This document shows, piece after piece, positions 1 to 64,000 of a stretch of DNA of 64,000 nucleotides. Made by a program: the position numbers and the translations under genes. Source of the stretch: Anaerostipes sp. (GTDB lineage: Bacteria > Bacillota > Clostridia > Lachnospirales > Lachnospiraceae); assembly GCA_028697725.1 (NCBI GenBank), contig JAQVEG010000001.1:167516-231515 (forward strand), in the 5' to 3' direction. Every line of letters begins with the position of its first letter. Position 1 is the first letter of the stretch. The notes under the pieces are model-generated. The model was not told the DNA's origin, ran no database searches, and was given only the letters and a program-made list of their open reading frames with translations.

Positions 1-921
1 AAAAAAGAAGATTCTAAGCAAAAGAAGATTGGAGTTATCCAGTTGGTAGAACATGATGCCTTAGATGCGTCATACAAGGGATTTAAAGATGGTTTAAAGG
101 AAGCAGGATATAAAGATGGAGATAAGATCAAAATCGAATATAAGAATGCACAGGGAGAGCAGGCTAACTGCCAGACAATCGGATCACAATTAGTATCTGA
201 TAAGTGTGATTTGATTTTAGCCATTGCAACACCAGCGGCACAAGCAGTTGCCAATGAAACTAAGGATATTCCGATTTTAGTGACAGCAGTTACAGATCCA
301 GCAGCAGCAAAACTTGTGAAAGATAACAAAAAACCAGGAAACAATGTATCTGGTACTTCTGATTTAACTCCTGTAAAGAAACAGATGGGATTGTTAAAAG
401 AATTGTTGCCAAAAGCAAAGAAAGTTGCAATGTTATACTGTTCTGCAGAAGCAAACTCTAAGATTCAAGTGAATTTAGCAAAAAAAGAAGCAAAAAAATT
501 AGGATTAGATACAGTAGATGCAACTGTTTCTGAATCAAGTGAGATTCGTCAGGTTGTGGAATCATTAAAGGGAAAAGTCGATGCAATTTATGCACCAACA
601 GACAATATGATTGCGGCTGGAATGAATACAGTTTCTATGGTTGCCAATGAAGCAAAACTTCCAATTATTGTTGGAGAAGAAGGAATGTGTACTGGAGGCG
701 GATTAGCTACTTACGGTATTAATTACTATAAGTTAGGAAAACAGACGGCTGCACAGGCTGTTAAGATTCTTGAGGGTAAATCTGAGCCAAAGGATATGGC
801 AATTGAATATCAAAGTGATGCTGATTTAATCGTAAATGAAAGTGCAGCAAAAAAATTAGGTATTACAATTCCTGAAAAGATTAAAAAAGATGCGAAGATT
901 GTAAAGACAACAAAAAAATAA
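1..921 (+). CDS. ABC transporter substrate-binding protein (ABC_sub_bind / aromatic amino acid-type), 5'-partial
   Basis: Frame is open from base 1 (KKEDSKQKKIGVIQLVEHDALD...). Motifs IATPAAQA, VTDP..A.LV, GTSD and PTDN are typical of this family; cognate permease and ATPase lie downstream. Confidence 0.85.
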   Translation, partial: KKEDSKQKKIGVIQLVEHDALDASYKGFKDGLKEAGYKDGDKIKIEYKNAQGEQANCQTIGSQLVSDKCDLILAIATPAAQAVANETKDIPILVTAVTDPAAAKLVKDNKKPGNNVSGTSDLTPVKKQMGLLKELLPKAKKVAMLYCSAEANSKIQVNLAKKEAKKLGLDTVDATVSESSEIRQVVESLKGKVDAIYAPTDNMIAAGMNTVSMVANEAKLPIIVGEEGMCTGGGLATYGINYYKLGKQTAAQAVKILEGKSEPKDMAIEYQSDADLIVNESAAKKLGITIPEKIKKDAKIVKTTKK

Positions 922-1002
922 TTATTTTCACTTTTATCAAATATATGGTAAAGTAGAAGTAACAGATAACAATGAATTAATATAAGGTAAGGATATAATA
1001 TT

Positions 1003-2469
1003 ATGAAAAAGATTTTATTTGTAGCTTCAGAGTGTGTACCATTTATTAAAACAGGGGGGCTTGCAGACGTTGTTGGAAGCCTTCCAAAGATTTTTAATAA
1101 AAAAGAATATGATGTTCGAGTAATTATTCCAAATTATGAATGTATTAAATCTGAATATAAGAGCAAGATGAAGGATTTGGGCAACTTTTATTTAGACGAC
1201 ATTGTCTATGTTGGAATTAAGACTTTGAAATTAGATGGTATTCAGTATTATTTTATTGATAATGAATATTATTTTAAGGGAGAAGTTCCGTATTATGATT
1301 TGTTTCAGGATATTGAGCGATTCGCTTATTTTTCAAAGGCAGCACTGTCAATTTTACCAGTGATTGATTTTAGACCAGAGATTATCCATTGTCATGACTG
1401 GCAAGCAGGTTTAGTACCGGTTTATTTGAATTCAATTTTTCAGGGGAATGAGTTTTATTGTGGAATCAGAACAATTATGACAGTCCACAATTTAAGATTC
1501 CAAGGAAAGTGGAATGTAGCACACATTCAAGGGGTTACAAGATTACCCGATGAATGTTTTGCACCAGGACGCTTGGTAAGCTTGAATCAGGATATGGGTG
1601 TTCTAAGAGAGCATAGAGAGGCAAATCTACTTCGAGGCGGATTGGTATACTCAGATTATATTACAACTGTGAGTAATACATATGCAGGAGAGATTCAAAC
1701 TCCATATTATGGAGAGGGATTAGATGATCTTCTTCGTGGCAGAAGCGACCGTTTATGGGGTATTGTCAATGGTATTGATTATAAAGTATACAATCCAGAG
1801 ACAGATGAAGATTTGTACTTTAACTATTCTCAGAAGAATTTTAGAACCATGAAGAAAAAGAATAAAAAGAAATTGCAGGAAGAGTTGGGTCTTGAAGTAT
1901 CAGACAAGATGTTTACCATTGCAATTATTTCAAGATTAACAGATCAAAAGGGATTAGACATCGTTGATTATGTGATGGATCGAATTTGTGCTTCTGGAGA
2001 TATTCAGTTTATTGTTTTGGGAACTGGAGATGGAAGATATGAAGATATGTTCCGTTACTATCAAGGAAAGTACCCAAATAATGTATCGGCAAATATTTGT
2101 TATTCAGATGCATTGTCACACAAGATTTATGGAAGTGTAGATGCAATGTTAGTTCCTAGTCAGTTTGAACCATGTGGACTTACACAGTTGATGGCGTTAC
2201 GTTATGGAACGGTTCCAATTGTAAGAGAAACAGGTGGATTAAAAGACACAGTGGAAGCTTATAATGAATTTGAACAAACTGGAACAGGTTTCTCTTTTGC
2301 AAATTATAATGGAGACGAATTATTTGATCAAATTGAATATGCAAAATCAACATTCTATGAGCAAAAAGCAAAATGGAATAAGATTGTAGACAGAGGAATG
2401 AAAACAGACTGGTCATGGGATTATTCAGCGGGAACTTATAAAGCATTATATGATGAGATTTTAGGATAA
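1003..2469 (+). CDS. glgA: Glycogen synthase
   Basis: N-terminal KTGGLADV ADP-glucose motif, HCHDWQ, SRLTDQKG, PSQFEPCGLTQL. Confidence 0.95.
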   Translation: MKKILFVASECVPFIKTGGLADVVGSLPKIFNKKEYDVRVIIPNYECIKSEYKSKMKDLGNFYLDDIVYVGIKTLKLDGIQYYFIDNEYYFKGEVPYYDLFQDIERFAYFSKAALSILPVIDFRPEIIHCHDWQAGLVPVYLNSIFQGNEFYCGIRTIMTVHNLRFQGKWNVAHIQGVTRLPDECFAPGRLVSLNQDMGVLREHREANLLRGGLVYSDYITTVSNTYAGEIQTPYYGEGLDDLLRGRSDRLWGIVNGIDYKVYNPETDEDLYFNYSQKNFRTMKKKNKKKLQEELGLEVSDKMFTIAIISRLTDQKGLDIVDYVMDRICASGDIQFIVLGTGDGRYEDMFRYYQGKYPNNVSANICYSDALSHKIYGSVDAMLVPSQFEPCGLTQLMALRYGTVPIVRETGGLKDTVEAYNEFEQTGTGFSFANYNGDELFDQIEYAKSTFYEQKAKWNKIVDRGMKTDWSWDYSAGTYKALYDEILG

Positions 2470-2541
2470 TGAGAAAGTAAAAGGTGTGTAAACCTGTGTT
2501 TTCAGGTTTGCATGCTTTTTTAACTAGAAGGAGACAAAAAC

Positions 2542-3456
2542 ATGGATTTATTAATGAATATGCAAAGTGCGATTGCACAAGGAACCTTATGGGGCATTAT
2601 GGCACTTGGTGTATATATTACATTTAGATTATTGGACATTGCTGATTTATCTTGTGAAGGTAGTTTTGCAATGGGCGGATGTGTAAGCTCAGTTATGATT
2701 ATTATGGGATTTAATCCATTTATAACTTTGATTTTTGCTACACTTGCAGGAATGCTTGCAGGATTTGTTACAGGACTTCTTCATACAAAGTTTATGATTC
2801 CAGCTATTTTATCAGGAATTTTAACGATGATAGCATTGTATTCGGTTAATATTCATATTATGGGACAGCCAAATACATCTCTACTTGGAGAAGATACAGT
2901 ATTTACATTGGTAATGAATCAATTTGGGTTAGATCAGACAGTGGCAACACTCCTTGTTGGTGGAGTTATTTGTGTCGTTGTAATTTTGGTTTTATATTGG
3001 TTTTTTGGAACAGAACTTGGCTGTACTCTTCGTGCAACTGGAAACAATGAATTTATGGTACGCGCCCTTGGTGGAAACACAGATACATCAAAGGTAATTG
3101 GATTATTACTTTCCAATGGATTAATTGCATTGTCAGGTGCTTTGGTAGGACAAAATCAAGGATATGGAGATGTAAAAATGGGAATCGGATCCATTGTAAT
3201 TGGTCTTGCATCCATTGTAATCGGTGAAGTTATTTTTGGAAATCGATTTAACTTTGTTTATGTATTGGTATCAGTTGTAGTTGGTTCTGTTGTATATCGT
3301 ATGATAATCTCTTTGGTTCTGCACTTTGGACTAAATACAGACGATATGAAGCTATTTACGGCAATTGTTGTTGCATTGGCATTGGGGATTCCAGCACTTC
3401 GTTCAAAGTATATGCAAAAGAGAATTCCGGCAAGTGAGGAGGATTCATCATGTTAA
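2542..3456 (+). CDS. ABC transporter permease
   Basis: Polytopic hydrophobic protein with DLSCEGSFAMGG and LRATGNN motifs; GGAG RBS; overlaps the ATPase start. Confidence 0.85.
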   Translation: MDLLMNMQSAIAQGTLWGIMALGVYITFRLLDIADLSCEGSFAMGGCVSSVMIIMGFNPFITLIFATLAGMLAGFVTGLLHTKFMIPAILSGILTMIALYSVNIHIMGQPNTSLLGEDTVFTLVMNQFGLDQTVATLLVGGVICVVVILVLYWFFGTELGCTLRATGNNEFMVRALGGNTDTSKVIGLLLSNGLIALSGALVGQNQGYGDVKMGIGSIVIGLASIVIGEVIFGNRFNFVYVLVSVVVGSVVYRMIISLVLHFGLNTDDMKLFTAIVVALALGIPALRSKYMQKRIPASEEDSSC

Positions 3457-4244
3457 GAATTAAAGATGTACATAAGACCTTTAATAAAGGCACTGCAAAT
3501 GAAAAAAAAGCATTGAATGGAGTTAATCTTCATTTGAATCCTGGTGATTTTGTAACGATCATCGGAGGAAATGGTGCAGGAAAATCTACAACTCTTAATA
3601 TGGTTGCTGGAGTTTATTCTATAGATAAAGGAACAATTTTACTTGATGATAAAGATATTTCAGATTGGCCAGAACACAAGAGAGCGAATATGCTTGGGAG
3701 AGTATTCCAAGACCCTATGATGGGAACGGCTGCAGGAATGCAGATTGAAGAAAACCTTGCGATGGCATATCGCAGAGGGAAGAGAAGAGGCCTTTCTTGG
3801 GGAATTACACATAAGGAAAAAGAACTTTACAAAGAGAGACTTGCCATGCTAGATCTTGGTCTAGAGGATCGAATGACATCTAAAGTTGGACTTCTTTCTG
3901 GAGGGCAGAGACAGGCACTTACTTTGCTTATGGCAACTCTTAGAAAACCTAGTTTGTTGTTATTAGACGAACATACTGCAGCTCTAGATCCAAAGACTGC
4001 AAAGAAGGTACTGGATTTAACAGAACTTATTGTAGACAGAGATCAATTGACGACAATGATGGTAACTCACAACATGAAAGACGCTATTAAAGTAGGGAAT
4101 CGTTTGATTATGATGAATGAGGGTCACATTATTTATGATGTGTCTGGAGAAGAAAAAAAGAATTTGAAAGTAGCTGATCTTCTTCAAAAATTTGAGGAAG
4201 CAAGTGGAGAAGATTTTTCTAATGACAGAATGTTGTTATCTTAA
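3450..4244 (+). CDS. ABC transporter ATP-binding protein
   Basis: Walker A GGNGAGKS, signature LSGGQ, Walker B LLLDE, H-loop VTH. Confidence 0.93.
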   Translation: MLRIKDVHKTFNKGTANEKKALNGVNLHLNPGDFVTIIGGNGAGKSTTLNMVAGVYSIDKGTILLDDKDISDWPEHKRANMLGRVFQDPMMGTAAGMQIEENLAMAYRRGKRRGLSWGITHKEKELYKERLAMLDLGLEDRMTSKVGLLSGGQRQALTLLMATLRKPSLLLLDEHTAALDPKTAKKVLDLTELIVDRDQLTTMMVTHNMKDAIKVGNRLIMMNEGHIIYDVSGEEKKNLKVADLLQKFEEASGEDFSNDRMLLS

Positions 4245-4250
4245 TACTGT

Positions 4251-4285
4251 CCCTGAAAGACAATTGTCTTTCAGGGGTATTTTTT
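4251..4285 (+). terminator. Rho-independent terminator
   Basis: CCCTGAAAGAC-aatt-GTCTTTCAGGG followed by a T-run. Confidence 0.85.
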
Positions 4286-4357
4286 CTGTCAAAATCGCAA
4301 AAAAGACTTGACTTTTTCTTGAAAACTTGGATAATAGATAAAGTAAGTTATTTATGA

Positions 4358-4429
4358 GGCCCCATGGTCAAGCGGTTAAGACGCGACCCTCTCAAGGTCG
4401 AATCACGAGTTCAATTCTCGTTGGGGTCA
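4358..4429 (+). tRNA. tRNA-Glu (anticodon CTC)
   Basis: Acceptor stem GGCCCCA/TGGGGTC, D-loop TGGTCAAGCGGTTAAGAC, anticodon arm CGACC-CTCTCAA-GGTCG, T-arm ACGAG-TTCAATT-CTCGT; CCA not encoded. Confidence 0.95.
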
Positions 4430-4430
4430 T

Positions 4431-4472
4431 AACTCTCAAGATAAGGTATTAAGCCAATCTTGAGAGTTTTTT
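4431..4472 (+). terminator. Terminator after tRNA-Glu
   Basis: AACTCTCAAGAT ... ATCTTGAGAGTT followed by TTTT. Confidence 0.75.
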
Positions 4473-4531
4473 ATTTCCCACAACATTAAAATATTTTTTC
4501 TCTAACGGATTTTTCTAACGTCTTTAGTCAA

Positions 4532-5722
4532 CTAAAGTGCTGTTTCATCTGAAAAAATGATATCTGCAAAGTCTGATATTGTCTTTTTCTCTTCCGAACC
4601 TCGAATATGAGCATAGTTGTGTAGGAATGTTTTTACGTCATTTCCCATGATGCTGGAAATGATTTTATCTTGTACACCACGAGAGTAGTTGTTTGTTCCA
4701 AATGTATGTCTGCAATTGTATAAAGGGATTTGAGGTATTCTATCTTTTGGCTTAACTGATTGGCTGTATCTTTCAATCGTTCTACGAAACATCTTTGAAT
4801 AATGGTTAGGGGTTACTGCACCTCCTTCTTCTGTAACAAAAAGAGTATCGGTTGTAAAAAAATCAGGGTATTGAAGCTGTATTTTCTTTTTCCATGTAAG
4901 CGAAGATTTAATTAAGTCGTATAGTGCATCAGGCAGGTAGATAGATCTATGTGACGCTGGTGTTTTTAAGTCAGTAAAATTACCTTGTTTGTCAATTCCT
5001 CTATTAAGCTCTAGTGTATGCAGTTCTTTGTTCAAATCTGTTTCAGCCAGTCCGCATGTTTCTCCTGGTCTTGTCCCCACTAATAAAGAAGTTGCAAACA
5101 TTGCATAATAATGTGATTCTTTTACGATGGGAGAGTTTAAAAAGGCTTGGATTTGCTCGTTAGTCCATGTTATTTTCTTCTTGTATGGCACGTGATTGCG
5201 TTTTATTCCAAGCATGGGGTTCTTGTTAGGCTCAATTACTTTAAGTTCATCTGACGCAAAATTAAAGATGTCACAGAGGATATTAATCATTTTGTTAATG
5301 GTCTCTGGGGAATATGGCTTTCCGTTTTTATTTGTTGTTTCCTGCATTAAGGTTTTAAATTTCAAAATATGAGAGGATTCTATTTTTCTAATGCCAACAT
5401 TCTCAAATACTTCTTTTATGTATCTGTTATAGTAATACTCGTATGTTACTAGGGTGCTGTTTCGATAAAATCCTTTTGAATAAGCGAGCCACTGGTCAGC
5501 AACTTCTCCAAAAAGCATTCCACGTTCTTTTGCGATTTTCTCTTTTTCTTTTCCATTTTTTAATTCCTCCATGATTTCAATTTCATCCTTGGATGCATTT
5601 ATGCGTTTTTCTTGTAATGGTCCAACGATACGTTTTTTTGTTCTGCCATCATAGACAGAAGCGTAGTACCTAGTAGTAATGCTGCCATCTTTTTTTCTGT
5701 AACTTTTCTTTTGTACACTCAT
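4532..5722 (-). CDS. Tyrosine recombinase / phage integrase
   Basis: N-terminal arm-binding-like region, SAM-like middle, catalytic GTRPGETCGL, KT..S.R.I, YNCRHTF, IMGN, YAH. Confidence 0.93.
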   Translation of the reverse strand: MSVQKKSYRKKDGSITTRYYASVYDGRTKKRIVGPLQEKRINASKDEIEIMEELKNGKEKEKIAKERGMLFGEVADQWLAYSKGFYRNSTLVTYEYYYNRYIKEVFENVGIRKIESSHILKFKTLMQETTNKNGKPYSPETINKMINILCDIFNFASDELKVIEPNKNPMLGIKRNHVPYKKKITWTNEQIQAFLNSPIVKESHYYAMFATSLLVGTRPGETCGLAETDLNKELHTLELNRGIDKQGNFTDLKTPASHRSIYLPDALYDLIKSSLTWKKKIQLQYPDFFTTDTLFVTEEGGAVTPNHYSKMFRRTIERYSQSVKPKDRIPQIPLYNCRHTFGTNNYSRGVQDKIISSIMGNDVKTFLHNYAHIRGSEEKKTISDFADIIFSDETAL

Positions 5723-5853
5723 AGAACATCATCCTTTCTAAAGAAGGGTATAAAAAATACACCCTACAATTATTGTTGGATGTATGATATAATTCTAATT
5801 GTTCAGAAGAGAATTATATTAACATCCGTGTTAATAGGTTTCTTTTGCGAAAG

Positions 5854-5881
5854 CAGTCACTTTGCCGAGTGGCTGTTTTTT
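5854..5881 (+). repeat. Cassette repeat copy A (hairpin part only)
   Basis: CAGTCAC-TTTGCCGA-GTGGCTG-TTTTTT; same hairpin as copies B-D. Confidence 0.8.
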
Positions 5882-5901
5882 AAATAGATTAAGTAAAAAA
5901 G

Positions 5902-5934
5902 TTGCATTTTTTTTTACTTAATGTATAATATAAT
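5902..5934 (+). promoter_or_regulatory. Sigma-A-type promoter facing the 3' end of the DUF3644 gene
   Basis: TTGCAT-16 bp-TATAAT, with a second overlapping TATAAT at 5929; no ORF follows on this strand. Confidence 0.65.
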
Positions 5935-5936
5935 TA

Positions 5937-6030
5937 TCAAAGATAACTTGTGAAGGAATAACACTGGGTCCCAGAATGGGGTAAGTACATTATGTACTGA
6001 GCATTCCTATGTGCCTGGGGTTATCTTTTT
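5937..6030 (+). ncRNA. Candidate structured small RNA (possible pseudoknot)
   Basis: Own promoter; closing stem AAAGATAAC/GTTATCTTT plus T-run; inner AGGAAT/ATTCCT stem; AGTACA-TTA-TGTACT hairpin; CCCAG can pair with CTGGG outside the inner stem. Confidence 0.6.
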
Positions 6031-6994
6031 ATTTGCTTCGTTTTAAACTCTCGACAAATTTGTCTGGAGTTTTTTCGATTTCTGATACAATAAATTCAAT
6101 AAATTGTTGTGAATATGTATATTGTTGCTGATTACCAATAATATGTTGATATGCATATTTGGGGTCGTTTTTTATATCGTAGAAATCAATAATAAGGTTT
6201 AATACATAACTATTAAAACCAGAGGAATATCCCAGCTTTATATGCTTTCTTTTTAATCTTTCTTGAATCGCAGTGACAACACTACTATGCGAATATTTAT
6301 GAGTATCTGATGGGTCTTTTACTTCTTTTAGAGTGGTAACCTTTGTATCTGAATCCTTAGAAATACACACTGCAAAATCAGCCTTGTCTCTCTTTTTTGT
6401 TATATATAGATTTTGTCTTATGTTAATTGCAAATTTATCAGAACGTATTTCATCACTTAAAACATCTATTTCATTAGATTGCTTAATGAACTTTTCGGCA
6501 ATTTCAGGACTGTATTTTAATTTGATTTCCTCGTTTGAGAGAGGTTCATATCTCGCTGATATTGTTAGAAAATTTTGTGCAATATATTTAGTAATATCTC
6601 TATTGTGAAATCTTTGAATTTCATTTACAAAGTTAAGAACGCAAGCTTGAAAAAGCGGCGCGTATTTCACCTCATAATCTTCAGTTATATAATGAGTACT
6701 AATATTTCTTAATTCTAATATTTTTTCAAGATTTAATCTGATCCTTGTGTTTTTATCAGAATATATTTTTTTGATTGAGTTTTCTACGCTTAAGGTCCTG
6801 TCAGGTTTATCAGAATAGTAGATGCTTTTTCCACGATTTATAAGCTCGGCTTTTAGCATGAGTTCCCAAGCGTTTACTATAAAGAAAGAAAATCCTTCAA
6901 TTCTGTATTTAATTGTAGGTTTATTGTATATCTCTAATCCTAAAATAAAAGCCTCTATACTTTTGTCAACTAATCTTTCCTTGATATTTTCCAA
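6029..6994 (-). CDS. DUF3644-like protein, predicted HEPN-superfamily RNase
   Basis: Likely TTG start at 6994 after an AAGGCGGG RBS. N-terminus (KSIEAFILGLEIYNKP..YR.EGFSFFIVNAWELMLKA) is typical of DUF3644; RNISTH = RxxxxH motif at 6709-6692. Confidence 0.75.
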   Translation of the reverse strand: MENIKERLVDKSIEAFILGLEIYNKPTIKYRIEGFSFFIVNAWELMLKAELINRGKSIYYSDKPDRTLSVENSIKKIYSDKNTRIRLNLEKILELRNISTHYITEDYEVKYAPLFQACVLNFVNEIQRFHNRDITKYIAQNFLTISARYEPLSNEEIKLKYSPEIAEKFIKQSNEIDVLSDEIRSDKFAINIRQNLYITKKRDKADFAVCISKDSDTKVTTLKEVKDPSDTHKYSHSSVVTAIQERLKRKHIKLGYSSGFNSYVLNLIIDFYDIKNDPKYAYQHIIGNQQQYTYSQQFIEFIVSEIEKTPDKFVESLKRSK

Positions 6995-7111
6995 GTTTAT
7001 CCCGCCTTTCTTTATGTTTAGTATTAATTTCTTCTTAAGTAAAAAATACAATATTCTATTAATGTAACTATATGCGGTAGTAGTAGTAGGGGTGTGAATC
7101 TAATTTTTCCT

Positions 7112-7175
7112 AAAAAAATACTCGCCATGTTACGCATATTACCCGAAAATAACAGAGGCTTGGCGAGTTCCGTTA
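7112..7175 (-). ncRNA. Candidate leader or antitoxin RNA resembling the abiF RNA motif
   Basis: Minus-strand promoter TTGATA-17-TATCCT (7209-7181); 8-bp stem ACTCGCCA/TGGCGAGT enclosing GCCTCT...ATGCGT; T7 tract follows. Confidence 0.5.
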
Positions 7176-7222
7176 CATATAGGATATGATATGCATTTTA
7201 AAATATCAAGATATTTTTGGTA

Positions 7223-8059
7223 TTATAGCTTTATAAGTGCATCGATTAATTCTTTTTCTAAATTCTTTTGTTGTGTTGCAGTTAATTGAGAAGAAGTTCT
7301 TACTATGATAGTTCCTATAACTTTATGCGAACCAGGATTCATCATACCGGTTGAATCAAAAGCAGCAAGGTACTTATTTCTGGTGTCTGCATTCTCTTTT
7401 GTTTTGTAGACTTCTATACAGCCACCGCCATCAGTTCCATTGCCTATAGAATCTTTCCCAGAAAGAAAAGAATGATCAACCTTAGGACTTGAAAAATAAA
7501 TTGCTGCAGTATAACCTCCAGTTTTGTTTAAACTACCATTTGGGTCATTTTTTTCTGTTACCGCTTTAACGTTATTAATGGATTTTATCTTTTTAAGTGA
7601 TGCTAAAACAAACTTTTGTGATGGATTAGTTACTTGCTCCAATTGCTGTATACTTTTGTCTAATTCCGTTGTGCTTTTTTGCAATTCAGATATCTGTTTA
7701 GAATAATCCACACCTTTTTCTAGAATTAAAGTTTCTTTTTTTACAACACTAATTTTTTTGGGGGCATCTGGTACATTGCGTCTAACTTTTTTTGCATTTT
7801 TAATTGAATCCTTTGCATTAGTTATTGTCGATTTTTCGAGTGGCTCTTTCTTTGAATTGATGAGTTTTTGTGCTTTGTTTATGTATCCGTTTAGCTCAAC
7901 ATTTTTTTTGTCAATTTTTTCAGATGCAGCGTTGTATTTGCTAACGGCAATATCATATGGTCTTTTATATGTAAAATACCATACTCCAACAGCTATAATC
8001 AAAACAACAGCAATTCCGATAATAGTAAAGTTTTTCTTTGATGTTCCAGTAGTTTTCAT
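7223..8059 (-). CDS. Membrane-anchored extracellular phage cargo protein (coiled coil plus conserved C-terminal domain)
   Basis: N-terminal TM helix (IIGIAVVLIIAVGVWYF), Lys-rich helical stalk, DPNGSLNK.GGY...GGGCIEVY domain; GGGAGG RBS. Confidence 0.7.
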   Translation of the reverse strand: MKTTGTSKKNFTIIGIAVVLIIAVGVWYFTYKRPYDIAVSKYNAASEKIDKKNVELNGYINKAQKLINSKKEPLEKSTITNAKDSIKNAKKVRRNVPDAPKKISVVKKETLILEKGVDYSKQISELQKSTTELDKSIQQLEQVTNPSQKFVLASLKKIKSINNVKAVTEKNDPNGSLNKTGGYTAAIYFSSPKVDHSFLSGKDSIGNGTDGGGCIEVYKTKENADTRNKYLAAFDSTGMMNPGSHKVIGTIIVRTSSQLTATQQKNLEKELIDALIKL

Positions 8060-8086
8060 AGTTTCCTCCCTTATTGTATATGTAAA

Positions 8087-8159
8087 TTTATTGTAACCTT
8101 AATTTAATCAGTTCTTTATCATATTCAATCAATAGTCACTTTGCAGAGTGTCTGTTTTT
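8087..8159. repeat. Cassette repeat copy B (73 bp)
   Basis: TTTATTGTAACCTTAATTTAATCAGTTCTTTATCATATTCAATCAATAGTCACTTTGCAGAGTGTCTGTTTTT; 2 mismatches to copy D. Confidence 0.92.
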
Positions 8160-8183
8160 TTTTGGATTTTAGTTTAAGAATAA

Positions 8184-8633
8184 TTAGCTTGCAGAATCCA
8201 TATATGCATCTTGAATTTTGCTAGCATATTTTTGATAAACATCTTGAATCTTTCCAGCCCAGTCTTCATAAGTTTCATATTTATCACCATTTTTTTGCAT
8301 TAACTCTGCCATTTCTCCAACTCCATCGTTGCATATTTCAGCAAGGTCACCGACTTTTTTGTTAGAGAGTTTTGCAAGTTTATTTACATCGCCAGTATAT
8401 TTTTTTGATTCTTTTTTGTATTCTTTTACAAGTTTTGGAGTGGCTTTTTTAATCTTTGCAGTATAATCTTTTAATATAGACTTGTAAGTTGTTTTTTCTG
8501 TTTCCTTTTTAATTTCCTTCTTTTCAGTTGTAACTTTTGTAGTTTCTTTTGAATCAGACGAACTACTTCCACAAGCCGTCATTGAAATTGCCATTAATGT
8601 TGCTAATCCTAATGCTAATACTTTTTTCCTCAT
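8184..8633 (-). CDS. Lipoprotein (phage cargo)
   Basis: Signal peptide II MRKKVLALGLATLMAISMTA-C with a Ser/Lys/Thr linker; AAGGAG RBS. Confidence 0.8.
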   Translation of the reverse strand: MRKKVLALGLATLMAISMTACGSSSSDSKETTKVTTEKKEIKKETEKTTYKSILKDYTAKIKKATPKLVKEYKKESKKYTGDVNKLAKLSNKKVGDLAEICNDGVGEMAELMQKNGDKYETYEDWAGKIQDVYQKYASKIQDAYMDSAS

Positions 8634-8647
8634 AATTCTTCTCCTTA

Positions 8648-8748
8648 TTGTAAAAACAGTTAATAAATAGTATAATGTTTACAGATATGGTGAGAAAGGG
8701 GAAAATTTTATCAAGCTATAACCGTCCAGGTGCAACTGGGTGGTTTTA
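8648..8748 (+). ncRNA. Candidate ~65-nt small RNA with its own promoter and terminator
   Basis: TTGTAA-17-TATAAT (8648-8676), then a 10-bp hairpin AACCGTCCAG-gtgcaa-CTGGGTGGTT plus TT; no credible ORF. Confidence 0.5.
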
Positions 8749-8876
8749 CTATTTGACCATTTTGTTGAGGTCATCAAGATGGTTTTTATGTAACTTTATA
8801 AAGGGGTAGATATCGACTCTTTAAAATTGGGTATCCAGTTCATTCATATTATTCAGATTTATACTTTTGAGTTGTT

Positions 8877-9155
8877 TTAGCAAAAAAATTTATTTCATTA
8901 AAGTAAGTCAACCATTTATCTACAACTTCGTTGTTTCGTGCTTCAATAATTCTCATAATGTTTCGAAGTGTTTTTACTTGGAATCTTCGAGTTATTATTG
9001 CAGAGTAAACACTTCCCAGCTTTTGTTATCCAAATTTTCGTAGCATTAGAGGTTGGTTTTCCTTTTGCGACATATACGTGAATTGGTTCAAGAGGATCAT
9101 TTTTATTTGACCAAAAATAAATCCAGTAAGAACCAATTTTAAAAATTTGAGGCAT
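8877..9155 (-). pseudogene. DUF4160-like (HicA/DhiT-related) gene with a frameshift
   Basis: MPQIFKIGSYWIYFWSN..DPLEPIHVYV. After IPSK the frame gives NTSKHYENY*; removing one A of the A5 run (8971-8975) restores TLRNIMRIIEARNNEVVDKWLTYFNEINFF. Confidence 0.65.
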
Positions 9156-9411
9156 TTTCAAAACCCACTTCTTTTGAAAATTCAATTATCAGATGTGCAG
9201 TACTCTCCAATATCTCTTTGAATTTCTCAATTTCAGCATTCGAATATCCATAGACGTTTTCCCATGTGTAATCTGGAAGATAACAGGACGCGTGGTGAAA
9301 TCCGTCTTTTTCATTAGGTGTTTCAATATATACTTTTACTTTATTATCTGGTAGCATTTCAGAATGTGTAATTTCTGTCTCATCCGTAAGTGTCATGAAT
9401 GGATACATCAT
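9139..9411 (-). CDS. Small acidic hypothetical protein overlapping the DUF4160 gene (putative partner or antitoxin)
   Basis: ATG at 9411 after an AAGGAGGG RBS; 90 aa; its 3' end overlaps the DUF4160 start. Confidence 0.7.
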   Translation of the reverse strand: MMYPFMTLTDETEITHSEMLPDNKVKVYIETPNEKDGFHHASCYLPDYTWENVYGYSNAEIEKFKEILESTAHLIIEFSKEVGFENASNF

Positions 9412-9473
9412 AATTAGTCCCTCCTTTATATAAATACAATATTTTATAGTTCTATTATAACCAAAATTCAAAA

Positions 9474-9523
9474 GTTTTTTATCATATTCAATTAATAGTC
9501 ACTTTGCAGAGTGACTGTTTTTT
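9474..9523. repeat. Cassette repeat copy C (about 50 bp core, diverged extension to 9454)
   Basis: GTTTTTTATCATATTCAATTAATAGTCACTTTGCAGAGTGACTGTTTTTT; upstream ATTATAACC..AATT.AA aligns with ATTGTAACC..AATT.AA of copies B and D. Confidence 0.88.
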
Positions 9524-9542
9524 GTTTGTGATATCACAATTA

Positions 9543-10247
9543 TCATTTCTTTTCTTCTTTTAAAGATTCTTGATATCCAGCAACAATTATACCTGCTGGC
9601 AATGCAACAATAGCAATTCCTGCAAAGGAAGAAAGCATACTTATGAATCGTCCAATATCAGATAATGGATAGATGTCTCCATAGCCAACAGTTGTTAGTG
9701 AAACAGTAGACCAATAGATTGCCTTGAAAAATGTTCCGAAAGTTTTGGGTTCTACTTGGAAAGCAATTAGAGCAGTTGTAAAAATGTAAATTACTGCAAG
9801 AGCAAAAACTGTAATTAGTTGGTCTTTTTCATGCTTAAAAACATTTACTATAATATGTATATTTTTAGAATATCTAATAGCTTTGAATAATCTAAATGTC
9901 CGACATAGTCTAAGCATCTTTAATGCTTTAAAAGCTGAATTTATAGGAATAAAACTCGGTATAATTGCAAGTAAATCGATAAGAGCTATAGGTTTGAAAG
10001 GATATAAAAAATAAGAAATTACTCCACGCTTTTTTTCTTCATCAGCAGTTATAATTCGCAAAAAATAGTCCACTATAAAAATTGAAACTGTAATTTTATC
10101 GAGTAACAAAAAGATATGTGATTGTTTATAAAAGCATAAAGGAATTATACTTAAAATAATCGTAATCATCATAATGATATCATATATCTTACTGAGAACA
10201 TCATCATCTTTTGCAACTTCTATTATTTGATATATTCTATTTATCAT
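9543..10247 (-). CDS. 6-TM potassium channel-like ion transporter (prophage cargo)
   Basis: Selectivity filter TTVGYGD, S4-like LKMLRLCRTFRLFKAIR, multiple TM helices. Confidence 0.88.
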   Translation of the reverse strand: MINRIYQIIEVAKDDDVLSKIYDIIMMITIILSIIPLCFYKQSHIFLLLDKITVSIFIVDYFLRIITADEEKKRGVISYFLYPFKPIALIDLLAIIPSFIPINSAFKALKMLRLCRTFRLFKAIRYSKNIHIIVNVFKHEKDQLITVFALAVIYIFTTALIAFQVEPKTFGTFFKAIYWSTVSLTTVGYGDIYPLSDIGRFISMLSSFAGIAIVALPAGIIVAGYQESLKEEKK

Positions 10248-10259
10248 TTTAGACCTCGT

Positions 10260-10332
10260 TTTATTGTAACCTTAATTTAATCAGTTTTTTATCATATTCA
10301 ATCAATAGTCACTTTGCAGAGTGGCTGTTTTT
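10260..10332. repeat. Cassette repeat copy D (73 bp)
   Basis: Near-identical to 8087-8159; lies between cI and the K+ channel gene. Confidence 0.92.
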
Positions 10333-10339
10333 AGGGTTT

Positions 10340-10732
10340 TTAATCCACCCCGCTCCTTTTCATGCGTATCAGCATGTCGTGTACCAGTTTTAAGTCCTCG
10401 GGTGATACGTCTTTGCCTGCATCAAATAGAAGTCGTAATTCTTTATTCTCAAATATCTCTTGTGCAATTTTTTTTGTTTCTTTGTTTAAGTAATATGTTG
10501 ATTGTTCTTGTTCTCCTTTATCTTCCATTAAGTCAGACCTATTTATAGAAAAATAATCACATATCATATCAATTTTTTTCATTCGTGGAGTTTTTTCTCC
10601 CCTGCACCAATTAGAAACTGTTGTTTGTGTGACACCTAAATAATCTGCCAAATCCGACTGATTTTTTCCATGAGTTTTTAGCAGCTCAGTAATATTTTTT
10701 GCAATTATTTTATTCAGTTCTTTTTCAGACAT
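10340..10732 (-). CDS. XRE-family HTH phage repressor (cI-like)
   Basis: HTH QSDLADYLGVTQTTVSNWCRGEKTP; sits at the far end of an int-linked module. Confidence 0.85.
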   Translation of the reverse strand: MSEKELNKIIAKNITELLKTHGKNQSDLADYLGVTQTTVSNWCRGEKTPRMKKIDMICDYFSINRSDLMEDKGEQEQSTYYLNKETKKIAQEIFENKELRLLFDAGKDVSPEDLKLVHDMLIRMKRSGVD

Positions 10733-10734
10733 TC

Positions 10735-10816
10735 ATATCACTTCCTTTTTTCTCTTATAATGTAATTATATAACAAAAGTTATAATGAATCAAGAAAATA
10801 TAACATTAAGTGATAT
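10735..10816. promoter_or_regulatory. Truncated phage genetic-switch region with operator-like palindromes
   Basis: TATAAC-AAAA-GTTATA (10769-10784), ATAACATTAAGTGATAT, and the inverted pair ATATCACTT / AAGTGATAT. Confidence 0.5.
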
Positions 10817-10931
10817 GCGATTATAAAGGCTACCTTGGAACTAGAAATGTGACTGAAACCATAGATTATATTAATAAAATCAAGTATAATGGAGAAAAGT
10901 GGTTGCTTGATGGCTTTATAAAAGGTGTTGA

Positions 10932-11151
10932 TATGATGTTAAATATGAGAGAAAAAGATATAAATTTTATTCAAAATAATTTGGATAATGCTGAAAAGCT
11001 TCTAGCTACAAAAGAAGTTAATGATATATTGGATGCTTTGTATGATTGGATTGAAGACAATGGTTATTCTGCTGAAAGCGAATACCTTGAATACAATGAT
11101 TTGGGTCGAGAGGCTCAAGATGTATATGACAGTGTGTATGCTAGAAATTAA
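10932..11151 (+). CDS. Small acidic phage-type hypothetical protein
   Basis: Probable ATG near 10932 after AAAGGTG, inside ORF 10810-11151; acidic helical sequence; followed by a terminator-like hairpin at about 11203-11235. Start uncertain. Confidence 0.5.
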
Positions 11152-11335
11152 TGAAAAAATACAATGCAGTAAAAAGAATTAAAGAAGTAACATCTGGGTT
11201 ATAAACCACTGGCAGACAGTTGTCGGTGGTATTTTTATACGCATTTTTAAGAAAGGAGCAGTTAAAGGGGAGTTTTTTGCTGGCACACCAGTGTCTCTAT
11301 GCTATAATAATTATAGGAGAAAGAGGAGGAATAAA

Positions 11336-12544
11336 ATGACAGAAAGGGTAATATTTCACATTGATGTTAATTCTGCATTTTTAAGCTGGGAGGCAGTCTA
11401 TGGGATGAAAGAACGTGGAGATATTGTGGATTTACGGGAAGCCCCCTCTATTATAGGCGGCGATGAGGCAACGAGGCATGGAATCGTGCTGGCTGCTTCT
11501 ATGCCAGCTAAGCGACTGGGAATTCGAACGGCAGAAACCATTCGAGAAGCACTTGTCAAATGTCCAAACTTAATCATAAAACCACCAATGCGTCCATTGT
11601 ATGAAAAATATTCCAAGGCTTTTGTGAAAGAAGCGTTGGAATATTCTAATGTTTACGAACAATTTAGCATTGATGAAATATTTTTAGATATGACAGGGAA
11701 AATCGAATTAGGAAAGACTCCAGTGGAAACAGCATACAAGCTAAAGGATCAAATTCAAAATAAATTAGGATTTACAGTGAACATTGGTATTTCGTCAAAT
11801 AAACTACTTGCCAAAATGGCATCAGATTTTGAAAAGCCAAATCGGGTACATACATTATTTTTAGATGAAATCAGAGAGAAAATGTGGCCGTTGAAAGTAG
11901 GTGACTTATTTTCTGTTGGAAAATCAACGGGAAAGAAATTAGAAGTGTTAGGGATTCATACCATTGGAGATTTAGCACAGATGGATTTGAAACTGCTACA
12001 GTCACATATAGGAAAGAAGCATGGGAGAAGAATTCACCAGTTTGCCAATGGAATTGATGATAGTAAAGTGGAATCAAGAGGGGATATAAATAAAGGATAT
12101 GGGCATAGTATTACATTATCAAGGGATATTTCAAATGAAAATGAGGCTGGAGTGGTGCTTTTGTCCTTGGTAGAGAAAGTTGCTGCAAGGCTCCGGAGAG
12201 ATCAAGTGAAAGGTGACTGCGTGGTTGTGGAACTTCGCGACAAGGATTTTCATAGGTATACGCATCAAAGAAAGTTAGATGTACCCACAGATATTACCGA
12301 TGAAATTATGAAAACAGCAAGGGAATTGTTTCTAGAATGTTACAAAGGAACACCGGTTAGACTTCTGGGTGTACGTGTCACAGGAATATCAAAAGAAGAA
12401 TATTCTCAAATGGGATTATTCGATAATGAAAAGAAAGAAAAACTCCGAAAGCTTGATGCATCCTTGGATAGAATAAGGCAACGATATGGAAATGATTCCA
12501 TTCAGCGAGGAAGTATATTTTTGCAAAGCGGGAAAGAAGAGTGA
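11336..12544 (+). CDS. dinB: DNA polymerase IV (Y family)
   Basis: FHIDVNSAF, SIDE catalytic motif, SNKLLAKMASDFEKP, C-terminal little finger domain; GGAGG RBS before ATG 11336. Confidence 0.93.
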   Translation: MTERVIFHIDVNSAFLSWEAVYGMKERGDIVDLREAPSIIGGDEATRHGIVLAASMPAKRLGIRTAETIREALVKCPNLIIKPPMRPLYEKYSKAFVKEALEYSNVYEQFSIDEIFLDMTGKIELGKTPVETAYKLKDQIQNKLGFTVNIGISSNKLLAKMASDFEKPNRVHTLFLDEIREKMWPLKVGDLFSVGKSTGKKLEVLGIHTIGDLAQMDLKLLQSHIGKKHGRRIHQFANGIDDSKVESRGDINKGYGHSITLSRDISNENEAGVVLLSLVEKVAARLRRDQVKGDCVVVELRDKDFHRYTHQRKLDVPTDITDEIMKTARELFLECYKGTPVRLLGVRVTGISKEEYSQMGLFDNEKKEKLRKLDASLDRIRQRYGNDSIQRGSIFLQSGKEE

Positions 12545-12669
12545 ATTAACTAAAAACTCTGAATTTTCTAAATATTACGAATTTGTTACAAAAAACACTT
12601 GATTCTTTACAGAAATGTTGGTATACTCAATCTTGTAGTCAATAAAAGAAAAAATACCTGGAGGATAAC

Positions 12670-13365
12670 ATGCGAACAAGAGTTAAGAATTTAATCGTAG
12701 TAAGCTTATCATTATTAATGGTTTTTGGAATATTATTTCAATCAGTGCCAGTACAAGCAGCGGAAACTGAGAATGAATTAAACGTAGTGTATTACAATCA
12801 AGGAGATTATCCTGATAGTAAGATTGGAACAAGTACAATTAAAGCAGCAGGATGTGGACCCGTTTGTGTCGCTGTCTGCTATAGTTCTTTAACAGGAAAG
12901 AAGGTCAGCATTCCTAAGATATGTAAGTTAGCATATAAAAAGGGATGGTATATCAATGGAGCAGGATGCACGCACTATGTAATTCCTGGACTAAGTAAGG
13001 AATATGGATTAAAAAGCAAGGGACTAGGAACCAATATGAATGCAATTAAGAAAGCATTAAAAGCTGGACATCCAGTGGTAGCCTTAATGGGTCCTGGAGA
13101 TTTTACAGGGAGTGGACATTTTATTGTTGTTACAAAACTTGTTGGGAATAATAGGGTTGAAGTTGCAGACGTGGGAAGCCGAGCAAGAACTGCACAGACA
13201 TGGTCTTTAAAGAAGATTGTAAAACAAAGCAAAGATTATGCAGATGCAGGTGGGCCTTTCTGGGAGATTTCACTTCCATTTAAAGAAAAAGAATCCATTA
13301 ACAATGGAATGATATCTACAGAAAAGACAGTGGATATCAAAGCAATTGCAAAAGTAGAAGATTAA
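12670..13365 (+). CDS. Secreted C39-like cysteine peptidase
   Basis: Signal peptide (...VPVQA), YYNQ, GCGP, GHFIV and ADVGS giving a Cys-His-Asp triad. Confidence 0.8.
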   Translation: MRTRVKNLIVVSLSLLMVFGILFQSVPVQAAETENELNVVYYNQGDYPDSKIGTSTIKAAGCGPVCVAVCYSSLTGKKVSIPKICKLAYKKGWYINGAGCTHYVIPGLSKEYGLKSKGLGTNMNAIKKALKAGHPVVALMGPGDFTGSGHFIVVTKLVGNNRVEVADVGSRARTAQTWSLKKIVKQSKDYADAGGPFWEISLPFKEKESINNGMISTEKTVDIKAIAKVED

Positions 13366-13375
13366 TATAGTATTT

Positions 13376-13410
13376 AAGGCAGTTCATTTTGATATGAACT
13401 GTCTTTTTTT
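13376..13410 (+). terminator. Rho-independent terminator
   Basis: AAGGCAGTTCAT ... ATGAACTGTCTT plus a T-run. Confidence 0.8.
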
Positions 13411-13571
13411 GACAAGAAACTTCATAATTAGTTATTTTATATAATAAATATATAAATATATAAAAATAATTATGTAAAATGTATAAATAATTATTAACAA
13501 AATTATTTCTATATGGTACAATTGTAACAAGGACATAATTGTTACAGAATACTAATTAGGAGGTATGGGAC

Positions 13572-16202
13572 ATGTCAACAAAATGGGTTTATCAATTTAG
13601 TGAAGGTAATGCAGAGATGAGAAACCTTCTTGGTGGAAAAGGAGCCAACTTGGCGGAGATGACTGGATTAGGACTACCAATTCCACAGGGATTTACAGTT
13701 ACTACAGAGGCTTGTACAAATTATTATGATTGTGGGAAGCAAATCAGCGATGAGGTGCAAAAACAGATTAATAAGTACATGAGCGAGTTAGAAGAGATTC
13801 AAGGAAAGAAGTTCGGAGATTTAAACGATCCTTTGCTAGTTTCAGTTCGTTCTGGTGCAAGAGTATCAATGCCAGGAATGATGGATACGATTCTAAATTT
13901 GGGATTGAATGATGTTGCAGTTGAGGGATTTGCAAAGAAAACAGGAAATCCTCGTTTTGCATATGATTCTTATCGTAGATTCATTCAGATGTTTTCAGAC
14001 GTTGTAAAAGAAATCGACAAAGATAAATTTGAACATGCTTTGGATAAGTTAAAGAAAACAAAAGGTGCAAAGTATGATACGGATTTAACAGCAGAAGATT
14101 TAAAAGAGTTGATTGAAAGGTATAAAAAGATCTATAAGAAGGAATTAGGAGAGGAATTCCCTCAAGAACCAAAAGAACAATTGTTAGAAGCAATTAAAGC
14201 AGTATTTAGATCATGGGATAATCCAAGAGCTATTTACTATAGAAGAATGAATGATATTCCAGGAGACTGGGGAACAGCTGTTAATGTTCAAACCATGGTA
14301 TTTGGTAATATGGGTGATACTTCTGGAACAGGAGTTGCATTTACAAGAAATCCTTCCACAGGTGAGAAGCATATTTACGGAGAGTATTTGATTAATGCTC
14401 AAGGAGAAGATGTAGTTGCTGGAGTTCGTACTCCTTTGCCAATTACAAAATTAAAAGAAGATTTGCCAAAGTGTTATGAGCAGTTTATGGAGATTGCCAC
14501 AACACTTGAGAATCACTACAGAGATATGCAGGATATGGAATTTACAATTCAAGAAGGAAAGTTATATTTCCTACAAACAAGAAATGGAAAGAGAACTGCT
14601 CCAGCAGCACTTCGCATTGCTTGTGAATTAGTAGATGAGAAGATGATTACAAAAGAAGAGGCTGTTTCAAGAATCGAAGCAAAAGCATTAGATCAATTGT
14701 TACATCCAAACTTTGATCCAGAAGCGATTAAGGCAGCAGTTGAGATTGGATCTGCGCTTCCTGCATCTCCAGGAGCTGCAGCAGGTAAGGTTTATTTTAC
14801 AGCTGATAGTGCAAAACTTCATCATGAAGCAGGTGAGAATGTTATCTTAGTTCGTTTAGAAACATCACCAGAAGATATTGAAGGAATGCATGCAGCAGAA
14901 GGTATTCTAACAGCTCGTGGTGGTATGACAAGTCATGCAGCCGTTGTTGCTCGTGGAATGGGTACTGCTTGTGTTGCTGGATGTGGAGATATTTCAATCA
15001 ATGAAGCAAAAGGAAACTTTACATTAGGTGGAAAGACAATTCGTGAGGGAGATTATATTTCTTTAGATGGATCTACAGGTAAGATTTATCTTGGAGAAGT
15101 TCGTACAATTCCTGCAAGCATTAGTGGTAATTTTGACCGCATTATGACATGGGCGGATGAGATTCGTGACTTACAAGTTCGTACCAATGCAGATACACCA
15201 GCAGATGCATTAAATGCAGTTAGATTTGGAGCTCAAGGAATTGGACTTTGTCGTACAGAGCATATGTTCTTTGATCCAGAGAGAATTCCAAAGATTCGTC
15301 GTATGATTCTTTCTAAGACAACAGAAGCTAGAGAGATTGCATTGAATCAATTGATTCCTTATCAAAAGAAAGATTTTAAAGAATTATATGAAGTTATGGA
15401 AGGAAAACCGGTTACTATCCGTTTCTTAGATCCACCACTACATGAATTCTTACCTACATCTGCCGAAGATATTTCAGCACTTGCAGCAGATATGGGAGTT
15501 ACAGTAGAAGAGATTAATATTCGTCGTGCAGGTTTACATGAATTTAACCCTATGATGGGACATCGTGGATGCCGTCTTGCAGTTACATATCCTGAAATTG
15601 CAAAGATGCAGACAAGAGCCGTTATGGAAGCTGCAATTGAAGTAAAACAAGAAAAAGGGTATGATATTGTACCAGAAATCATGATTCCATTAGTAGGAGA
15701 AAAGAAAGAATTAGCGTTCGTAAAAGAAGTTGTTGTTGCAACTGCTGAGAAAGTTAAAGATTACTATGAATCAGATATTGAATATAAGATTGGAACAATG
15801 ATTGAGATTCCACGAGCTGCTCTTTTAGCAAATGAAATCGCAGAAGAAGCTGAGTTCTTCTCATTTGGTACAAATGATTTAACTCAGATGACATTTGGTT
15901 TCTCTCGTGATGATGCTGGTAAGTTCTTAGATTCATACTATGATAATAAGATTTATGAGTCAGATCCATTTGCAAGATTGGATCAAAGCGGTGTTGGACA
16001 ATTAATTGACATGGCAGCGAAAAAAGGACGTTCTGCACGCCCAGATATTCACTTAGGTATTTGTGGAGAACATGGAGGAGATCCATCTTCTGTAGAATTC
16101 TGCCATAGAGTTGGACTAAATTATGTATCTTGTAGTCCATTTAGAGTACCAATCGCAAGATTAGCGGCAGCACAAGCTGCATTAGCTTATCCAAGAAAAT
16201 AA
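13572..16202 (+). CDS. ppdK: Pyruvate, phosphate dikinase
   Basis: LLGGKGANL, VSVRSGARVSMPGMMDT, phospho-His TSHAAVVAR, FSFGTNDL, ICGEHGG; 876 aa. Confidence 0.97.
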   Translation: MSTKWVYQFSEGNAEMRNLLGGKGANLAEMTGLGLPIPQGFTVTTEACTNYYDCGKQISDEVQKQINKYMSELEEIQGKKFGDLNDPLLVSVRSGARVSMPGMMDTILNLGLNDVAVEGFAKKTGNPRFAYDSYRRFIQMFSDVVKEIDKDKFEHALDKLKKTKGAKYDTDLTAEDLKELIERYKKIYKKELGEEFPQEPKEQLLEAIKAVFRSWDNPRAIYYRRMNDIPGDWGTAVNVQTMVFGNMGDTSGTGVAFTRNPSTGEKHIYGEYLINAQGEDVVAGVRTPLPITKLKEDLPKCYEQFMEIATTLENHYRDMQDMEFTIQEGKLYFLQTRNGKRTAPAALRIACELVDEKMITKEEAVSRIEAKALDQLLHPNFDPEAIKAAVEIGSALPASPGAAAGKVYFTADSAKLHHEAGENVILVRLETSPEDIEGMHAAEGILTARGGMTSHAAVVARGMGTACVAGCGDISINEAKGNFTLGGKTIREGDYISLDGSTGKIYLGEVRTIPASISGNFDRIMTWADEIRDLQVRTNADTPADALNAVRFGAQGIGLCRTEHMFFDPERIPKIRRMILSKTTEAREIALNQLIPYQKKDFKELYEVMEGKPVTIRFLDPPLHEFLPTSAEDISALAADMGVTVEEINIRRAGLHEFNPMMGHRGCRLAVTYPEIAKMQTRAVMEAAIEVKQEKGYDIVPEIMIPLVGEKKELAFVKEVVVATAEKVKDYYESDIEYKIGTMIEIPRAALLANEIAEEAEFFSFGTNDLTQMTFGFSRDDAGKFLDSYYDNKIYESDPFARLDQSGVGQLIDMAAKKGRSARPDIHLGICGEHGGDPSSVEFCHRVGLNYVSCSPFRVPIARLAAAQAALAYPRK

Positions 16203-16404
16203 GTAATTTATAGATAGGTATGTGTGATAAATCCAGGGAAGGTCTTTTAAGGCTGACCCTGGTTTTTTATTCTTTATTTTACAGATTTTCATAGGTTTTG
16301 TCTCTGTAGTAATGTTAAGTTTTACCTATGAATTCAATATAAAATAAGATATAATAAAGAAAGCAGACAGGAGATAAGAAATTGTGTTTAAGAGGAGTGA
16401 GAAC

Positions 16405-17505
16405 ATGATAAAGACACTTCAAAGATATAAAAGAGAACGAGAGGCATACTTTATAGATGGGGAGGAAGAGATAAGGAAAACCAATCTGAAAACACTGTTT
16501 CAAATAACAGGGGGTACAGTTGTATTTATATGCTTATTAATGGCAATTACACCATTTATTATAGAGGGATGGATGCCTACTTTGACACATATATTACTAG
16601 TTCCAGTAACCGTTGTTTTCTTTTTTATATCATTTATGTGCCTACGAAGTAAAAATATATCAAAATATGTTGTGGACGGAGTGTGTCTTACGTTTATTGC
16701 ATGTATTTTTATCTTTGTAATTCAGTTGGATATATTTCAATATACCAATGCACCGGGTTCATTTATGGAGGCAGTGTTATTAATTGTTCCAACTTTATTT
16801 ATATTTCGATTTCATATTATATATTTAGAGAGTATTTTCTTTGAAATTGTATATGTAACGTGTACATTTTTAGTAAAGAGTAATAAAGTAGCTAATTCAG
16901 ATGTGTTTAATTCAATTGTTGGATTACTTTTATCTGTTATTGTAGCTTATATCATACAGCGTCTTCGTGCAGAAGCCTATCATGCACAGAACAAATATCG
17001 AAAGCTGAGCATGACAGATGGACTAACTGGAATTATGAATAAAGTCAATTGTGAGCATTTTGTAAAGCAGTATTTAAAGGAACGAATTCCATTAGATAAT
17101 TGTGCATTGCTAATTGTTGATATTGATAACTTTAAAAATATCAATGATTCTATGGGACACAAGATGGGAGATCATATTCTAAGTGCCATTGGAAATACAT
17201 TGAATCGTTATTTCCGAAGTACGGATATATTAGGCCGAATTGGTGGAGACGAATTTATGATTTTGATGCGAGGGATTCCTAGTCAAGAGATTGTAGAGGA
17301 TAAGTGTGAGAGAATTCTTGGTTTAATTGTGGAATTGTCAGAGGAATTTCAAGTGGATCTTTCATGCAGTATAGGAGTTGGTCTTTTAGAAGGAGAAGAT
17401 GTGGAATATGAGGAGATATTCCAAGTGGCAGATGATGCTTTATATGAGGCTAAGGCATCGGGAAAAGCAAGGTATGTCATACATCATGTGAATGAAAATA
17501 TTTAG
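16405..17505 (+). CDS. Membrane-bound diguanylate cyclase (GGDEF)
   Basis: Several N-terminal TM helices; DGLTG, DIDNFK, intact GGDEF with an RxxD I-site (RSTD). Confidence 0.9.
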   Translation: MIKTLQRYKREREAYFIDGEEEIRKTNLKTLFQITGGTVVFICLLMAITPFIIEGWMPTLTHILLVPVTVVFFFISFMCLRSKNISKYVVDGVCLTFIACIFIFVIQLDIFQYTNAPGSFMEAVLLIVPTLFIFRFHIIYLESIFFEIVYVTCTFLVKSNKVANSDVFNSIVGLLLSVIVAYIIQRLRAEAYHAQNKYRKLSMTDGLTGIMNKVNCEHFVKQYLKERIPLDNCALLIVDIDNFKNINDSMGHKMGDHILSAIGNTLNRYFRSTDILGRIGGDEFMILMRGIPSQEIVEDKCERILGLIVELSEEFQVDLSCSIGVGLLEGEDVEYEEIFQVADDALYEAKASGKARYVIHHVNENI

Positions 17506-17548
17506 TTACATACAGATGGAGCGAGAAAAATAGAAGCAAGGAGTAGAT

Positions 17549-18538
17549 ATGGCAGAGAAGATGACCATGGCAGATATTGCAGAAATGGCAGGGGTAGCCA
17601 AAAGTACAGTTTCCCGTTATTTTAATGGTGGTTATGTAAAAGAGGAAACAAAGGCGAAAATACAAAAGATAATAGAGGAGTATAATTATGTTCCCAATGC
17701 ATTTGCAAGATTGAATGCAAAGGAGATGAAAGTTATTGGTGTAGTTGTTCCGACTTTGAATTCAAAGATTACAAGCAGAGTCATTACCAGTATTGACCGA
17801 TATTTAAGGGAAAATGATTATACAACGCTTATTATGAACTCAGATCATGATATTGATCTTGAATTAGAAAATATTCGTCGTTTAATTCGCCAGAATGTAG
17901 ATGGAATTTTAATTAGTTCTATTGCTATTACAAAGGATCATAAGGAATTATTTCAAAAGACGAAAATTCCAATTGTGGTGTTGGCACAAGAATATGAAGA
18001 AGGAGTCTCTATTCTTGATGATGACTATAATGCTGGGAAGTTTGTTGGCGAATATGTAGGTAAAATGGGACATAGAAAAGTTGGATACATTGGAGTGTAT
18101 GAGACAGATACAGCAGTTGGAGTAAAGAGACGTGATGGAGTTTTAGATGGTCTTAAAAAATATGGAATCATGAATCCTTTGATTGGTAAGAGTGATTACA
18201 GTTTTATCGGAGGCCAAAAGGTAACCAAAGAGATTTTGGAGCAGGAAAAGGTAGATTGTATTATTTGTGCTACAGACCGTCTGGCATTTGGAGCATACAA
18301 GATTCTTCAAATGCAGGGGCTGAGAATTCCAGAAGATGTATCGGTGATTGGGTTTGGTGGCTATGATGAGAGCAGCCTATTGACTCCAGAATTGACGACA
18401 TTGAAATTCGATTCTTATGGAATGGGATACTTAGGAGCAGAGTCGATTCTCAAGATGTTAAAGGGAGAGGCTGTTTCAAAAAAGCAGATGGTAGAATATG
18501 AATTTATTCAAGGGAAAAGTGTAAAAGAACAGAATTAG
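17549..18538 (+). CDS. scrR: LacI-family sucrose operon repressor
   Basis: TMADIAEMAGVAKSTVSRYFN HTH; adjacent to the sucrose PTS, hydrolase and fructokinase genes. Confidence 0.85.
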   Translation: MAEKMTMADIAEMAGVAKSTVSRYFNGGYVKEETKAKIQKIIEEYNYVPNAFARLNAKEMKVIGVVVPTLNSKITSRVITSIDRYLRENDYTTLIMNSDHDIDLELENIRRLIRQNVDGILISSIAITKDHKELFQKTKIPIVVLAQEYEEGVSILDDDYNAGKFVGEYVGKMGHRKVGYIGVYETDTAVGVKRRDGVLDGLKKYGIMNPLIGKSDYSFIGGQKVTKEILEQEKVDCIICATDRLAFGAYKILQMQGLRIPEDVSVIGFGGYDESSLLTPELTTLKFDSYGMGYLGAESILKMLKGEAVSKKQMVEYEFIQGKSVKEQN

Positions 18539-18606
18539 CATAGAACAGGGAGAAAACAATGATTTTCCCTGTTCTTTTTACTATAAAATCGGTATGTTTA
18601 AAAAAT

Positions 18607-18681
18607 ATGAAACCGATTCCATAAAAAGTATTGACAAAACAGATAGATGGTATTAGAATACAAGTATGGAACCGATACCAC
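18607..18681 (+). promoter_or_regulatory. scr operon promoter flanked by two LacI-type operators
   Basis: TTGACA-17-TAGAAT (18631-18659); operators ATGAAACCGATTCCAT (18607-18622) and ATGGAACCGATACCAC (18666-18681). Confidence 0.75.
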
Positions 18682-18701
18682 ATTTTAGAAGGAGAGAAGA
18701 T

Positions 18702-20594
18702 ATGGATTATGCTAAAATAGCAAGTGAAGTTATTAAACATGTCGGAGGAAAAGAGAATATTCAATCTGTACAGCATTGTGCAACTAGATTGAGACTTCAG
18801 TTGAAGAACAATGATTTAAGAAATGAAGAAGCCGTTAGTGATATTGAGGGAGTAAAGGGAGTATTCTTAACACAATCTCAGTTTCAGATTATTTTTGGTT
18901 CAGGATTGGTGAACCTTGTATGTGATGAAGTTCAAAAACAATTAGGAAATATTGTTGAGACAGCAGATGAATCATCCAGCGAGAAAAAGGGGAATCCTTT
19001 GCAGCGTTTTGTAAAGATGCTAAGTGATATCTTTGTACCAATTATTCCTGCAATCGTAGCAGGTGGTTTATTAATGGGTCTGAATAATATCTTAACATCA
19101 GGACTATTTCATGGACAATCTGTTATCGAGTTATATCCACAATGGCAGGGATTAGCAGCAGCTATCAATACTTTTGCCAATGCACCATTTACATTTTTGC
19201 CAGTATTAATAGGTTTTAGTGCCACAAAGAAGTTTGGTGGAAATCCATTTCTAGGTGCCGCCATGGGTATGATTATGGTACATCCAGATTTGTTAAATGC
19301 CTATAGCATCGGACTTGAAACGGCACCTGTATGGAATATCTTTGGATTTAAGATTGCAGCCATTGGGTACCAGGGAACTGTTCTTCCAGTATTAGCAGTA
19401 TCCTTTATTTTAGCAACTATTGAAAAGAAATTACATAAAGTGACACCAACTTGGTTAGACAATTTAACGACACCATTGATATCAATTATGGTAACTGCAT
19501 TTTTAACATTTATCTGTGTAGGACCCGTTTTAAGAGAAGCTGGTAACTTATTAGCAACTGGAATTACATGGACATATAATACACTTGGATTTGCAGGTGG
19601 AGGATTATTCGGACTTGTATACGCTCCAATTACTTTGACAGGAATGCATCATAGTTTTATTGCAATTGAAACCCAGTTAATTGCTGACGTAGCACATACA
19701 GGGGGAAGCTTTATCTTTACAACAGCAAGTATGAATAATGTAGCACAGGGAGCAGCAGTTCTTGCCGTATTATTCTTAACAAAAAATGAAAAAATGAAAT
19801 CAATTTGTTCTGCATCTGGTATTTCAGCATTGCTTGGAATTACAGAGCCAGCTATGTTTGGTGTTACCTTGAAATTAAAATATCCATTTTATGCAGCTAT
19901 TATTGGTTCAGGAGTTGGGAGTGCATATTGTGCGGCAACAAGAGTTTTATCACAGGCATTAGGTGCTGCAGGTCTTCCAGGATTTATCTCAATGCTTCCA
20001 AAAGACTACATGAATTTTGGAATTGGACTAGTACTATCTATGGCAGTATCCGCAGGATTAACATTTGTATTTTGGAAGAAGTTTAATATTGAAGGGGAAG
20101 AGAAAGAAAAGCAGCCAGTGATTGAAGAAACATTATCAGATGACGTGGTTACAGAATTATACGCACCAATGAAAGGTGAAGTTGTATCAATCGAAGAAGC
20201 CAATGACCCAGCATTTGCAGCAAAAGCCATGGGAGATGGAGTTGCAGTAAATCCAGAAGAAGGGATTGTATATGCACCAGCAGATGGTAAAATCAGTTTG
20301 ATATTTCCAACGAAACATGCCATTGGAATTACCACAGATACGGGAATTGAATTATTGATTCATGCAGGAATTGATACTGTAAAGATGGAAGGTGAAGGTT
20401 TTGAAACTTTTATTCATACGGGAGATGTTGTGAAAAAGGGTGATAAAATCTTATCTTTTGATATGGACTTAGTGAAGGCAAAAGGATATCAAACACAGAC
20501 TATGTTTTTAATTGCAGATGCAAAAGGAAAAGAATTAGAAGTTATGCCAAATGCTAAGGCTTCTTTAGACTCAAAAGTCATGGTTTTAAAGTAG
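18702..20594 (+). CDS. scrA: PTS sucrose-specific EIIBCA
   Basis: EIIB HCATRLR, EIIC GITEPA, EIIA HAIG...LLIHAGIDT; ATG 18702 after a GGAG RBS. Confidence 0.9.
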   Translation: MDYAKIASEVIKHVGGKENIQSVQHCATRLRLQLKNNDLRNEEAVSDIEGVKGVFLTQSQFQIIFGSGLVNLVCDEVQKQLGNIVETADESSSEKKGNPLQRFVKMLSDIFVPIIPAIVAGGLLMGLNNILTSGLFHGQSVIELYPQWQGLAAAINTFANAPFTFLPVLIGFSATKKFGGNPFLGAAMGMIMVHPDLLNAYSIGLETAPVWNIFGFKIAAIGYQGTVLPVLAVSFILATIEKKLHKVTPTWLDNLTTPLISIMVTAFLTFICVGPVLREAGNLLATGITWTYNTLGFAGGGLFGLVYAPITLTGMHHSFIAIETQLIADVAHTGGSFIFTTASMNNVAQGAAVLAVLFLTKNEKMKSICSASGISALLGITEPAMFGVTLKLKYPFYAAIIGSGVGSAYCAATRVLSQALGAAGLPGFISMLPKDYMNFGIGLVLSMAVSAGLTFVFWKKFNIEGEEKEKQPVIEETLSDDVVTELYAPMKGEVVSIEEANDPAFAAKAMGDGVAVNPEEGIVYAPADGKISLIFPTKHAIGITTDTGIELLIHAGIDTVKMEGEGFETFIHTGDVVKKGDKILSFDMDLVKAKGYQTQTMFLIADAKGKELEVMPNAKASLDSKVMVLK

Positions 20595-20607
20595 GAAGGG
20601 AACATAA

Positions 20608-22074
20608 ATGTTTAAAAAGTATGAAAAGGTATTCAAAACTCAATATGATGACTGGTATCAAGGACAGTCAGATTATCGAAAAAAGGTTGCCAGTGATCCA
20701 CGAAGACTTAAGTTTCATCTTATGCCAAAGACAGGATGGTTAAATGATCCCAATGGGTTGTGCCAGTTTCATGGTGTGTACCATATTTATTATCAATATA
20801 CACCCTTTGAACCAATGGGAGAGCTTAAGATGTGGGGACATTATACAACGAAAGATTTTGTGACATACGAGGATGAAGGACCGGTACTATTTCCAGATAA
20901 TGATGGAGATGCCCATGGAGTCTACTCGGGTTCTGCATTTGTTAAAGATGACACTATTTATTATTACTATACAGGCAACATCAAGTATTTTGACAGAGAT
21001 GACTATGATTATATCAACCAGGGGCGAGGCAGTAATACCATACTTGTCACAAGCAAAGATGGATCCAATTTCACACCAAAAGAGATTTTAATGACCACAG
21101 ATGATTATCCACAAGATATGAGCAATCATGTTAGAGATCCAAAGATTTATCAACATGGAGATGATTACTATATGGTGTTAGGAGCTAGAGATCGTGAAAG
21201 TAAGGGCGTGGTGCTTATATATCGATCAAAGGATTTAAGAAATTGGGAGTACTATAATCGAATTACTACAAGTGAATCTTTTGGTTATATGTGGGAGTGT
21301 CCAGATTTGTTTGAACTTGATGGGAAATTAATTTTAAATTCCTGTCCTCAGGGTGTGGAGGCCCAAGGTATCGACTATGAAAATGTTCATCAATGTACAG
21401 CAATGGAGATGGACTATGACTTTGATAAAAACACCTATGAAATTAAGAGTATACATCTAGTAGACCGAGGATTTGACTTTTATGCACCACAGACTTTTGA
21501 AGATGAAAAAGGAAGACGAATTCTCATTGGCTGGATGGGAATTCCAGATGCAGATTATGTGAATCCAACAGTGGAAGATGGGTGGCAGCATGCATTGACA
21601 ATTCCAAGGCAGCTTCATATAAGAGATGGGAAATTAGTGCAAGAACCATTGGAAGAATTAAAACAACTTCGTGAAGATGATGGAACTGTATATGATTTTG
21701 GAGGGGAACAGGGACCTGTTTTAACAAATGACATATATGAAGCGTTCATTAGTTTTAAGAAATGCGAAAGTTTTTCTATGACATTGAGATATGGGGTGAC
21801 CCTAACCTATGAAGATCAAGTGCTTACCTTGAATTTGGGCGAATTTGGATGTGGGAGAAAAACAAGAAAGGTTCAAATAAAACAATTAGAGAACCTACAT
21901 ATCTTTGGAGATACTAGTTCTTTTGAGATTTTTGTGAACCATGGAGAAGAAGTCTTTACAACCAGAGTTTATAGTTTAGAAGGAAGAATCAATATAAAAG
22001 GAAAATGTGAAGGTACAATGACAGTATATCCTTTAAAATCATTTTCCATGGAAGGAGGATGCAATGAAGAATAA
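20608..22074 (+). CDS. scrB: Sucrose-6-phosphate hydrolase (GH32)
   Basis: WLNDPNG, RDP and WECP GH32 motifs. Confidence 0.92.
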   Translation: MFKKYEKVFKTQYDDWYQGQSDYRKKVASDPRRLKFHLMPKTGWLNDPNGLCQFHGVYHIYYQYTPFEPMGELKMWGHYTTKDFVTYEDEGPVLFPDNDGDAHGVYSGSAFVKDDTIYYYYTGNIKYFDRDDYDYINQGRGSNTILVTSKDGSNFTPKEILMTTDDYPQDMSNHVRDPKIYQHGDDYYMVLGARDRESKGVVLIYRSKDLRNWEYYNRITTSESFGYMWECPDLFELDGKLILNSCPQGVEAQGIDYENVHQCTAMEMDYDFDKNTYEIKSIHLVDRGFDFYAPQTFEDEKGRRILIGWMGIPDADYVNPTVEDGWQHALTIPRQLHIRDGKLVQEPLEELKQLREDDGTVYDFGGEQGPVLTNDIYEAFISFKKCESFSMTLRYGVTLTYEDQVLTLNLGEFGCGRKTRKVQIKQLENLHIFGDTSSFEIFVNHGEEVFTTRVYSLEGRINIKGKCEGTMTVYPLKSFSMEGGCNEE

Positions 22075-23047
22075 GTTATGTGGAATTGGTGAAGCGTTAA
22101 TTGATTTTATTCCAGATGTAAAGGGACAGCGGTTAAAAGATGTTCCATCTTTTACTAGAGTTGCAGGTGGAGCGCCGGCAAATGTAGTTGGTGCAGTTAC
22201 CAAACTTGGAATTCCCTCCAAGTTTTTGACCAAGCTTGGAGATGATCCTTTTGGAGATTACATTGTGGATGTATTAGAGGAAGCAGGGATTGATATATCA
22301 AACATTGAACGAGATAAGGAGGGGGAAACAGCCCTTGCCTTTGTATCTTTAGCATCTGACGGGAATCGAGATTTTAAATTTTACCGTAAAAACAGTGCTG
22401 ACTTAAGATACAGTGCCAAAGATATTCCAAAGGATGTTTTAAATGACTGTGGAATGATTCATTTTTGTAGTGTGGATTTGGTTGAATCTCCAATGAAAGA
22501 GGCTCACAAAAAGTTAGTCGAGATGGCAATTGAGGAAAATGTTCTAGTATCTTTTGATCCAAACCTTAGATTTTCTTTGTGGGATGATTTAAATGAGTTA
22601 AGAAAAACAGTCAATGAATTTATTCCAATGGCTGATATTGTAAAGATATCAGATGAGGAATTAGAATTTATTACAGGACATACAACCATACAGGATGCAG
22701 TGCCTGAGATTTTGAAAAAAGGTCGCTGTAAGTATGTGATTTACACCAAAGGGAAAGACGGAGCCGAAATCTATACAAAAGATGGAATGACATCTGCACC
22801 AGGATTTAAAGTTGAAGTAAGAGATACCACAGGAGCAGGAGATGCATTTATAGGAGCATTTTTGTATTGCCTGCTAAGAGATGAAGTGAAGGACTTAGAG
22901 GATGTAAGTTTTGATACATTGAGGGAGTATCTTGTGTTTGCCAATGGGTACGGGGCATACACAACAACAAAAGAAGGTGCACTTGCAGCTATGGCAGATC
23001 GGGAAGAGATGGAACCATGGATGGAAGAATTAAAGAAGAAATCTTGA
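22064..23047 (+). CDS. scrK: Fructokinase (PfkB family)
   Basis: GGAPANV, DPNLR, DTTGAGDAF. Confidence 0.88.
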   Translation: MKNKLCGIGEALIDFIPDVKGQRLKDVPSFTRVAGGAPANVVGAVTKLGIPSKFLTKLGDDPFGDYIVDVLEEAGIDISNIERDKEGETALAFVSLASDGNRDFKFYRKNSADLRYSAKDIPKDVLNDCGMIHFCSVDLVESPMKEAHKKLVEMAIEENVLVSFDPNLRFSLWDDLNELRKTVNEFIPMADIVKISDEELEFITGHTTIQDAVPEILKKGRCKYVIYTKGKDGAEIYTKDGMTSAPGFKVEVRDTTGAGDAFIGAFLYCLLRDEVKDLEDVSFDTLREYLVFANGYGAYTTTKEGALAAMADREEMEPWMEELKKKS

Positions 23048-23137
23048 GATAAAAACTGATTTGTGTTATACTCGGGAAAACGAAGGCGTTATGAGTATTG
23101 GACTCATGGCGCCTTTGTTTTATTTAGGAGGTTAAAT

Positions 23138-24316
23138 TTGGGCATTACATTGAATCAATTATATGAAAAGATAAAAAAGCAATTTAAAATGGAAGTATTA
23201 TCAGGGCAGAATAATATGAATGTAGAAGTTTCAGGTGTTTATTACATGGAGGATATTGATATATCTGCATGGACGAGAAGTGGTGAGTTGATTATGACAA
23301 CGGCTATGAAAACGGTGGAAAATCCAAAGTGGTTGCAAGAATTTATCGATAGCCTTCTTCCATATCATCCCAGTGGAATTCTTGTAAATACGGGAGGATA
23401 CTTGGAAGATATTTCACAGGATTTGATTGCCTATTGTGAAGAAAAACAACTGCCCCTGATTACATTTCCATGGCAAGTCTATCTTCAGGATGTAAATGAG
23501 AAAATCACAAATCTAATTTATCAGGAAAAGCAGAAGAAAAATGATATGGAGAACGGAATATTAAATGCTATCTTTGAGCCTGAAGTGGAAGAAGAGTATG
23601 AAGCCTGCATGAAGAAGCTAGGATTAGATCAATATAACGCAGTTTGTATATTGACAGTGCAACTAAAAGCAAAAGAAAAAGAAGCGATACTTTTATACTT
23701 TTGGAGGCTTATTTTGAAGCAATGGAATCGAGTATATGTAGTGGAAAATAAGGAGGAGCATATTTTTTTGTTTTATGGAACAAAGGATATAAAGCTAAAG
23801 GAAATTATATTAGCAGCTATAAAAGAGTGTAAAAAGACTTTTAATGTATTAGAAATTTCCATTGGAATGGGTACTTGGGTTTCTCATTACACCAAAATTC
23901 ATGATAGTTATGAGAAGGCACAGTTATGTAAAAAAATAAGTGTTCGTCAAAAAGAAGATATGATTGTTTTTGATGATTTAGAAATCGTTGGGCTGTTGAT
24001 GACTTGTAATCAAGAGATGCTGAAAGAGTACTATAGAAAGTATTTGGGGGACTTAGCTGTATATGATAAGGAAAATGGAACAGATTATATTCATGTGTTA
24101 GAGGCATACTTGAAATATAATGGAAGCAAAAGGGAGACAGCGCAAGAGCTTTTTGTTCATCGAAATACAGTAAGTTACAGATTAAAAAAGATAGAGGAAA
24201 TGCTGGATACGGATTTTAGTGACTTGAAGGAATTATTGAAATATCAAATGGCAGTTTATATTCCTTATTTTCTGGATATTGAATCAGATGAATTGTGCAG
24301 TGATACAAAAAAATAG
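23138..24316 (+). CDS. PucR-family transcriptional regulator
   Basis: N-terminal PucR ligand-binding domain (W...GELIMTTA), C-terminal HTH (TAQELFVHRNTVSYRL); TTG start after GGAGG. Confidence 0.85.
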   Translation: MGITLNQLYEKIKKQFKMEVLSGQNNMNVEVSGVYYMEDIDISAWTRSGELIMTTAMKTVENPKWLQEFIDSLLPYHPSGILVNTGGYLEDISQDLIAYCEEKQLPLITFPWQVYLQDVNEKITNLIYQEKQKKNDMENGILNAIFEPEVEEEYEACMKKLGLDQYNAVCILTVQLKAKEKEAILLYFWRLILKQWNRVYVVENKEEHIFLFYGTKDIKLKEIILAAIKECKKTFNVLEISIGMGTWVSHYTKIHDSYEKAQLCKKISVRQKEDMIVFDDLEIVGLLMTCNQEMLKEYYRKYLGDLAVYDKENGTDYIHVLEAYLKYNGSKRETAQELFVHRNTVSYRLKKIEEMLDTDFSDLKELLKYQMAVYIPYFLDIESDELCSDTKK

Positions 24317-24451
24317 GGATAGATTTGTAAACTGAAATATTGTCAAAAAATAAAAATCAACATATAATAAAACTTGTACAAAGGAGTGCAGCAGATTGCT
24401 GTGCTCCTTTTTTTGTAATTAAGGAGAATTAACAGCAGAAGAAAAGAAAGG

Positions 24452-25966
24452 ATGAGGAATATGACAGGATATATTATTATGGCAGTATTTGCCATTGTGT
24501 GTTTAAGTGTTTCTAGCTTTGTGGCAAAGAGATATTCAGGAGGAGGCGTTGATGATTTTGTGGCGGCAGGAAGAAGTATTCCATTTGGACTTGTCACAGC
24601 AAGTGTTATGGTTTCATGGGTCTGGACCATTACAATTATTGGTTCTGCGGAAGCTGGATTTAATTATGGAGTTTCTGGTGGAATGAACTATGCATGGGGA
24701 GCAGCAATACCATTTTTTGTATTTATACCATTGGTATTAACACTTCGCAGAAAAATGCCAAAGTGTACTACCTTTGTTGAATTTATTAAAGCTCGTTATG
24801 GATCGAAGGTTTCTCAGATATTTATTGTTTTTGCATTGGCACTTACATTTTATATCTTATTGTCTCAGGGTGTTGGAATGGGAGTTGTATTTAGTACTTT
24901 GTTTCATATGCCATATAAATTTGCAGCAGCGGTTCCGTTAATCATTATTGCAATGTATACTGCAAAGGCTGGGCTTCGTGGATCTATTGTCAATGATGTT
25001 ATTATGTTCTTTGTGATTGCGTTGATCTTTATTATTACTGTTCCATTGGTGTTAAAAACGCTGGGAATGGAAACAATTTATAACGGATTGAAGGATGTTG
25101 CAACTAATGTGTCAAATGTAAATCATAACAAAGATGCTTTAAATATGTTGTCAGGAACAGGATTTCGGTATGGGATTGTATCCATGGTAGTCTGTATGGG
25201 ACAGGTATTGCTTGATCAAGGTTACTATAGTAAAGCAGTGGCAACAGTTAGTAAAAAATCATTGTTAGTTTCTTATATAATTGGAACTGTTGTTGCGTGG
25301 CTTCCAATTCCAATTATCAGTGGAGTTGTATACGGTGGTGCAGCTCTTGGGGTTGGTGCAAGTGTAGGCGGAGGCCAATTGGCAACAACATCAGATGTGG
25401 CACCTTACATTATGCAGTTGGTATTTGGTGGTGGAATCGGATCCATTATGTTTGCGTTGATGATTTTTATGACAGGACTTACAACTGGTGGTGATATATT
25501 ATCGGGAGCACAGGCCATCTGTACTGTTGATATTTACAAAAAGTATGTAAATAAAAATGCAACAGAAAAGGAGCAGACAAGATTTGGACGCCGCATGACT
25601 ATTGTAATCGGACTCATTATGGCAGTTGTTGTGATGTATCTGGAAGGAAAATCAATTTTATCGCTGGATATCTTTAGTGGAATTATTTTTGCGGCTCCAT
25701 GTGCAGCATTTATTGCAGGATTAATTTGGGATAAAGTATCAAACAAAGTTGCGGTAGCTTCCATTTTCATTGGACTTGCCACAGGGATGATTGCGTACTT
25801 TGTGATTCCAGATGACAATATTAATTATTTTGTTGGAAATGTATGCTCTTTGTGCGTACCAATTCTGGTAATAATGATAGGTTCTTTCTTTACGAAAGAA
25901 AGATTTGACTTTGATATATTAAAGAAATATGAGCCAGATCATTTAGTAAATGTAGTCGAAGATTAA
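24452..25966 (+). CDS. Sodium:solute symporter family transporter (urea/DUR3-like)
   Basis: About 13 TM helices; DFVAAGRS, SWVWT and RYG motifs of the SSS family. Confidence 0.8.
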   Translation: MRNMTGYIIMAVFAIVCLSVSSFVAKRYSGGGVDDFVAAGRSIPFGLVTASVMVSWVWTITIIGSAEAGFNYGVSGGMNYAWGAAIPFFVFIPLVLTLRRKMPKCTTFVEFIKARYGSKVSQIFIVFALALTFYILLSQGVGMGVVFSTLFHMPYKFAAAVPLIIIAMYTAKAGLRGSIVNDVIMFFVIALIFIITVPLVLKTLGMETIYNGLKDVATNVSNVNHNKDALNMLSGTGFRYGIVSMVVCMGQVLLDQGYYSKAVATVSKKSLLVSYIIGTVVAWLPIPIISGVVYGGAALGVGASVGGGQLATTSDVAPYIMQLVFGGGIGSIMFALMIFMTGLTTGGDILSGAQAICTVDIYKKYVNKNATEKEQTRFGRRMTIVIGLIMAVVVMYLEGKSILSLDIFSGIIFAAPCAAFIAGLIWDKVSNKVAVASIFIGLATGMIAYFVIPDDNINYFVGNVCSLCVPILVIMIGSFFTKERFDFDILKKYEPDHLVNVVED

Positions 25967-25987
25967 GCAGAAATGGAGGAATGAATA

Positions 25988-26155
25988 ATGTTAAGTTTTG
26001 AAGCGTTTCGCATGTTTATAATAGTTGTTTATGTTTGGTTTGTAATAGGTGCAGGAATTATTGGAGTTTTTGCAGCAAAAGAACTTGCAATCTTAATTCG
26101 TGGAAAGAAAGAAGTAAAGGCAGAGGGGAGCAGTGAATTAAAATATGAAGTGTAA
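25988..26155 (+). CDS. 55-aa single-TM small protein (absent from the ORF track)
   Basis: GGAGGA RBS 7 nt upstream; MLSFEAFRMFIIVVYVWFVIGAGIIGVFAAKELAILIRGKKEVKAEGSSELKYEV; overlaps the start of the next gene. Confidence 0.6.
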   Translation: MLSFEAFRMFIIVVYVWFVIGAGIIGVFAAKELAILIRGKKEVKAEGSSELKYEV

Positions 26156-26957
26156 TGTTGTTTGTATTCAGACAGAACCAAAAATGTATGAAAAGCAGAA
26201 AAATCTCGCTGCTATGGAGAGAATGTTAGAAGAGGCAGTAAAAAAATATTCTGATGTGGACCTTGTGGTATTTCCAGAGCTTTGTGTGACGGGATATCAA
26301 TGCGGAGATAAATTCTATGAATTGGCAGAAAAACCAGAAGACGCTTCAGAATCTGTGGCATTTATGAGTTGTTTGGCAAGGAAATATGGAGTTCATATTA
26401 TTTATGGAATGGCAGAACAAGATATGGAAAAGAAAGAAGTGATTTATAATTCCCAGTTCTTTATTGATGACGAGGGAGAACTTCTAGGAACCTATCATAA
26501 AGTACATTTATTTGCTTCAGAAAAGGCATTTTTTACACCAGGAGATGAGTTCAAGGTATTTGATACGAAGATTGGAAGAATTGGCTTGTTTATCTGTTAT
26601 GATGCTTTCTTCCCAGAAGCAGCCAGATGTCTAGCTGTTCAAGGGGTTGATTTGCTTGTTAATAGCACAAACTGGGAGAAACCATATGATTATGATATGG
26701 ATATGGTTATGGCGGCGAGAGCATTGGAAAATACAGTTTATCTTGCATGTTGTAATCGAATTGGAGAAGATACAACCCTTGGATTCTTTGGACATACACG
26801 AATCCTAAATCCATTAGGTCAGGTGATTTCAAAAGTAGAAGGTGAAGTAGAGGACATTATTTATGCAAGTCTGGACTACGAAAAGGCAAAGCAGATGAAA
26901 GTAGATTACTATACAATGCTGACGGAACGAAGACCAGAAGTGTATGAAATGATGTAG
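26145..26957 (+). CDS. Carbon-nitrogen hydrolase (nitrilase/amidase family)
   Basis: Glu-Lys-Cys triad: FPEL, YHKVHL, ICYD. Confidence 0.9.
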   Translation: MKCNVVCIQTEPKMYEKQKNLAAMERMLEEAVKKYSDVDLVVFPELCVTGYQCGDKFYELAEKPEDASESVAFMSCLARKYGVHIIYGMAEQDMEKKEVIYNSQFFIDDEGELLGTYHKVHLFASEKAFFTPGDEFKVFDTKIGRIGLFICYDAFFPEAARCLAVQGVDLLVNSTNWEKPYDYDMDMVMAARALENTVYLACCNRIGEDTTLGFFGHTRILNPLGQVISKVEGEVEDIIYASLDYEKAKQMKVDYYTMLTERRPEVYEMM

Positions 26958-26999
26958 ATATAGGCTACCATAAAAAATAGAAATAATTAATGAGTAAGT

Positions 27000-27044
27000 A
27001 AGGTACAGTGTCATTTTTGTTAGATGACATTGTACCTTGTTTTT
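27000..27044 (+). terminator. Rho-independent terminator
   Basis: AAGGTACAGTGTCAT ... ATGACATTGTACCTT plus a T-run. Confidence 0.8.
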
Positions 27045-27179
27045 AAGTACAGTGATAAAAGAAAGATTTTAGAAATTTAAGAAGGAAATAAGTTTCTGCG
27101 TTGACGATATTAAAGTTTCGCTATAGAATACAATTAATAGAATAATTTAGATTTTATGTTTCTGGAAAGGTGAGTCAAT

Positions 27180-28073
27180 ATGAGTGATTATGTAATTAGT
27201 TGTTGTTCTACTGCGGATTTAAGCGCAGAGCATTTTTTTAATAGAGATATTAAGTATGTTTGTTTTCATTTTGAATTAGATGGGAAGGAATACCTAGATG
27301 ATTTGGGTCAGTCTGTACCACTCCTAGATTTTTATCAGGAGATGCAAGAGGGTGCTATGACAAAAACATCACAGGTAAATGCAGAAGAATTTATAGAATT
27401 TTTTGAACCTTTTTTGAAGGAAGGAAAGGATATTCTTCATGTGTGTCTTTCCAGTGGACTTTCTGGCGTCATGAATTCTGCTGTGATTGCAAAAGATGAA
27501 TTAGAAGAAAGGTATCCAGATAGGAAAATTTATATTGTGGATTCTCTAGGGGCATCTTCAGGATATGGACTTCTTATGGATAAACTGGCAGATCTTAGAG
27601 ATGCAGGAATGAATATGGAAGATTTGTGTGACTGGGCCAATGTACACAGTTTAGAAGTACATCATTGGTTCTTTTCTACAGATTTGGAGTTTTATATTCG
27701 AGGCGGACGTATTTCAAAGACGTCGGGAGCCATAGGTGGAGTTTTTGGAATTTGTCCATTGCTTAACATGAATAGGGAAGGGGCTTTAGTTTATAGAAAG
27801 AAGGTTCGTACAAAGAAAAAAGTAATAAAAGAGATTGTGGAGCAGATGAAAGAACACGCAGTTGATGGAGAAAATTATAGTGGAAAATGCTATGTTTCTC
27901 AGGCTGCCTGTTATGATGACGCTGAGAAGGTAGCAAAGCTAGTGGAAGAGACATTCCCAAAGTTGGATGGGAAGGTTGAGATATATGATATTGGAACTAC
28001 CATTGGAAGCCATACAGGGCCAGGAACTGTTGCATTATTTTTCTGGGGAGATAAAAGAACAGAGGGGAATTAG
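27180..28073 (+). CDS. DegV-family fatty-acid-binding protein
   Basis: STADL, KTSQ, LSSGLSG, DSLGAS, RGGRIS and IGSHTGPG motifs. Confidence 0.9.
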   Translation: MSDYVISCCSTADLSAEHFFNRDIKYVCFHFELDGKEYLDDLGQSVPLLDFYQEMQEGAMTKTSQVNAEEFIEFFEPFLKEGKDILHVCLSSGLSGVMNSAVIAKDELEERYPDRKIYIVDSLGASSGYGLLMDKLADLRDAGMNMEDLCDWANVHSLEVHHWFFSTDLEFYIRGGRISKTSGAIGGVFGICPLLNMNREGALVYRKKVRTKKKVIKEIVEQMKEHAVDGENYSGKCYVSQAACYDDAEKVAKLVEETFPKLDGKVEIYDIGTTIGSHTGPGTVALFFWGDKRTEGN

Positions 28074-28075
28074 GT

Positions 28076-29014
28076 ATGAGAAGAAGAATCTATCAGATTA
28101 TAGGACCGAGAAATGAAGAAGATGTGCATAATAAAGTATATAATATGTTTATTGTAATTATTTCAATATGCAGTATTATTCCGTTGACATTTCTTCATCC
28201 TCAGGGAATATTAAAGACGGGATTATTGAAGCTGGAGACAATTACAGTTTATCTGTTGTTCCTGGATTATTTTCTTTGCTGGCTGACCAGTGACTATAAA
28301 GTAAAGAGTCATTCGCCATGGGCATTTATTTTATATCCATTATCGCCAATTGCCTTACTAAATATTCTGTCTTTGTTACCTTCGTTAGGGTTACTTCCAA
28401 TGCAGTTTACGATTTTAAGGCTTTGTCGAATGCTGAAAGTGATGCAGTATTCTAAGAGTTGTTCTCATATTGTGAAGGTGTTTAAAAAGGAAAAGAAAAC
28501 ATTATTTTCTGTTTTGATTATAGCAGTTTTTTATATTTTCTTATCGGCATTGATTATGTTTGTCAAAGAAGGAGGAGTTACCTTCCATTCATTTTTTGAC
28601 GCACTTTACTGGGCGACGACTGCACTAACCACAGTTGGGTATGGTGATGTCTATCCTACAACGACAGTGGGAAGGCTGATTAGTATGATATCTTCTTTGT
28701 TTGGGATTGCGGTAATTGCATTGCCAGCAGGTATTGTAACCGCAGGATTTGTGGATTCTATTACCCAGGAAATTAAACATGACGAAGAATTAAAGAAGGA
28801 AAAGAAGTTAAAGAAACTTCAAATGAAAGAAAAGAAAGAGGGAATATTACAACAAACGGTTGTATCTGGAATTACAGTGACAGAGCTTCAAGATGTAAAT
28901 GAAATCCAACAGAAGATTGAAGAATACAGAAGTGAAACAGCAAAGCTTGAACGAAGGTTAGCAGAGCTTAAGTTTCAAAATGAGATGATTGAATTAGAAC
29001 AAGGAGGTGAATAA
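28076..29014 (+). CDS. Potassium channel-like ion transporter with a C-terminal coiled coil
   Basis: TTVGYGD filter; S4-like ILRLCRMLK; heptad-rich tail. Confidence 0.87.
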   Translation: MRRRIYQIIGPRNEEDVHNKVYNMFIVIISICSIIPLTFLHPQGILKTGLLKLETITVYLLFLDYFLCWLTSDYKVKSHSPWAFILYPLSPIALLNILSLLPSLGLLPMQFTILRLCRMLKVMQYSKSCSHIVKVFKKEKKTLFSVLIIAVFYIFLSALIMFVKEGGVTFHSFFDALYWATTALTTVGYGDVYPTTTVGRLISMISSLFGIAVIALPAGIVTAGFVDSITQEIKHDEELKKEKKLKKLQMKEKKEGILQQTVVSGITVTELQDVNEIQQKIEEYRSETAKLERRLAELKFQNEMIELEQGGE

Positions 29015-29639
29015 CATGGAAAAGCAAAGTGAAAAAACAAAAAATTATATAAAGATTATGTCAATTGGAGTTGCAGTTGATTTAATCTGTTATTTGATTG
29101 GACATTTTTTTCATATTCCCGCTTGGATGGATGCCAATGGAACCGCGATTGCAGCCATGTTATTAGAGCCTGGAGCAGGGATTTTAGTTGGATTTGTTAT
29201 TAACTTTTACAAGGCTGCATTTATTTATACAAGTAAGGAATTGATTGCATATTTGCTCAGTGCATCTATTGCAATCATTATAGGAATTGGAATTCGTAAG
29301 AAAGGAAAGATATCTATTAAACGAATTATACCTCTTTCATTTTTATGTATGTTGGTTAATTGGAACTTGGCATTTCTCATTGACTTGTGGCAAGGGGGAG
29401 TCATAAGTCATTGGGAGAATCAGTTTTATCATATGGCGAGAAGTCAGGGACATTCAAAATATATGGCTATGTATCTTGGGATTTTTGGCTTGAAATTCTT
29501 AGATTGTATCATTCGGATCGTTGTTTTGTATGCAGCTTATTATATCATACCAAAGAAATGGCAGAATGAAACATATATAAGTGAAGTATCTTGGAAGAAT
29601 CCGTATTTTAAGAGAAAACAAGAGGATTTTATTGAATAG
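29007..29639 (+). CDS. Membrane protein (ECF S-component-like)
   Basis: About 6 TM helices with W.DA.GT and G.LVG motifs; overlaps the K+ channel stop. Confidence 0.55.
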   Translation: MNNMEKQSEKTKNYIKIMSIGVAVDLICYLIGHFFHIPAWMDANGTAIAAMLLEPGAGILVGFVINFYKAAFIYTSKELIAYLLSASIAIIIGIGIRKKGKISIKRIIPLSFLCMLVNWNLAFLIDLWQGGVISHWENQFYHMARSQGHSKYMAMYLGIFGLKFLDCIIRIVVLYAAYYIIPKKWQNETYISEVSWKNPYFKRKQEDFIE

Positions 29640-29758
29640 TAGGGGAAAATGTCATACTTTCTTTGACGAAGCAGGAATCATATGTTACTATGGAAAATGG
29701 ACTAAAAGATGGGGTAATAGCCTCACTTGAGATATGAATAAAGGAGAAATATAGAATT

Positions 29759-31510
29759 ATGAACACGTCAAATATTTATCGTAACAGAACACTGAACCAG
29801 ATAGGGGAAGGTGACGTAGGAGCAACATTACGAGTTGCTGGATGGGTAGAGAATATCCGTGACCATGGTGGAGTTTCATTTATTGATTTAAGAGATATGT
29901 ATGGAGTTCTTCAAGTTGTTATGAGAGATACAACACTTTTAGAAGGAATTAATAAGGAAGATTGTATTTCCATTGAAGGTGTGGTTGATCATAGAGATGA
30001 AGATACTTATAATCCAAAGATTCCTACAGGAACCGTTGAATTAGAAGCGCACAGTGTTGATATGCTTGGAAAGGTATATACTCAATTACCATTTGAGATT
30101 GCAAAGTCAAAAGAAAATCATGAAGATTTGAGATTAAAACATCGCTATCTTGATCTTCGGAATCAAAAGGTTCGCGACAACATGATTTTCCGTTCTAATG
30201 TAATCACTTATTTGCGTGAGAAGATGACAGAGATGGGATTTTTAGAGATTCAGACACCAATCCTTTGTGCTTCTTCACCAGAAGGTGCCAGAGATTATAT
30301 TGTTCCTTCTCGTAAGTTTAAAGGAAAGTTTTATGCACTTCCACAGGCACCACAACAATATAAACAGTTATTGATGGTATCTGGATTTGATAAGTATTTT
30401 CAGATTGCACCATGTTTTAGAGATGAAGATGCAAGAGCAGACCGTTCTCCAGGAGAATTCTATCAATTAGATTTTGAGATGAGTTTTGCAACACAAGAAG
30501 ATGTATTTGAAGTGGGAGAAGAAGTATTAACTTCTACATTTGCAAAGTTTGCACCAGAAGGATATGAAGTGACACAGGCACCTTATCCAATTATTAGTTA
30601 TAAGCAGGCTATGTTAGAGTTTGGAACAGATAAGCCAGATCTTCGTAATCCTCTTCGTATTGTGGATGCAACAGACTTCTTCCAGAGATGTACATTTAAG
30701 CCATTCCATGGACAGACAGTACGTGCGCTGAATGTACATGCGAAGCTTTCAAAGGGACAACATGAAAAGCTGTTAAAGTTTGCAAAGTCTATCGGTATGG
30801 GTGGATTAGGATATTTAGAAGTTAAAGAAGGAATGCAGTATAAAGGGCCAATCGATAAGTTTATTCCAGATGATATGAAGACAGAGATTGCAACGCTTGC
30901 AGGACTACAAGATGGAGATACTATTTTCTTTATTGCAGATAAGGAAAAACAGGCATCTTTATATGCAGGTCAGTTACGCACAGAGTTAGCAAACCGACTT
31001 GACTTATTGGAAAAGAATGCCTACAGATTCTGTTATATCAATGACTTCCCAATGTTTGAATATGACGAAGAATCTAAGAAGATTATCTTTACACATAACC
31101 CATTTTCTATGCCACAAGGTGGTTTAGAAGCATTGAATGAAAAGGAACCAACAGATATCTTAGCTTACCAATATGATATTGTATGTAATGGGGTTGAGTT
31201 ATCATCAGGTGCAGTTCGTAACCATAATTTAGATATTATGAAAAAGGCGTTTGAGATTGCTGGATATACAGAAGAAGATTTAGAAAGCAAATTTGGAGCT
31301 TTATTCCATGCATTCCAATTTGGGGCACCTCCTCATGCAGGAATGGCACCAGGAGTTGATCGTATGATTATGCTTCTTCGAAATGAAGAGAATATTCGTG
31401 AGGTGATTCCGTTCCCTATGAATGGAAATGCACAGGATCTTATGTGTGGAGCTCCTGGAGATGTATCAGAGATGCAGCTTCGAGAAACACATATTAAAGT
31501 AAGAAAATAA
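29759..31510 (+). CDS. aspS: Aspartate--tRNA ligase (probably non-discriminating Asp/Asn type)
   Basis: OB-fold RDHGG, motif 2 FRDED, motif 3 PPHAGMAPGVDR. Confidence 0.93.
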   Translation: MNTSNIYRNRTLNQIGEGDVGATLRVAGWVENIRDHGGVSFIDLRDMYGVLQVVMRDTTLLEGINKEDCISIEGVVDHRDEDTYNPKIPTGTVELEAHSVDMLGKVYTQLPFEIAKSKENHEDLRLKHRYLDLRNQKVRDNMIFRSNVITYLREKMTEMGFLEIQTPILCASSPEGARDYIVPSRKFKGKFYALPQAPQQYKQLLMVSGFDKYFQIAPCFRDEDARADRSPGEFYQLDFEMSFATQEDVFEVGEEVLTSTFAKFAPEGYEVTQAPYPIISYKQAMLEFGTDKPDLRNPLRIVDATDFFQRCTFKPFHGQTVRALNVHAKLSKGQHEKLLKFAKSIGMGGLGYLEVKEGMQYKGPIDKFIPDDMKTEIATLAGLQDGDTIFFIADKEKQASLYAGQLRTELANRLDLLEKNAYRFCYINDFPMFEYDEESKKIIFTHNPFSMPQGGLEALNEKEPTDILAYQYDIVCNGVELSSGAVRNHNLDIMKKAFEIAGYTEEDLESKFGALFHAFQFGAPPHAGMAPGVDRMIMLLRNEENIREVIPFPMNGNAQDLMCGAPGDVSEMQLRETHIKVRK

Positions 31511-31793
31511 TTAAAATCAAAGAGAAGCTGTTTGCAGAATTTGCAGACGGCTTTTTTTGATGACTTAGTTATAAAATGTAAAAAAATGGTTGAAATAATA
31601 ATTATTTCATAGTACAATCTTAATATTCAAAGAGGCATTCTTACCTCTTTTCGTCTTTGACCTTTCGGTCAATGAATCCAAGAAAAACAATATAATACTG
31701 ATACAGGAAGAAAACAGGTTGCTTTTTAAATGTAGTATCTTATAATAAAAACAAGAGATGTCTTCTTTCTGATTCAAAAGAAAAGGAGATATT

Positions 31794-32789
31794 ATGGGAG
31801 AAGCAGATAAAAAGATGAATCCATACTTGGAAAACCCAAAACGATTTGCAGAAGTATTAAATCAAGGATTGTTTCAAGGGAAACCAATAATTAACCCATC
31901 AAAACTTAAGAAGATTGATGCAACTAATCGAGTTTTTGGAAAAGAAATAACAGAGAGGGATATTGTTAAAAGTTATGGAGATGAGATTGTTTTTGCAATT
32001 CTAGCGGTTGAAAATCAACAGCGAGTCCATTATGCTATGCCGTTACGGAATTATATCTATGATGGAAGCACTTATGATAAACAAAGAAAAGATATTGCAA
32101 GAAAGCATAAGAAAAAGAAAGATTTAAAAGGTGATGAGTATATTAGTAGGTTTTCAAAATATGATAAGCTAATACCAGTTATCACTTTGGTAGTTTATGC
32201 AGGAGAAAACTGGGATGGTCCAAGGCAGCTCCATGATATGCTTAACATACCAAAGGAATTAGAAGAATATAAGCCACTGATGGCAAATTATCATTTGAAT
32301 CTTTTAGAAATATCTAAAATTGAGAACTTGGATAGTTATAGTGATGAATTAAAACTAGTTTTTGGATTTATCAAGTACCAATCAGATAAAAAAGCACTAC
32401 AAGAGTTTATAATTGATAATGAAAAAATTTTAGAGCATGTACCAAAAGAAACAGGAGAAGTAATTCAAGCAGTATCTGGTTCCAATGAGATTTTAAAATA
32501 TGTAGATGTTAAACAGGAGGAAGTTGATATGAAAACAGCATTTCAAGAAATATTAGAGGATTGTAAAGCAGAGGCAAAGGCAGAAGGAAAGGCAGAGGGA
32601 AAAACAGAGGGTGAAATTAAAAAATTAATCCAATTGGTCTGTCGTAAACTTAAAAAGCAGCAAGACTGTACAGTAATTGCAGATGCACTAGAAGAGGATG
32701 TTACATATATTCAAACAATTATAGAGGCAGCTGAGCCTTTTGCACCAGAGTATAATATAGATGATATATATAAGAACTTGAATAAATAA
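31794..32789 (+). CDS. Rpn-family recombination-promoting nuclease / putative transposase (PD-(D/E)XK)
   Basis: RDIV, VENQ, MPLR, PVITLVVY.G...W motifs; EAKAEGKAEGKTEG helical repeats. Confidence 0.85.
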   Translation: MGEADKKMNPYLENPKRFAEVLNQGLFQGKPIINPSKLKKIDATNRVFGKEITERDIVKSYGDEIVFAILAVENQQRVHYAMPLRNYIYDGSTYDKQRKDIARKHKKKKDLKGDEYISRFSKYDKLIPVITLVVYAGENWDGPRQLHDMLNIPKELEEYKPLMANYHLNLLEISKIENLDSYSDELKLVFGFIKYQSDKKALQEFIIDNEKILEHVPKETGEVIQAVSGSNEILKYVDVKQEEVDMKTAFQEILEDCKAEAKAEGKAEGKTEGEIKKLIQLVCRKLKKQQDCTVIADALEEDVTYIQTIIEAAEPFAPEYNIDDIYKNLNK

Positions 32790-32816
32790 TCAACAACTAG
32801 AAAACGAGGATAAATC

Positions 32817-35459
32817 ATGACAGCAAAGAAGAAATTCTGCATGGCGATTGTAGCCCATGTGGATTCGGGGAAAACAACATTATCGGAAGCGATGCTATAT
32901 GAAAGTGGAAATATTAGAAAGATTGGACGAGTGGATCATCAGGATGCATTTTTAGATACCTATGCTCTGGAAAAGAGCCGTGGGATTACGATTTTTTCTA
33001 AGCAGGCAATGTTAGAACTTGAGCATACGAAAGTGACTCTTCTTGATACACCAGGTCATGTGGATTTTTCAGCTGAGATGGAACGGACACTTCAGGTTCT
33101 TGACTATGCAATTTTGGTGGTCAGTGGGGCTGATGGAGTGCAGGGACACACTCGAACTTTGTGGAACTTATTAAAGCAGTATGAGATTCCTACATTTTTA
33201 TTTATTAATAAAATGGATCAAAATGGGACCAATCAAAATGAAATAATGGAAGAATTGAAGGTAGGATTAGATGAGGGCTGTGTGGATTTTAGTTTCAAGG
33301 ATAAGGCTTCTTTTGAAGAAGCTATTGCTATGTGTGATGAACAGGTGTTGGAAGATTATTTTGAAACTGGAGAGATTAAAAATGACACTATCTGTGATTT
33401 GATTCAGAAAAGAAAGCTTTTTCCTTGTTTCTTTGGTTCGGCATTAAAGTTAGATGGAGTGAAGGAATTTCTTGAGGGATTAAAGCAATATACAAAGCAG
33501 AGGATTTATCCAGATGTTTTTGGAGGAAGAGTTTTTAAAATTGCCAGAGATAGGGATGGGAAAAGACTTTCTTATATTAAAATAACAGGAGGATGTCTAA
33601 AGGCAAAGGACGTAGTCCGAGGAATCGATGTTACAGGACAAGCATGGGAAGAGAAGGTACATGAATTACGCATTTATTCAGGGGAGAAGTATGAGACTAT
33701 TTCAGAGGCTGTGGCAGGAGAGGTTTGTGCTGTTACAGGTCTTACAAAAACTTATCCAGGACAGGGAATTGGGTTTGAAAATGAAGGGAAAAAACCAGTA
33801 TTAGAACCTGTGCTTACCTATGAGATTCAACTGCCAGAAGAAACTGATCCGGCAGTGATGCTGCCGAAACTTCAAGAGTTAGAGGAAGAAGAGCCAGAAT
33901 TACATATTGTCTGGAATGAGAATTTACAGGAAATTCATGCACAGCTTATGGGTGAAGTTCAAATGGAAATTCTAAAACATTTAATAGAAGAGAGATTTGG
34001 AGTGGCTGTTTCCTTTGGACAAGGGAACATTGTATACAAGGAGACTATTGGGAATATAGTAGAAGGTGTGGGACATTTTGAGCCTTTAAGACATTATGCG
34101 GAAGTGCATTTACTTATGGAGCCATTGGAGCGTGGGAGTGGTCTGGAATTTGCCATGGACTGTAGTGAAGATGTGCTAGATAAAAACTGGCAGAGACTTA
34201 TCCTTACACATTTATTGGAGAAAGAACATAAAGGGGTATTGACTGGTTCACCGATTACAGATATAAAGATGTCTATTGTGGCTGGAAAGGCACATCAAAA
34301 GCATACAGAAGGCGGGGATTTCAGGCAGGCAACTTATCGTGCTATCCGGCAGGGATTGATGGAGGCAGATTCTATTTTGTTAGAGCCTTTTTATAGATTT
34401 CGTCTGGAGATTCCAGAGCAGATGGTGGGAAGAGCTATGACAGATATTGAAAAGATGCATGGAACATTTGAACTTCCAGAGCAGGCAGGAGAACTTACAT
34501 TGATTGGTGGAAGAGGTCCTGTAGCCACCATGAGAGATTATCAAAAAGAAGTGGTGGCATACACCAAAGGATTTGGGAAAATATCTTTTCAAATGGATGG
34601 GTATGATGTCTGTCACAATGTAGAGGAAGTCATAGAAGAAATTGGATATCATGCAGATGAGGATACAAAGAATCCATCGACTTCTGTGTTTTGTTCCCAT
34701 GGTTCTGGATATTATGTACCATGGAACGAAGTAAAGGAGCATATGCATGTGGCAAGTGTTCTTTCAAAAGAAGCAGAGGAAGAAGAAATCAATGAGCCAG
34801 TGAATCGAATATCTGTGGAAGAAGAATGGATGGATGTGGACGAAGTTGACCGAATTTTGCAGCAGACTTACTATGCCAATCAAGGAAAGAAAACAAATAC
34901 GAAACGTCACAACATGCAAAAGCGAAGAGATATGGTATATACTGGGCTGTCAAAGCCTAGAAAAATAGAAAAGAAAGATAAATATTTGTTAGTGGATGGA
35001 TACAATATCATTTTTGCGTGGGAAGAATTAAGTGAACTTGCAAAGAAGAATCTTGACAGTGCAAGAGGTCGGCTTTTGGATATTTTAGCTGATTATCAGG
35101 GAATGAAACATATGGAGTTGATTGCTGTATTTGATGCTTATCGATTAGAAGGACACCCAACAGAAATCTTAGATTATCATAATATTCATGTGGTTTATAC
35201 CAAAGAAGCGGAGACAGCAGACCAATATATTGAAAAATTTGCCCATTCCCATAGTAAGAAATATGATATTACAGTTGCAACTTCTGATGGATTAGAGCAG
35301 ATTATTATTCGTGGAGAAGGATGTCGTTTGATTTCAGCAAGAGAATTTGAGCAGGAGATAAAGAGAGAAAAGGAGTTGTTTCGTGAAAACTATTTAAATG
35401 AAACAAAGCAGATAACACACAATCTCTCTTCAAAAATAAAAGGGCTAGAAAAGGAGTAA
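32817..35459 (+). CDS. TetM/EF-G-like translational GTPase fused to a C-terminal YacP/Rae1-like NYN domain
   Basis: AHVDSGKTT, RGITI, DTPGH, NKMD; domain IV/V-like regions; C-terminal LVDGYN...VFDA...ETADQYIE...VATSD. Confidence 0.85.
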   Translation: MTAKKKFCMAIVAHVDSGKTTLSEAMLYESGNIRKIGRVDHQDAFLDTYALEKSRGITIFSKQAMLELEHTKVTLLDTPGHVDFSAEMERTLQVLDYAILVVSGADGVQGHTRTLWNLLKQYEIPTFLFINKMDQNGTNQNEIMEELKVGLDEGCVDFSFKDKASFEEAIAMCDEQVLEDYFETGEIKNDTICDLIQKRKLFPCFFGSALKLDGVKEFLEGLKQYTKQRIYPDVFGGRVFKIARDRDGKRLSYIKITGGCLKAKDVVRGIDVTGQAWEEKVHELRIYSGEKYETISEAVAGEVCAVTGLTKTYPGQGIGFENEGKKPVLEPVLTYEIQLPEETDPAVMLPKLQELEEEEPELHIVWNENLQEIHAQLMGEVQMEILKHLIEERFGVAVSFGQGNIVYKETIGNIVEGVGHFEPLRHYAEVHLLMEPLERGSGLEFAMDCSEDVLDKNWQRLILTHLLEKEHKGVLTGSPITDIKMSIVAGKAHQKHTEGGDFRQATYRAIRQGLMEADSILLEPFYRFRLEIPEQMVGRAMTDIEKMHGTFELPEQAGELTLIGGRGPVATMRDYQKEVVAYTKGFGKISFQMDGYDVCHNVEEVIEEIGYHADEDTKNPSTSVFCSHGSGYYVPWNEVKEHMHVASVLSKEAEEEEINEPVNRISVEEEWMDVDEVDRILQQTYYANQGKKTNTKRHNMQKRRDMVYTGLSKPRKIEKKDKYLLVDGYNIIFAWEELSELAKKNLDSARGRLLDILADYQGMKHMELIAVFDAYRLEGHPTEILDYHNIHVVYTKEAETADQYIEKFAHSHSKKYDITVATSDGLEQIIIRGEGCRLISAREFEQEIKREKELFRENYLNETKQITHNLSSKIKGLEKE

Positions 35460-35461
35460 AC

Positions 35462-36136
35462 ATGTACCGAATATTAATTGTGGAAGATGATATGATGATT
35501 GCAAGAGAAATGCAAAAGCAGATTAAAGTCTGGGGATTTGAAACAAAAGTTGTGGAGAATTTTCAAAATATTTTGATTGAATTTGCAGCGTATGAACCAC
35601 AGTTAGTGCTTTTAGATATTTCACTGCCGTTTTTTAACGGATATCATTGGTGCAGTGAGATTCGGAAGGTATCTAAGATTCCTATTATCTTTATTTCATC
35701 CATGTCAGATAACATGAATATTGTCATGGCAATGAATATGGGTGGCGATGATTTTATTTCAAAACCTTTTGATTTTAATGTGCTAATGGCAAAGATTCAG
35801 GCACTGCTTCGTAGAACCTATGATTTTGGAAATCAGATGAGCCTCATGGAGCATAAAGGTGTTATGCTAAATCTGTCAGATGGAAGTGTTTTGTATGAGG
35901 GAAAGCAAGTTGATTTAAGTAAAAATGAATATAAGATTTTACAAAGTCTTATGGAACAAGTAGGTACCATTGTGAGTCGAGAAGATATTATGGAACGACT
36001 TTGGGAATCTGAGAGTTTTGTAGATGACAATACACTCACTGTAAATGTGACAAGACTTCGTAAAAAGTTAGAAAATGCAGGAATTAAAGATTATATTAAG
36101 ACAAAAAAAGGAATTGGTTACTGGATTGAGGGATAA
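35462..36136 (+). CDS. OmpR-family response regulator (BceR/GraR-like)
   Basis: IVEDD, LLDISLP, KPF, and a winged-helix TLTVNVTRLRKKL. Confidence 0.9.
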   Translation: MYRILIVEDDMMIAREMQKQIKVWGFETKVVENFQNILIEFAAYEPQLVLLDISLPFFNGYHWCSEIRKVSKIPIIFISSMSDNMNIVMAMNMGGDDFISKPFDFNVLMAKIQALLRRTYDFGNQMSLMEHKGVMLNLSDGSVLYEGKQVDLSKNEYKILQSLMEQVGTIVSREDIMERLWESESFVDDNTLTVNVTRLRKKLENAGIKDYIKTKKGIGYWIEG

Positions 36137-36138
36137 GG

Positions 36139-37125
36139 ATGAAAAAATATTTAAAAAAACATAGGCTTGGAATTGTATTTGGAATTCTATGTGGACTTTT
36201 ATTTGGTTTTTATGTTTATTTAATTGAATTTCCAATAGAAGGAGCAGTATATGTCCTTTTATTATGGGGCATTTTTGGAATTATTTTTCTGGGAGCAGAT
36301 TTTTTTCGATATAAGAAAAAGATGAAAAAACTTCAGATAGAAGAACAAAAAATTTTAGTTTCTTACAATAGAAACTGGCCAGAATATGAAGATGAGATAG
36401 AGCATATTTATCAGAATATGATTAGAAAGTTGCAAGATGAGAAGATGCATATAGTATCAAAGCAGGATGCATGGCAAAGTGATATTATGGACTACTATAC
36501 CTTGTGGGTGCATCAAGTGAAAACTCCAATTTCGGCAATGAAACTTATGCTTTGGAATATGGAATCAGGAAGTCAGCGAAGAGAGTTGGAAGCTGAATTA
36601 TTTCAAATGGAGCAGTATGTGGAGATGGCACTGTCTTATATGAGACTTCAAAGTGATACCAATGATTTGGTAATTCAATCCTATGAATTAGATAGAATTG
36701 TGAAAAAAGCAGTCAAAAAGTTTTCAAAAGTATTTATTGGAAAGAAGATTTCCCTTGATTTAAAGGAGATTAATCTTATGGTACTCACAGACGATAAATG
36801 GTTGAGTTTTGTCATAGAACAGATATTGTCCAATGCATTAAAATACACCAAAGAGGGGAAAATTCAGATTTATACAAAGGGCGAGAATCTTATAATCGAG
36901 GATACAGGAATCGGTATTGCCCCAGAGGATCTTCCAAGAGTGTGTGAAAAGGGTTATACTGGATATAATGGAAGATTGGATCAAAAGTCTTCTGGACTTG
37001 GATTGTATTTATGTAAACAGACCATGGAGAAATTAGGTCATACCTTTGAGATGAAATCAAAAGTGGGTGTTGGAACAAGTGTGACATTAGGGCTTGATAG
37101 AAAAAAGAAAGTAGTAGAAGCATAG
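36139..37125 (+). CDS. Intramembrane-sensing histidine kinase (BceS-like)
   Basis: Two TM helices with a tiny loop, WVHQVKTP H-box, DTGIG, GLGLYL. Confidence 0.9.
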   Translation: MKKYLKKHRLGIVFGILCGLLFGFYVYLIEFPIEGAVYVLLLWGIFGIIFLGADFFRYKKKMKKLQIEEQKILVSYNRNWPEYEDEIEHIYQNMIRKLQDEKMHIVSKQDAWQSDIMDYYTLWVHQVKTPISAMKLMLWNMESGSQRRELEAELFQMEQYVEMALSYMRLQSDTNDLVIQSYELDRIVKKAVKKFSKVFIGKKISLDLKEINLMVLTDDKWLSFVIEQILSNALKYTKEGKIQIYTKGENLIIEDTGIGIAPEDLPRVCEKGYTGYNGRLDQKSSGLGLYLCKQTMEKLGHTFEMKSKVGVGTSVTLGLDRKKKVVEA

Positions 37126-37149
37126 CAACCTTACATTTTTGTAAGGTTG
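37126..37149. promoter_or_regulatory. BceR-type response-regulator binding site
   Basis: Perfect inverted repeat CAACCTTACA-TTTT-TGTAAGGTTG between the kinase and ABC ATPase genes. Confidence 0.7.
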
Positions 37150-37241
37150 TTTCGTTATATTGAAAGGTAAACCGATGGAACGAATGCCATACCCTTGTTA
37201 GAATATAACTAGAAGTTAAAAAAGAAAACAAGGAGGAACTT

Positions 37242-38009
37242 ATGAAATTATTAGAAGTCAATCATTTGAAAAAAATATATACAACCAGATTTGGTGGAAA
37301 TCAGGTGCAGGCATTGAGTAATGTTTCATTTTCAGTAGAAGAAGGTGAATATGTGGCAATTATGGGAGAGAGTGGTTCTGGAAAGACAACGCTTCTTAAC
37401 ATGATTGCCTCTCTGGACCAACCTACAAGTGGAACAGTTGTTTTAAAGGGTAAAAATTTCTCACAGATAAAAGAAAAGGAACTGTCAGCATTTAGGAGAG
37501 ATCATCTAGGGTTTGTATTTCAGGATTTTAATTTGCTGGATACTTTTTCTTTGAAAGATAATATTTTCTTACCAATGGTTTTATCTAGAACCCATGTAAA
37601 GGAAATGGAGGAACGTTTGGTACCTATTGCTCAGAAATTAGGAATTACAGAGCTTCTTGATAAATTTCCTTATGAGGTTTCTGGTGGACAAAAGCAAAGA
37701 GCTGCAGTTGCAAGAGCGCTGATTACCAATCCAGATTTGGTGTTGGCAGATGAGCCAACTGGAGCCCTTGATTCTAAGGCGGCAGATGATTTGTTAAACT
37801 TGTTCCGAACAATCAATGATGATGGGCAGACGATTTTAATGGTAACTCATTCTGTAAAAGCGGCGAGTCTTGCTGACCGTATTTTGTTTATTAAAGATGG
37901 AGAAGTGTTCCATCAATTATATCGTGGAAACATGAAAAATGATGAAATGTTCGGAAAGATTTCTGACACACTTACTATGATTCAGACAGGTGGTGTTCAA
38001 AATGAATAA
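37242..38009 (+). CDS. ABC transporter ATP-binding protein (BceA-like)
   Basis: GESGSGKT, VSGGQKQR, LADEPTGALD. Confidence 0.9.
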   Translation: MKLLEVNHLKKIYTTRFGGNQVQALSNVSFSVEEGEYVAIMGESGSGKTTLLNMIASLDQPTSGTVVLKGKNFSQIKEKELSAFRRDHLGFVFQDFNLLDTFSLKDNIFLPMVLSRTHVKEMEERLVPIAQKLGITELLDKFPYEVSGGQKQRAAVARALITNPDLVLADEPTGALDSKAADDLLNLFRTINDDGQTILMVTHSVKAASLADRILFIKDGEVFHQLYRGNMKNDEMFGKISDTLTMIQTGGVQNE

Positions 38010-39981
38010 GACATTTTACCCTAAATTAGCAATTTCAAATATTAAGAAAAATGGAAAGTTTTATTTTCCATATTTAGTTACCTTTATCGGTATGACCATG
38101 ATGTTTTATATTATGGGAGCTTTGGCAGGAAACAAGGGAATTGACCAAATGAGAGGTGCATACAGCCTTAAGATGATTATGGATTTAGGAACTGCTGTCA
38201 TTGGAATTTTCTCAGCTATCTTTTTGTTTTATACCAATAGTTTTTTAATGAAGCGAAGACAAAATGAGATTGGTCTATATAATATTTTAGGAATGGAAAA
38301 ACGTCATATTGCAAGAATATTAGGATATGAAACCTTCTTTATTTGTGTTGGAGGTATTGTATCAGGTTTAATTCTAGGAATTGTATTAAATAAATTTATG
38401 TTTCTTATATTAGCTAAAATGATAGGATTTAAAGTTCCCTTTCAATTTGAATTTATGCCAGAAACCATTGTGATGACAGCGTTGTTATTTGGTGCGATCT
38501 CTATTGTTATATTTTTGTGGAATATTATAAAAATCAAAGTGGCAAATCCAATGGAACTGTTACATGGTGGAGTTGTAGGAGAAAAGGAGCCCAAAACAAA
38601 GGGACTTTTGGCAGTGATTGGAATCATTTGTATTGGTGTAGCATATTATATTGCCATTACTACAAAAAATCCACTAACGGCAATTATGTTGTTTTTTGTG
38701 GCAGTGCTTCTTGTAATCATTGGTACCTATGCACTATTTACCGCAGGAAGTATTGTGATTTTAAAACTTCTTCGAAAAAATAAAACCTTTTACTACCATC
38801 CAAAACATTTTACATCGATTTCAGGAATGATTTATCGAATGAAACAAAATGCAGCAGGACTTTCTAATATTTGTATTTTATCCACCATGGTTTTGGTTAT
38901 GATTTCAACGACAACATGTCTGTATATTGGAGTAGAAGATGCATTAAGTGAGATGTATCCAAAAGATATTTTAATTAGTGAAAATTATGATAAAAGTAAT
39001 CATGAAGAAAAAATCGATAAACTAATTCAAAAAGAGTTAGATGAAAGAAACCTAAGCATTAAGAATGTGAAGAAGTATAGTCAATTATCTTTTGCAGGAA
39101 ACTTTAAAGATGGAGTATTTTCTTTGGCTCCAGATAATACAACAGACCAAGTGCATCAACTTGAAATTATAACAAAAAGTGATTATGAGGCAATGGGCGG
39201 GACAACAGTGCCTTTAAAAAAGAATGAAGTAATCGTATGCAGCAAGGGTCAGAAACTTGAAGATAAGATAAATGTTTTGTCTACAGACTTATATGTGAAA
39301 AAGTATATCAAAGACTTTCCAATAGAAAGTGATATGGAAACTGTAGTGAAAAATGTGGATTATATTGTAGTTTATGACCAGCAGACCATGGAGCAGCTTT
39401 TTAAAAGGGAAAGTGCACAATTTAAAGAATATCAGATTTTTATGATGTGTCATAAAGAGTTTGATTTAACTGGAAGTGATGAAGATAAAATAGCTTTTTC
39501 CAAAGGTTTATCTGAGAGATTTTCACAGGAAAAAGGAATGGAGGTTCATCAAAGAAGCCGACAGGAAAATAAAGCAGAATTTTATGCAATCTTTGGGGGA
39601 TTCTTATTTTTGGGAATTTTTCTTGGAAGTTTATTCTTAATGGCTACTGCATTAATTATTTACTATAAACAGATTTCTGAGGGGTATGAAGACAAGCAGA
39701 GATTTGAGATTATGCAGAAGGTTGGAATGAGCAAAGAAGAAGTGAAAAAGACAATTAGTTCTCAGATTGTGATGGTATTCTTTCTTCCTCTAGCCATGGC
39801 TGGAATTCATGTATTGGCAGCATTTTCATTGATGGAAAAACTTCTTGCCTTGTTTAGTTTGAGAAATACAACATTGTTTGCAACGTGTACCATAGGAACG
39901 ATGGTTGTGTTCGCAGCTGTATATATCATTGTGTATCTATTAACTGCAAAAGTATATTATAAGATTGTAAAATGGAATTAA
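38002..39981 (+). CDS. FtsX-like ABC permease (BceB-like peptide antibiotic resistance)
   Basis: About 10 TM helices with a large extracellular domain; RQNEIGLYNILGM and YKQISE motifs. Confidence 0.88.
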   Translation: MNKTFYPKLAISNIKKNGKFYFPYLVTFIGMTMMFYIMGALAGNKGIDQMRGAYSLKMIMDLGTAVIGIFSAIFLFYTNSFLMKRRQNEIGLYNILGMEKRHIARILGYETFFICVGGIVSGLILGIVLNKFMFLILAKMIGFKVPFQFEFMPETIVMTALLFGAISIVIFLWNIIKIKVANPMELLHGGVVGEKEPKTKGLLAVIGIICIGVAYYIAITTKNPLTAIMLFFVAVLLVIIGTYALFTAGSIVILKLLRKNKTFYYHPKHFTSISGMIYRMKQNAAGLSNICILSTMVLVMISTTTCLYIGVEDALSEMYPKDILISENYDKSNHEEKIDKLIQKELDERNLSIKNVKKYSQLSFAGNFKDGVFSLAPDNTTDQVHQLEIITKSDYEAMGGTTVPLKKNEVIVCSKGQKLEDKINVLSTDLYVKKYIKDFPIESDMETVVKNVDYIVVYDQQTMEQLFKRESAQFKEYQIFMMCHKEFDLTGSDEDKIAFSKGLSERFSQEKGMEVHQRSRQENKAEFYAIFGGFLFLGIFLGSLFLMATALIIYYKQISEGYEDKQRFEIMQKVGMSKEEVKKTISSQIVMVFFLPLAMAGIHVLAAFSLMEKLLALFSLRNTTLFATCTIGTMVVFAAVYIIVYLLTAKVYYKIVKWN

Positions 39982-40076
39982 AAAAAGAAAGAAAGCCTAA
40001 GAAAATTCTTGGGCTTTCTTTCTTGTATTATCGAGGGATTTGAGTTACCATAAAGTAGAAAGAAAAACAAAAAATT

Positions 40077-41051
40077 ATGGAAAAGAGACTTAGAATGAAG
40101 AAAGATACATTAGGGACAGTAGTTTTGCTTGGGGCAGGAATTACGGCAGGAATTTTGACACTTTCCGATCTTTTATTTCGGTTTGCATGTCAAAGAAATC
40201 TTCCAAAACATCGTCCTCGTAGAAAGAAGACGGAAGATGACCATGGAATGGGGAAGTATGGAGAATTAATGAAAGAGGGCGCACATTGGTTTCGCTCAAT
40301 GGACTATAAGGAAGTCGTCATAGAAAGTGGAGATGGACTTCGTCTTACAGGATATTTTTTGAAGAAACCAAAGGCGAAGCAGACGATTTTATGTGTCCAT
40401 GGATATCGAGGACATGGAATTGAAGATTTTGGATACATTGCAAAGTTTTATTATAAACATGATAGTAATGTTTTAATCATTGATCAAAGAGCAAATACAA
40501 AAAGTGAAGGAAACTACATTACTTTTGGGGCAAAAGAGTGTAAAGATGTGGCTCAGTGGGCATGGAAGATTCATGACGATATCGCACCTAATAAACCAAT
40601 TATCCTAGATGGAGTTTCCATGGGTGCAACATCTGTGTTATTGGCAACAGGCGAGCTTCTTCCAAAGAGCGTAAAAGGTGTGATTGCTGATTGTGGATTT
40701 ACCAGTGCAAAAGAGGAGATTGAATACGTGGCAAGGAATATGTTTCATTTGCCCAAATATCCGTTTCTGCCATTGATTGAGTTTTTGTGTCACAGACGGG
40801 CAGGATTTACCTTTGAAGATACAAATGTAAAGAACAGATTAAAACATAATAAACTACCGATTTTATTTGTTCATGGAGGAAGAGATGATTTTGTTCCAAC
40901 AATCATGTCTGCAAAAAATTATATAGCATGTAAATCAAAAAAATATCTTGAAATTGTAGAGGATGCAAAACATGCTATGAGTTATATGGTAGAAGAAAAG
41001 CGTTGTCAGAAATGGTTGTTAGAATTTATTGATGAATGTTTAAAGAAATAA
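40077..41051 (+). CDS. Alpha/beta hydrolase
   Basis: HGY, GVSMG nucleophile elbow, VHGGRD, His in AKHA. Confidence 0.85.
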   Translation: MEKRLRMKKDTLGTVVLLGAGITAGILTLSDLLFRFACQRNLPKHRPRRKKTEDDHGMGKYGELMKEGAHWFRSMDYKEVVIESGDGLRLTGYFLKKPKAKQTILCVHGYRGHGIEDFGYIAKFYYKHDSNVLIIDQRANTKSEGNYITFGAKECKDVAQWAWKIHDDIAPNKPIILDGVSMGATSVLLATGELLPKSVKGVIADCGFTSAKEEIEYVARNMFHLPKYPFLPLIEFLCHRRAGFTFEDTNVKNRLKHNKLPILFVHGGRDDFVPTIMSAKNYIACKSKKYLEIVEDAKHAMSYMVEEKRCQKWLLEFIDECLKK

Positions 41052-41102
41052 AAGTTGATTTCAAATAAGCAAACAAGTATAATGATAAACGGTAATTATT
41101 AA

Positions 41103-41186
41103 AAAGGGGAGTCCACCAAGTGGGCTGAGAGTAAGCGAGAAGCTTTGACCCGAAACCTGAATTGGATCATGCCAACGTAGGGATAT
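41103..41186 (+). ncRNA. TPP riboswitch (upstream of thiD-cytX)
   Basis: GGGGAG...GCTGAGAG...GACCCG-AACCTGA-TTGGATCATGCCAACGTAGGGA; terminator at about 41200-41237. Confidence 0.92.
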
Positions 41187-41311
41187 ATACGAAGTGTAAG
41201 CTGCGCAGATATCTTTACGATGTCTGCACTTTTTTTAAGTGTCAATTCAGGCAGCGGTTTTTGGGGGCACCACCTAAATCGCTTAACAAAATAGTGCAGG
41301 AGGATTTTATA

Positions 41312-42103
41312 ATGAAAACAGCATTAACAATCGCCGGAAGTGATTCTAGCGGAGGCGCCGGAATTCAAGCAGATATTAAGACAATGACAGTCAATGGAGT
41401 TTATGCCATGAGTGCCATTACTGCCTTAACAGCTCAAAATACAACCGGTGTAACAGGAATTATGGATGTAGATCAAGAGTTTTTGGAGAAACAGTTGGAT
41501 GCAGTATTTACAGATATTTATCCAGATGCCATAAAGATTGGAATGGTTTCTTCAAGTTCGTTGATTCATGTAATTGCAAAGAAATTAAAACAGTATGAGG
41601 CAAAGAATATAGTCGTAGATCCAGTGATGGTGGCTACAAGTGGAGCAAAACTAATTACAGAGGAAGCGATTTGTGCATTAAAGCAGGAACTACTGCCTTT
41701 GGCAGCCGTATTAACACCAAACATTCCAGAAGCAAAGGTTTTATCAGGCATGGAAATTGAAACACCAGAGGATATGATTGATGCATCAAAGTATATTGCA
41801 GAAACTTATCATTGTGCTGTACTATGTAAAGGCGGACATCAGTTAAATGATGCCAATGATTTATTGTATCGTGATGGAAAGTATAAGTGGTTTGAAGGAA
41901 AGAGAATTAATAACCCCAATACTCATGGGACAGGATGTACTTTATCAAGTGCCATTGCATCTAATCTTGCAAAAGGATATGACTTAGATACATCAGTATA
42001 CAAAGCAAAAGAATATATTTCAGGTGCTTTAAATGCAATGTTAGACTTAGGAACTGGAAGTGGACCAATGAATCATGCATTTTTAATTGACGGAGGCAGA
42101 TAG
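41312..42103 (+). CDS. thiD: Hydroxymethylpyrimidine/phosphomethylpyrimidine kinase
   Basis: TIAGSDSSGGAGIQADIK, DPVM, TPNIPEA, HGTGCT; ATG 41312 after GGAGG. Confidence 0.93.
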   Translation: MKTALTIAGSDSSGGAGIQADIKTMTVNGVYAMSAITALTAQNTTGVTGIMDVDQEFLEKQLDAVFTDIYPDAIKIGMVSSSSLIHVIAKKLKQYEAKNIVVDPVMVATSGAKLITEEAICALKQELLPLAAVLTPNIPEAKVLSGMEIETPEDMIDASKYIAETYHCAVLCKGGHQLNDANDLLYRDGKYKWFEGKRINNPNTHGTGCTLSSAIASNLAKGYDLDTSVYKAKEYISGALNAMLDLGTGSGPMNHAFLIDGGR

Positions 42104-42104
42104 A

Positions 42105-43283
42105 ATGAAGACAGAGAATGGGACATCGTTGTTTAGCAACGGATTAATATGGTTTGGTGCAGGAGTTTCTATTGCAGAGATTTTAACAGGAACATATTTG
42201 GCACCACTTGGATTTGCAAAGGGATTACAGGCAATTCTATTAGGACATTTGATTGGATGTGTGTTATTATTTTTAGCAGGAATGATTGGAGCCAATACAA
42301 AAAAGAGTTCTATGGAAACTGTGAAAATGAGTTTCGGTAGAAAAGGAAGTTTATTATTTAGTATATTAAATGTACTTCAGCTAGTTGGATGGACGGCTAT
42401 CATGATTTATGATGGAGCGTTAGCAGCAAATGGAATCATTAAGTCAGGTGCCTGGATATGGTGTTTGATTATTGGAGTTTTAATCATTTTGTGGATTTTA
42501 ATTGGAATAAAGAATCTTGGAAAGATTAATACATTTGCCATGGCAGCATTATTTGTTTTAACGATGATTTTGTGTAAAGTGATTTTCTTTAGCGGAGCGT
42601 CTGGACATGTAATGAGTGGAGATAGTATGACCTTTGGAGCCGGAGTAGAACTATCTGTTGCAATGCCTTTATCATGGCTTCCATTGATTAGTGATTATAC
42701 AAGAGAAGCAAAGAATCCATTAGGTGCAACCTTAACAAGTGCATTGACATATGGAATCGTTAGCTGTTGGATGTATGTAATTGGAATGGGTGCTGCAATT
42801 TATACTGGAGAATATGATATTGCCCAGATTATGGTGAAAGCAGGACTTGGAATTGCAGGATTATTAATTATTGTATTCTCAACAGTAACTACAACATTTT
42901 TAGATGCATATTCTGCCGGGGTTTCTAGCGTTTCAATTTCAGGGAAAATCAATGAAAAGTGGGCAGGTGTCATTGTAACGATAATTGGAATTGGAGCGGC
43001 TATCATATACCCTATGGATAATATTACAGATTTCTTATATTTGATTGGGTCTGTGTTTGCACCGATGATTGCAATTCAGATTGTAGATTACTTTTTCCTA
43101 AAGCATGACCATGTGGATAAAGAATATGATATTCTAAATCTAATCATATGGCTTGCTGGATTTATTGCATATCGAAAACTTATGACAATTGATACACCAG
43201 TGGGAAATACGTTACCAGATATGGTGATTACAATGATTCTTTGTTTTGTGCTTCATCTTGTATGTAGAAGAAATAAAAAATAA
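42105..43283 (+). CDS. cytX: Putative hydroxymethylpyrimidine transporter (NCS1 family)
   Basis: WFGAGVSIAEILTG and MPLSWLPLISDY motifs; under TPP riboswitch control. Confidence 0.85.
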   Translation: MKTENGTSLFSNGLIWFGAGVSIAEILTGTYLAPLGFAKGLQAILLGHLIGCVLLFLAGMIGANTKKSSMETVKMSFGRKGSLLFSILNVLQLVGWTAIMIYDGALAANGIIKSGAWIWCLIIGVLIILWILIGIKNLGKINTFAMAALFVLTMILCKVIFFSGASGHVMSGDSMTFGAGVELSVAMPLSWLPLISDYTREAKNPLGATLTSALTYGIVSCWMYVIGMGAAIYTGEYDIAQIMVKAGLGIAGLLIIVFSTVTTTFLDAYSAGVSSVSISGKINEKWAGVIVTIIGIGAAIIYPMDNITDFLYLIGSVFAPMIAIQIVDYFFLKHDHVDKEYDILNLIIWLAGFIAYRKLMTIDTPVGNTLPDMVITMILCFVLHLVCRRNKK

Positions 43284-43302
43284 CAGGAGAAGAGGAAATA
43301 AG

Positions 43303-45243
43303 ATGGTGGATTACACCAAAGACAAGAAGACAGAAAATGTCATGAAAAACATGGTTCATAGAATAATGGATATGGATTATGAGGTCATTGCAATGATTGA
43401 CATCTCTTTAAATAGAGTTAGATTTTGTAAAAAGGAGCAGGAAGAATTTTTCAAATTACAAGACAAAAGTGAATTATATAATGAAACTGTGATTCAGCCT
43501 TTATCTGAGCTTATTGTGTCTCAAGAGGTTGATTATGCAATCAAGAAACTGAGCATCCCATATATTGTGGATGCTCTTTCCCATTCTAAAACATATGTAT
43601 GCACTTATATGGTAAAGGAAAAAGCTGGGGAAGAAGGATTTCGAAGATGGAAATTCACTTATTTAGATGAGGAAAAAAATCTAGTTCTTTATACGAGAAG
43701 TAATGTTACAGATTTGTATGAAATAGAAAAAAACCAAAGAAAGATACTGCGTAATGCGTTGATTCAGGCGGAAAAGGATAGCAAGACTATTGTAGATTTT
43801 ATATCTCAAATTAGTCACGAAATCAGAAATCCAATGAATGCTATGATTGGAATTGCATCTCAGGGAATGCAGCCAGGAAAGATGAAAAATGAGCTGCGAG
43901 AATGTATTGGACAAATGGAAAAACTTGCAAAATGTATTTCAGAGTCAAGTAATGAAATTCTAGATTATGTTATGCTGAAAAAAGGAAATTCTTTCTTATA
44001 CGAAGAAATCTTTCAATTCCATGAACTTCTGCAAAGGGTAAATGCAAAATGTTATGCAAAGGCAGCGGAGAAGGAGATTGAGTATCTAGTAAGCTATGAC
44101 AGTTTTATAGAGGATTATTATATTGGCGACAGTGAAAAACTAAATCGACTTTTGTGTGAAATTATTTCCAATGGAATTAAATATACTCCAAAAGGTGGGA
44201 AAATAAATCTTTCCATTCATGTAAAGGAACATATAAATGATACCATATCTATGCAGTTTATTATTAATGATACAGGGGTTGGTATCTCAGATTCTTTTTT
44301 ACCATATATTTTTGATCCCTTTCAAAGGGAAAAGAGAAAAAGAGGTGTGGGAGGAATTGGGTTAGGACTAAGTATCTGCAAACAATTAGTTGGAGTTATG
44401 AATGGAACTTTACATATAAATACAATCCAAGATGTAGGAACAAGATTTGTGATTGAGATTCCTCTTCGTGTTATGGACCAAAGTTTAAATCAAAGGAATT
44501 CCAATAAACAGCTTGCACTGATTATCCATAGAGAAACAGCTAAATGTCAGGAGATGAGAAAAACACTAGAAAGTCTGGGAGTTCAAGCAAAATGGGTTAC
44601 ATCAAATACACAGGCATTTCGGTTTATTCATCGCTGTATGAAGCAAGGAGAGATATTTGACTTTGTTTTTTATGATTTTTTGCTGTCTGTGAATCATGAC
44701 TGTTCCACCATCCAAAAGTTGAAAAGCTGTCTTGGAGAAAAGGGAAAGTTAATATTGACTTATAATGAGATAAATGAAGAACTAGAGAAAACTGCCAGAA
44801 ATGAAGAGGTGGATATAGTTTCTGAGCATTCTGTGAATAAAGTTTTTCTGAAAGAGTATGATTTTACAGGGAAGAGAGTCTTGATTGTAGAAGACCACGA
44901 ACTGAATGTAAGAGTAGTAAAGAATCTTTTAGAAAAGAAACATGCACAAATTGATGTTGCAGAAAATGGATTGGCTGCCATTGAAGAATTTCTTTCTCAT
45001 GATGCTGGATATTATGATGCAGTTTTAATGGACATTCAAATGCCTTTAATTGATGGAATTACAGCCACAAAAGCAATTCGCTCCACTAAAAAATCCGACG
45101 CTAAGACAATTCCCATTATTGCAATGAGTGCAAATGTATATGAGAAAGCAAGGAAAGAATCAAAAGCGGCGGGAATGAATGCACACATAGCAAAGCCCAT
45201 AGAACCCGAAGTATTCTATGGGACATTGCATAAATTCTTATGA
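43303..45243 (+). CDS. Cytoplasmic hybrid histidine kinase / response regulator
   Basis: SHEIRNPMN H-box, NGIKYT, DTGVG, GLGLSI; a degenerate internal receiver and an intact C-terminal receiver (LMDIQMP). Confidence 0.85.
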   Translation: MVDYTKDKKTENVMKNMVHRIMDMDYEVIAMIDISLNRVRFCKKEQEEFFKLQDKSELYNETVIQPLSELIVSQEVDYAIKKLSIPYIVDALSHSKTYVCTYMVKEKAGEEGFRRWKFTYLDEEKNLVLYTRSNVTDLYEIEKNQRKILRNALIQAEKDSKTIVDFISQISHEIRNPMNAMIGIASQGMQPGKMKNELRECIGQMEKLAKCISESSNEILDYVMLKKGNSFLYEEIFQFHELLQRVNAKCYAKAAEKEIEYLVSYDSFIEDYYIGDSEKLNRLLCEIISNGIKYTPKGGKINLSIHVKEHINDTISMQFIINDTGVGISDSFLPYIFDPFQREKRKRGVGGIGLGLSICKQLVGVMNGTLHINTIQDVGTRFVIEIPLRVMDQSLNQRNSNKQLALIIHRETAKCQEMRKTLESLGVQAKWVTSNTQAFRFIHRCMKQGEIFDFVFYDFLLSVNHDCSTIQKLKSCLGEKGKLILTYNEINEELEKTARNEEVDIVSEHSVNKVFLKEYDFTGKRVLIVEDHELNVRVVKNLLEKKHAQIDVAENGLAAIEEFLSHDAGYYDAVLMDIQMPLIDGITATKAIRSTKKSDAKTIPIIAMSANVYEKARKESKAAGMNAHIAKPIEPEVFYGTLHKFL

Positions 45244-46347
45244 AAATAAATCTTTTAAAACCTGTTGAGCATTCATATTCTGGTATCCATCTGGATCTGT
45301 CATCATAGTGCTGCTATTTCCAGTATTCCAACGCATTTGTCCAAAATGACTTAAATACTTTTTGCTTCGTTTGTTGGAAGGATACTTTTTATACCAAGAA
45401 GGATAATACTTCTTCATATATTGTTTTGCAAGTTTAATTGCCTGACTGTTATTGCTTCCAGAGCGAGTCTGAGTTCCACTGAGCTGAACGCCAGGAGCAC
45501 TGCTGTGAAGAAGTACAACACTTCCGTCAGAACACTGACCAATCACAATCCATACATGACCACTGCAATCAGAACAGGCGGTACTCATAATGTCACCAGG
45601 TTTATAATTTTTGACCTTGGAAGGTTTTTGATAAGTTCCCCATTTACGACTTGCAAAATTCTTTGCCATTTTTTTAGAGGACATAACATATCCACTTTTA
45701 TTATTTGCAGTATTTCGGATATTGTAAATACTCCAGCCAACAAATCCAGAACAATCAAGACCATTGCCCCACTGATATCTTGTTTTTGAGGTATTATAGT
45801 TTTTCTTTTGTTTTCCAAAAAAAGTTCTCCAGTTTGGATTGACGCCAATGGTTTTTGCGTCCTTTCCAGCAGAAGTGTCTGCCTTGTTCCATCCCCCACC
45901 CCAGATGTACATGGTAGAACCACAAGGAGCAAGTGCTGATTTAAGATAATTCTTTAAAGTAGAATAACCTTTTTTAGAAATTGTGGCAGATACAGATTTA
46001 CTGTAGGAACCATAATAACGTTTTTTGGATACGATACGATATCCACGAACCTTGAATTGATAAGTTTCTCCACGTTTTAAATTCTTAACCGTATATTTGC
46101 AGGATTTTGTATATCCCTTGTAAGTATAAGACTTCTTGCTGGGGTTATATTGATAAACAGCATACCTTGTTGCGTAAGATGCTTTTCTCCAGGTAATATT
46201 TACATTTGTTTTTACAGCAGTTGCAGTTACATAAGAAGGCTTTTTAGGTCTTTTAGTGGCTGCAAATAATATGGTACTTGAAAGGACTAATATCATAGTG
46301 CCAAAGAGCATACAAAATATCCTTTTTTTCTTTCTTATTATATTCAT
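45238..46347 (-). CDS. Secreted FN3-domain protein with an NlpC/P60-like cysteine hydrolase domain
   Basis: Signal peptide, FN3-like segment (W.KAS.ATRY.VYQY...Y.FKVRGY), YIWGGG, GLDCSGF, GHVWIV. Confidence 0.7.
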   Translation of the reverse strand: MNIIRKKKRIFCMLFGTMILVLSSTILFAATKRPKKPSYVTATAVKTNVNITWRKASYATRYAVYQYNPSKKSYTYKGYTKSCKYTVKNLKRGETYQFKVRGYRIVSKKRYYGSYSKSVSATISKKGYSTLKNYLKSALAPCGSTMYIWGGGWNKADTSAGKDAKTIGVNPNWRTFFGKQKKNYNTSKTRYQWGNGLDCSGFVGWSIYNIRNTANNKSGYVMSSKKMAKNFASRKWGTYQKPSKVKNYKPGDIMSTACSDCSGHVWIVIGQCSDGSVVLLHSSAPGVQLSGTQTRSGSNNSQAIKLAKQYMKKYYPSWYKKYPSNKRSKKYLSHFGQMRWNTGNSSTMMTDPDGYQNMNAQQVLKDLFS

Positions 46348-46460
46348 TCCTACCTCATTTCGTGCAGTTTCATCGTTATCCCTTAGAACAAAGTATAACA
46401 TAATTTTATAAGGTGTTGTCAAAAAACACTCTATATGTTAAAATAATTTTCGTAAAAGAA

Positions 46461-46543
46461 ACTGGGGAGCTTGGAAAACCGGCTGAGAGGAAGTTTAAAC
46501 TTCGACCCTTATACCTGATGCGGATAATGCCGACGTAGGAAGA
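46461..46543 (+). ncRNA. TPP riboswitch (upstream of thiSFGH)
   Basis: CTGGGGAG...GCTGAGAGG...GACCCTT-ACCTGATGCGGATAATGCCGACGTAGGAAG; terminator at about 46570-46607. Confidence 0.92.
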
Positions 46544-46739
46544 ATTCTAGAAAGTTTATAGAATATTTCAAAAGAAGCATTTTCAAAAGAGAATGTTTCT
46601 TTTTTTAGGAATTCTTTGAAATAACATCAGGAGCAATTACATAAAGTAGAAGTTGAGAGTGCATGAAAGCAGCATGAAGGGGGACACCACCACGGGTGTC
46701 ACTTTTCTTGTTGCTTTTTTTTTGAAAAGAGGTGAAATT

Positions 46740-46934
46740 ATGGTACAAATTAATGGAGAAATGAAGAATGCAGCAGGATGTTTGATGAAAGAGTATTTGC
46801 TAGAAGAAGGTTATCGAATGGATACCATTGCAGTGGAACTAAATAAAGAAATTCTACCAAAAAAAGAGTATGCAAATACATTATTAAAAGATAATGACGT
46901 GATAGAAATTATTAATTTTGTTCGAGGAGGATGA
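46740..46934 (+). CDS. thiS: Thiamine biosynthesis sulfur carrier
   Basis: 64 aa, ubiquitin-like, C-terminal GG; IAVELN motif. Confidence 0.9.
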   Translation: MVQINGEMKNAAGCLMKEYLLEEGYRMDTIAVELNKEILPKKEYANTLLKDNDVIEIINFVRGG

Positions 46935-47581
46935 AAATGAATCAATATAATCTGCCATCAAAGGATGATTTTGAACAGATGATTTATGAACGACATACAC
47001 CAAAGGTTCATGACAAGGTAAAAACAGGAAGGGTTGCAGTGGCAGGTCTTGGGGGACTTGGGTCACATATTGCAATTGCCCTTGCAAGAATGGGGGTAGG
47101 ATTCCTTCACTTGGTGGATTTTGATGTGGTGGAGCCGAGTAATTTAAATCGTCAGGAGTATCGAATTTCCCATTTGGGAATGGCAAAAACAGAGGCGTTA
47201 AAAGAACAGCTTCTTGAAATTAACCCTTACATTGAGATAAGAACAGACAACCTGAAAGTGACAGAGGATAATGCCATAGAATTATTTCAAACAGATGACA
47301 TTGTATGTGAGGCATTTGATGGACCAGAGCAAAAGGCAATGCTTATTAATACACTGCTCTCTGAAAAGGAAGATGTAAAAATTGTATCTGGAACTGGCAT
47401 GGCAGGGTATGGAAGAAGCAATGAAATTGTGACAAAAAAGATAAATGAACAGTTATATTTGTGCGGAGATTTTGTAAATGGTGCAAAACCAGGATGGGGT
47501 CTTATGGCACCAAGGGTTATGATTTGTGCAGGACACGAAGCAAATAAAGTAATTGAACTATTAGTGAAGGAGACAGTATGA
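46931..47581 (+). CDS. thiF: ThiS adenylyltransferase
   Basis: GLGGLGS, DFD.VE.SNLNRQ, CEAFD. Confidence 0.9.
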
Positions 47582-48345
47582 AAGAAGATAAATTAATTAT
47601 AAAAGGACATGAATTTACATCAAGATTTATTCTAGGATCAGGAAAGTATAATCTGGAATTAATCAAAGCTGCAATTCAAGAGGCAGATGCACAGATTATT
47701 ACCATGGCAGTGCGAAGAGCAAATACAAATGGAAATGAAAATATTTTAGATTTTATTCCCGATAACGTAACGTTACTTCCAAATACATCAGGTGCAAGAA
47801 ATGCCAAAGAAGCAGTTCGAATTGCAAGAATGGCAAGAGAACTTGGATGTGGAGATTTTATTAAAATTGAAGTGATTCGAGATACAAAATATTTACTTCC
47901 AGATAATGCAGAGACAATTAAAGCAACACAGATTCTAGCAGATGAAGGATTTGTAGTAATGCCATATATGTATCCAGATTTAAATTCTGCCAGAGATTTA
48001 GTAAATGCAGGAGCAGCTGCGGTAATGCCTCTTGCAGCACCAATTGGATCCAACAGAGGGCTTTGCACCAAAGATTTTATTCAAATTCTAATTGACGAAA
48101 TTGATGTACCAATTATTGTAGATGCAGGAATTGGTTCACCATCCCAAGCTTGTGAAGTCATGGAAATGGGGGCAGCAGCCGTTATGGCAAATACCGCCAT
48201 TGCAACAGCAGGAGATCTTCCTCGTATGGCAAAAGCATTTAAAGATGCAATTCAGGCAGGGAGAAATGCATATCTTTCAGGTCTTGGAAGAATTCAAAAT
48301 ACAGCCAGTGCATCATCACCATTTACAGGATTTTTACAGGATTAG
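47578..48345 (+). CDS. thiG: Thiazole synthase
   Basis: [36 protein letters not shown]. Confidence 0.95.
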
Positions 48346-48353
48346 ACAGGAGG

Positions 48354-49523
48354 ATGAAAATGTCAAAGGAAAGAACAAACCATATGGAATATATGGAAGG
48401 TATGGAGCAAATAAATCCAGAAATTAAAAATCGTGTCATAGAGGAAATGAATGAGTATGACTACAATGCTTACAAGGCACAGGATGTGAAAAGAGCATTG
48501 GGAAAAGAGACACTAAAGCCAGAAGATTTTGCTGCACTTTTATCTCCAGCCGCAGAACCATTTTTAGAGGAAATGGCACAAAGAGCAACAAAGGAGACAA
48601 GAAAGCATTTTGGAAATGCAGTAAATATGTTTACGCCCCTTTATATTGCGAATTATTGTGAGAATTATTGCATTTATTGTGGATTTAACTGTTACAACAA
48701 GATTCACAGAGCAAAGTTAAATGCTGAAGAAATTGAAAAAGAAATGGAAGCCATTGCAAAAACAGGCTTGGAAGAGATTTTGATTTTAACAGGGGAAAGT
48801 AGAAAAATGTCCGATGTAGAATATATTGGAATGTCTTGTAAGATTGCACACAAATATTTTAAGATGGTAGGACTTGAAGTGTATCCTATGAATTCAGATG
48901 AGTATAAATATCTTCATGAATGTGGTGCTGACTATGTGACTGTATTTCAGGAAACATACAATTCAGATAAATATGAAACATTACATTTAGAAGGACATAA
49001 ACGTATTTTTCCATATCGATTAGAAGCACAGGAGAGAGCCTTGATGGGTGGAATGCGTGGAGTTGGATTTGCAGCACTTTTAGGACTAGATGATTTCAGA
49101 AAAGATGCATTTGCAACTGGAATTCATGCATACTATTTGCAGAGAAAATATCCTCATGCAGAAATTGCATTTTCATGTCCAAGACTTCGTCCAATTATTA
49201 ATAATGATAAAATTAATCCAAAAGATGTCCACGAACCTCAATTGCTTCAAGTAATGTGTGCATATCGTATTTTTATGCCATTTGCAAGTATGACTATTTC
49301 CACAAGAGAAAGAGCAGAGTTTAGAAATCACGTCATTGGTCTTGCAGCCACAAAAATATCTGCTGGAGTCAGCACTGGAATTGGAAGTCATACAAAGGAA
49401 ACAGAGCATAAGGGAGACGATCAGTTTGAAATTGCTGATGAGAGAAGCTTTGATGAAGTGCATGAAGATATTAAAAAACAGGGGTTACAGCCAGTGACAA
49501 ATGATTATGTGTTTGTATCATGA
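48354..49523 (+). CDS. thiH: 2-iminoacetate synthase (radical SAM tyrosine lyase)
   Basis: PLYIANYCENYCIYCGF (CxxxCxxC), FQETY, ISAGVSTG. Confidence 0.93.
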   Translation: MKMSKERTNHMEYMEGMEQINPEIKNRVIEEMNEYDYNAYKAQDVKRALGKETLKPEDFAALLSPAAEPFLEEMAQRATKETRKHFGNAVNMFTPLYIANYCENYCIYCGFNCYNKIHRAKLNAEEIEKEMEAIAKTGLEEILILTGESRKMSDVEYIGMSCKIAHKYFKMVGLEVYPMNSDEYKYLHECGADYVTVFQETYNSDKYETLHLEGHKRIFPYRLEAQERALMGGMRGVGFAALLGLDDFRKDAFATGIHAYYLQRKYPHAEIAFSCPRLRPIINNDKINPKDVHEPQLLQVMCAYRIFMPFASMTISTRERAEFRNHVIGLAATKISAGVSTGIGSHTKETEHKGDDQFEIADERSFDEVHEDIKKQGLQPVTNDYVFVS

Positions 49524-49612
49524 TGGTTGACATAAAAATTCTAATCTCGTATGATAAGTAACAGTTCGTTTATTTTAAGAATAGATAAATGAGATCATTG
49601 GGAGGATAGAAT

Positions 49613-50953
49613 ATGAATCAGGATGTATTTGAAAAATATTCAGTACCTAAGGCAATGCTTACCCTAGCAACGCCAACAGTGCTGAGTATGTTAGTAACGA
49701 TTTTATATAATATGGCAGATACTTTTTTTGTTGGACAGACAGGAGATGCCAATCAGGTGGCGGCAGTATCTTTGACCACGCCAGTATTTCTCATGCTTAT
49801 GGCGGTGGGAAATATTTTCGGAATTGGAGGAAGTGCTTATATATCTCGTTTGCTAGGTCAGGGAGAGAAGGATAAGACCAAACATGTATCAAGTTTTTGC
49901 TGTTACGGATGTATTGTCTGTGGATTATTTATGATGGGATTGTTCCTTTTAGGAATGCCTACAATATTAAAACTCATTGGGACAAGCAGCAATACTTATG
50001 GATTTGCCAAGGATTATTTGACTTGTATTGGATATGGAGCAGTATTTGTAGTATTTGCGAATGCGTTTGGGAACGTTGTTCGTGGAGAAGGTGCGGCTAA
50101 GGTTTCCATGATAGGGATGATGATTGGAACCATTGTAAATATTGTGCTGGATCCAATTATGATTTTAAAAATGGATATGGGTGTCTTTGGTGCTGCACTT
50201 GCAACGATTATTGGGAATGCCTGTGCCATGGTATTTTACCTAATTTATTTTAAGAAGGGAAAAACAATCCTTTCTATTAAGAGAAAAGATTTTATGTTAA
50301 AAGATGGAATCTTTGCAGGCGTTGTATCGGTGGGAATTCCAGCATCAATTAACAATATTTTAATGAGTGTGTCCAATGTAGTGCTTAATATATTCCTTGT
50401 AAAATACGGAGATGCACAGGTAGCTGCTATGGGAGTGGCTCAAAAGGTAAACATTTTAACGGTGTTATTATCCATTGGAGTTGCCATGGGAGTACAACCA
50501 CTCATTGGATATTATTACGGAGCAAAGAGAGTTCAGGACCTAAAGAAAACAATGGCGTATGCCATGGGATTTAACTTTATTATGGGTTCTATTATTACCG
50601 TCTTATATGTGATGAATTCACAAGTGATTGTCAGTGCCTTCATTAAAAGTCAAGAAGTGCTTCCTTATGGAGTGCAAATGTTACGGGCATTGATGGTATC
50701 GGCACCTGTTCTTGGAATTATGTTTGTATTTAACTTTACATTCCAGGCCATGGGGAAACCAAAACAGTCTTTGATTTTATCGCTGGGACGCCAAGGATTA
50801 TTTTTCCTTCCAGTTCTTTTGATTGCAGATCGAATGATTGGATTGGATGGAGTTGTATATGCACAGCCAATTGCCGACTACGCATCCATTTTGATTTCAT
50901 GTATTATGTTTGTGCTAATAAAGCGAGAATTAGACCAATATTTAAAAGATTAA
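49613..50953 (+). CDS. MATE-family efflux transporter
   Basis: 12 TM helices; YNMADTFFVG, NIVLDP and QP..GY.YGA motifs. Confidence 0.9.
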   Translation: MNQDVFEKYSVPKAMLTLATPTVLSMLVTILYNMADTFFVGQTGDANQVAAVSLTTPVFLMLMAVGNIFGIGGSAYISRLLGQGEKDKTKHVSSFCCYGCIVCGLFMMGLFLLGMPTILKLIGTSSNTYGFAKDYLTCIGYGAVFVVFANAFGNVVRGEGAAKVSMIGMMIGTIVNIVLDPIMILKMDMGVFGAALATIIGNACAMVFYLIYFKKGKTILSIKRKDFMLKDGIFAGVVSVGIPASINNILMSVSNVVLNIFLVKYGDAQVAAMGVAQKVNILTVLLSIGVAMGVQPLIGYYYGAKRVQDLKKTMAYAMGFNFIMGSIITVLYVMNSQVIVSAFIKSQEVLPYGVQMLRALMVSAPVLGIMFVFNFTFQAMGKPKQSLILSLGRQGLFFLPVLLIADRMIGLDGVVYAQPIADYASILISCIMFVLIKRELDQYLKD

Positions 50954-50957
50954 AATA

Positions 50958-51000
50958 TAGGAGGTTGACAGATGAAAAATTCATTTGTCAACCTCCTTTT
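50958..51000 (+). terminator. Rho-independent terminator
   Basis: AGGAGGTTGACAGATG ... CATTTGTCAACCTCCT plus a T-run. Confidence 0.85.
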
Positions 51001-51080
51001 ATATTATTTCAATTTCTACAAGAAAGTGTTATAATTATAAGCAATAGAGGGAGAATTCGGTAGTCGTGGGGGGCGATAGA

Positions 51081-54000
51081 ATGAATAAATGCAGGGTTTT
51101 AAAAAAGAGATTAGGGAATCAGGGATTTACTCTTGTAGAAACCATGGTTGTACTACTAATATTAGGAATTTTGATGTCAGTGACCGCAGGGGGGTTAGTG
51201 GCTTATTTGCGTCATGCCAATTTTAAGAAGAACAATGAGTATGCACAGACCATTTATACGGCAGCTCAAAGCTCCTTTACCTATGCAAAGACCAGCGGGC
51301 AATTAGAGGAATTAGCAGATGAGCTTAATACAGATGTGGAACCCACCAGATACAATACTAAGAATAAGCTTACAAAAGATATGATTACCAATGGTGCCAA
51401 TTTAGACGATCGTGATCGTATGTATACTATGACATTTAAGAAGGGATTCAAAAGTTCTTCTGATTATTTTGGTGCCTACAAAACAGTTTACGATATGGTA
51501 GCGGTCTATGTGTATGATCAAGAGATTTTAGACAATACATTTACTGTGGAATTTGATCCAGTGGATGGAAAGATTTTAGGGGTTTGCTATGATGATAAGG
51601 CAGATGACTTTAATTACGAATCAACCAATAGTAATCGTAATTACAGTATTAAGAATCGAGACAGAAGTGCAAGATATGAATATTTAATTGGATATTATGG
51701 AATTGATACTTTGTCTGCGCGGGCACCAGAGACTGGTGGAAGACCTGTAATTAACAATCAGGCATTGGTGAATTCAGATACTCTTTATTTAAGATGGAGA
51801 TTAAGTTCTCAATATGCAAATGTAACGGAGAGTCTTACCTATCAGATTAAACTATATAAAAAGTCACCAGTAGAGGGACAAAAGGATATTTTATTTGCTT
51901 CTTTTGCAGTGAATGGAGATAACAATAAAATCAAAGCTGAGAGCAACACAGACAATCCGGATGAATTGTTTGTGAAGGCAGATGTAACTCTTTATGATGA
52001 CAATGGGAATGTAACGGATACAAAGAAGAATATGCAGTTTAAAGCATATGAGTCAAGTAATCGAATGCTTTATGTGGTGTTAGATGGAGCAGATCAGGCT
52101 TCAGACTCACAGGTTGGGCTACAGACAGGGGATTATGATAATACTTACAGTATTAAACGATTGGGAATTAAGGATGCTTCTAATATTTACGCAACCGTAC
52201 AAGGAACTGGAACATCTTTTAAGGCAACAGCAAGAAAGCAGACCAAGACCGAGAATAGTTACTTTGCAAGTGGAAGTACAGATACATCAGGGAATTTAAC
52301 ATATAAGATTGCTAATGCAAGACACTTGTTTAATATGCGGTTTTCTGAAAATGAAATTCCAGAGACAAACAATGTAAACTATGTTCAATCCAGCGATTTT
52401 GCCTGGGATGGGGAAGATAGTTTAGTTTCTAGTGGCAATTTATTTTATGGGCAAAAGACTGCAACTGATTCTGGGGAAAGTGGAAAGCAAGTTTTTCCAA
52501 TGATTCCTGAATTAAAGAAGAATCATTCTTATAAAAGTGAGACAGATAAGCAGTATAAGATATCTGGATTGAATCTTAGAAGCAAGGATAATACAGCTTT
52601 GAATGCAACTGGATTGTTTGGAAAGAACAGCGGAACCATTGCAAGTGTAACCATTGCCAGTGCAGATGTTCAAGGAACCAATTATGTTGGAGCCTTATGT
52701 GGTATTAACGGTGGAAGTTTATCTCATGTTACGGTAGATCATAATTCAACCATAGAAGGAACAGGAGAATATGTTGGAGGAATTGTTGGAAGTGATCAGT
52801 CAGGATATGTACTATCAGATGGGTCGGTTCAAGTGGGAACTTCAAGGACTTATGAATATTTGAAAAATGAAGGAGATGTAAAAGGTGGAAGTTATGTGGG
52901 CGGTATTATTGGCTACATCCATGGATACTATCAGCCAGATGAGAATACAAAAGCAGGGATAGAGATTCTATCCATTAAAAATTGTGACAATACAGGGTTC
53001 GTGCGAAGCACAAAAGAAGATGGACAGTGTATTGGAGGAATTGTTGGATATAATAAACAAACTCATATTTTAGAGTGCAGCAGTGCACCAGAACTTCCAA
53101 GTACCGTTGTGGAGCGTGAATATGCACAATACTTAAAGGGTGTCTGTAAAGGTGATTATGTTGGAGGAATCGTAGGATTCAATGAAAATGCCGACATTTC
53201 AAAATGTCATACGGAAAGTGATAATACAGATACTTATGTAGCAGGTAGAGATTTCGTTGGAGGAATTGTAGGATTTCAGACTGGTGAATTAAATGAAAAT
53301 GGAACTATGGATACAGAACTTACATTAAGTGGGGACACAGATGGATCCAATGGAGTGAATCAGGCCAATGTAGTGGGAAGAAGTTATGTTGGTGGAATTG
53401 CTGGCTTCAATGGAAAAGTTACAGGAAGTGTTACAACCAATTTAGATGGAACAAAAACAATTCAAATTCAGAAGGATACCATTGGGAAAAATAAGAATGC
53501 AAAGATTACCAACTGGAACAATCGAGGCGTGATTATGGCGACAAACCGAGGTGATGATAACGAGATTGCTGAGTATGCTGGTGGTATTACAGGATATAAC
53601 GGTGGAATTATTGAGAATTGTACAACCAATGTAGATACCAATGCAGTGTCTGGAAAAACAAGGAGAACATTTGCCAGTGAAGTTGGTGGAACAGGAAATT
53701 ATGTAGGTGGTATGGCAGGCTACAATGCTGGAAGTATTATAGCAAGTGGTAATATGAATGTAAATAGTGTAGCAGCTGGCCAGCGTTATGTAGGTGGCGT
53801 TGTAGGGTATGAAGCTGAGGGAAGTTCTATTTCAGAACATATGCAGCTAAAAGGCGGTTATGTATATGGTAAATACTTTGCAGGCGGATTGATTGGACTA
53901 AATCGAAGTCAGGAAGTTTACGATAAACAGTATGTGACAAAACCAACAGATATTCAGGGAGAATTATTTGTAGGTGGAATTTTCGGTGGGAATATTTTAT

Positions 54001-57000
54001 CAAAAGGCGGAGATTTAAAATTAGAAACAAGCAATTCTCTTGGTAAAGTCAAAGGAAGAGCTTTTGTTGGCGGATATATTGGGTATAACAAAGCGGTAGA
54101 AGCTGGGTATAAAGAGTCTGAGGATTTAAATACTTTGTGTACGGACTTGTCCAAAACAAATAAAGAAATTGAAACAGTAGTTCAAAAGGCAGATTCGTCA
54201 GATCAACAGATGAATCTTGGTTCTAAAAGCGGAGACACTCTCTCTTGTTACTTAGATAGAGTAGAAGGAGATATTTATGTTGGAGGCGTTGCAGGATATA
54301 ATGGAGAGAATACAAAGCTATATATTTACAATATAGAGAATAAAACAAAGGTAACTGCCAAAGCACATATAAGTGGAGATTATGATAAGGAGTATTCTTA
54401 TGGTGGTGGTATCATTGGTTTGGTGTCTAAGAATATGTATATTTATCACTGTAAAAATGAATCTTCTGGAAAGGTAACAACAAAAGGAACCTATCATGGA
54501 GGTCTTGCAGAAGAGAATTTAGGAATAATTTCAACTTGTGATGCAAATACCTTTGGCTCTTCAACAACAGATTATGTTGGTGGAATTGCGGGTGTCAATG
54601 CAAAGAGTGGAAGGATTCAAGAATGTAAAACCATAGGAACAATTACTGGAAACAATCGTGTTGGAGGAATTGTATCTGAAAACTATGGAAGAGTGGAAGA
54701 ATCAAAGATTGAGAACAATGTAAATGGTTCTGGAGATGGCATCGGAGGAGTTGCAGGTGCCAATGAAAAAGGCGGAATCATAGTAAATTCAAAGATTAAC
54801 AATTCTATTATTGCAAAAGGAAATAATGTTGGAGGAGTTGTAGGAATTAACGAGAAAGGAACTCTTAACAATACAAATGTTGTGAAAGAGGGAATTACAA
54901 TTCAAGGACATAATGGAGTTGGGGGTTATATTGGAGAGAATATAGAGGCCGATTTAACAGGCTTAAGAAATAATGCCACAGTAGATGCAGATGCAAATGC
55001 AGGGGGGATTGCAGGTAAGCTATCTGGAAGCTGTACAATTACAAATTGTGAAAATACATCTTCAGGGAAAGTAACAGCGAATAAAACAATTACCATGGAT
55101 GGAAAGAAAAAAGGATATGCAGGAGGTATTACATCCAGCACAGAAAAAGGAGTTGAAATTAAGAACTGTACCAACAAAGGAACTGTTTTAAGTGCTGCAG
55201 GAGAAGCAGGAGGAATGACTGGAAACAATGGTCATGGTGCAGTGATAATATCCCCAACAGTAGATGATGGCAAGATTACTGGAAAGGCAGCTGTGGGAGG
55301 AGTTGCAGCCACCAATGAAGGAAATATTACAAATGCAGTGATTAAAGAGGGGGTTACCCTTTCAAAAGTAAGTACAGCAAACGATGTTTCCATGGGAGGT
55401 GTCGTTGGAGAAAATGGGTCGTTAGGAACCATTACCAATGCATCAGTAGGAACAAGCAGCTTAGAATTTAACTTAAAAGCAACTAGTGATGGTGGAGACT
55501 ATGGAAGTGTTGCAGGAAAGAATGAGGGAATGTTATCAGGCGGAACTTCAGAAGACAATTCTAAGATTATCTACGGGGTGGTTTCTTCTGGAAGTAATGT
55601 AAATAAGACTTCTGCGAATATGGGCGGAATTGTTGGAGATAACAGTGGAACTATAAAGTATTATAAATTTAGTGGAAGTGTCATGGGAAAAGGAAACAGT
55701 AACTACGGATATGGAGGAATTGCAGGAATCAATAGAAATATCATAACCCACTGTGGGCTTGTTGGAAACACGTCTTTGGTGGAAGCTGTGGGAGATGCTA
55801 TGGATATTGCCAGTATTGGAGGTATCGCAGGCAGAAATGAAAAAGGGGCAATTTTATCCCATTCTTATGTAAATGGTGGAAATTCCTCTGGGAATGCGAT
55901 TGTGATTCAATCAACGTCTGTTGGTTATGTTGGTGGATATTGCGGATACAATCTTGGGACTGTAACAAAGAACAATACATCATCTGTAGATGGTTACGTA
56001 ACGATTCAAACATCAAAAGGTCACCTTGGAGGTATGATTGGTAACAATGATAAGACTGGGGTTGTCACGCAATCTACCACTGGAGGAGGAAGTGAAGAGA
56101 CACAAAGCAATCATCACTGGAAAGTAATTGCAAAAGCACATGCAACAGATAATGGTACGGGTGGTGCTATCGGTTATAATGCCTCTGGAAAGGACATAAA
56201 GGAACTTGTCAACTACGCAGATGTAACCAAGTCAACTGCGTCAGGAACCAATGCATGTGGTGGAATCGTTGGTCGTTTGGAGAATCAAAGCAATTCAGCA
56301 TGGAGAATGTCCAATTGTAAGAATTACGGAACAATCACTGGACGTGAAAGTACAGGAGGAATGATTGGACGTTGGAAGTACAAAGGCGGAACCATTGAAA
56401 AGTGTGAAAACTATGGAAGTGTGACTGGCTCAGGTATGGATATTGGTGGTATTATAGGAGACTTATATCAAGTGACAGATAAAGAATCATTTACTGTTAC
56501 AGGATGTAAAAACTATGCAAATCTCATAAATCCAGGAGTGAAGAATGTAGGAGGAATTATAGGAGGATCAGGCTCAGCTACGATTTCCAATGTGAATCTC
56601 AATATTTATAATTGTATTAATACTGGAAAGATTACAGGAAGTTCTTCGGTAGCAGGAATTGTGGGATACTTTAGTATATACAAGTTGAATGTAAAAATTA
56701 CAAAATGCAGAAATTATGGTTTGTATGAGGCAACGTCAAATGGTGGTGGAATCTATGGTTCTGGAAGTGGAACGACCATTGAAAATTGTTTTGGCGTATC
56801 CACAGTAGAACATCCAATTACATCGTCCAAAGTTACCATGAAGAACAGTTATTGTTTTGATCAGGCAAAGGAAGGAGAGGAAGATTCTATTTCTAATATT
56901 GCATGGCCATCTGGTTCAAACAATGGAAATGTTACTTCAGAGGGAGAGTCTATCTTAGGTTCCCTTGTGGATGATAACTGGAGTACAAGATATACAAGAT

Positions 57001-59942
57001 TAAATGTGGAAAAGGATGGCACCAAGGGAAAAGGTGATATTGTAATCACATTTAATAACAATATGAAACTAAATAGCTTTACTACATATTGGTTCTCAAA
57101 TGATGCATCAAAGAGAAGAATCTATACGTATAATATTTATTATTGGAATAATGTGACAAAGAGCTGGGTGAAAGCAAATCCAGATAGCAGTCAACCAATT
57201 ACTGCTACAGGAAGTAAGAAAACGGATACGGAAGCAACAAAGAAAAGCTATGGAAGTACTGTTGAATTTGGTGGAGTGGAAACTGGAAAGATTAAAATTG
57301 AAGTATTAGGAAATTCCACAGGGAATAATGCAATGTCATTATGGGAAATGAAAGTAAATGAAAAAAGTCCAGTTCTTGGAATAAATACCACAGCAGCTAA
57401 TACTGCAATACCTTTGCATGTTTCTAAGAATTCAGATAAAAGCACATATCGAGCGATTAATATAGCTTATGATGCGGATATAACTGATTTGCCTAAGAGT
57501 CCACTGGATATTACCGATACAATGTCAGATGATAATCGAAAGAGTTATTATGAACTTATTGATCCAAAACTAATATTGTTTTACAACAATCAATATGGAA
57601 TTGGAAAGCTAGAGACACCAACAGGCTTAGCCTTGACCAGTAAAGATGGAAATTATATTGCGTCTTGGGATTCAAATGAAAAAGTGTTCTACTATAAATT
57701 AGTTGTGGAAGTATATGAAACACAGGGAGATACAGTGCCTGTTGATTCAAAGGAAATAGATGTAACTAGTGGAAGTTCAGCCTCTATTCCAATGGAAGAT
57801 GACTGGGGTGGTAAATATATTACATTTTCTGTGCAGGCAATGAATGGAGATGACACAGATAATGGTCAGCCAGATTCCAATGACTCTGAGGTTGCAAGAT
57901 TGCTAACGGGTCAGCAGATAAAACCATTTCTTCCAACACCAGATGTACATTACGAATTATATAAAAAGGCAGATGGAAATCCAGGATATCGAATTGTACT
58001 TAAAAACAGCAGTGAGTACAGTGGTTCAAAAGAAGATGCAGTCATTCATGTTTATCAGGATGATAAGGAAGTGGCATCGTTCTCTGCCAAAGAAGGATCA
58101 ACAGATAATATTGTTTTTGAAGGAAACAATTATAATGTCCAATATACTGCATACGCAGAAGCTGGGGGAACATTGACAGATATATATAACGATTCAAGCA
58201 GATATGGACGAGAAAGCGTGGTATTAACATTTGATAAGTTTACGCAAAAGATTATAAATGCTTCTTTCAATGGATTTACTGGATTGACACCAGATACATT
58301 AAGTTATGTAGCCTTATTATCATCAGCATCCAATGAAATTTATTATCGAACGGAGTTTATGGTAACTGACGAAAAGTTAAATATTCCAGTTGTAGTATCA
58401 AGTTCAAAGGTGCGTGTATCCAAATCATCATCTACAAGTCCAGTAACTTTGGATAAGCTGCCAAAGGATATTGCAGATAAGGATTTTTCGGTTCGTAGTT
58501 ATCCAATCTCCAGCCAAAATGATGTAGCAGAGTATACATTATTAGTAAAAGAAGGGCTGGATATAGAAGATCCTAAAGATAAAGCCATATTAGAGTCCTA
58601 TATTGATGGAAGTACAGCAAAAGCAGGATATTCCATTGAAAAAGTCAATGGAAAGTACGATGTTTATTACAGCTTACTATTAGACCAATATGATACTTAT
58701 AGCGGTTGTATCTATTGGAAACAAAAGGATGAGTTGAAGGCACCAAAAAGTAGTCAAACAGCACCAGTATTGCCAGATACAATTAGTCAAAGTGAAGATT
58801 TTTATACTTTTGAGTGGGATAAGGATCAACTAGGTGGGAAATACAAAGTTGTCATTACAGGAACTACACTAAAGGGAGAAGAAGTTGAATTGTGGTCTTC
58901 TGCTGAAACATCAGAACATGAGTATCGAGTGGATGGCAGTGAATGGATGTATAAAAATATTCATTTGAAAGTCACACGCTTAGGGGAGCAGAACACATCG
59001 GGTATCCTAACAAAATATGGGACAACAACAACAAAAGATTATCCACAGAAGATTCATTTACCAAAGATGGAAAGTCCAACCATAGAGTTAGTTGATTCAA
59101 ATGAGTTAAACTATAAAGTGGGATGGAATATTATCAGCAATACATATAAGGATTATTTTGATTATTATGCAATTGTAGTTACAGATACCAATCATCCTGA
59201 AAAATCATTTACAGTAAAGGAAAATGATATTACAAAGAGTGAGAGTATGATAGATCTTGATTCTGTGGCAGGGGACAAGGTGACAATTACAGTAAGAGCA
59301 GTTGCAAAAGAAAACTCCAATGTATATCAATCAGGAAAATTATCTGATGAGCATAGCTTGCAAGTGCCATTGCGTATTGATACGCCAATCGTAGATGAAT
59401 TTTTGACATTGACACCACAGTATGATGCGATTGTGAGTCAAGACGACTTTGAAAATAAAGGAGTGAGTCTACATATGACAGCCCAGAAGGCTGGGGAAGG
59501 AGGATATGTATTAAAGGCAGGAATCTTTGAAGATGTCAATGCAGATTTGGAGAAAGATAAGCCAGATGCTCAGATTAACAAAGGAGAACAGTTGAGTATG
59601 TCTGGGAATTTGAAGGATTCTAAGACAAGTTTTAAAGATATTTCCTATGATTTTGCAGGATATTATTTGAAAGTGAAATTGCGTAGTGTAAATGAAGGAG
59701 AGATTAGTTCCCTTTGGTCAGCGGTGGAAACTTTTAGACTGCCAAAAGTAAGAATTAATACGCCGAAGATATCACAGGAAACAAAGGATATTGAAACTGA
59801 GATTACCACGACTTTTTCTGAAAGCAGTGGCTCAGAGAAGAAAACTATTTCTTTTGATTCGATTTTGTTTCAGGTACCATCAAATGATGAAGGTAAATTA
59901 AAAGATTACATCATTGAAACAAAGGCGGCACAAAAGGATTAG
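51081..59942 (+). CDS. Giant type IV pilin-like adhesin (class III signal peptide, >30 GLUG-like repeats, discoidin-like and FN3-like domains); frame continues past an amber codon to 60467
   Basis: NQG|FTLVETMVVLLILGILM; repeated (Y/N)VGG(I/V)(A/V/I)G.N.G units; ITFNNNMKLNSF...IKIEV...SLWEMKV module; KLETPTGL...ASWD FN3-like segments. Confidence 0.85.
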   Translation: MNKCRVLKKRLGNQGFTLVETMVVLLILGILMSVTAGGLVAYLRHANFKKNNEYAQTIYTAAQSSFTYAKTSGQLEELADELNTDVEPTRYNTKNKLTKDMITNGANLDDRDRMYTMTFKKGFKSSSDYFGAYKTVYDMVAVYVYDQEILDNTFTVEFDPVDGKILGVCYDDKADDFNYESTNSNRNYSIKNRDRSARYEYLIGYYGIDTLSARAPETGGRPVINNQALVNSDTLYLRWRLSSQYANVTESLTYQIKLYKKSPVEGQKDILFASFAVNGDNNKIKAESNTDNPDELFVKADVTLYDDNGNVTDTKKNMQFKAYESSNRMLYVVLDGADQASDSQVGLQTGDYDNTYSIKRLGIKDASNIYATVQGTGTSFKATARKQTKTENSYFASGSTDTSGNLTYKIANARHLFNMRFSENEIPETNNVNYVQSSDFAWDGEDSLVSSGNLFYGQKTATDSGESGKQVFPMIPELKKNHSYKSETDKQYKISGLNLRSKDNTALNATGLFGKNSGTIASVTIASADVQGTNYVGALCGINGGSLSHVTVDHNSTIEGTGEYVGGIVGSDQSGYVLSDGSVQVGTSRTYEYLKNEGDVKGGSYVGGIIGYIHGYYQPDENTKAGIEILSIKNCDNTGFVRSTKEDGQCIGGIVGYNKQTHILECSSAPELPSTVVEREYAQYLKGVCKGDYVGGIVGFNENADISKCHTESDNTDTYVAGRDFVGGIVGFQTGELNENGTMDTELTLSGDTDGSNGVNQANVVGRSYVGGIAGFNGKVTGSVTTNLDGTKTIQIQKDTIGKNKNAKITNWNNRGVIMATNRGDDNEIAEYAGGITGYNGGIIENCTTNVDTNAVSGKTRRTFASEVGGTGNYVGGMAGYNAGSIIASGNMNVNSVAAGQRYVGGVVGYEAEGSSISEHMQLKGGYVYGKYFAGGLIGLNRSQEVYDKQYVTKPTDIQGELFVGGIFGGNILSKGGDLKLETSNSLGKVKGRAFVGGYIGYNKAVEAGYKESEDLNTLCTDLSKTNKEIETVVQKADSSDQQMNLGSKSGDTLSCYLDRVEGDIYVGGVAGYNGENTKLYIYNIENKTKVTAKAHISGDYDKEYSYGGGIIGLVSKNMYIYHCKNESSGKVTTKGTYHGGLAEENLGIISTCDANTFGSSTTDYVGGIAGVNAKSGRIQECKTIGTITGNNRVGGIVSENYGRVEESKIENNVNGSGDGIGGVAGANEKGGIIVNSKINNSIIAKGNNVGGVVGINEKGTLNNTNVVKEGITIQGHNGVGGYIGENIEADLTGLRNNATVDADANAGGIAGKLSGSCTITNCENTSSGKVTANKTITMDGKKKGYAGGITSSTEKGVEIKNCTNKGTVLSAAGEAGGMTGNNGHGAVIISPTVDDGKITGKAAVGGVAATNEGNITNAVIKEGVTLSKVSTANDVSMGGVVGENGSLGTITNASVGTSSLEFNLKATSDGGDYGSVAGKNEGMLSGGTSEDNSKIIYGVVSSGSNVNKTSANMGGIVGDNSGTIKYYKFSGSVMGKGNSNYGYGGIAGINRNIITHCGLVGNTSLVEAVGDAMDIASIGGIAGRNEKGAILSHSYVNGGNSSGNAIVIQSTSVGYVGGYCGYNLGTVTKNNTSSVDGYVTIQTSKGHLGGMIGNNDKTGVVTQSTTGGGSEETQSNHHWKVIAKAHATDNGTGGAIGYNASGKDIKELVNYADVTKSTASGTNACGGIVGRLENQSNSAWRMSNCKNYGTITGRESTGGMIGRWKYKGGTIEKCENYGSVTGSGMDIGGIIGDLYQVTDKESFTVTGCKNYANLINPGVKNVGGIIGGSGSATISNVNLNIYNCINTGKITGSSSVAGIVGYFSIYKLNVKITKCRNYGLYEATSNGGGIYGSGSGTTIENCFGVSTVEHPITSSKVTMKNSYCFDQAKEGEEDSISNIAWPSGSNNGNVTSEGESILGSLVDDNWSTRYTRLNVEKDGTKGKGDIVITFNNNMKLNSFTTYWFSNDASKRRIYTYNIYYWNNVTKSWVKANPDSSQPITATGSKKTDTEATKKSYGSTVEFGGVETGKIKIEVLGNSTGNNAMSLWEMKVNEKSPVLGINTTAANTAIPLHVSKNSDKSTYRAINIAYDADITDLPKSPLDITDTMSDDNRKSYYELIDPKLILFYNNQYGIGKLETPTGLALTSKDGNYIASWDSNEKVFYYKLVVEVYETQGDTVPVDSKEIDVTSGSSASIPMEDDWGGKYITFSVQAMNGDDTDNGQPDSNDSEVARLLTGQQIKPFLPTPDVHYELYKKADGNPGYRIVLKNSSEYSGSKEDAVIHVYQDDKEVASFSAKEGSTDNIVFEGNNYNVQYTAYAEAGGTLTDIYNDSSRYGRESVVLTFDKFTQKIINASFNGFTGLTPDTLSYVALLSSASNEIYYRTEFMVTDEKLNIPVVVSSSKVRVSKSSSTSPVTLDKLPKDIADKDFSVRSYPISSQNDVAEYTLLVKEGLDIEDPKDKAILESYIDGSTAKAGYSIEKVNGKYDVYYSLLLDQYDTYSGCIYWKQKDELKAPKSSQTAPVLPDTISQSEDFYTFEWDKDQLGGKYKVVITGTTLKGEEVELWSSAETSEHEYRVDGSEWMYKNIHLKVTRLGEQNTSGILTKYGTTTTKDYPQKIHLPKMESPTIELVDSNELNYKVGWNIISNTYKDYFDYYAIVVTDTNHPEKSFTVKENDITKSESMIDLDSVAGDKVTITVRAVAKENSNVYQSGKLSDEHSLQVPLRIDTPIVDEFLTLTPQYDAIVSQDDFENKGVSLHMTAQKAGEGGYVLKAGIFEDVNADLEKDKPDAQINKGEQLSMSGNLKDSKTSFKDISYDFAGYYLKVKLRSVNEGEISSLWSAVETFRLPKVRINTPKISQETKDIETEITTTFSESSGSEKKTISFDSILFQVPSNDEGKLKDYIIETKAAQKD

Positions 59943-60467
59943 GACGACAAAGATACCTACAAGACAATAGCAAGTGTTGACAATAAAGTGACACCAGAAA
60001 AGAATGTAAGTCCGTTTACCATAATGGAAAACAACAAGGAAATCAAACAGGAAAATACCTTGTATGAAACTACAACTTCTAAGGATCAGACCACTGTTAC
60101 ACACAGTTATATGTATAAACTAGGATATGTCAGAGATTTAGAGTGGACAAATGAGGCAAAGACGGTTTCTTATAAAGGTACCTTCCATGCATATTTACAG
60201 GCAGTTGCAACTGTTGTGACCCAAAATGGAACATCTGCAACAACATATAGTTATGAGTTGATTCTTCCAGATATCACAGACAGTGATTCATTAAAATTTA
60301 TTGATGGTGTTGCACATCGTTATACGGATTCAGTGCAGGTAAAAGGAGAGGCAGCAGATGCCAACCGTTATGGAGATACTTATACAAGGCAGTGGAGAAG
60401 AACTGTAGAAGAAGACAAAGATGCAGGTATTATTTATGGAACTGAGATAAGTGAAATAAAGGAATAA
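59943..60467 (+). pseudogene. C-terminal segment of the giant pilin-like gene, cut off by the in-frame TAG at 59940-59942
   Basis: Same frame as 51081; open from 59943 (DDKDTYKTIASVDNKVTPEK...) to TAA 60467; no RBS before the GTG at 59988. Confidence 0.7.
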
Positions 60468-60489
60468 ACAAAGGATAGAAGGTGAAGTC

Positions 60490-61065
60490 ATGAAAAGGAC
60501 AATGAAGAAAAATGAAAATAAAGGGGCAGCAATTATTATTGTATTGTGTGTGCTTTGTATCTTTATGGCATTGTCCTTATCTATGATTTTTATGTCATTT
60601 CAGGTGTTAAATAATGCTCAGAAATCTTCTACTAAGGAGCAAAGTAAAATATCAGCAGTCACATTTAATGACACATTGAAGCAAGAGATTATTAGTGAGA
60701 AAGGTATTTTAGGATATGATACTGGAAAGGCCCCTGAAAATGTACGCCAATATATTTATCAGCAGATTAGTGAAAATAAATGGCCTTACTACAATACGGC
60801 TGAGCCAGGACATGGAAAGTATGATGACACTATGCGTGATTTAACAATCTCCATTCCAGAAACGAAAACACCAAATATGGGAACCGTAAAAGCAAAAATG
60901 TACTGGGAAAGTTCTGAAGATGAAAGTGATATGTCCAATGTGATTTTAGTGACGTCAGTAACTGCCACATTTCGGAAGCAAAGTTATACTGTAAAAACCC
61001 AGTATGAATTGCAGAAAGATTCGGCAGATAATTGGAAGTGGACAGTGACTTGGGATGCAGATTAG
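60490..61065 (+). CDS. Minor pilin-like protein (PilX/GspK-type N-terminus)
   Basis: NKG|AAIIIVLCVLCIFMALSLSM: basic leader, Gly, hydrophobic helix, no Glu5. Confidence 0.7.
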   Translation: MKRTMKKNENKGAAIIIVLCVLCIFMALSLSMIFMSFQVLNNAQKSSTKEQSKISAVTFNDTLKQEIISEKGILGYDTGKAPENVRQYIYQQISENKWPYYNTAEPGHGKYDDTMRDLTISIPETKTPNMGTVKAKMYWESSEDESDMSNVILVTSVTATFRKQSYTVKTQYELQKDSADNWKWTVTWDAD

Positions 61066-61075
61066 GAGGTGTGCC

Positions 61076-61414
61076 ATGAAAAATCAAAAAGGTATGACAA
61101 TGGTTGAAGTAATGGTTGCATTTGTGATTTTACTTTTAGGAATTGCCTTCTTATATCGCTCTACTTTGTTTTCTTTAAATCAGGCAAAGATGGCACAGGA
61201 AATACAAAAGCATTCAGATGATTCCTATGCAGATTATTATAATAAAGCAGGAAGTTCATCAACAGAGAAAACAACAGAGATTTCAATTTCAGCAAAAGAC
61301 GGGAACACGAATATTACATGGCAGATGCCCATAAAGTTTGGAACTGCAGTGAGCAGTGAATCAAAGGGAGGAATTTATATTTATTTCTTCCAGTTGCCAG
61401 GAGGTGAATCATGA
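61076..61414 (+). CDS. Minor type IV pilin (PilV-like)
   Basis: MKNQKG|MTMVEVMVAFVILLLG; GGAGG RBS before ATG 61076. Confidence 0.8.
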   Translation: MKNQKGMTMVEVMVAFVILLLGIAFLYRSTLFSLNQAKMAQEIQKHSDDSYADYYNKAGSSSTEKTTEISISAKDGNTNITWQMPIKFGTAVSSESKGGIYIYFFQLPGGES

Positions 61415-62040
61415 AAAGAATTTTAAAATTCATGAAGTTAAATCAAGGAATGACCTTAGTGGAGTTGATTGTAACCTTTGCAATTCTGGGGATTCTTATG
61501 ACAGCAACCATTGCAACTCTGTCTCCTGCTATGAATGTATTTCAAAAAGTAAGTGCTATGAGCCGAGGACAAAGTGTGGCAAGTATTCTTCTTGACAAAA
61601 TTGGAAGTGAAGTAGAGACGGCAACTGGAAATGTATCCATTGGAAATACTGCCAATGGAACAGTCCTTGGGGAAAATACATCAGGCTCTTATATCTCTTA
61701 TCTTGATAAAGATGGGCAGGAGGTTGTTATGTATGCAGGACCAAACACATCATCTTCCGCAGAAAAAAACACAGAGACAACTTTGCAGATTCACTACAAC
61801 AAAACATTGAACCTAAAAGAAGGAATTGACTGGTATTTTTCTAAGGAAACTTATATGAATGAAAAGATTACAAGTCTAACATTCCAGCGAATTAAAAATA
61901 CTACACGCATTCGTATTTATCTAGCATTGGAAAATACTAGGACAGGAACAACTTACGAAAGAACCAAAGTGGTAGATTGTTTTAAACTAGATGATTCAAG
62001 TTTTTTAAAAGAAGGAAAACTCCCTGGATTAACCTATTAG
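61411..62040 (+). CDS. Minor type IV pilin (PilW-like)
   Basis: NQG|MTLVELIVTFAILGILM; ATGA overlap with the upstream pilin. Confidence 0.82.
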   Translation: MKRILKFMKLNQGMTLVELIVTFAILGILMTATIATLSPAMNVFQKVSAMSRGQSVASILLDKIGSEVETATGNVSIGNTANGTVLGENTSGSYISYLDKDGQEVVMYAGPNTSSSAEKNTETTLQIHYNKTLNLKEGIDWYFSKETYMNEKITSLTFQRIKNTTRIRIYLALENTRTGTTYERTKVVDCFKLDDSSFLKEGKLPGLTY

Positions 62041-62111
62041 AAAGATTAGATTTATAATTGTTACGAAAGTGTGAAATTACTGATAAACTCAACGAATTAT
62101 AAGGTTTTTTG

Positions 62112-62140
62112 TTGATTTTTAGAAAGCAAGGAGTTATAAT
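62112..62140 (+). promoter_or_regulatory. Sigma-A promoter of the major pilin gene
   Basis: TTGATT-17 bp-TATAAT. Confidence 0.7.
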
Positions 62141-62190
62141 AAAGGAGTAAATAAATTATACCAACATATTCATAAACAAGGGGGAGAATT

Positions 62191-62595
62191 ATGTTAACTA
62201 AATTACAAGAGTTACGAAAAAGCAAGAAAAAAGGGTTTACATTAGTTGAATTAATCGTAGTATTGGTTATTTTAGCTATCTTGATTGCATTGTTAGTGCC
62301 AGCGTTAACTGGTTACATTGACAAAGCAAAAGAAAAATCAGTTGCTGCAGATGCGAGAATGATGCTAGAAGCAGTGCAAACAGAGGAATCAGATGCATAT
62401 GCTAAGTCGTCTAAAGGTGGTTATGCAGTAAAAACAGATGCAACACCAACAGCTGCTATGAATACACTAGCTGAACAAGAAACATCAACATATACTTCTT
62501 GTAAATACAATACAAATGATAAAGGCAAGGTTACAGAGATGACCTATGTTAAAGATGGACATACGGCAAAGTGGACTGGTACAGCGTGGGAATAA
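62191..62595 (+). CDS. Probable major type IV pilin
   Basis: KKG|FTLVELIVVLVILAILIALLVPALTGYI; 134 aa; own promoter and terminator (about 62610-62643). Confidence 0.88.
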   Translation: MLTKLQELRKSKKKGFTLVELIVVLVILAILIALLVPALTGYIDKAKEKSVAADARMMLEAVQTEESDAYAKSSKGGYAVKTDATPTAAMNTLAEQETSTYTSCKYNTNDKGKVTEMTYVKDGHTAKWTGTAWE

Positions 62596-62821
62596 GTTAA
62601 TGAATAGTGATAGGAGCAAACTTTTGTTTGCTCTTATTTTTTGTCTATGGATAGGGTTCATTGATATTGTACTTTTTTTGTTTTTTCAAGTATTTTACAA
62701 TGATAACATGGACTTTTTTGTCAATCTCCGTTATAGTAGATTCAATGGCGTGAATTTAGGGGCATCAATGTACGAAGAATGCGTACGTATTACTTTAATT
62801 AATACAGTGGAGGAACATGAA

Positions 62822-64000
62822 ATGCTAAGAATGACAAAAGAAGAACTAAAAAAGGAAATTGTAAATCAAGTGAAGTATCGTTTTCGTAAGAATATTAAAG
62901 ATGCTTCAAAACAGGAAATCTATCAAGGAATCTGTTATGCATTAAAAGAGACAATCGTTGATGATTGGATGGAAACACAGAATAGATATATAGAGGAACA
63001 TGCAAAGACAGTCTATTATCTTTCAATGGAATTCTTAATGGGAAGAGCTTTAGGCAATAACTTAATTAATTTAGCTGCATATGAAGAAGTTGCAGAGCTA
63101 ATTGAAGAATTTGGTGTTGGTGATATTTATGAGATTGAAGATCAAGAGCCAGATGCAGCACTTGGAAATGGTGGACTAGGACGTCTTGCAGCGTGCTTTA
63201 TGGACTCTTTGGCAACACTTGGATATCCAGCATATGGATGTGGAATTAGATACCGTTATGGTATGTTCCAGCAAAAGATTGAGGATGGTTACCAAAAGGA
63301 GATGCCAGATAACTGGTTAGTACATGGAAATCCATTTGAGATTGAACGTCCAGAATATGCAGTGGAGATTAAGTTTGGTGGAAGAATTGACACAACTTAT
63401 GATGATGAAGGAAGAATGAATTTCTCACATCATGATTATGAAAGTATTCTTGCAGTGCCATATGATATGCCAGTGACTGGATATAAGAATGGAATTGTAA
63501 ATTCACTTCGTATTTGGGATGCAAGACCAATCAAGAGTTTTGATCTTGATTCTTTTGATCGTGGAAATTATGCACAGGCAAGAGAATGGAAAAACAATGC
63601 AAGAAGTATTGTAGAAGTATTATATCCTAATGACAATCACTACACAGGAAAAGTGCTTCGTTTAAAACAACAATATTTCTTCGTATCTGCAAGTATTCAA
63701 ACTGCAGTGAATAAATATATGTATTTACAGCCACATGATCACATCTTTGGACTTGCTGACAAAGTATGTTTCCAATTAAACGATACACATCCAACGGTTG
63801 CAGTTGGAGAATTAATGAGAATATTACTAGATGAGTATCAATTAGAATGGGATCAGGCATGGGCAATCACAACAAAGTGTTGTGCTTATACAAACCATAC
63901 AATTATGGCAGAAGCATTGGAAAAATGGCCAATTGAGATGTTCTCTTCATTACTTCCAAGAGTTTACCAGATTATCGAAGAGATTCATCGTAGATTCTCA
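62822..64000 (+). CDS. glgP: Glycogen/starch phosphorylase, 3'-partial (absent from the ORF track)
   Basis: GGAGG RBS, then ATG CTA AGA ATG ACA...; YYLSMEFLMGRALGNN, LGNGGLGRLAACFMDSLAT, LYPND, LRLKQQYF, QLNDTHP, AYTNHT; frame runs off the window end. Confidence 0.95.
   Translation, partial: MLRMTKEELKKEIVNQVKYRFRKNIKDASKQEIYQGICYALKETIVDDWMETQNRYIEEHAKTVYYLSMEFLMGRALGNNLINLAAYEEVAELIEEFGVGDIYEIEDQEPDAALGNGGLGRLAACFMDSLATLGYPAYGCGIRYRYGMFQQKIEDGYQKEMPDNWLVHGNPFEIERPEYAVEIKFGGRIDTTYDDEGRMNFSHHDYESILAVPYDMPVTGYKNGIVNSLRIWDARPIKSFDLDSFDRGNYAQAREWKNNARSIVEVLYPNDNHYTGKVLRLKQQYFFVSASIQTAVNKYMYLQPHDHIFGLADKVCFQLNDTHPTVAVGELMRILLDEYQLEWDQAWAITTKCCAYTNHTIMAEALEKWPIEMFSSLLPRVYQIIEEIHRRFS

Follow-up and report, generated by a model that had tools for sequence, protein, structure and literature searches.

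The locus described here raises a question of scale and purpose: does a gene whose product opens like a type IV prepilin, and then continues for some 3,000 residues, encode a pilus component, and what would so large a non-pilin body do there? The gene lies in the window, a stretch of 64,000 nucleotides from an Anaerostipes genome, as one long forward-strand frame starting at ATG 51081, with a G-rich ribosome-binding site 7-8 nt upstream and GTG 51066 as an alternative start. The terminator of the preceding MatE gene is the 5' boundary of the pilin transcription unit. The original prediction assigned positions 51081-60467 to a product of ~3,100 residues, a length obtained by reading through an in-frame TAG. 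That length holds in close relatives; here the TAG yields 2,953 residues, whereas four near-identical relatives carry CAG (Gln) at this codon and encode 3,128. The intact 3,128-residue allele is the common form, and the truncated form is that of the Anaerostipes genome studied. The features of the gene and its 5' boundary are as follows (slashes mark the predicted cleavage site).

50959-50997, forward strand: intrinsic terminator closing the MatE gene upstream, from an 18-pair stem and the T-run after it
51081-51125, forward strand: basic prepilin leader of 15 residues ending in Gly-1 (MNKCRVLKKRLGNQG/F), with N_methyl and TIGR02532 above cut-off
51126-51710, forward strand: pilin module (residues 16-210), a hydrophobic alpha1 with Glu5 and a small beta-sheet head, from AF2 and profile
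51750-52100, forward strand: Ig-like beta-sandwich domain (residues ~224-340), with AF2 strands at pLDDT >90 and Ig V-type domains as weak Foldseek matches
52182-52502, forward strand: conserved alpha/beta region (residues ~368-474) ahead of the repeats, from AF2 and invariant alignment columns
52503-56855, forward strand: GLUG-type repeat region (residues ~475-1925) of at least 34 units, from regex, Pfam Glug and composition
56883-57380, forward strand: possible discoidin/F5-8 type C-like module (residues 1935-2100), from BLASTP via the relative P0023
57612-59744, forward strand: approximately six FN3/Ig-like beta-sandwich domains (residues ~2178-2888) with LP.P-type linkers, from AF2 and Foldseek
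59940-59942, forward strand: in-frame TAG that replaces Gln2954 with a stop, one C>T substitution away from the CAG of close relatives
59943-60467, forward strand: cut-off 3' end in the same frame, 174 codons and then TAA, encoding a beta-rich C-terminal domain with a LILPD motif

The N-terminus reads MNKCRVLKKRLGNQG followed by FTLVETMVVLLILGILMSV, placing Glu5 in a G/FTLVE context. Both the Pfam model N_methyl (PF07963; 26.9 bits, cut-off 21.2) and the NCBIfam model TIGR02532 (25.2, cut-off 16.3) recognize it, and the motif G[FY]T.[VMT]E occurs in 132/132 relatives examined, with G-1, Thr2 and Glu5 invariant in family alignments that reach down to ~25% identity. The class III signal peptide proposed earlier is thus borne out. 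In the AF2 model of the pilin module (mean pLDDT 85), a helix at residues 18-84 precedes strands at 115-207, a pilin-like layout of a 55-65-residue N-terminal helix and then a small beta-sheet, and G15, T17, E20, E157, G163, Y170, R198 and G204 are invariant. When a profile of residues 1-215 was compared with the PDB, the matches were exclusively type IV pilins and pseudopilins (Geobacter PilA, S. sanguinis PilE1, MshA, PpdD, Neisseria PilE and GspG; best E 1.8e-9). When the N-terminal AF2 model was searched with Foldseek, the matches were weak, of Ig type, and included no pilin; the argument for a pilin fold in the head is therefore the order of its secondary structure elements and the sequence similarity of alpha1.

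Beyond the head and the Ig-like domain, the alpha/beta region holds the invariant motif R414-H-L-x-N-x-R420 and probably caps the repeat rod or forms its entry. The more than 30 VGG(I/V)xG.N repeats of the original prediction are present: a GG[IV]xG core regex locates 34 of them between residues 566 and 1858, spaced mostly 27-45 residues apart and occupying residues ~535-1890, and Pfam Glug (PF07581) scores 39.5 bits (cut-off 20.5) on the piece 52581-54380. The region is 18% Gly and displays a Cys/Asn ladder pattern; the predicted abundance of Cys in C.N motifs is likewise apparent, as 24 of the 28 Cys fall within the repeat region, often as C.N. Neither the GLUG region nor a repeat-unit profile matched PDB sequences. 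The repeat pattern suggests that this region may fold as a beta-solenoid rod. GLUG motifs probably map to the N-terminal beta-helix of IgA1 protease.

Two further predictions concern the region after the repeats. Residues 1929-2100 align with a segment of P0023 (pairwise BLASTP E 6e-6) that itself matches PF00754 at 3e-8, and this transitive similarity points weakly to a discoidin-like module. The Pfam search of the giant pilin returned neither F5/8-C nor fn3, the AF2 model of this region is of low confidence (pLDDT <55), and the module is a lineage-specific insert missing from most relatives. The several FN3-like domains predicted, although not found by Pfam, are supported by their modelled folds: AF2 pLDDT is 70-90 across residues ~2178-2888, Foldseek matches FN3/Ig arrays (gp130, leptin receptor, fibronectin) at E 1e-14 to 1e-8, and the array is conserved across the giant pilin family. 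With its GLUG repeats and FN3-like array, and with HExxH, LPxTG and a second transmembrane segment all absent from the sequence, the body is adhesin-like.

The genes that follow place this protein in a minor-pilin cassette, ordered as giant pilin, Glu5-less pilin, I-like pilin, J-like pilin and then a separately promoted small pilin.

60490-61065, forward strand: pilin-like protein of 191 residues lacking Glu5 (NKG/AAIIIVL), from sequence and a weak ComGG_2 match (E 0.016)
61055-61414, forward strand: I/ComGE-like minor pilin of 119 residues (KG/MTMVE), from N_methyl (1.7e-8) and NCBIfam
61411-62040, forward strand: J-like minor pilin of 209 residues (QG/MTLVE), from N_methyl (9.4e-7)
62191-62595, forward strand: pilin of 134 residues (KG/FTLVE), from N_methyl (1.4e-9), with best matches of the GspG/ComGC type

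The Glu5-less protein is a candidate capping (K/X/ComGG-like) minor pilin. The 134-residue pilin has its own promoter-like TTGATT-17-TATAAT (62112-62140) and a terminator (62609-62638), and is a candidate major pilin. Within 5-12 kb, the same strand also carries genes for PilD, PilC, PilM, a PilO-like protein, PilB, PilT and one further pilin; the earlier statement that no assembly machinery is nearby is accurate inside the window and fails ~1.9 kb past its end, where this machinery begins. The order of giant, Glu5-less, ~115-122-aa and ~265-aa pilin, together with type IV pilus machinery, recurs around relatives of 25-29% identity, in which the Glu5-less protein has a Glu5-less counterpart at the same position and the counterparts of the I-like and J-like pilins measure 115-122 and 265-268 residues. 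The invariant G-1, Thr2 and Glu5, the pilin-only PDB profile matches and this cassette uphold the central claim of the original prediction, namely that the protein is of type IV pilin type and carries a very large non-pilin body.

We consider it probable that this protein is an extreme case of a modular minor type IV pilin, which presents an adhesive stalk at the pilus tip or close to it. In the published model, the tip complex consists of minor pilins under a Glu5-less cap (PMC10191384), and modular pilins display grafted adhesive modules at the tip (PMC8179133). In the proposed mechanism, the 15-residue basic leader would be cut after Gly-1 by the PilD encoded ~5 kb downstream, and the mature FTLVE N-terminus, with its Glu5 and a head of ~200 residues, would enter the filament like any pilin. 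It would join the three small pilins encoded next, the Glu5-less cap and the I-like and J-like subunits, and these four would prime assembly as a complex, with the PilB/PilC/PilM/PilO-like machine extending the pilus from there and PilT retracting it. The remainder of the protein would form a long stalk carried at or just below the tip and comprising, in order, the Ig-like domain, the rod of at least 34 GLUG repeats (roughly 15-20 nm long if a beta-solenoid), in this lineage the possible discoidin-like lectin module, the approximately six FN3-like domains and, most distally, the C-terminal beta domain. The likely outcome would be long-reach adhesion to gut glycans, fibres or other cells under the pull of pilus retraction. 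A difficulty for the tip-pilin view is that a folded module of ~3,000 residues must cross the Gram-positive wall.

Compatible with a minor-pilin function for the family is the possibility, a real one though not the one we favour, that the allele of this strain is decaying or inactive, the TAG having abolished function. This genome uses the codon as a normal stop, at the end of 382 of 1,300 long ORFs (29%), and no suppressor tRNA with a CUA anticodon was found among the 51 tRNAs of the assembly. A stop at 2954 leaves a product that ends past the last FN3-like domain. Missing from it are 174 residues, among them the conserved distal domain, which aligns in relatives over 53-91 per 100 query residues at 9-29% identity, with P1135, D1136 and T1154 (numbering of the 1929-3128 piece) invariant in the family. 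Interrupted copies occur in other genera as well, where 3 of 28 family homologues have a stop within the N-terminal region. The truncated gene may, then, be impaired or inactive. However, one change at the codon and only four differing positions in the 174 codons after it indicate either a sequencing error or a recent event, the upstream sequence still specifies 94% of the protein (pilin module, rod and every FN3-like domain), and the truncation falls between domains, in a stretch modelled by AF2 as unstructured.

It is unlikely that the protein is instead a pilin-anchored, wall-spanning adhesin, cleaved by PilD but retained with alpha1 in the membrane or in a very short pseudopilus, the machinery serving as a display or ejection device for a ~50-nm stalk beyond the wall. 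Pilins known to assemble are much smaller, with 860 residues for the largest multi-domain case cited (PMC8179133); the putative rod and six FN3-like domains could be long enough to span a Gram-positive wall; and giant proteins of the Omnitrophota adjoin T2SS-like loci that contain genes with class III signal peptides (bioRxiv 10.1101/2023.11.21.568195). A simple anchor, however, needs neither Glu5 nor a full assembly-type alpha1, both of which are invariant here, the giant pilin gene always lies beside a set of I-, J- and cap-type minor pilins, and the PilT retraction ATPase and separately promoted small pilin point to a true retractile pilus.

Decoding of the TAG as pyrrolysine or by programmed read-through, to give the full 3,128 residues, is suggested by the 174 open codons that end just ahead of the ribosome-binding site of the next gene, but is very improbable given the ordinary use of TAG as a stop, the CAG in relatives that a point mutation predicts, and the lack of a CUA-anticodon tRNA in an assembly that, being 92% complete, could be missing one. 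Equally improbable is a pilus-borne enzyme resembling the M26/IgA1-protease peptidases, a reading that follows from the interpretation of IPR011493 in IPR012902-IPR011493 proteins as an M26 peptidase module (PMC8179133): neither HExxH nor HxxEH occurs anywhere in the 3,128 residues, Pfam and NCBIfam searches gave no peptidase family match, and in the solved structure of the IgA1 protease from S. pneumoniae, residues 781-1070 form a non-catalytic N-terminal beta-helix domain, the catalytic residues lying at 1604-1628 (PMC7695701).

The family to which the giant pilin belongs comprises 986 clusters at 50% identity, is concentrated in one taxonomic family and was found in 28 genera out of 300. 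Lengths among the 142 best new representatives have a median of ~3,100 residues and a maximum of 4,895, and the protein studied here is ~20 times the size of a normal pilus subunit. The combination of N-methyl and GLUG domains is already catalogued, as architecture IPR012902-IPR011493 with six proteins in Dataset S1 of PMC8179133. That entry shares both signatures with the giant pilin, but was counted only and read as a peptidase, with no account of size, family extent, synteny or the FN3-like tail. Our literature search found no description of a giant GLUG-repeat pilin family.

Presumably about seven times larger than PilB of S. sanguinis, the giant pilin nevertheless has much in common with that protein and its companion PilC. 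All three belong to monoderm hosts and fuse a pilin module bearing a class III signal peptide to non-pilin adhesive modules, a vWA module in PilB and a lectin module in PilC (PMC8179133, PMC9934059), and all have minor-pilin neighbours in a T4aP locus and a proposed tip position. They differ in that PilB and PilC carry one grafted module whereas the body of the giant pilin is multi-domain, in the lack of sequence similarity beyond alpha1, and in that the giant pilin is known from sequence alone. The PilHIJK, GspHIJK and ComGD-GG tip complexes (PMC10191384) are likewise four-gene sets with one Glu5-less, one small I-like and one J-like member; by elimination and gene order the giant pilin, which keeps Glu5, would fill the remaining H-like slot, while past the N-terminus the NCBIfam search gave no significant match to GspH, FimU or PilH. 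In the known sets the largest subunit is the Glu5-less K; here the largest bears Glu5.

Akin to the giant pilin in its proposed role, PilY1/PilC of diderm T4aP is a large modular adhesin on a minor-pilin tip complex. PilY1 is a non-pilin that docks via a C-terminal beta-propeller. The giant pilin has instead a covalently fused pilin module as its carrier, and no beta-propeller was detected in it. With GLUG proteins (PF07581), including the M26 IgA1 proteases with their N-terminal beta-helix (PMC7695701), the giant pilin shares a repeat motif above the Pfam cut-off, and its repeat of ~29-33 residues fits one beta-helix rung; it differs from these proteases in having no peptidase domain or HExxH and a far longer run of repeats (at least 34 units). 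The giant proteins of the Omnitrophota (bioRxiv 10.1101/2023.11.21.568195) resemble the giant pilin in description, as surface or adhesion proteins of great length whose genes are linked to type 4 filament machinery and to class III signal peptide genes, but they belong to another phylum, are far larger and have no reported pilin N-terminus.

The giant gene of this window, which starts with ATG at 51081 on the forward strand, very probably encodes a type IV pilin. Its product begins MNKCRVLKKRLGNQG/FTLVETMVVLLILGILMSV, with the slash at the predicted cleavage point: a short basic leader up to Gly, a hydrophobic segment of ~20 residues and Glu at +5, as in a class III signal. The class III signal peptide named in the original prediction is borne out by PF07963 (Pfam N_methyl, 26.9 against a cut-off of 21.2) and TIGR02532 (NCBIfam, 25.2 against 16.3), both above their curated cut-offs, and by a motif, G[FY]T.[VMT]E, that is kept within the first 40 residues in all 132 of the 132 relatives fetched. 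Residues G15, T17 and E20 of the precursor (Gly-1, Thr2 and Glu5) are invariant in alignments that reach down to ~25% identity. A profile of residues 1-215, built from 12 family members, retrieved only type IV pilins and pseudopilins from the PDB, with E-values from 1.8e-9 upward and always over alpha1; it found no PDB match for the pilin head beyond alpha1. Nor was homology of the head to GspH/FimU/PilH recovered, since GspH matched over residues 14-34 alone and scored 18.7 bits where the cut-off is 80.

In an AlphaFold2 (AF2) model of residues 1-530, computed from 26 sequences with a mean pLDDT of 85, residues 18-84 are predicted as a helix, 115-207 as a small beta-sheet of 4-5 strands, 224-340 as an Ig-like sandwich and 368-470 as an alpha/beta region; the first strands of the repeat region follow from ~475 (475-530). 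Foldseek returned weak matches of this model to Ig V-domains (TM about 0.13 by query) and no pilin among the best matches, so that the pilin class of the head was not recovered. The motif RHLxNxR (aa 414-420, window 52320-52340) lies in a helix just ahead of the repeat rod, is invariant in 26 of 26 aligned members and may form a solenoid cap.

The reading frame has a G-rich ribosome-binding site 7-8 nt 5' of its start and an alternative GTG at 51066, and is preceded by the strong terminator (50959-50997) of the MatE gene. It stops at an in-frame TAG (59940-59942) after 2,953 codons, with 174 further codons in frame between this stop and a TAA at 60465-60467. The frame of ~3,100 aa, open to 60467, that had been proposed therefore reads through a stop. 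Five near-identical proteins are present in the public protein collection: the window product of 2,953 aa and four of 3,128 aa that carry Gln at position 2954. One of these four comes from an Anaerostipes sp. MAG and bears the name 'type II secretion system protein'. At the DNA level, the TAG of the window faces CAG in a same-genus genome, a single C>T change (96% identity over a 301-base query around the stop). Recoding of the TAG was considered and rejected, given that none of the 51 tRNAs found in the genome has a CUA anticodon, that TAG is a common stop (382 of 1,300 long ORFs end in it) and that relatives have CAG. The allele in the window is shortened and, since TAG is an ordinary stop and the relatives carry CAG, it is a gene for 3,128 aa altered either by a recent nonsense mutation or by an error in base calling.

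Behind the N-terminal module lies a long repetitive body. A regular expression for the core GG[IV]xG located 34 units at residues 566-1858, spaced mostly by 27-45 aa, in agreement with the more than 30 repeats expected; Pfam Glug (PF07581) matched three stretches of one 600-aa piece above its gathering score (39.5 bits against 20.5) and was not picked up in the Pfam scan of the full-length protein. Gly makes up 18% of the repeat region, and 24 of the protein's 28 Cys residues fall there, often as C.N, which matches the Cys-rich C.N motifs described earlier. By its sequence, the region would form a beta-solenoid about 15-20 nm long with one unit per rung. In the PDB, phmmer with the GLUG region and with the C-terminal 1,228 aa gave nothing at E <= 1, and a 34-position profile of 19 repeat units gave nothing at E <= 10 and hence no tie to a solved beta-helix.

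Two further modules had been proposed distal to the repeats. For the discoidin-like segment (residues 1935-2100), Pfam gave no PF00754 match even at E <= 10; the segment aligns by BLASTP (E 6e-6) with the equivalent part of P0023, one relative of the giant pilin, and this part of P0023 itself matches PF00754 (F5_F8_type_C) at 3e-8. Within the family, jackhmmer with the segment recovered only the near-identical cluster, AF2 modelled it with low confidence (pLDDT 23-54) and most relatives lack it. A link to F5/8 type C would thus be only transitive, via P0023. The several FN3-like domains are supported by predicted structure and not by Pfam, whose fn3 family gave no match in the giant pilin: over residues ~2178-2888, AF2 yields about six beta-sandwiches (pLDDT 70-90) that Foldseek aligns with FN3/Ig arrays (gp130, leptin receptor, fibronectin, thick-filament proteins) at E 1e-14 to 1e-8 and a probability of 1.0. 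C-termini were compared across relatives in an alignment built from cut tails. After a poorly modelled stretch there follows a beta-rich terminal domain (~2990-3128), in which a LILPD motif is invariant in the family. Because the amber codon precedes this domain, the product of this strain lacks it. With a natural truncation allele beside intact alleles (96-99% identity), the contribution of the distal domain can readily be compared.

The giant pilin belongs to a large family. With the N-terminal 530 aa as query, a word-indexed search among proteins of 1.7-5.5 kaa found 2,134 clusters at 90% identity, while exhaustive HMMER over 50%-identity representatives gave 986 at E <= 1e-3, 447 at E <= 1e-10 and 114 at E <= 1e-30. 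Of the best 150 representatives, 142 were new; these have a median length of 3,115 aa, with 78 of at least 3,000 aa and a maximum of 4,895 aa. Of 300 genera of the window's family searched as whole genomes, 28 have a homologue (E <= 1e-10), mostly as open frames of 2,000-4,456 aa; 401 genomes sampled across the phylum added only two proteins of ~370 aa, with the pilin module alone in common. Of 20 species in the window's genus, 5 encode a homologue, which in three of these five is a ~1,215-aa version (40-43% identity over the N-terminal 530 aa):

G004:C1:1999350-2000870, ~1,215-aa version
G010:C1:2023206-2024714, ~1,215-aa version
G011:C33:53794-55317, ~1,215-aa version

This version consists of the N-terminal module and about 16 GLUG repeats and is without the FN3 tail, which indicates that the body of the giant pilin is modularly built. 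In three of the 28 homologues from other genera, a stop codon falls inside the N-terminal region:

G265:C47:72204-72833, interrupted homologue
G056:C66:13741-15204, interrupted homologue
G295:C21:7909-8484, interrupted homologue

Giant pilin genes may often be inactivated, or often be affected by assembly errors.

Genomic context places the giant gene at the head of a pilin cassette, with pilus machinery close by:

First gene directly 3' of the giant gene, 191-aa pilin-like protein without Glu5 (NKG/AAIIIVL)
Second gene behind the giant gene, 119-aa pilin (KG/MTMVE)
Third gene behind the giant gene, 209-aa pilin (QG/MTLVE)
Fourth gene, after a 150-nt gap with a promoter-like site, 134-aa pilin (KG/FTLVE), terminator 3'
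G000:C54:233421-241527 in the window's own assembly (L010:3922-12028 in the extracted locus), same strand, 1.9-10 kb past the 3' end of the window, T4aP machinery

The view that the cassette has no machinery nearby is correct inside the window and fails just beyond its end, where PilD, PilC, PilM, PilB and PilT are encoded. This is a complete clostridial-type T4aP set, 5-12 kb downstream on the same strand, comprising PilD (A24_N + A24), PilC (T2SSF), PilM (494 aa), a PilO-like protein, an 89-aa ORF, PilB, PilT and a 299-aa pilin; the genome thus encodes both a prepilin peptidase and an assembly ATPase and platform. Only a glycogen phosphorylase gene separates the machinery from the pilin cassette. 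Two distant relatives (25% and 29% identity over the N-terminal 530 aa) have the giant pilin, a Glu5-less pilin, a ~115-122-aa pilin and a ~265-aa pilin in the same order, and in both the cassette stands beside PilD, PilC, PilB and PilT. I-like, J-like and Glu5-less members are therefore encoded together in a conserved order.

Several other features of these loci deserve mention. Directly upstream of PilD, a single-TM protein of 150-180 aa with no family match recurs in this genome and the two distant relatives (L010:3369-3905, L011:9227-9703 on the reverse strand and L012:19146-19604 of the respective extracted loci) and may be an unrecognised conserved T4P component. A second, smaller set on another contig of the same assembly (G000:C60:~5.3-7.7 kb; loci L002 and L009) contains a T2SSE-type ATPase of 410 aa and an A24 peptidase of 219 aa without the N-terminal domain, and may be a Tad/Flp- or Com-type system. 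In the glgP ORF (window 62546-64000), the match to the phosphorylase profile starts no earlier than residue 193, and the 5' part contains a terminator (62609-62638); translation probably begins several hundred bases downstream of 62546. Window positions 45238-46422, about 5 kb upstream of the cassette, encode on the reverse strand a protein of 394 aa that weakly matches FN3, NlpC/P60 and CHAP (cell-wall hydrolase type); it is flanked by a hybrid histidine kinase and the thiamine (thiS/F/G/H) operon.

In characterised systems, minor pilins make up a complex at the pilus tip whose cap subunit lacks Glu5, and PilB and PilC, two modular pilins of S. sanguinis, bear adhesive modules at the tip (PMC10191384; PMC8179133). 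By analogy, the 191-aa protein would serve as the cap, the proteins of 119 and 209 aa as the I-like and J-like members, and the giant pilin, which retains Glu5, as a fourth member of the complex whose body sticks out from the tip region. The leader would be cut by PilD, with pilus assembly, positioning at the tip and adhesion presumed to follow. We consider it reasonably likely that the giant pilin acts as a tip adhesin. By gene linkage, the family is firmly tied to a tip-complex cassette and to retractile machinery. The rival explanation, that the protein stays membrane-anchored or sits on a very short pseudopilus while its own ~50-nm stalk spans the wall, appears unlikely.

A more specific form of the tip-adhesin reading, which we put forward tentatively and regard as rather doubtful, is that a monoderm type IV machine threads a pre-folded, ~50-nm, pilin-fused rod adhesin through the wall and wields it at the end of a fibre that can retract. 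Passage through the wall would be made possible by the shape of the rod, a solenoid with an FN3 chain, and contact or docking would fall to the conserved distal domain that this strain has lost. If true, this would be a distinct use of the type IV machine by giant pilins of 1.2 to 4.9 kaa, which occur across hundreds of lineages of a single gut-associated family.

The usual picture of a type IV pilus is a thin fibre whose subunits measure ~15 kDa, together with a few minor pilins that reach about 50-60 kDa. Gut Lachnospiraceae are major butyrate producers. The interest of the giant pilins rests on their size, their conservation, their relevance to the gut and the mechanics of wall passage. They raise testable questions: how such a protein is extracted from the membrane, how it passes a thick wall, whether it primes assembly and what gut Lachnospiraceae grip with it. 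Two readings are also corrected, namely the annotation as 'type II secretion system protein' and the interpretation of the N-methyl plus GLUG architecture as a peptidase.

The latter pair is already counted in InterPro, in six proteins, and was taken as an M26 peptidase (Raynaud et al., PMC8179133). An M26 IgA1-type metallopeptidase was rejected here: the motif and TM scan of the giant pilin found no HExxH or HxxEH zinc motif, LPxTG or second hydrophobic segment, and the family scans gave no peptidase match. The absence of a zinc motif, together with the solved IgA1 protease, in which the beta-helix is a non-catalytic domain (PMC7695701), disfavours the peptidase reading. A sortase-anchored pilin or adhesin was likewise rejected, there being neither LPxTG nor a C-terminal TM segment.

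We found no literature on pilins of at least 2,000 aa or on a giant-pilin family, which is weak evidence of absence since coverage of the literature was partial. The closest known system is that of the modular pilins, defined as a pilin module joined to domains not specific to T4P biology (Raynaud et al. 2021). The giant pilin has this composition, its non-pilin domains being GLUG (PF07581, above cut-off) and the FN3/Ig-like array (AF2 and Foldseek), and it would work like a modular minor pilin. The largest multi-domain pilin cited by Raynaud et al. has 860 aa (PMC8179133); conserved and widespread pilins of ~330 kDa, and up to ~500 kDa, stretch the 'modular pilin' idea by almost one order of magnitude.
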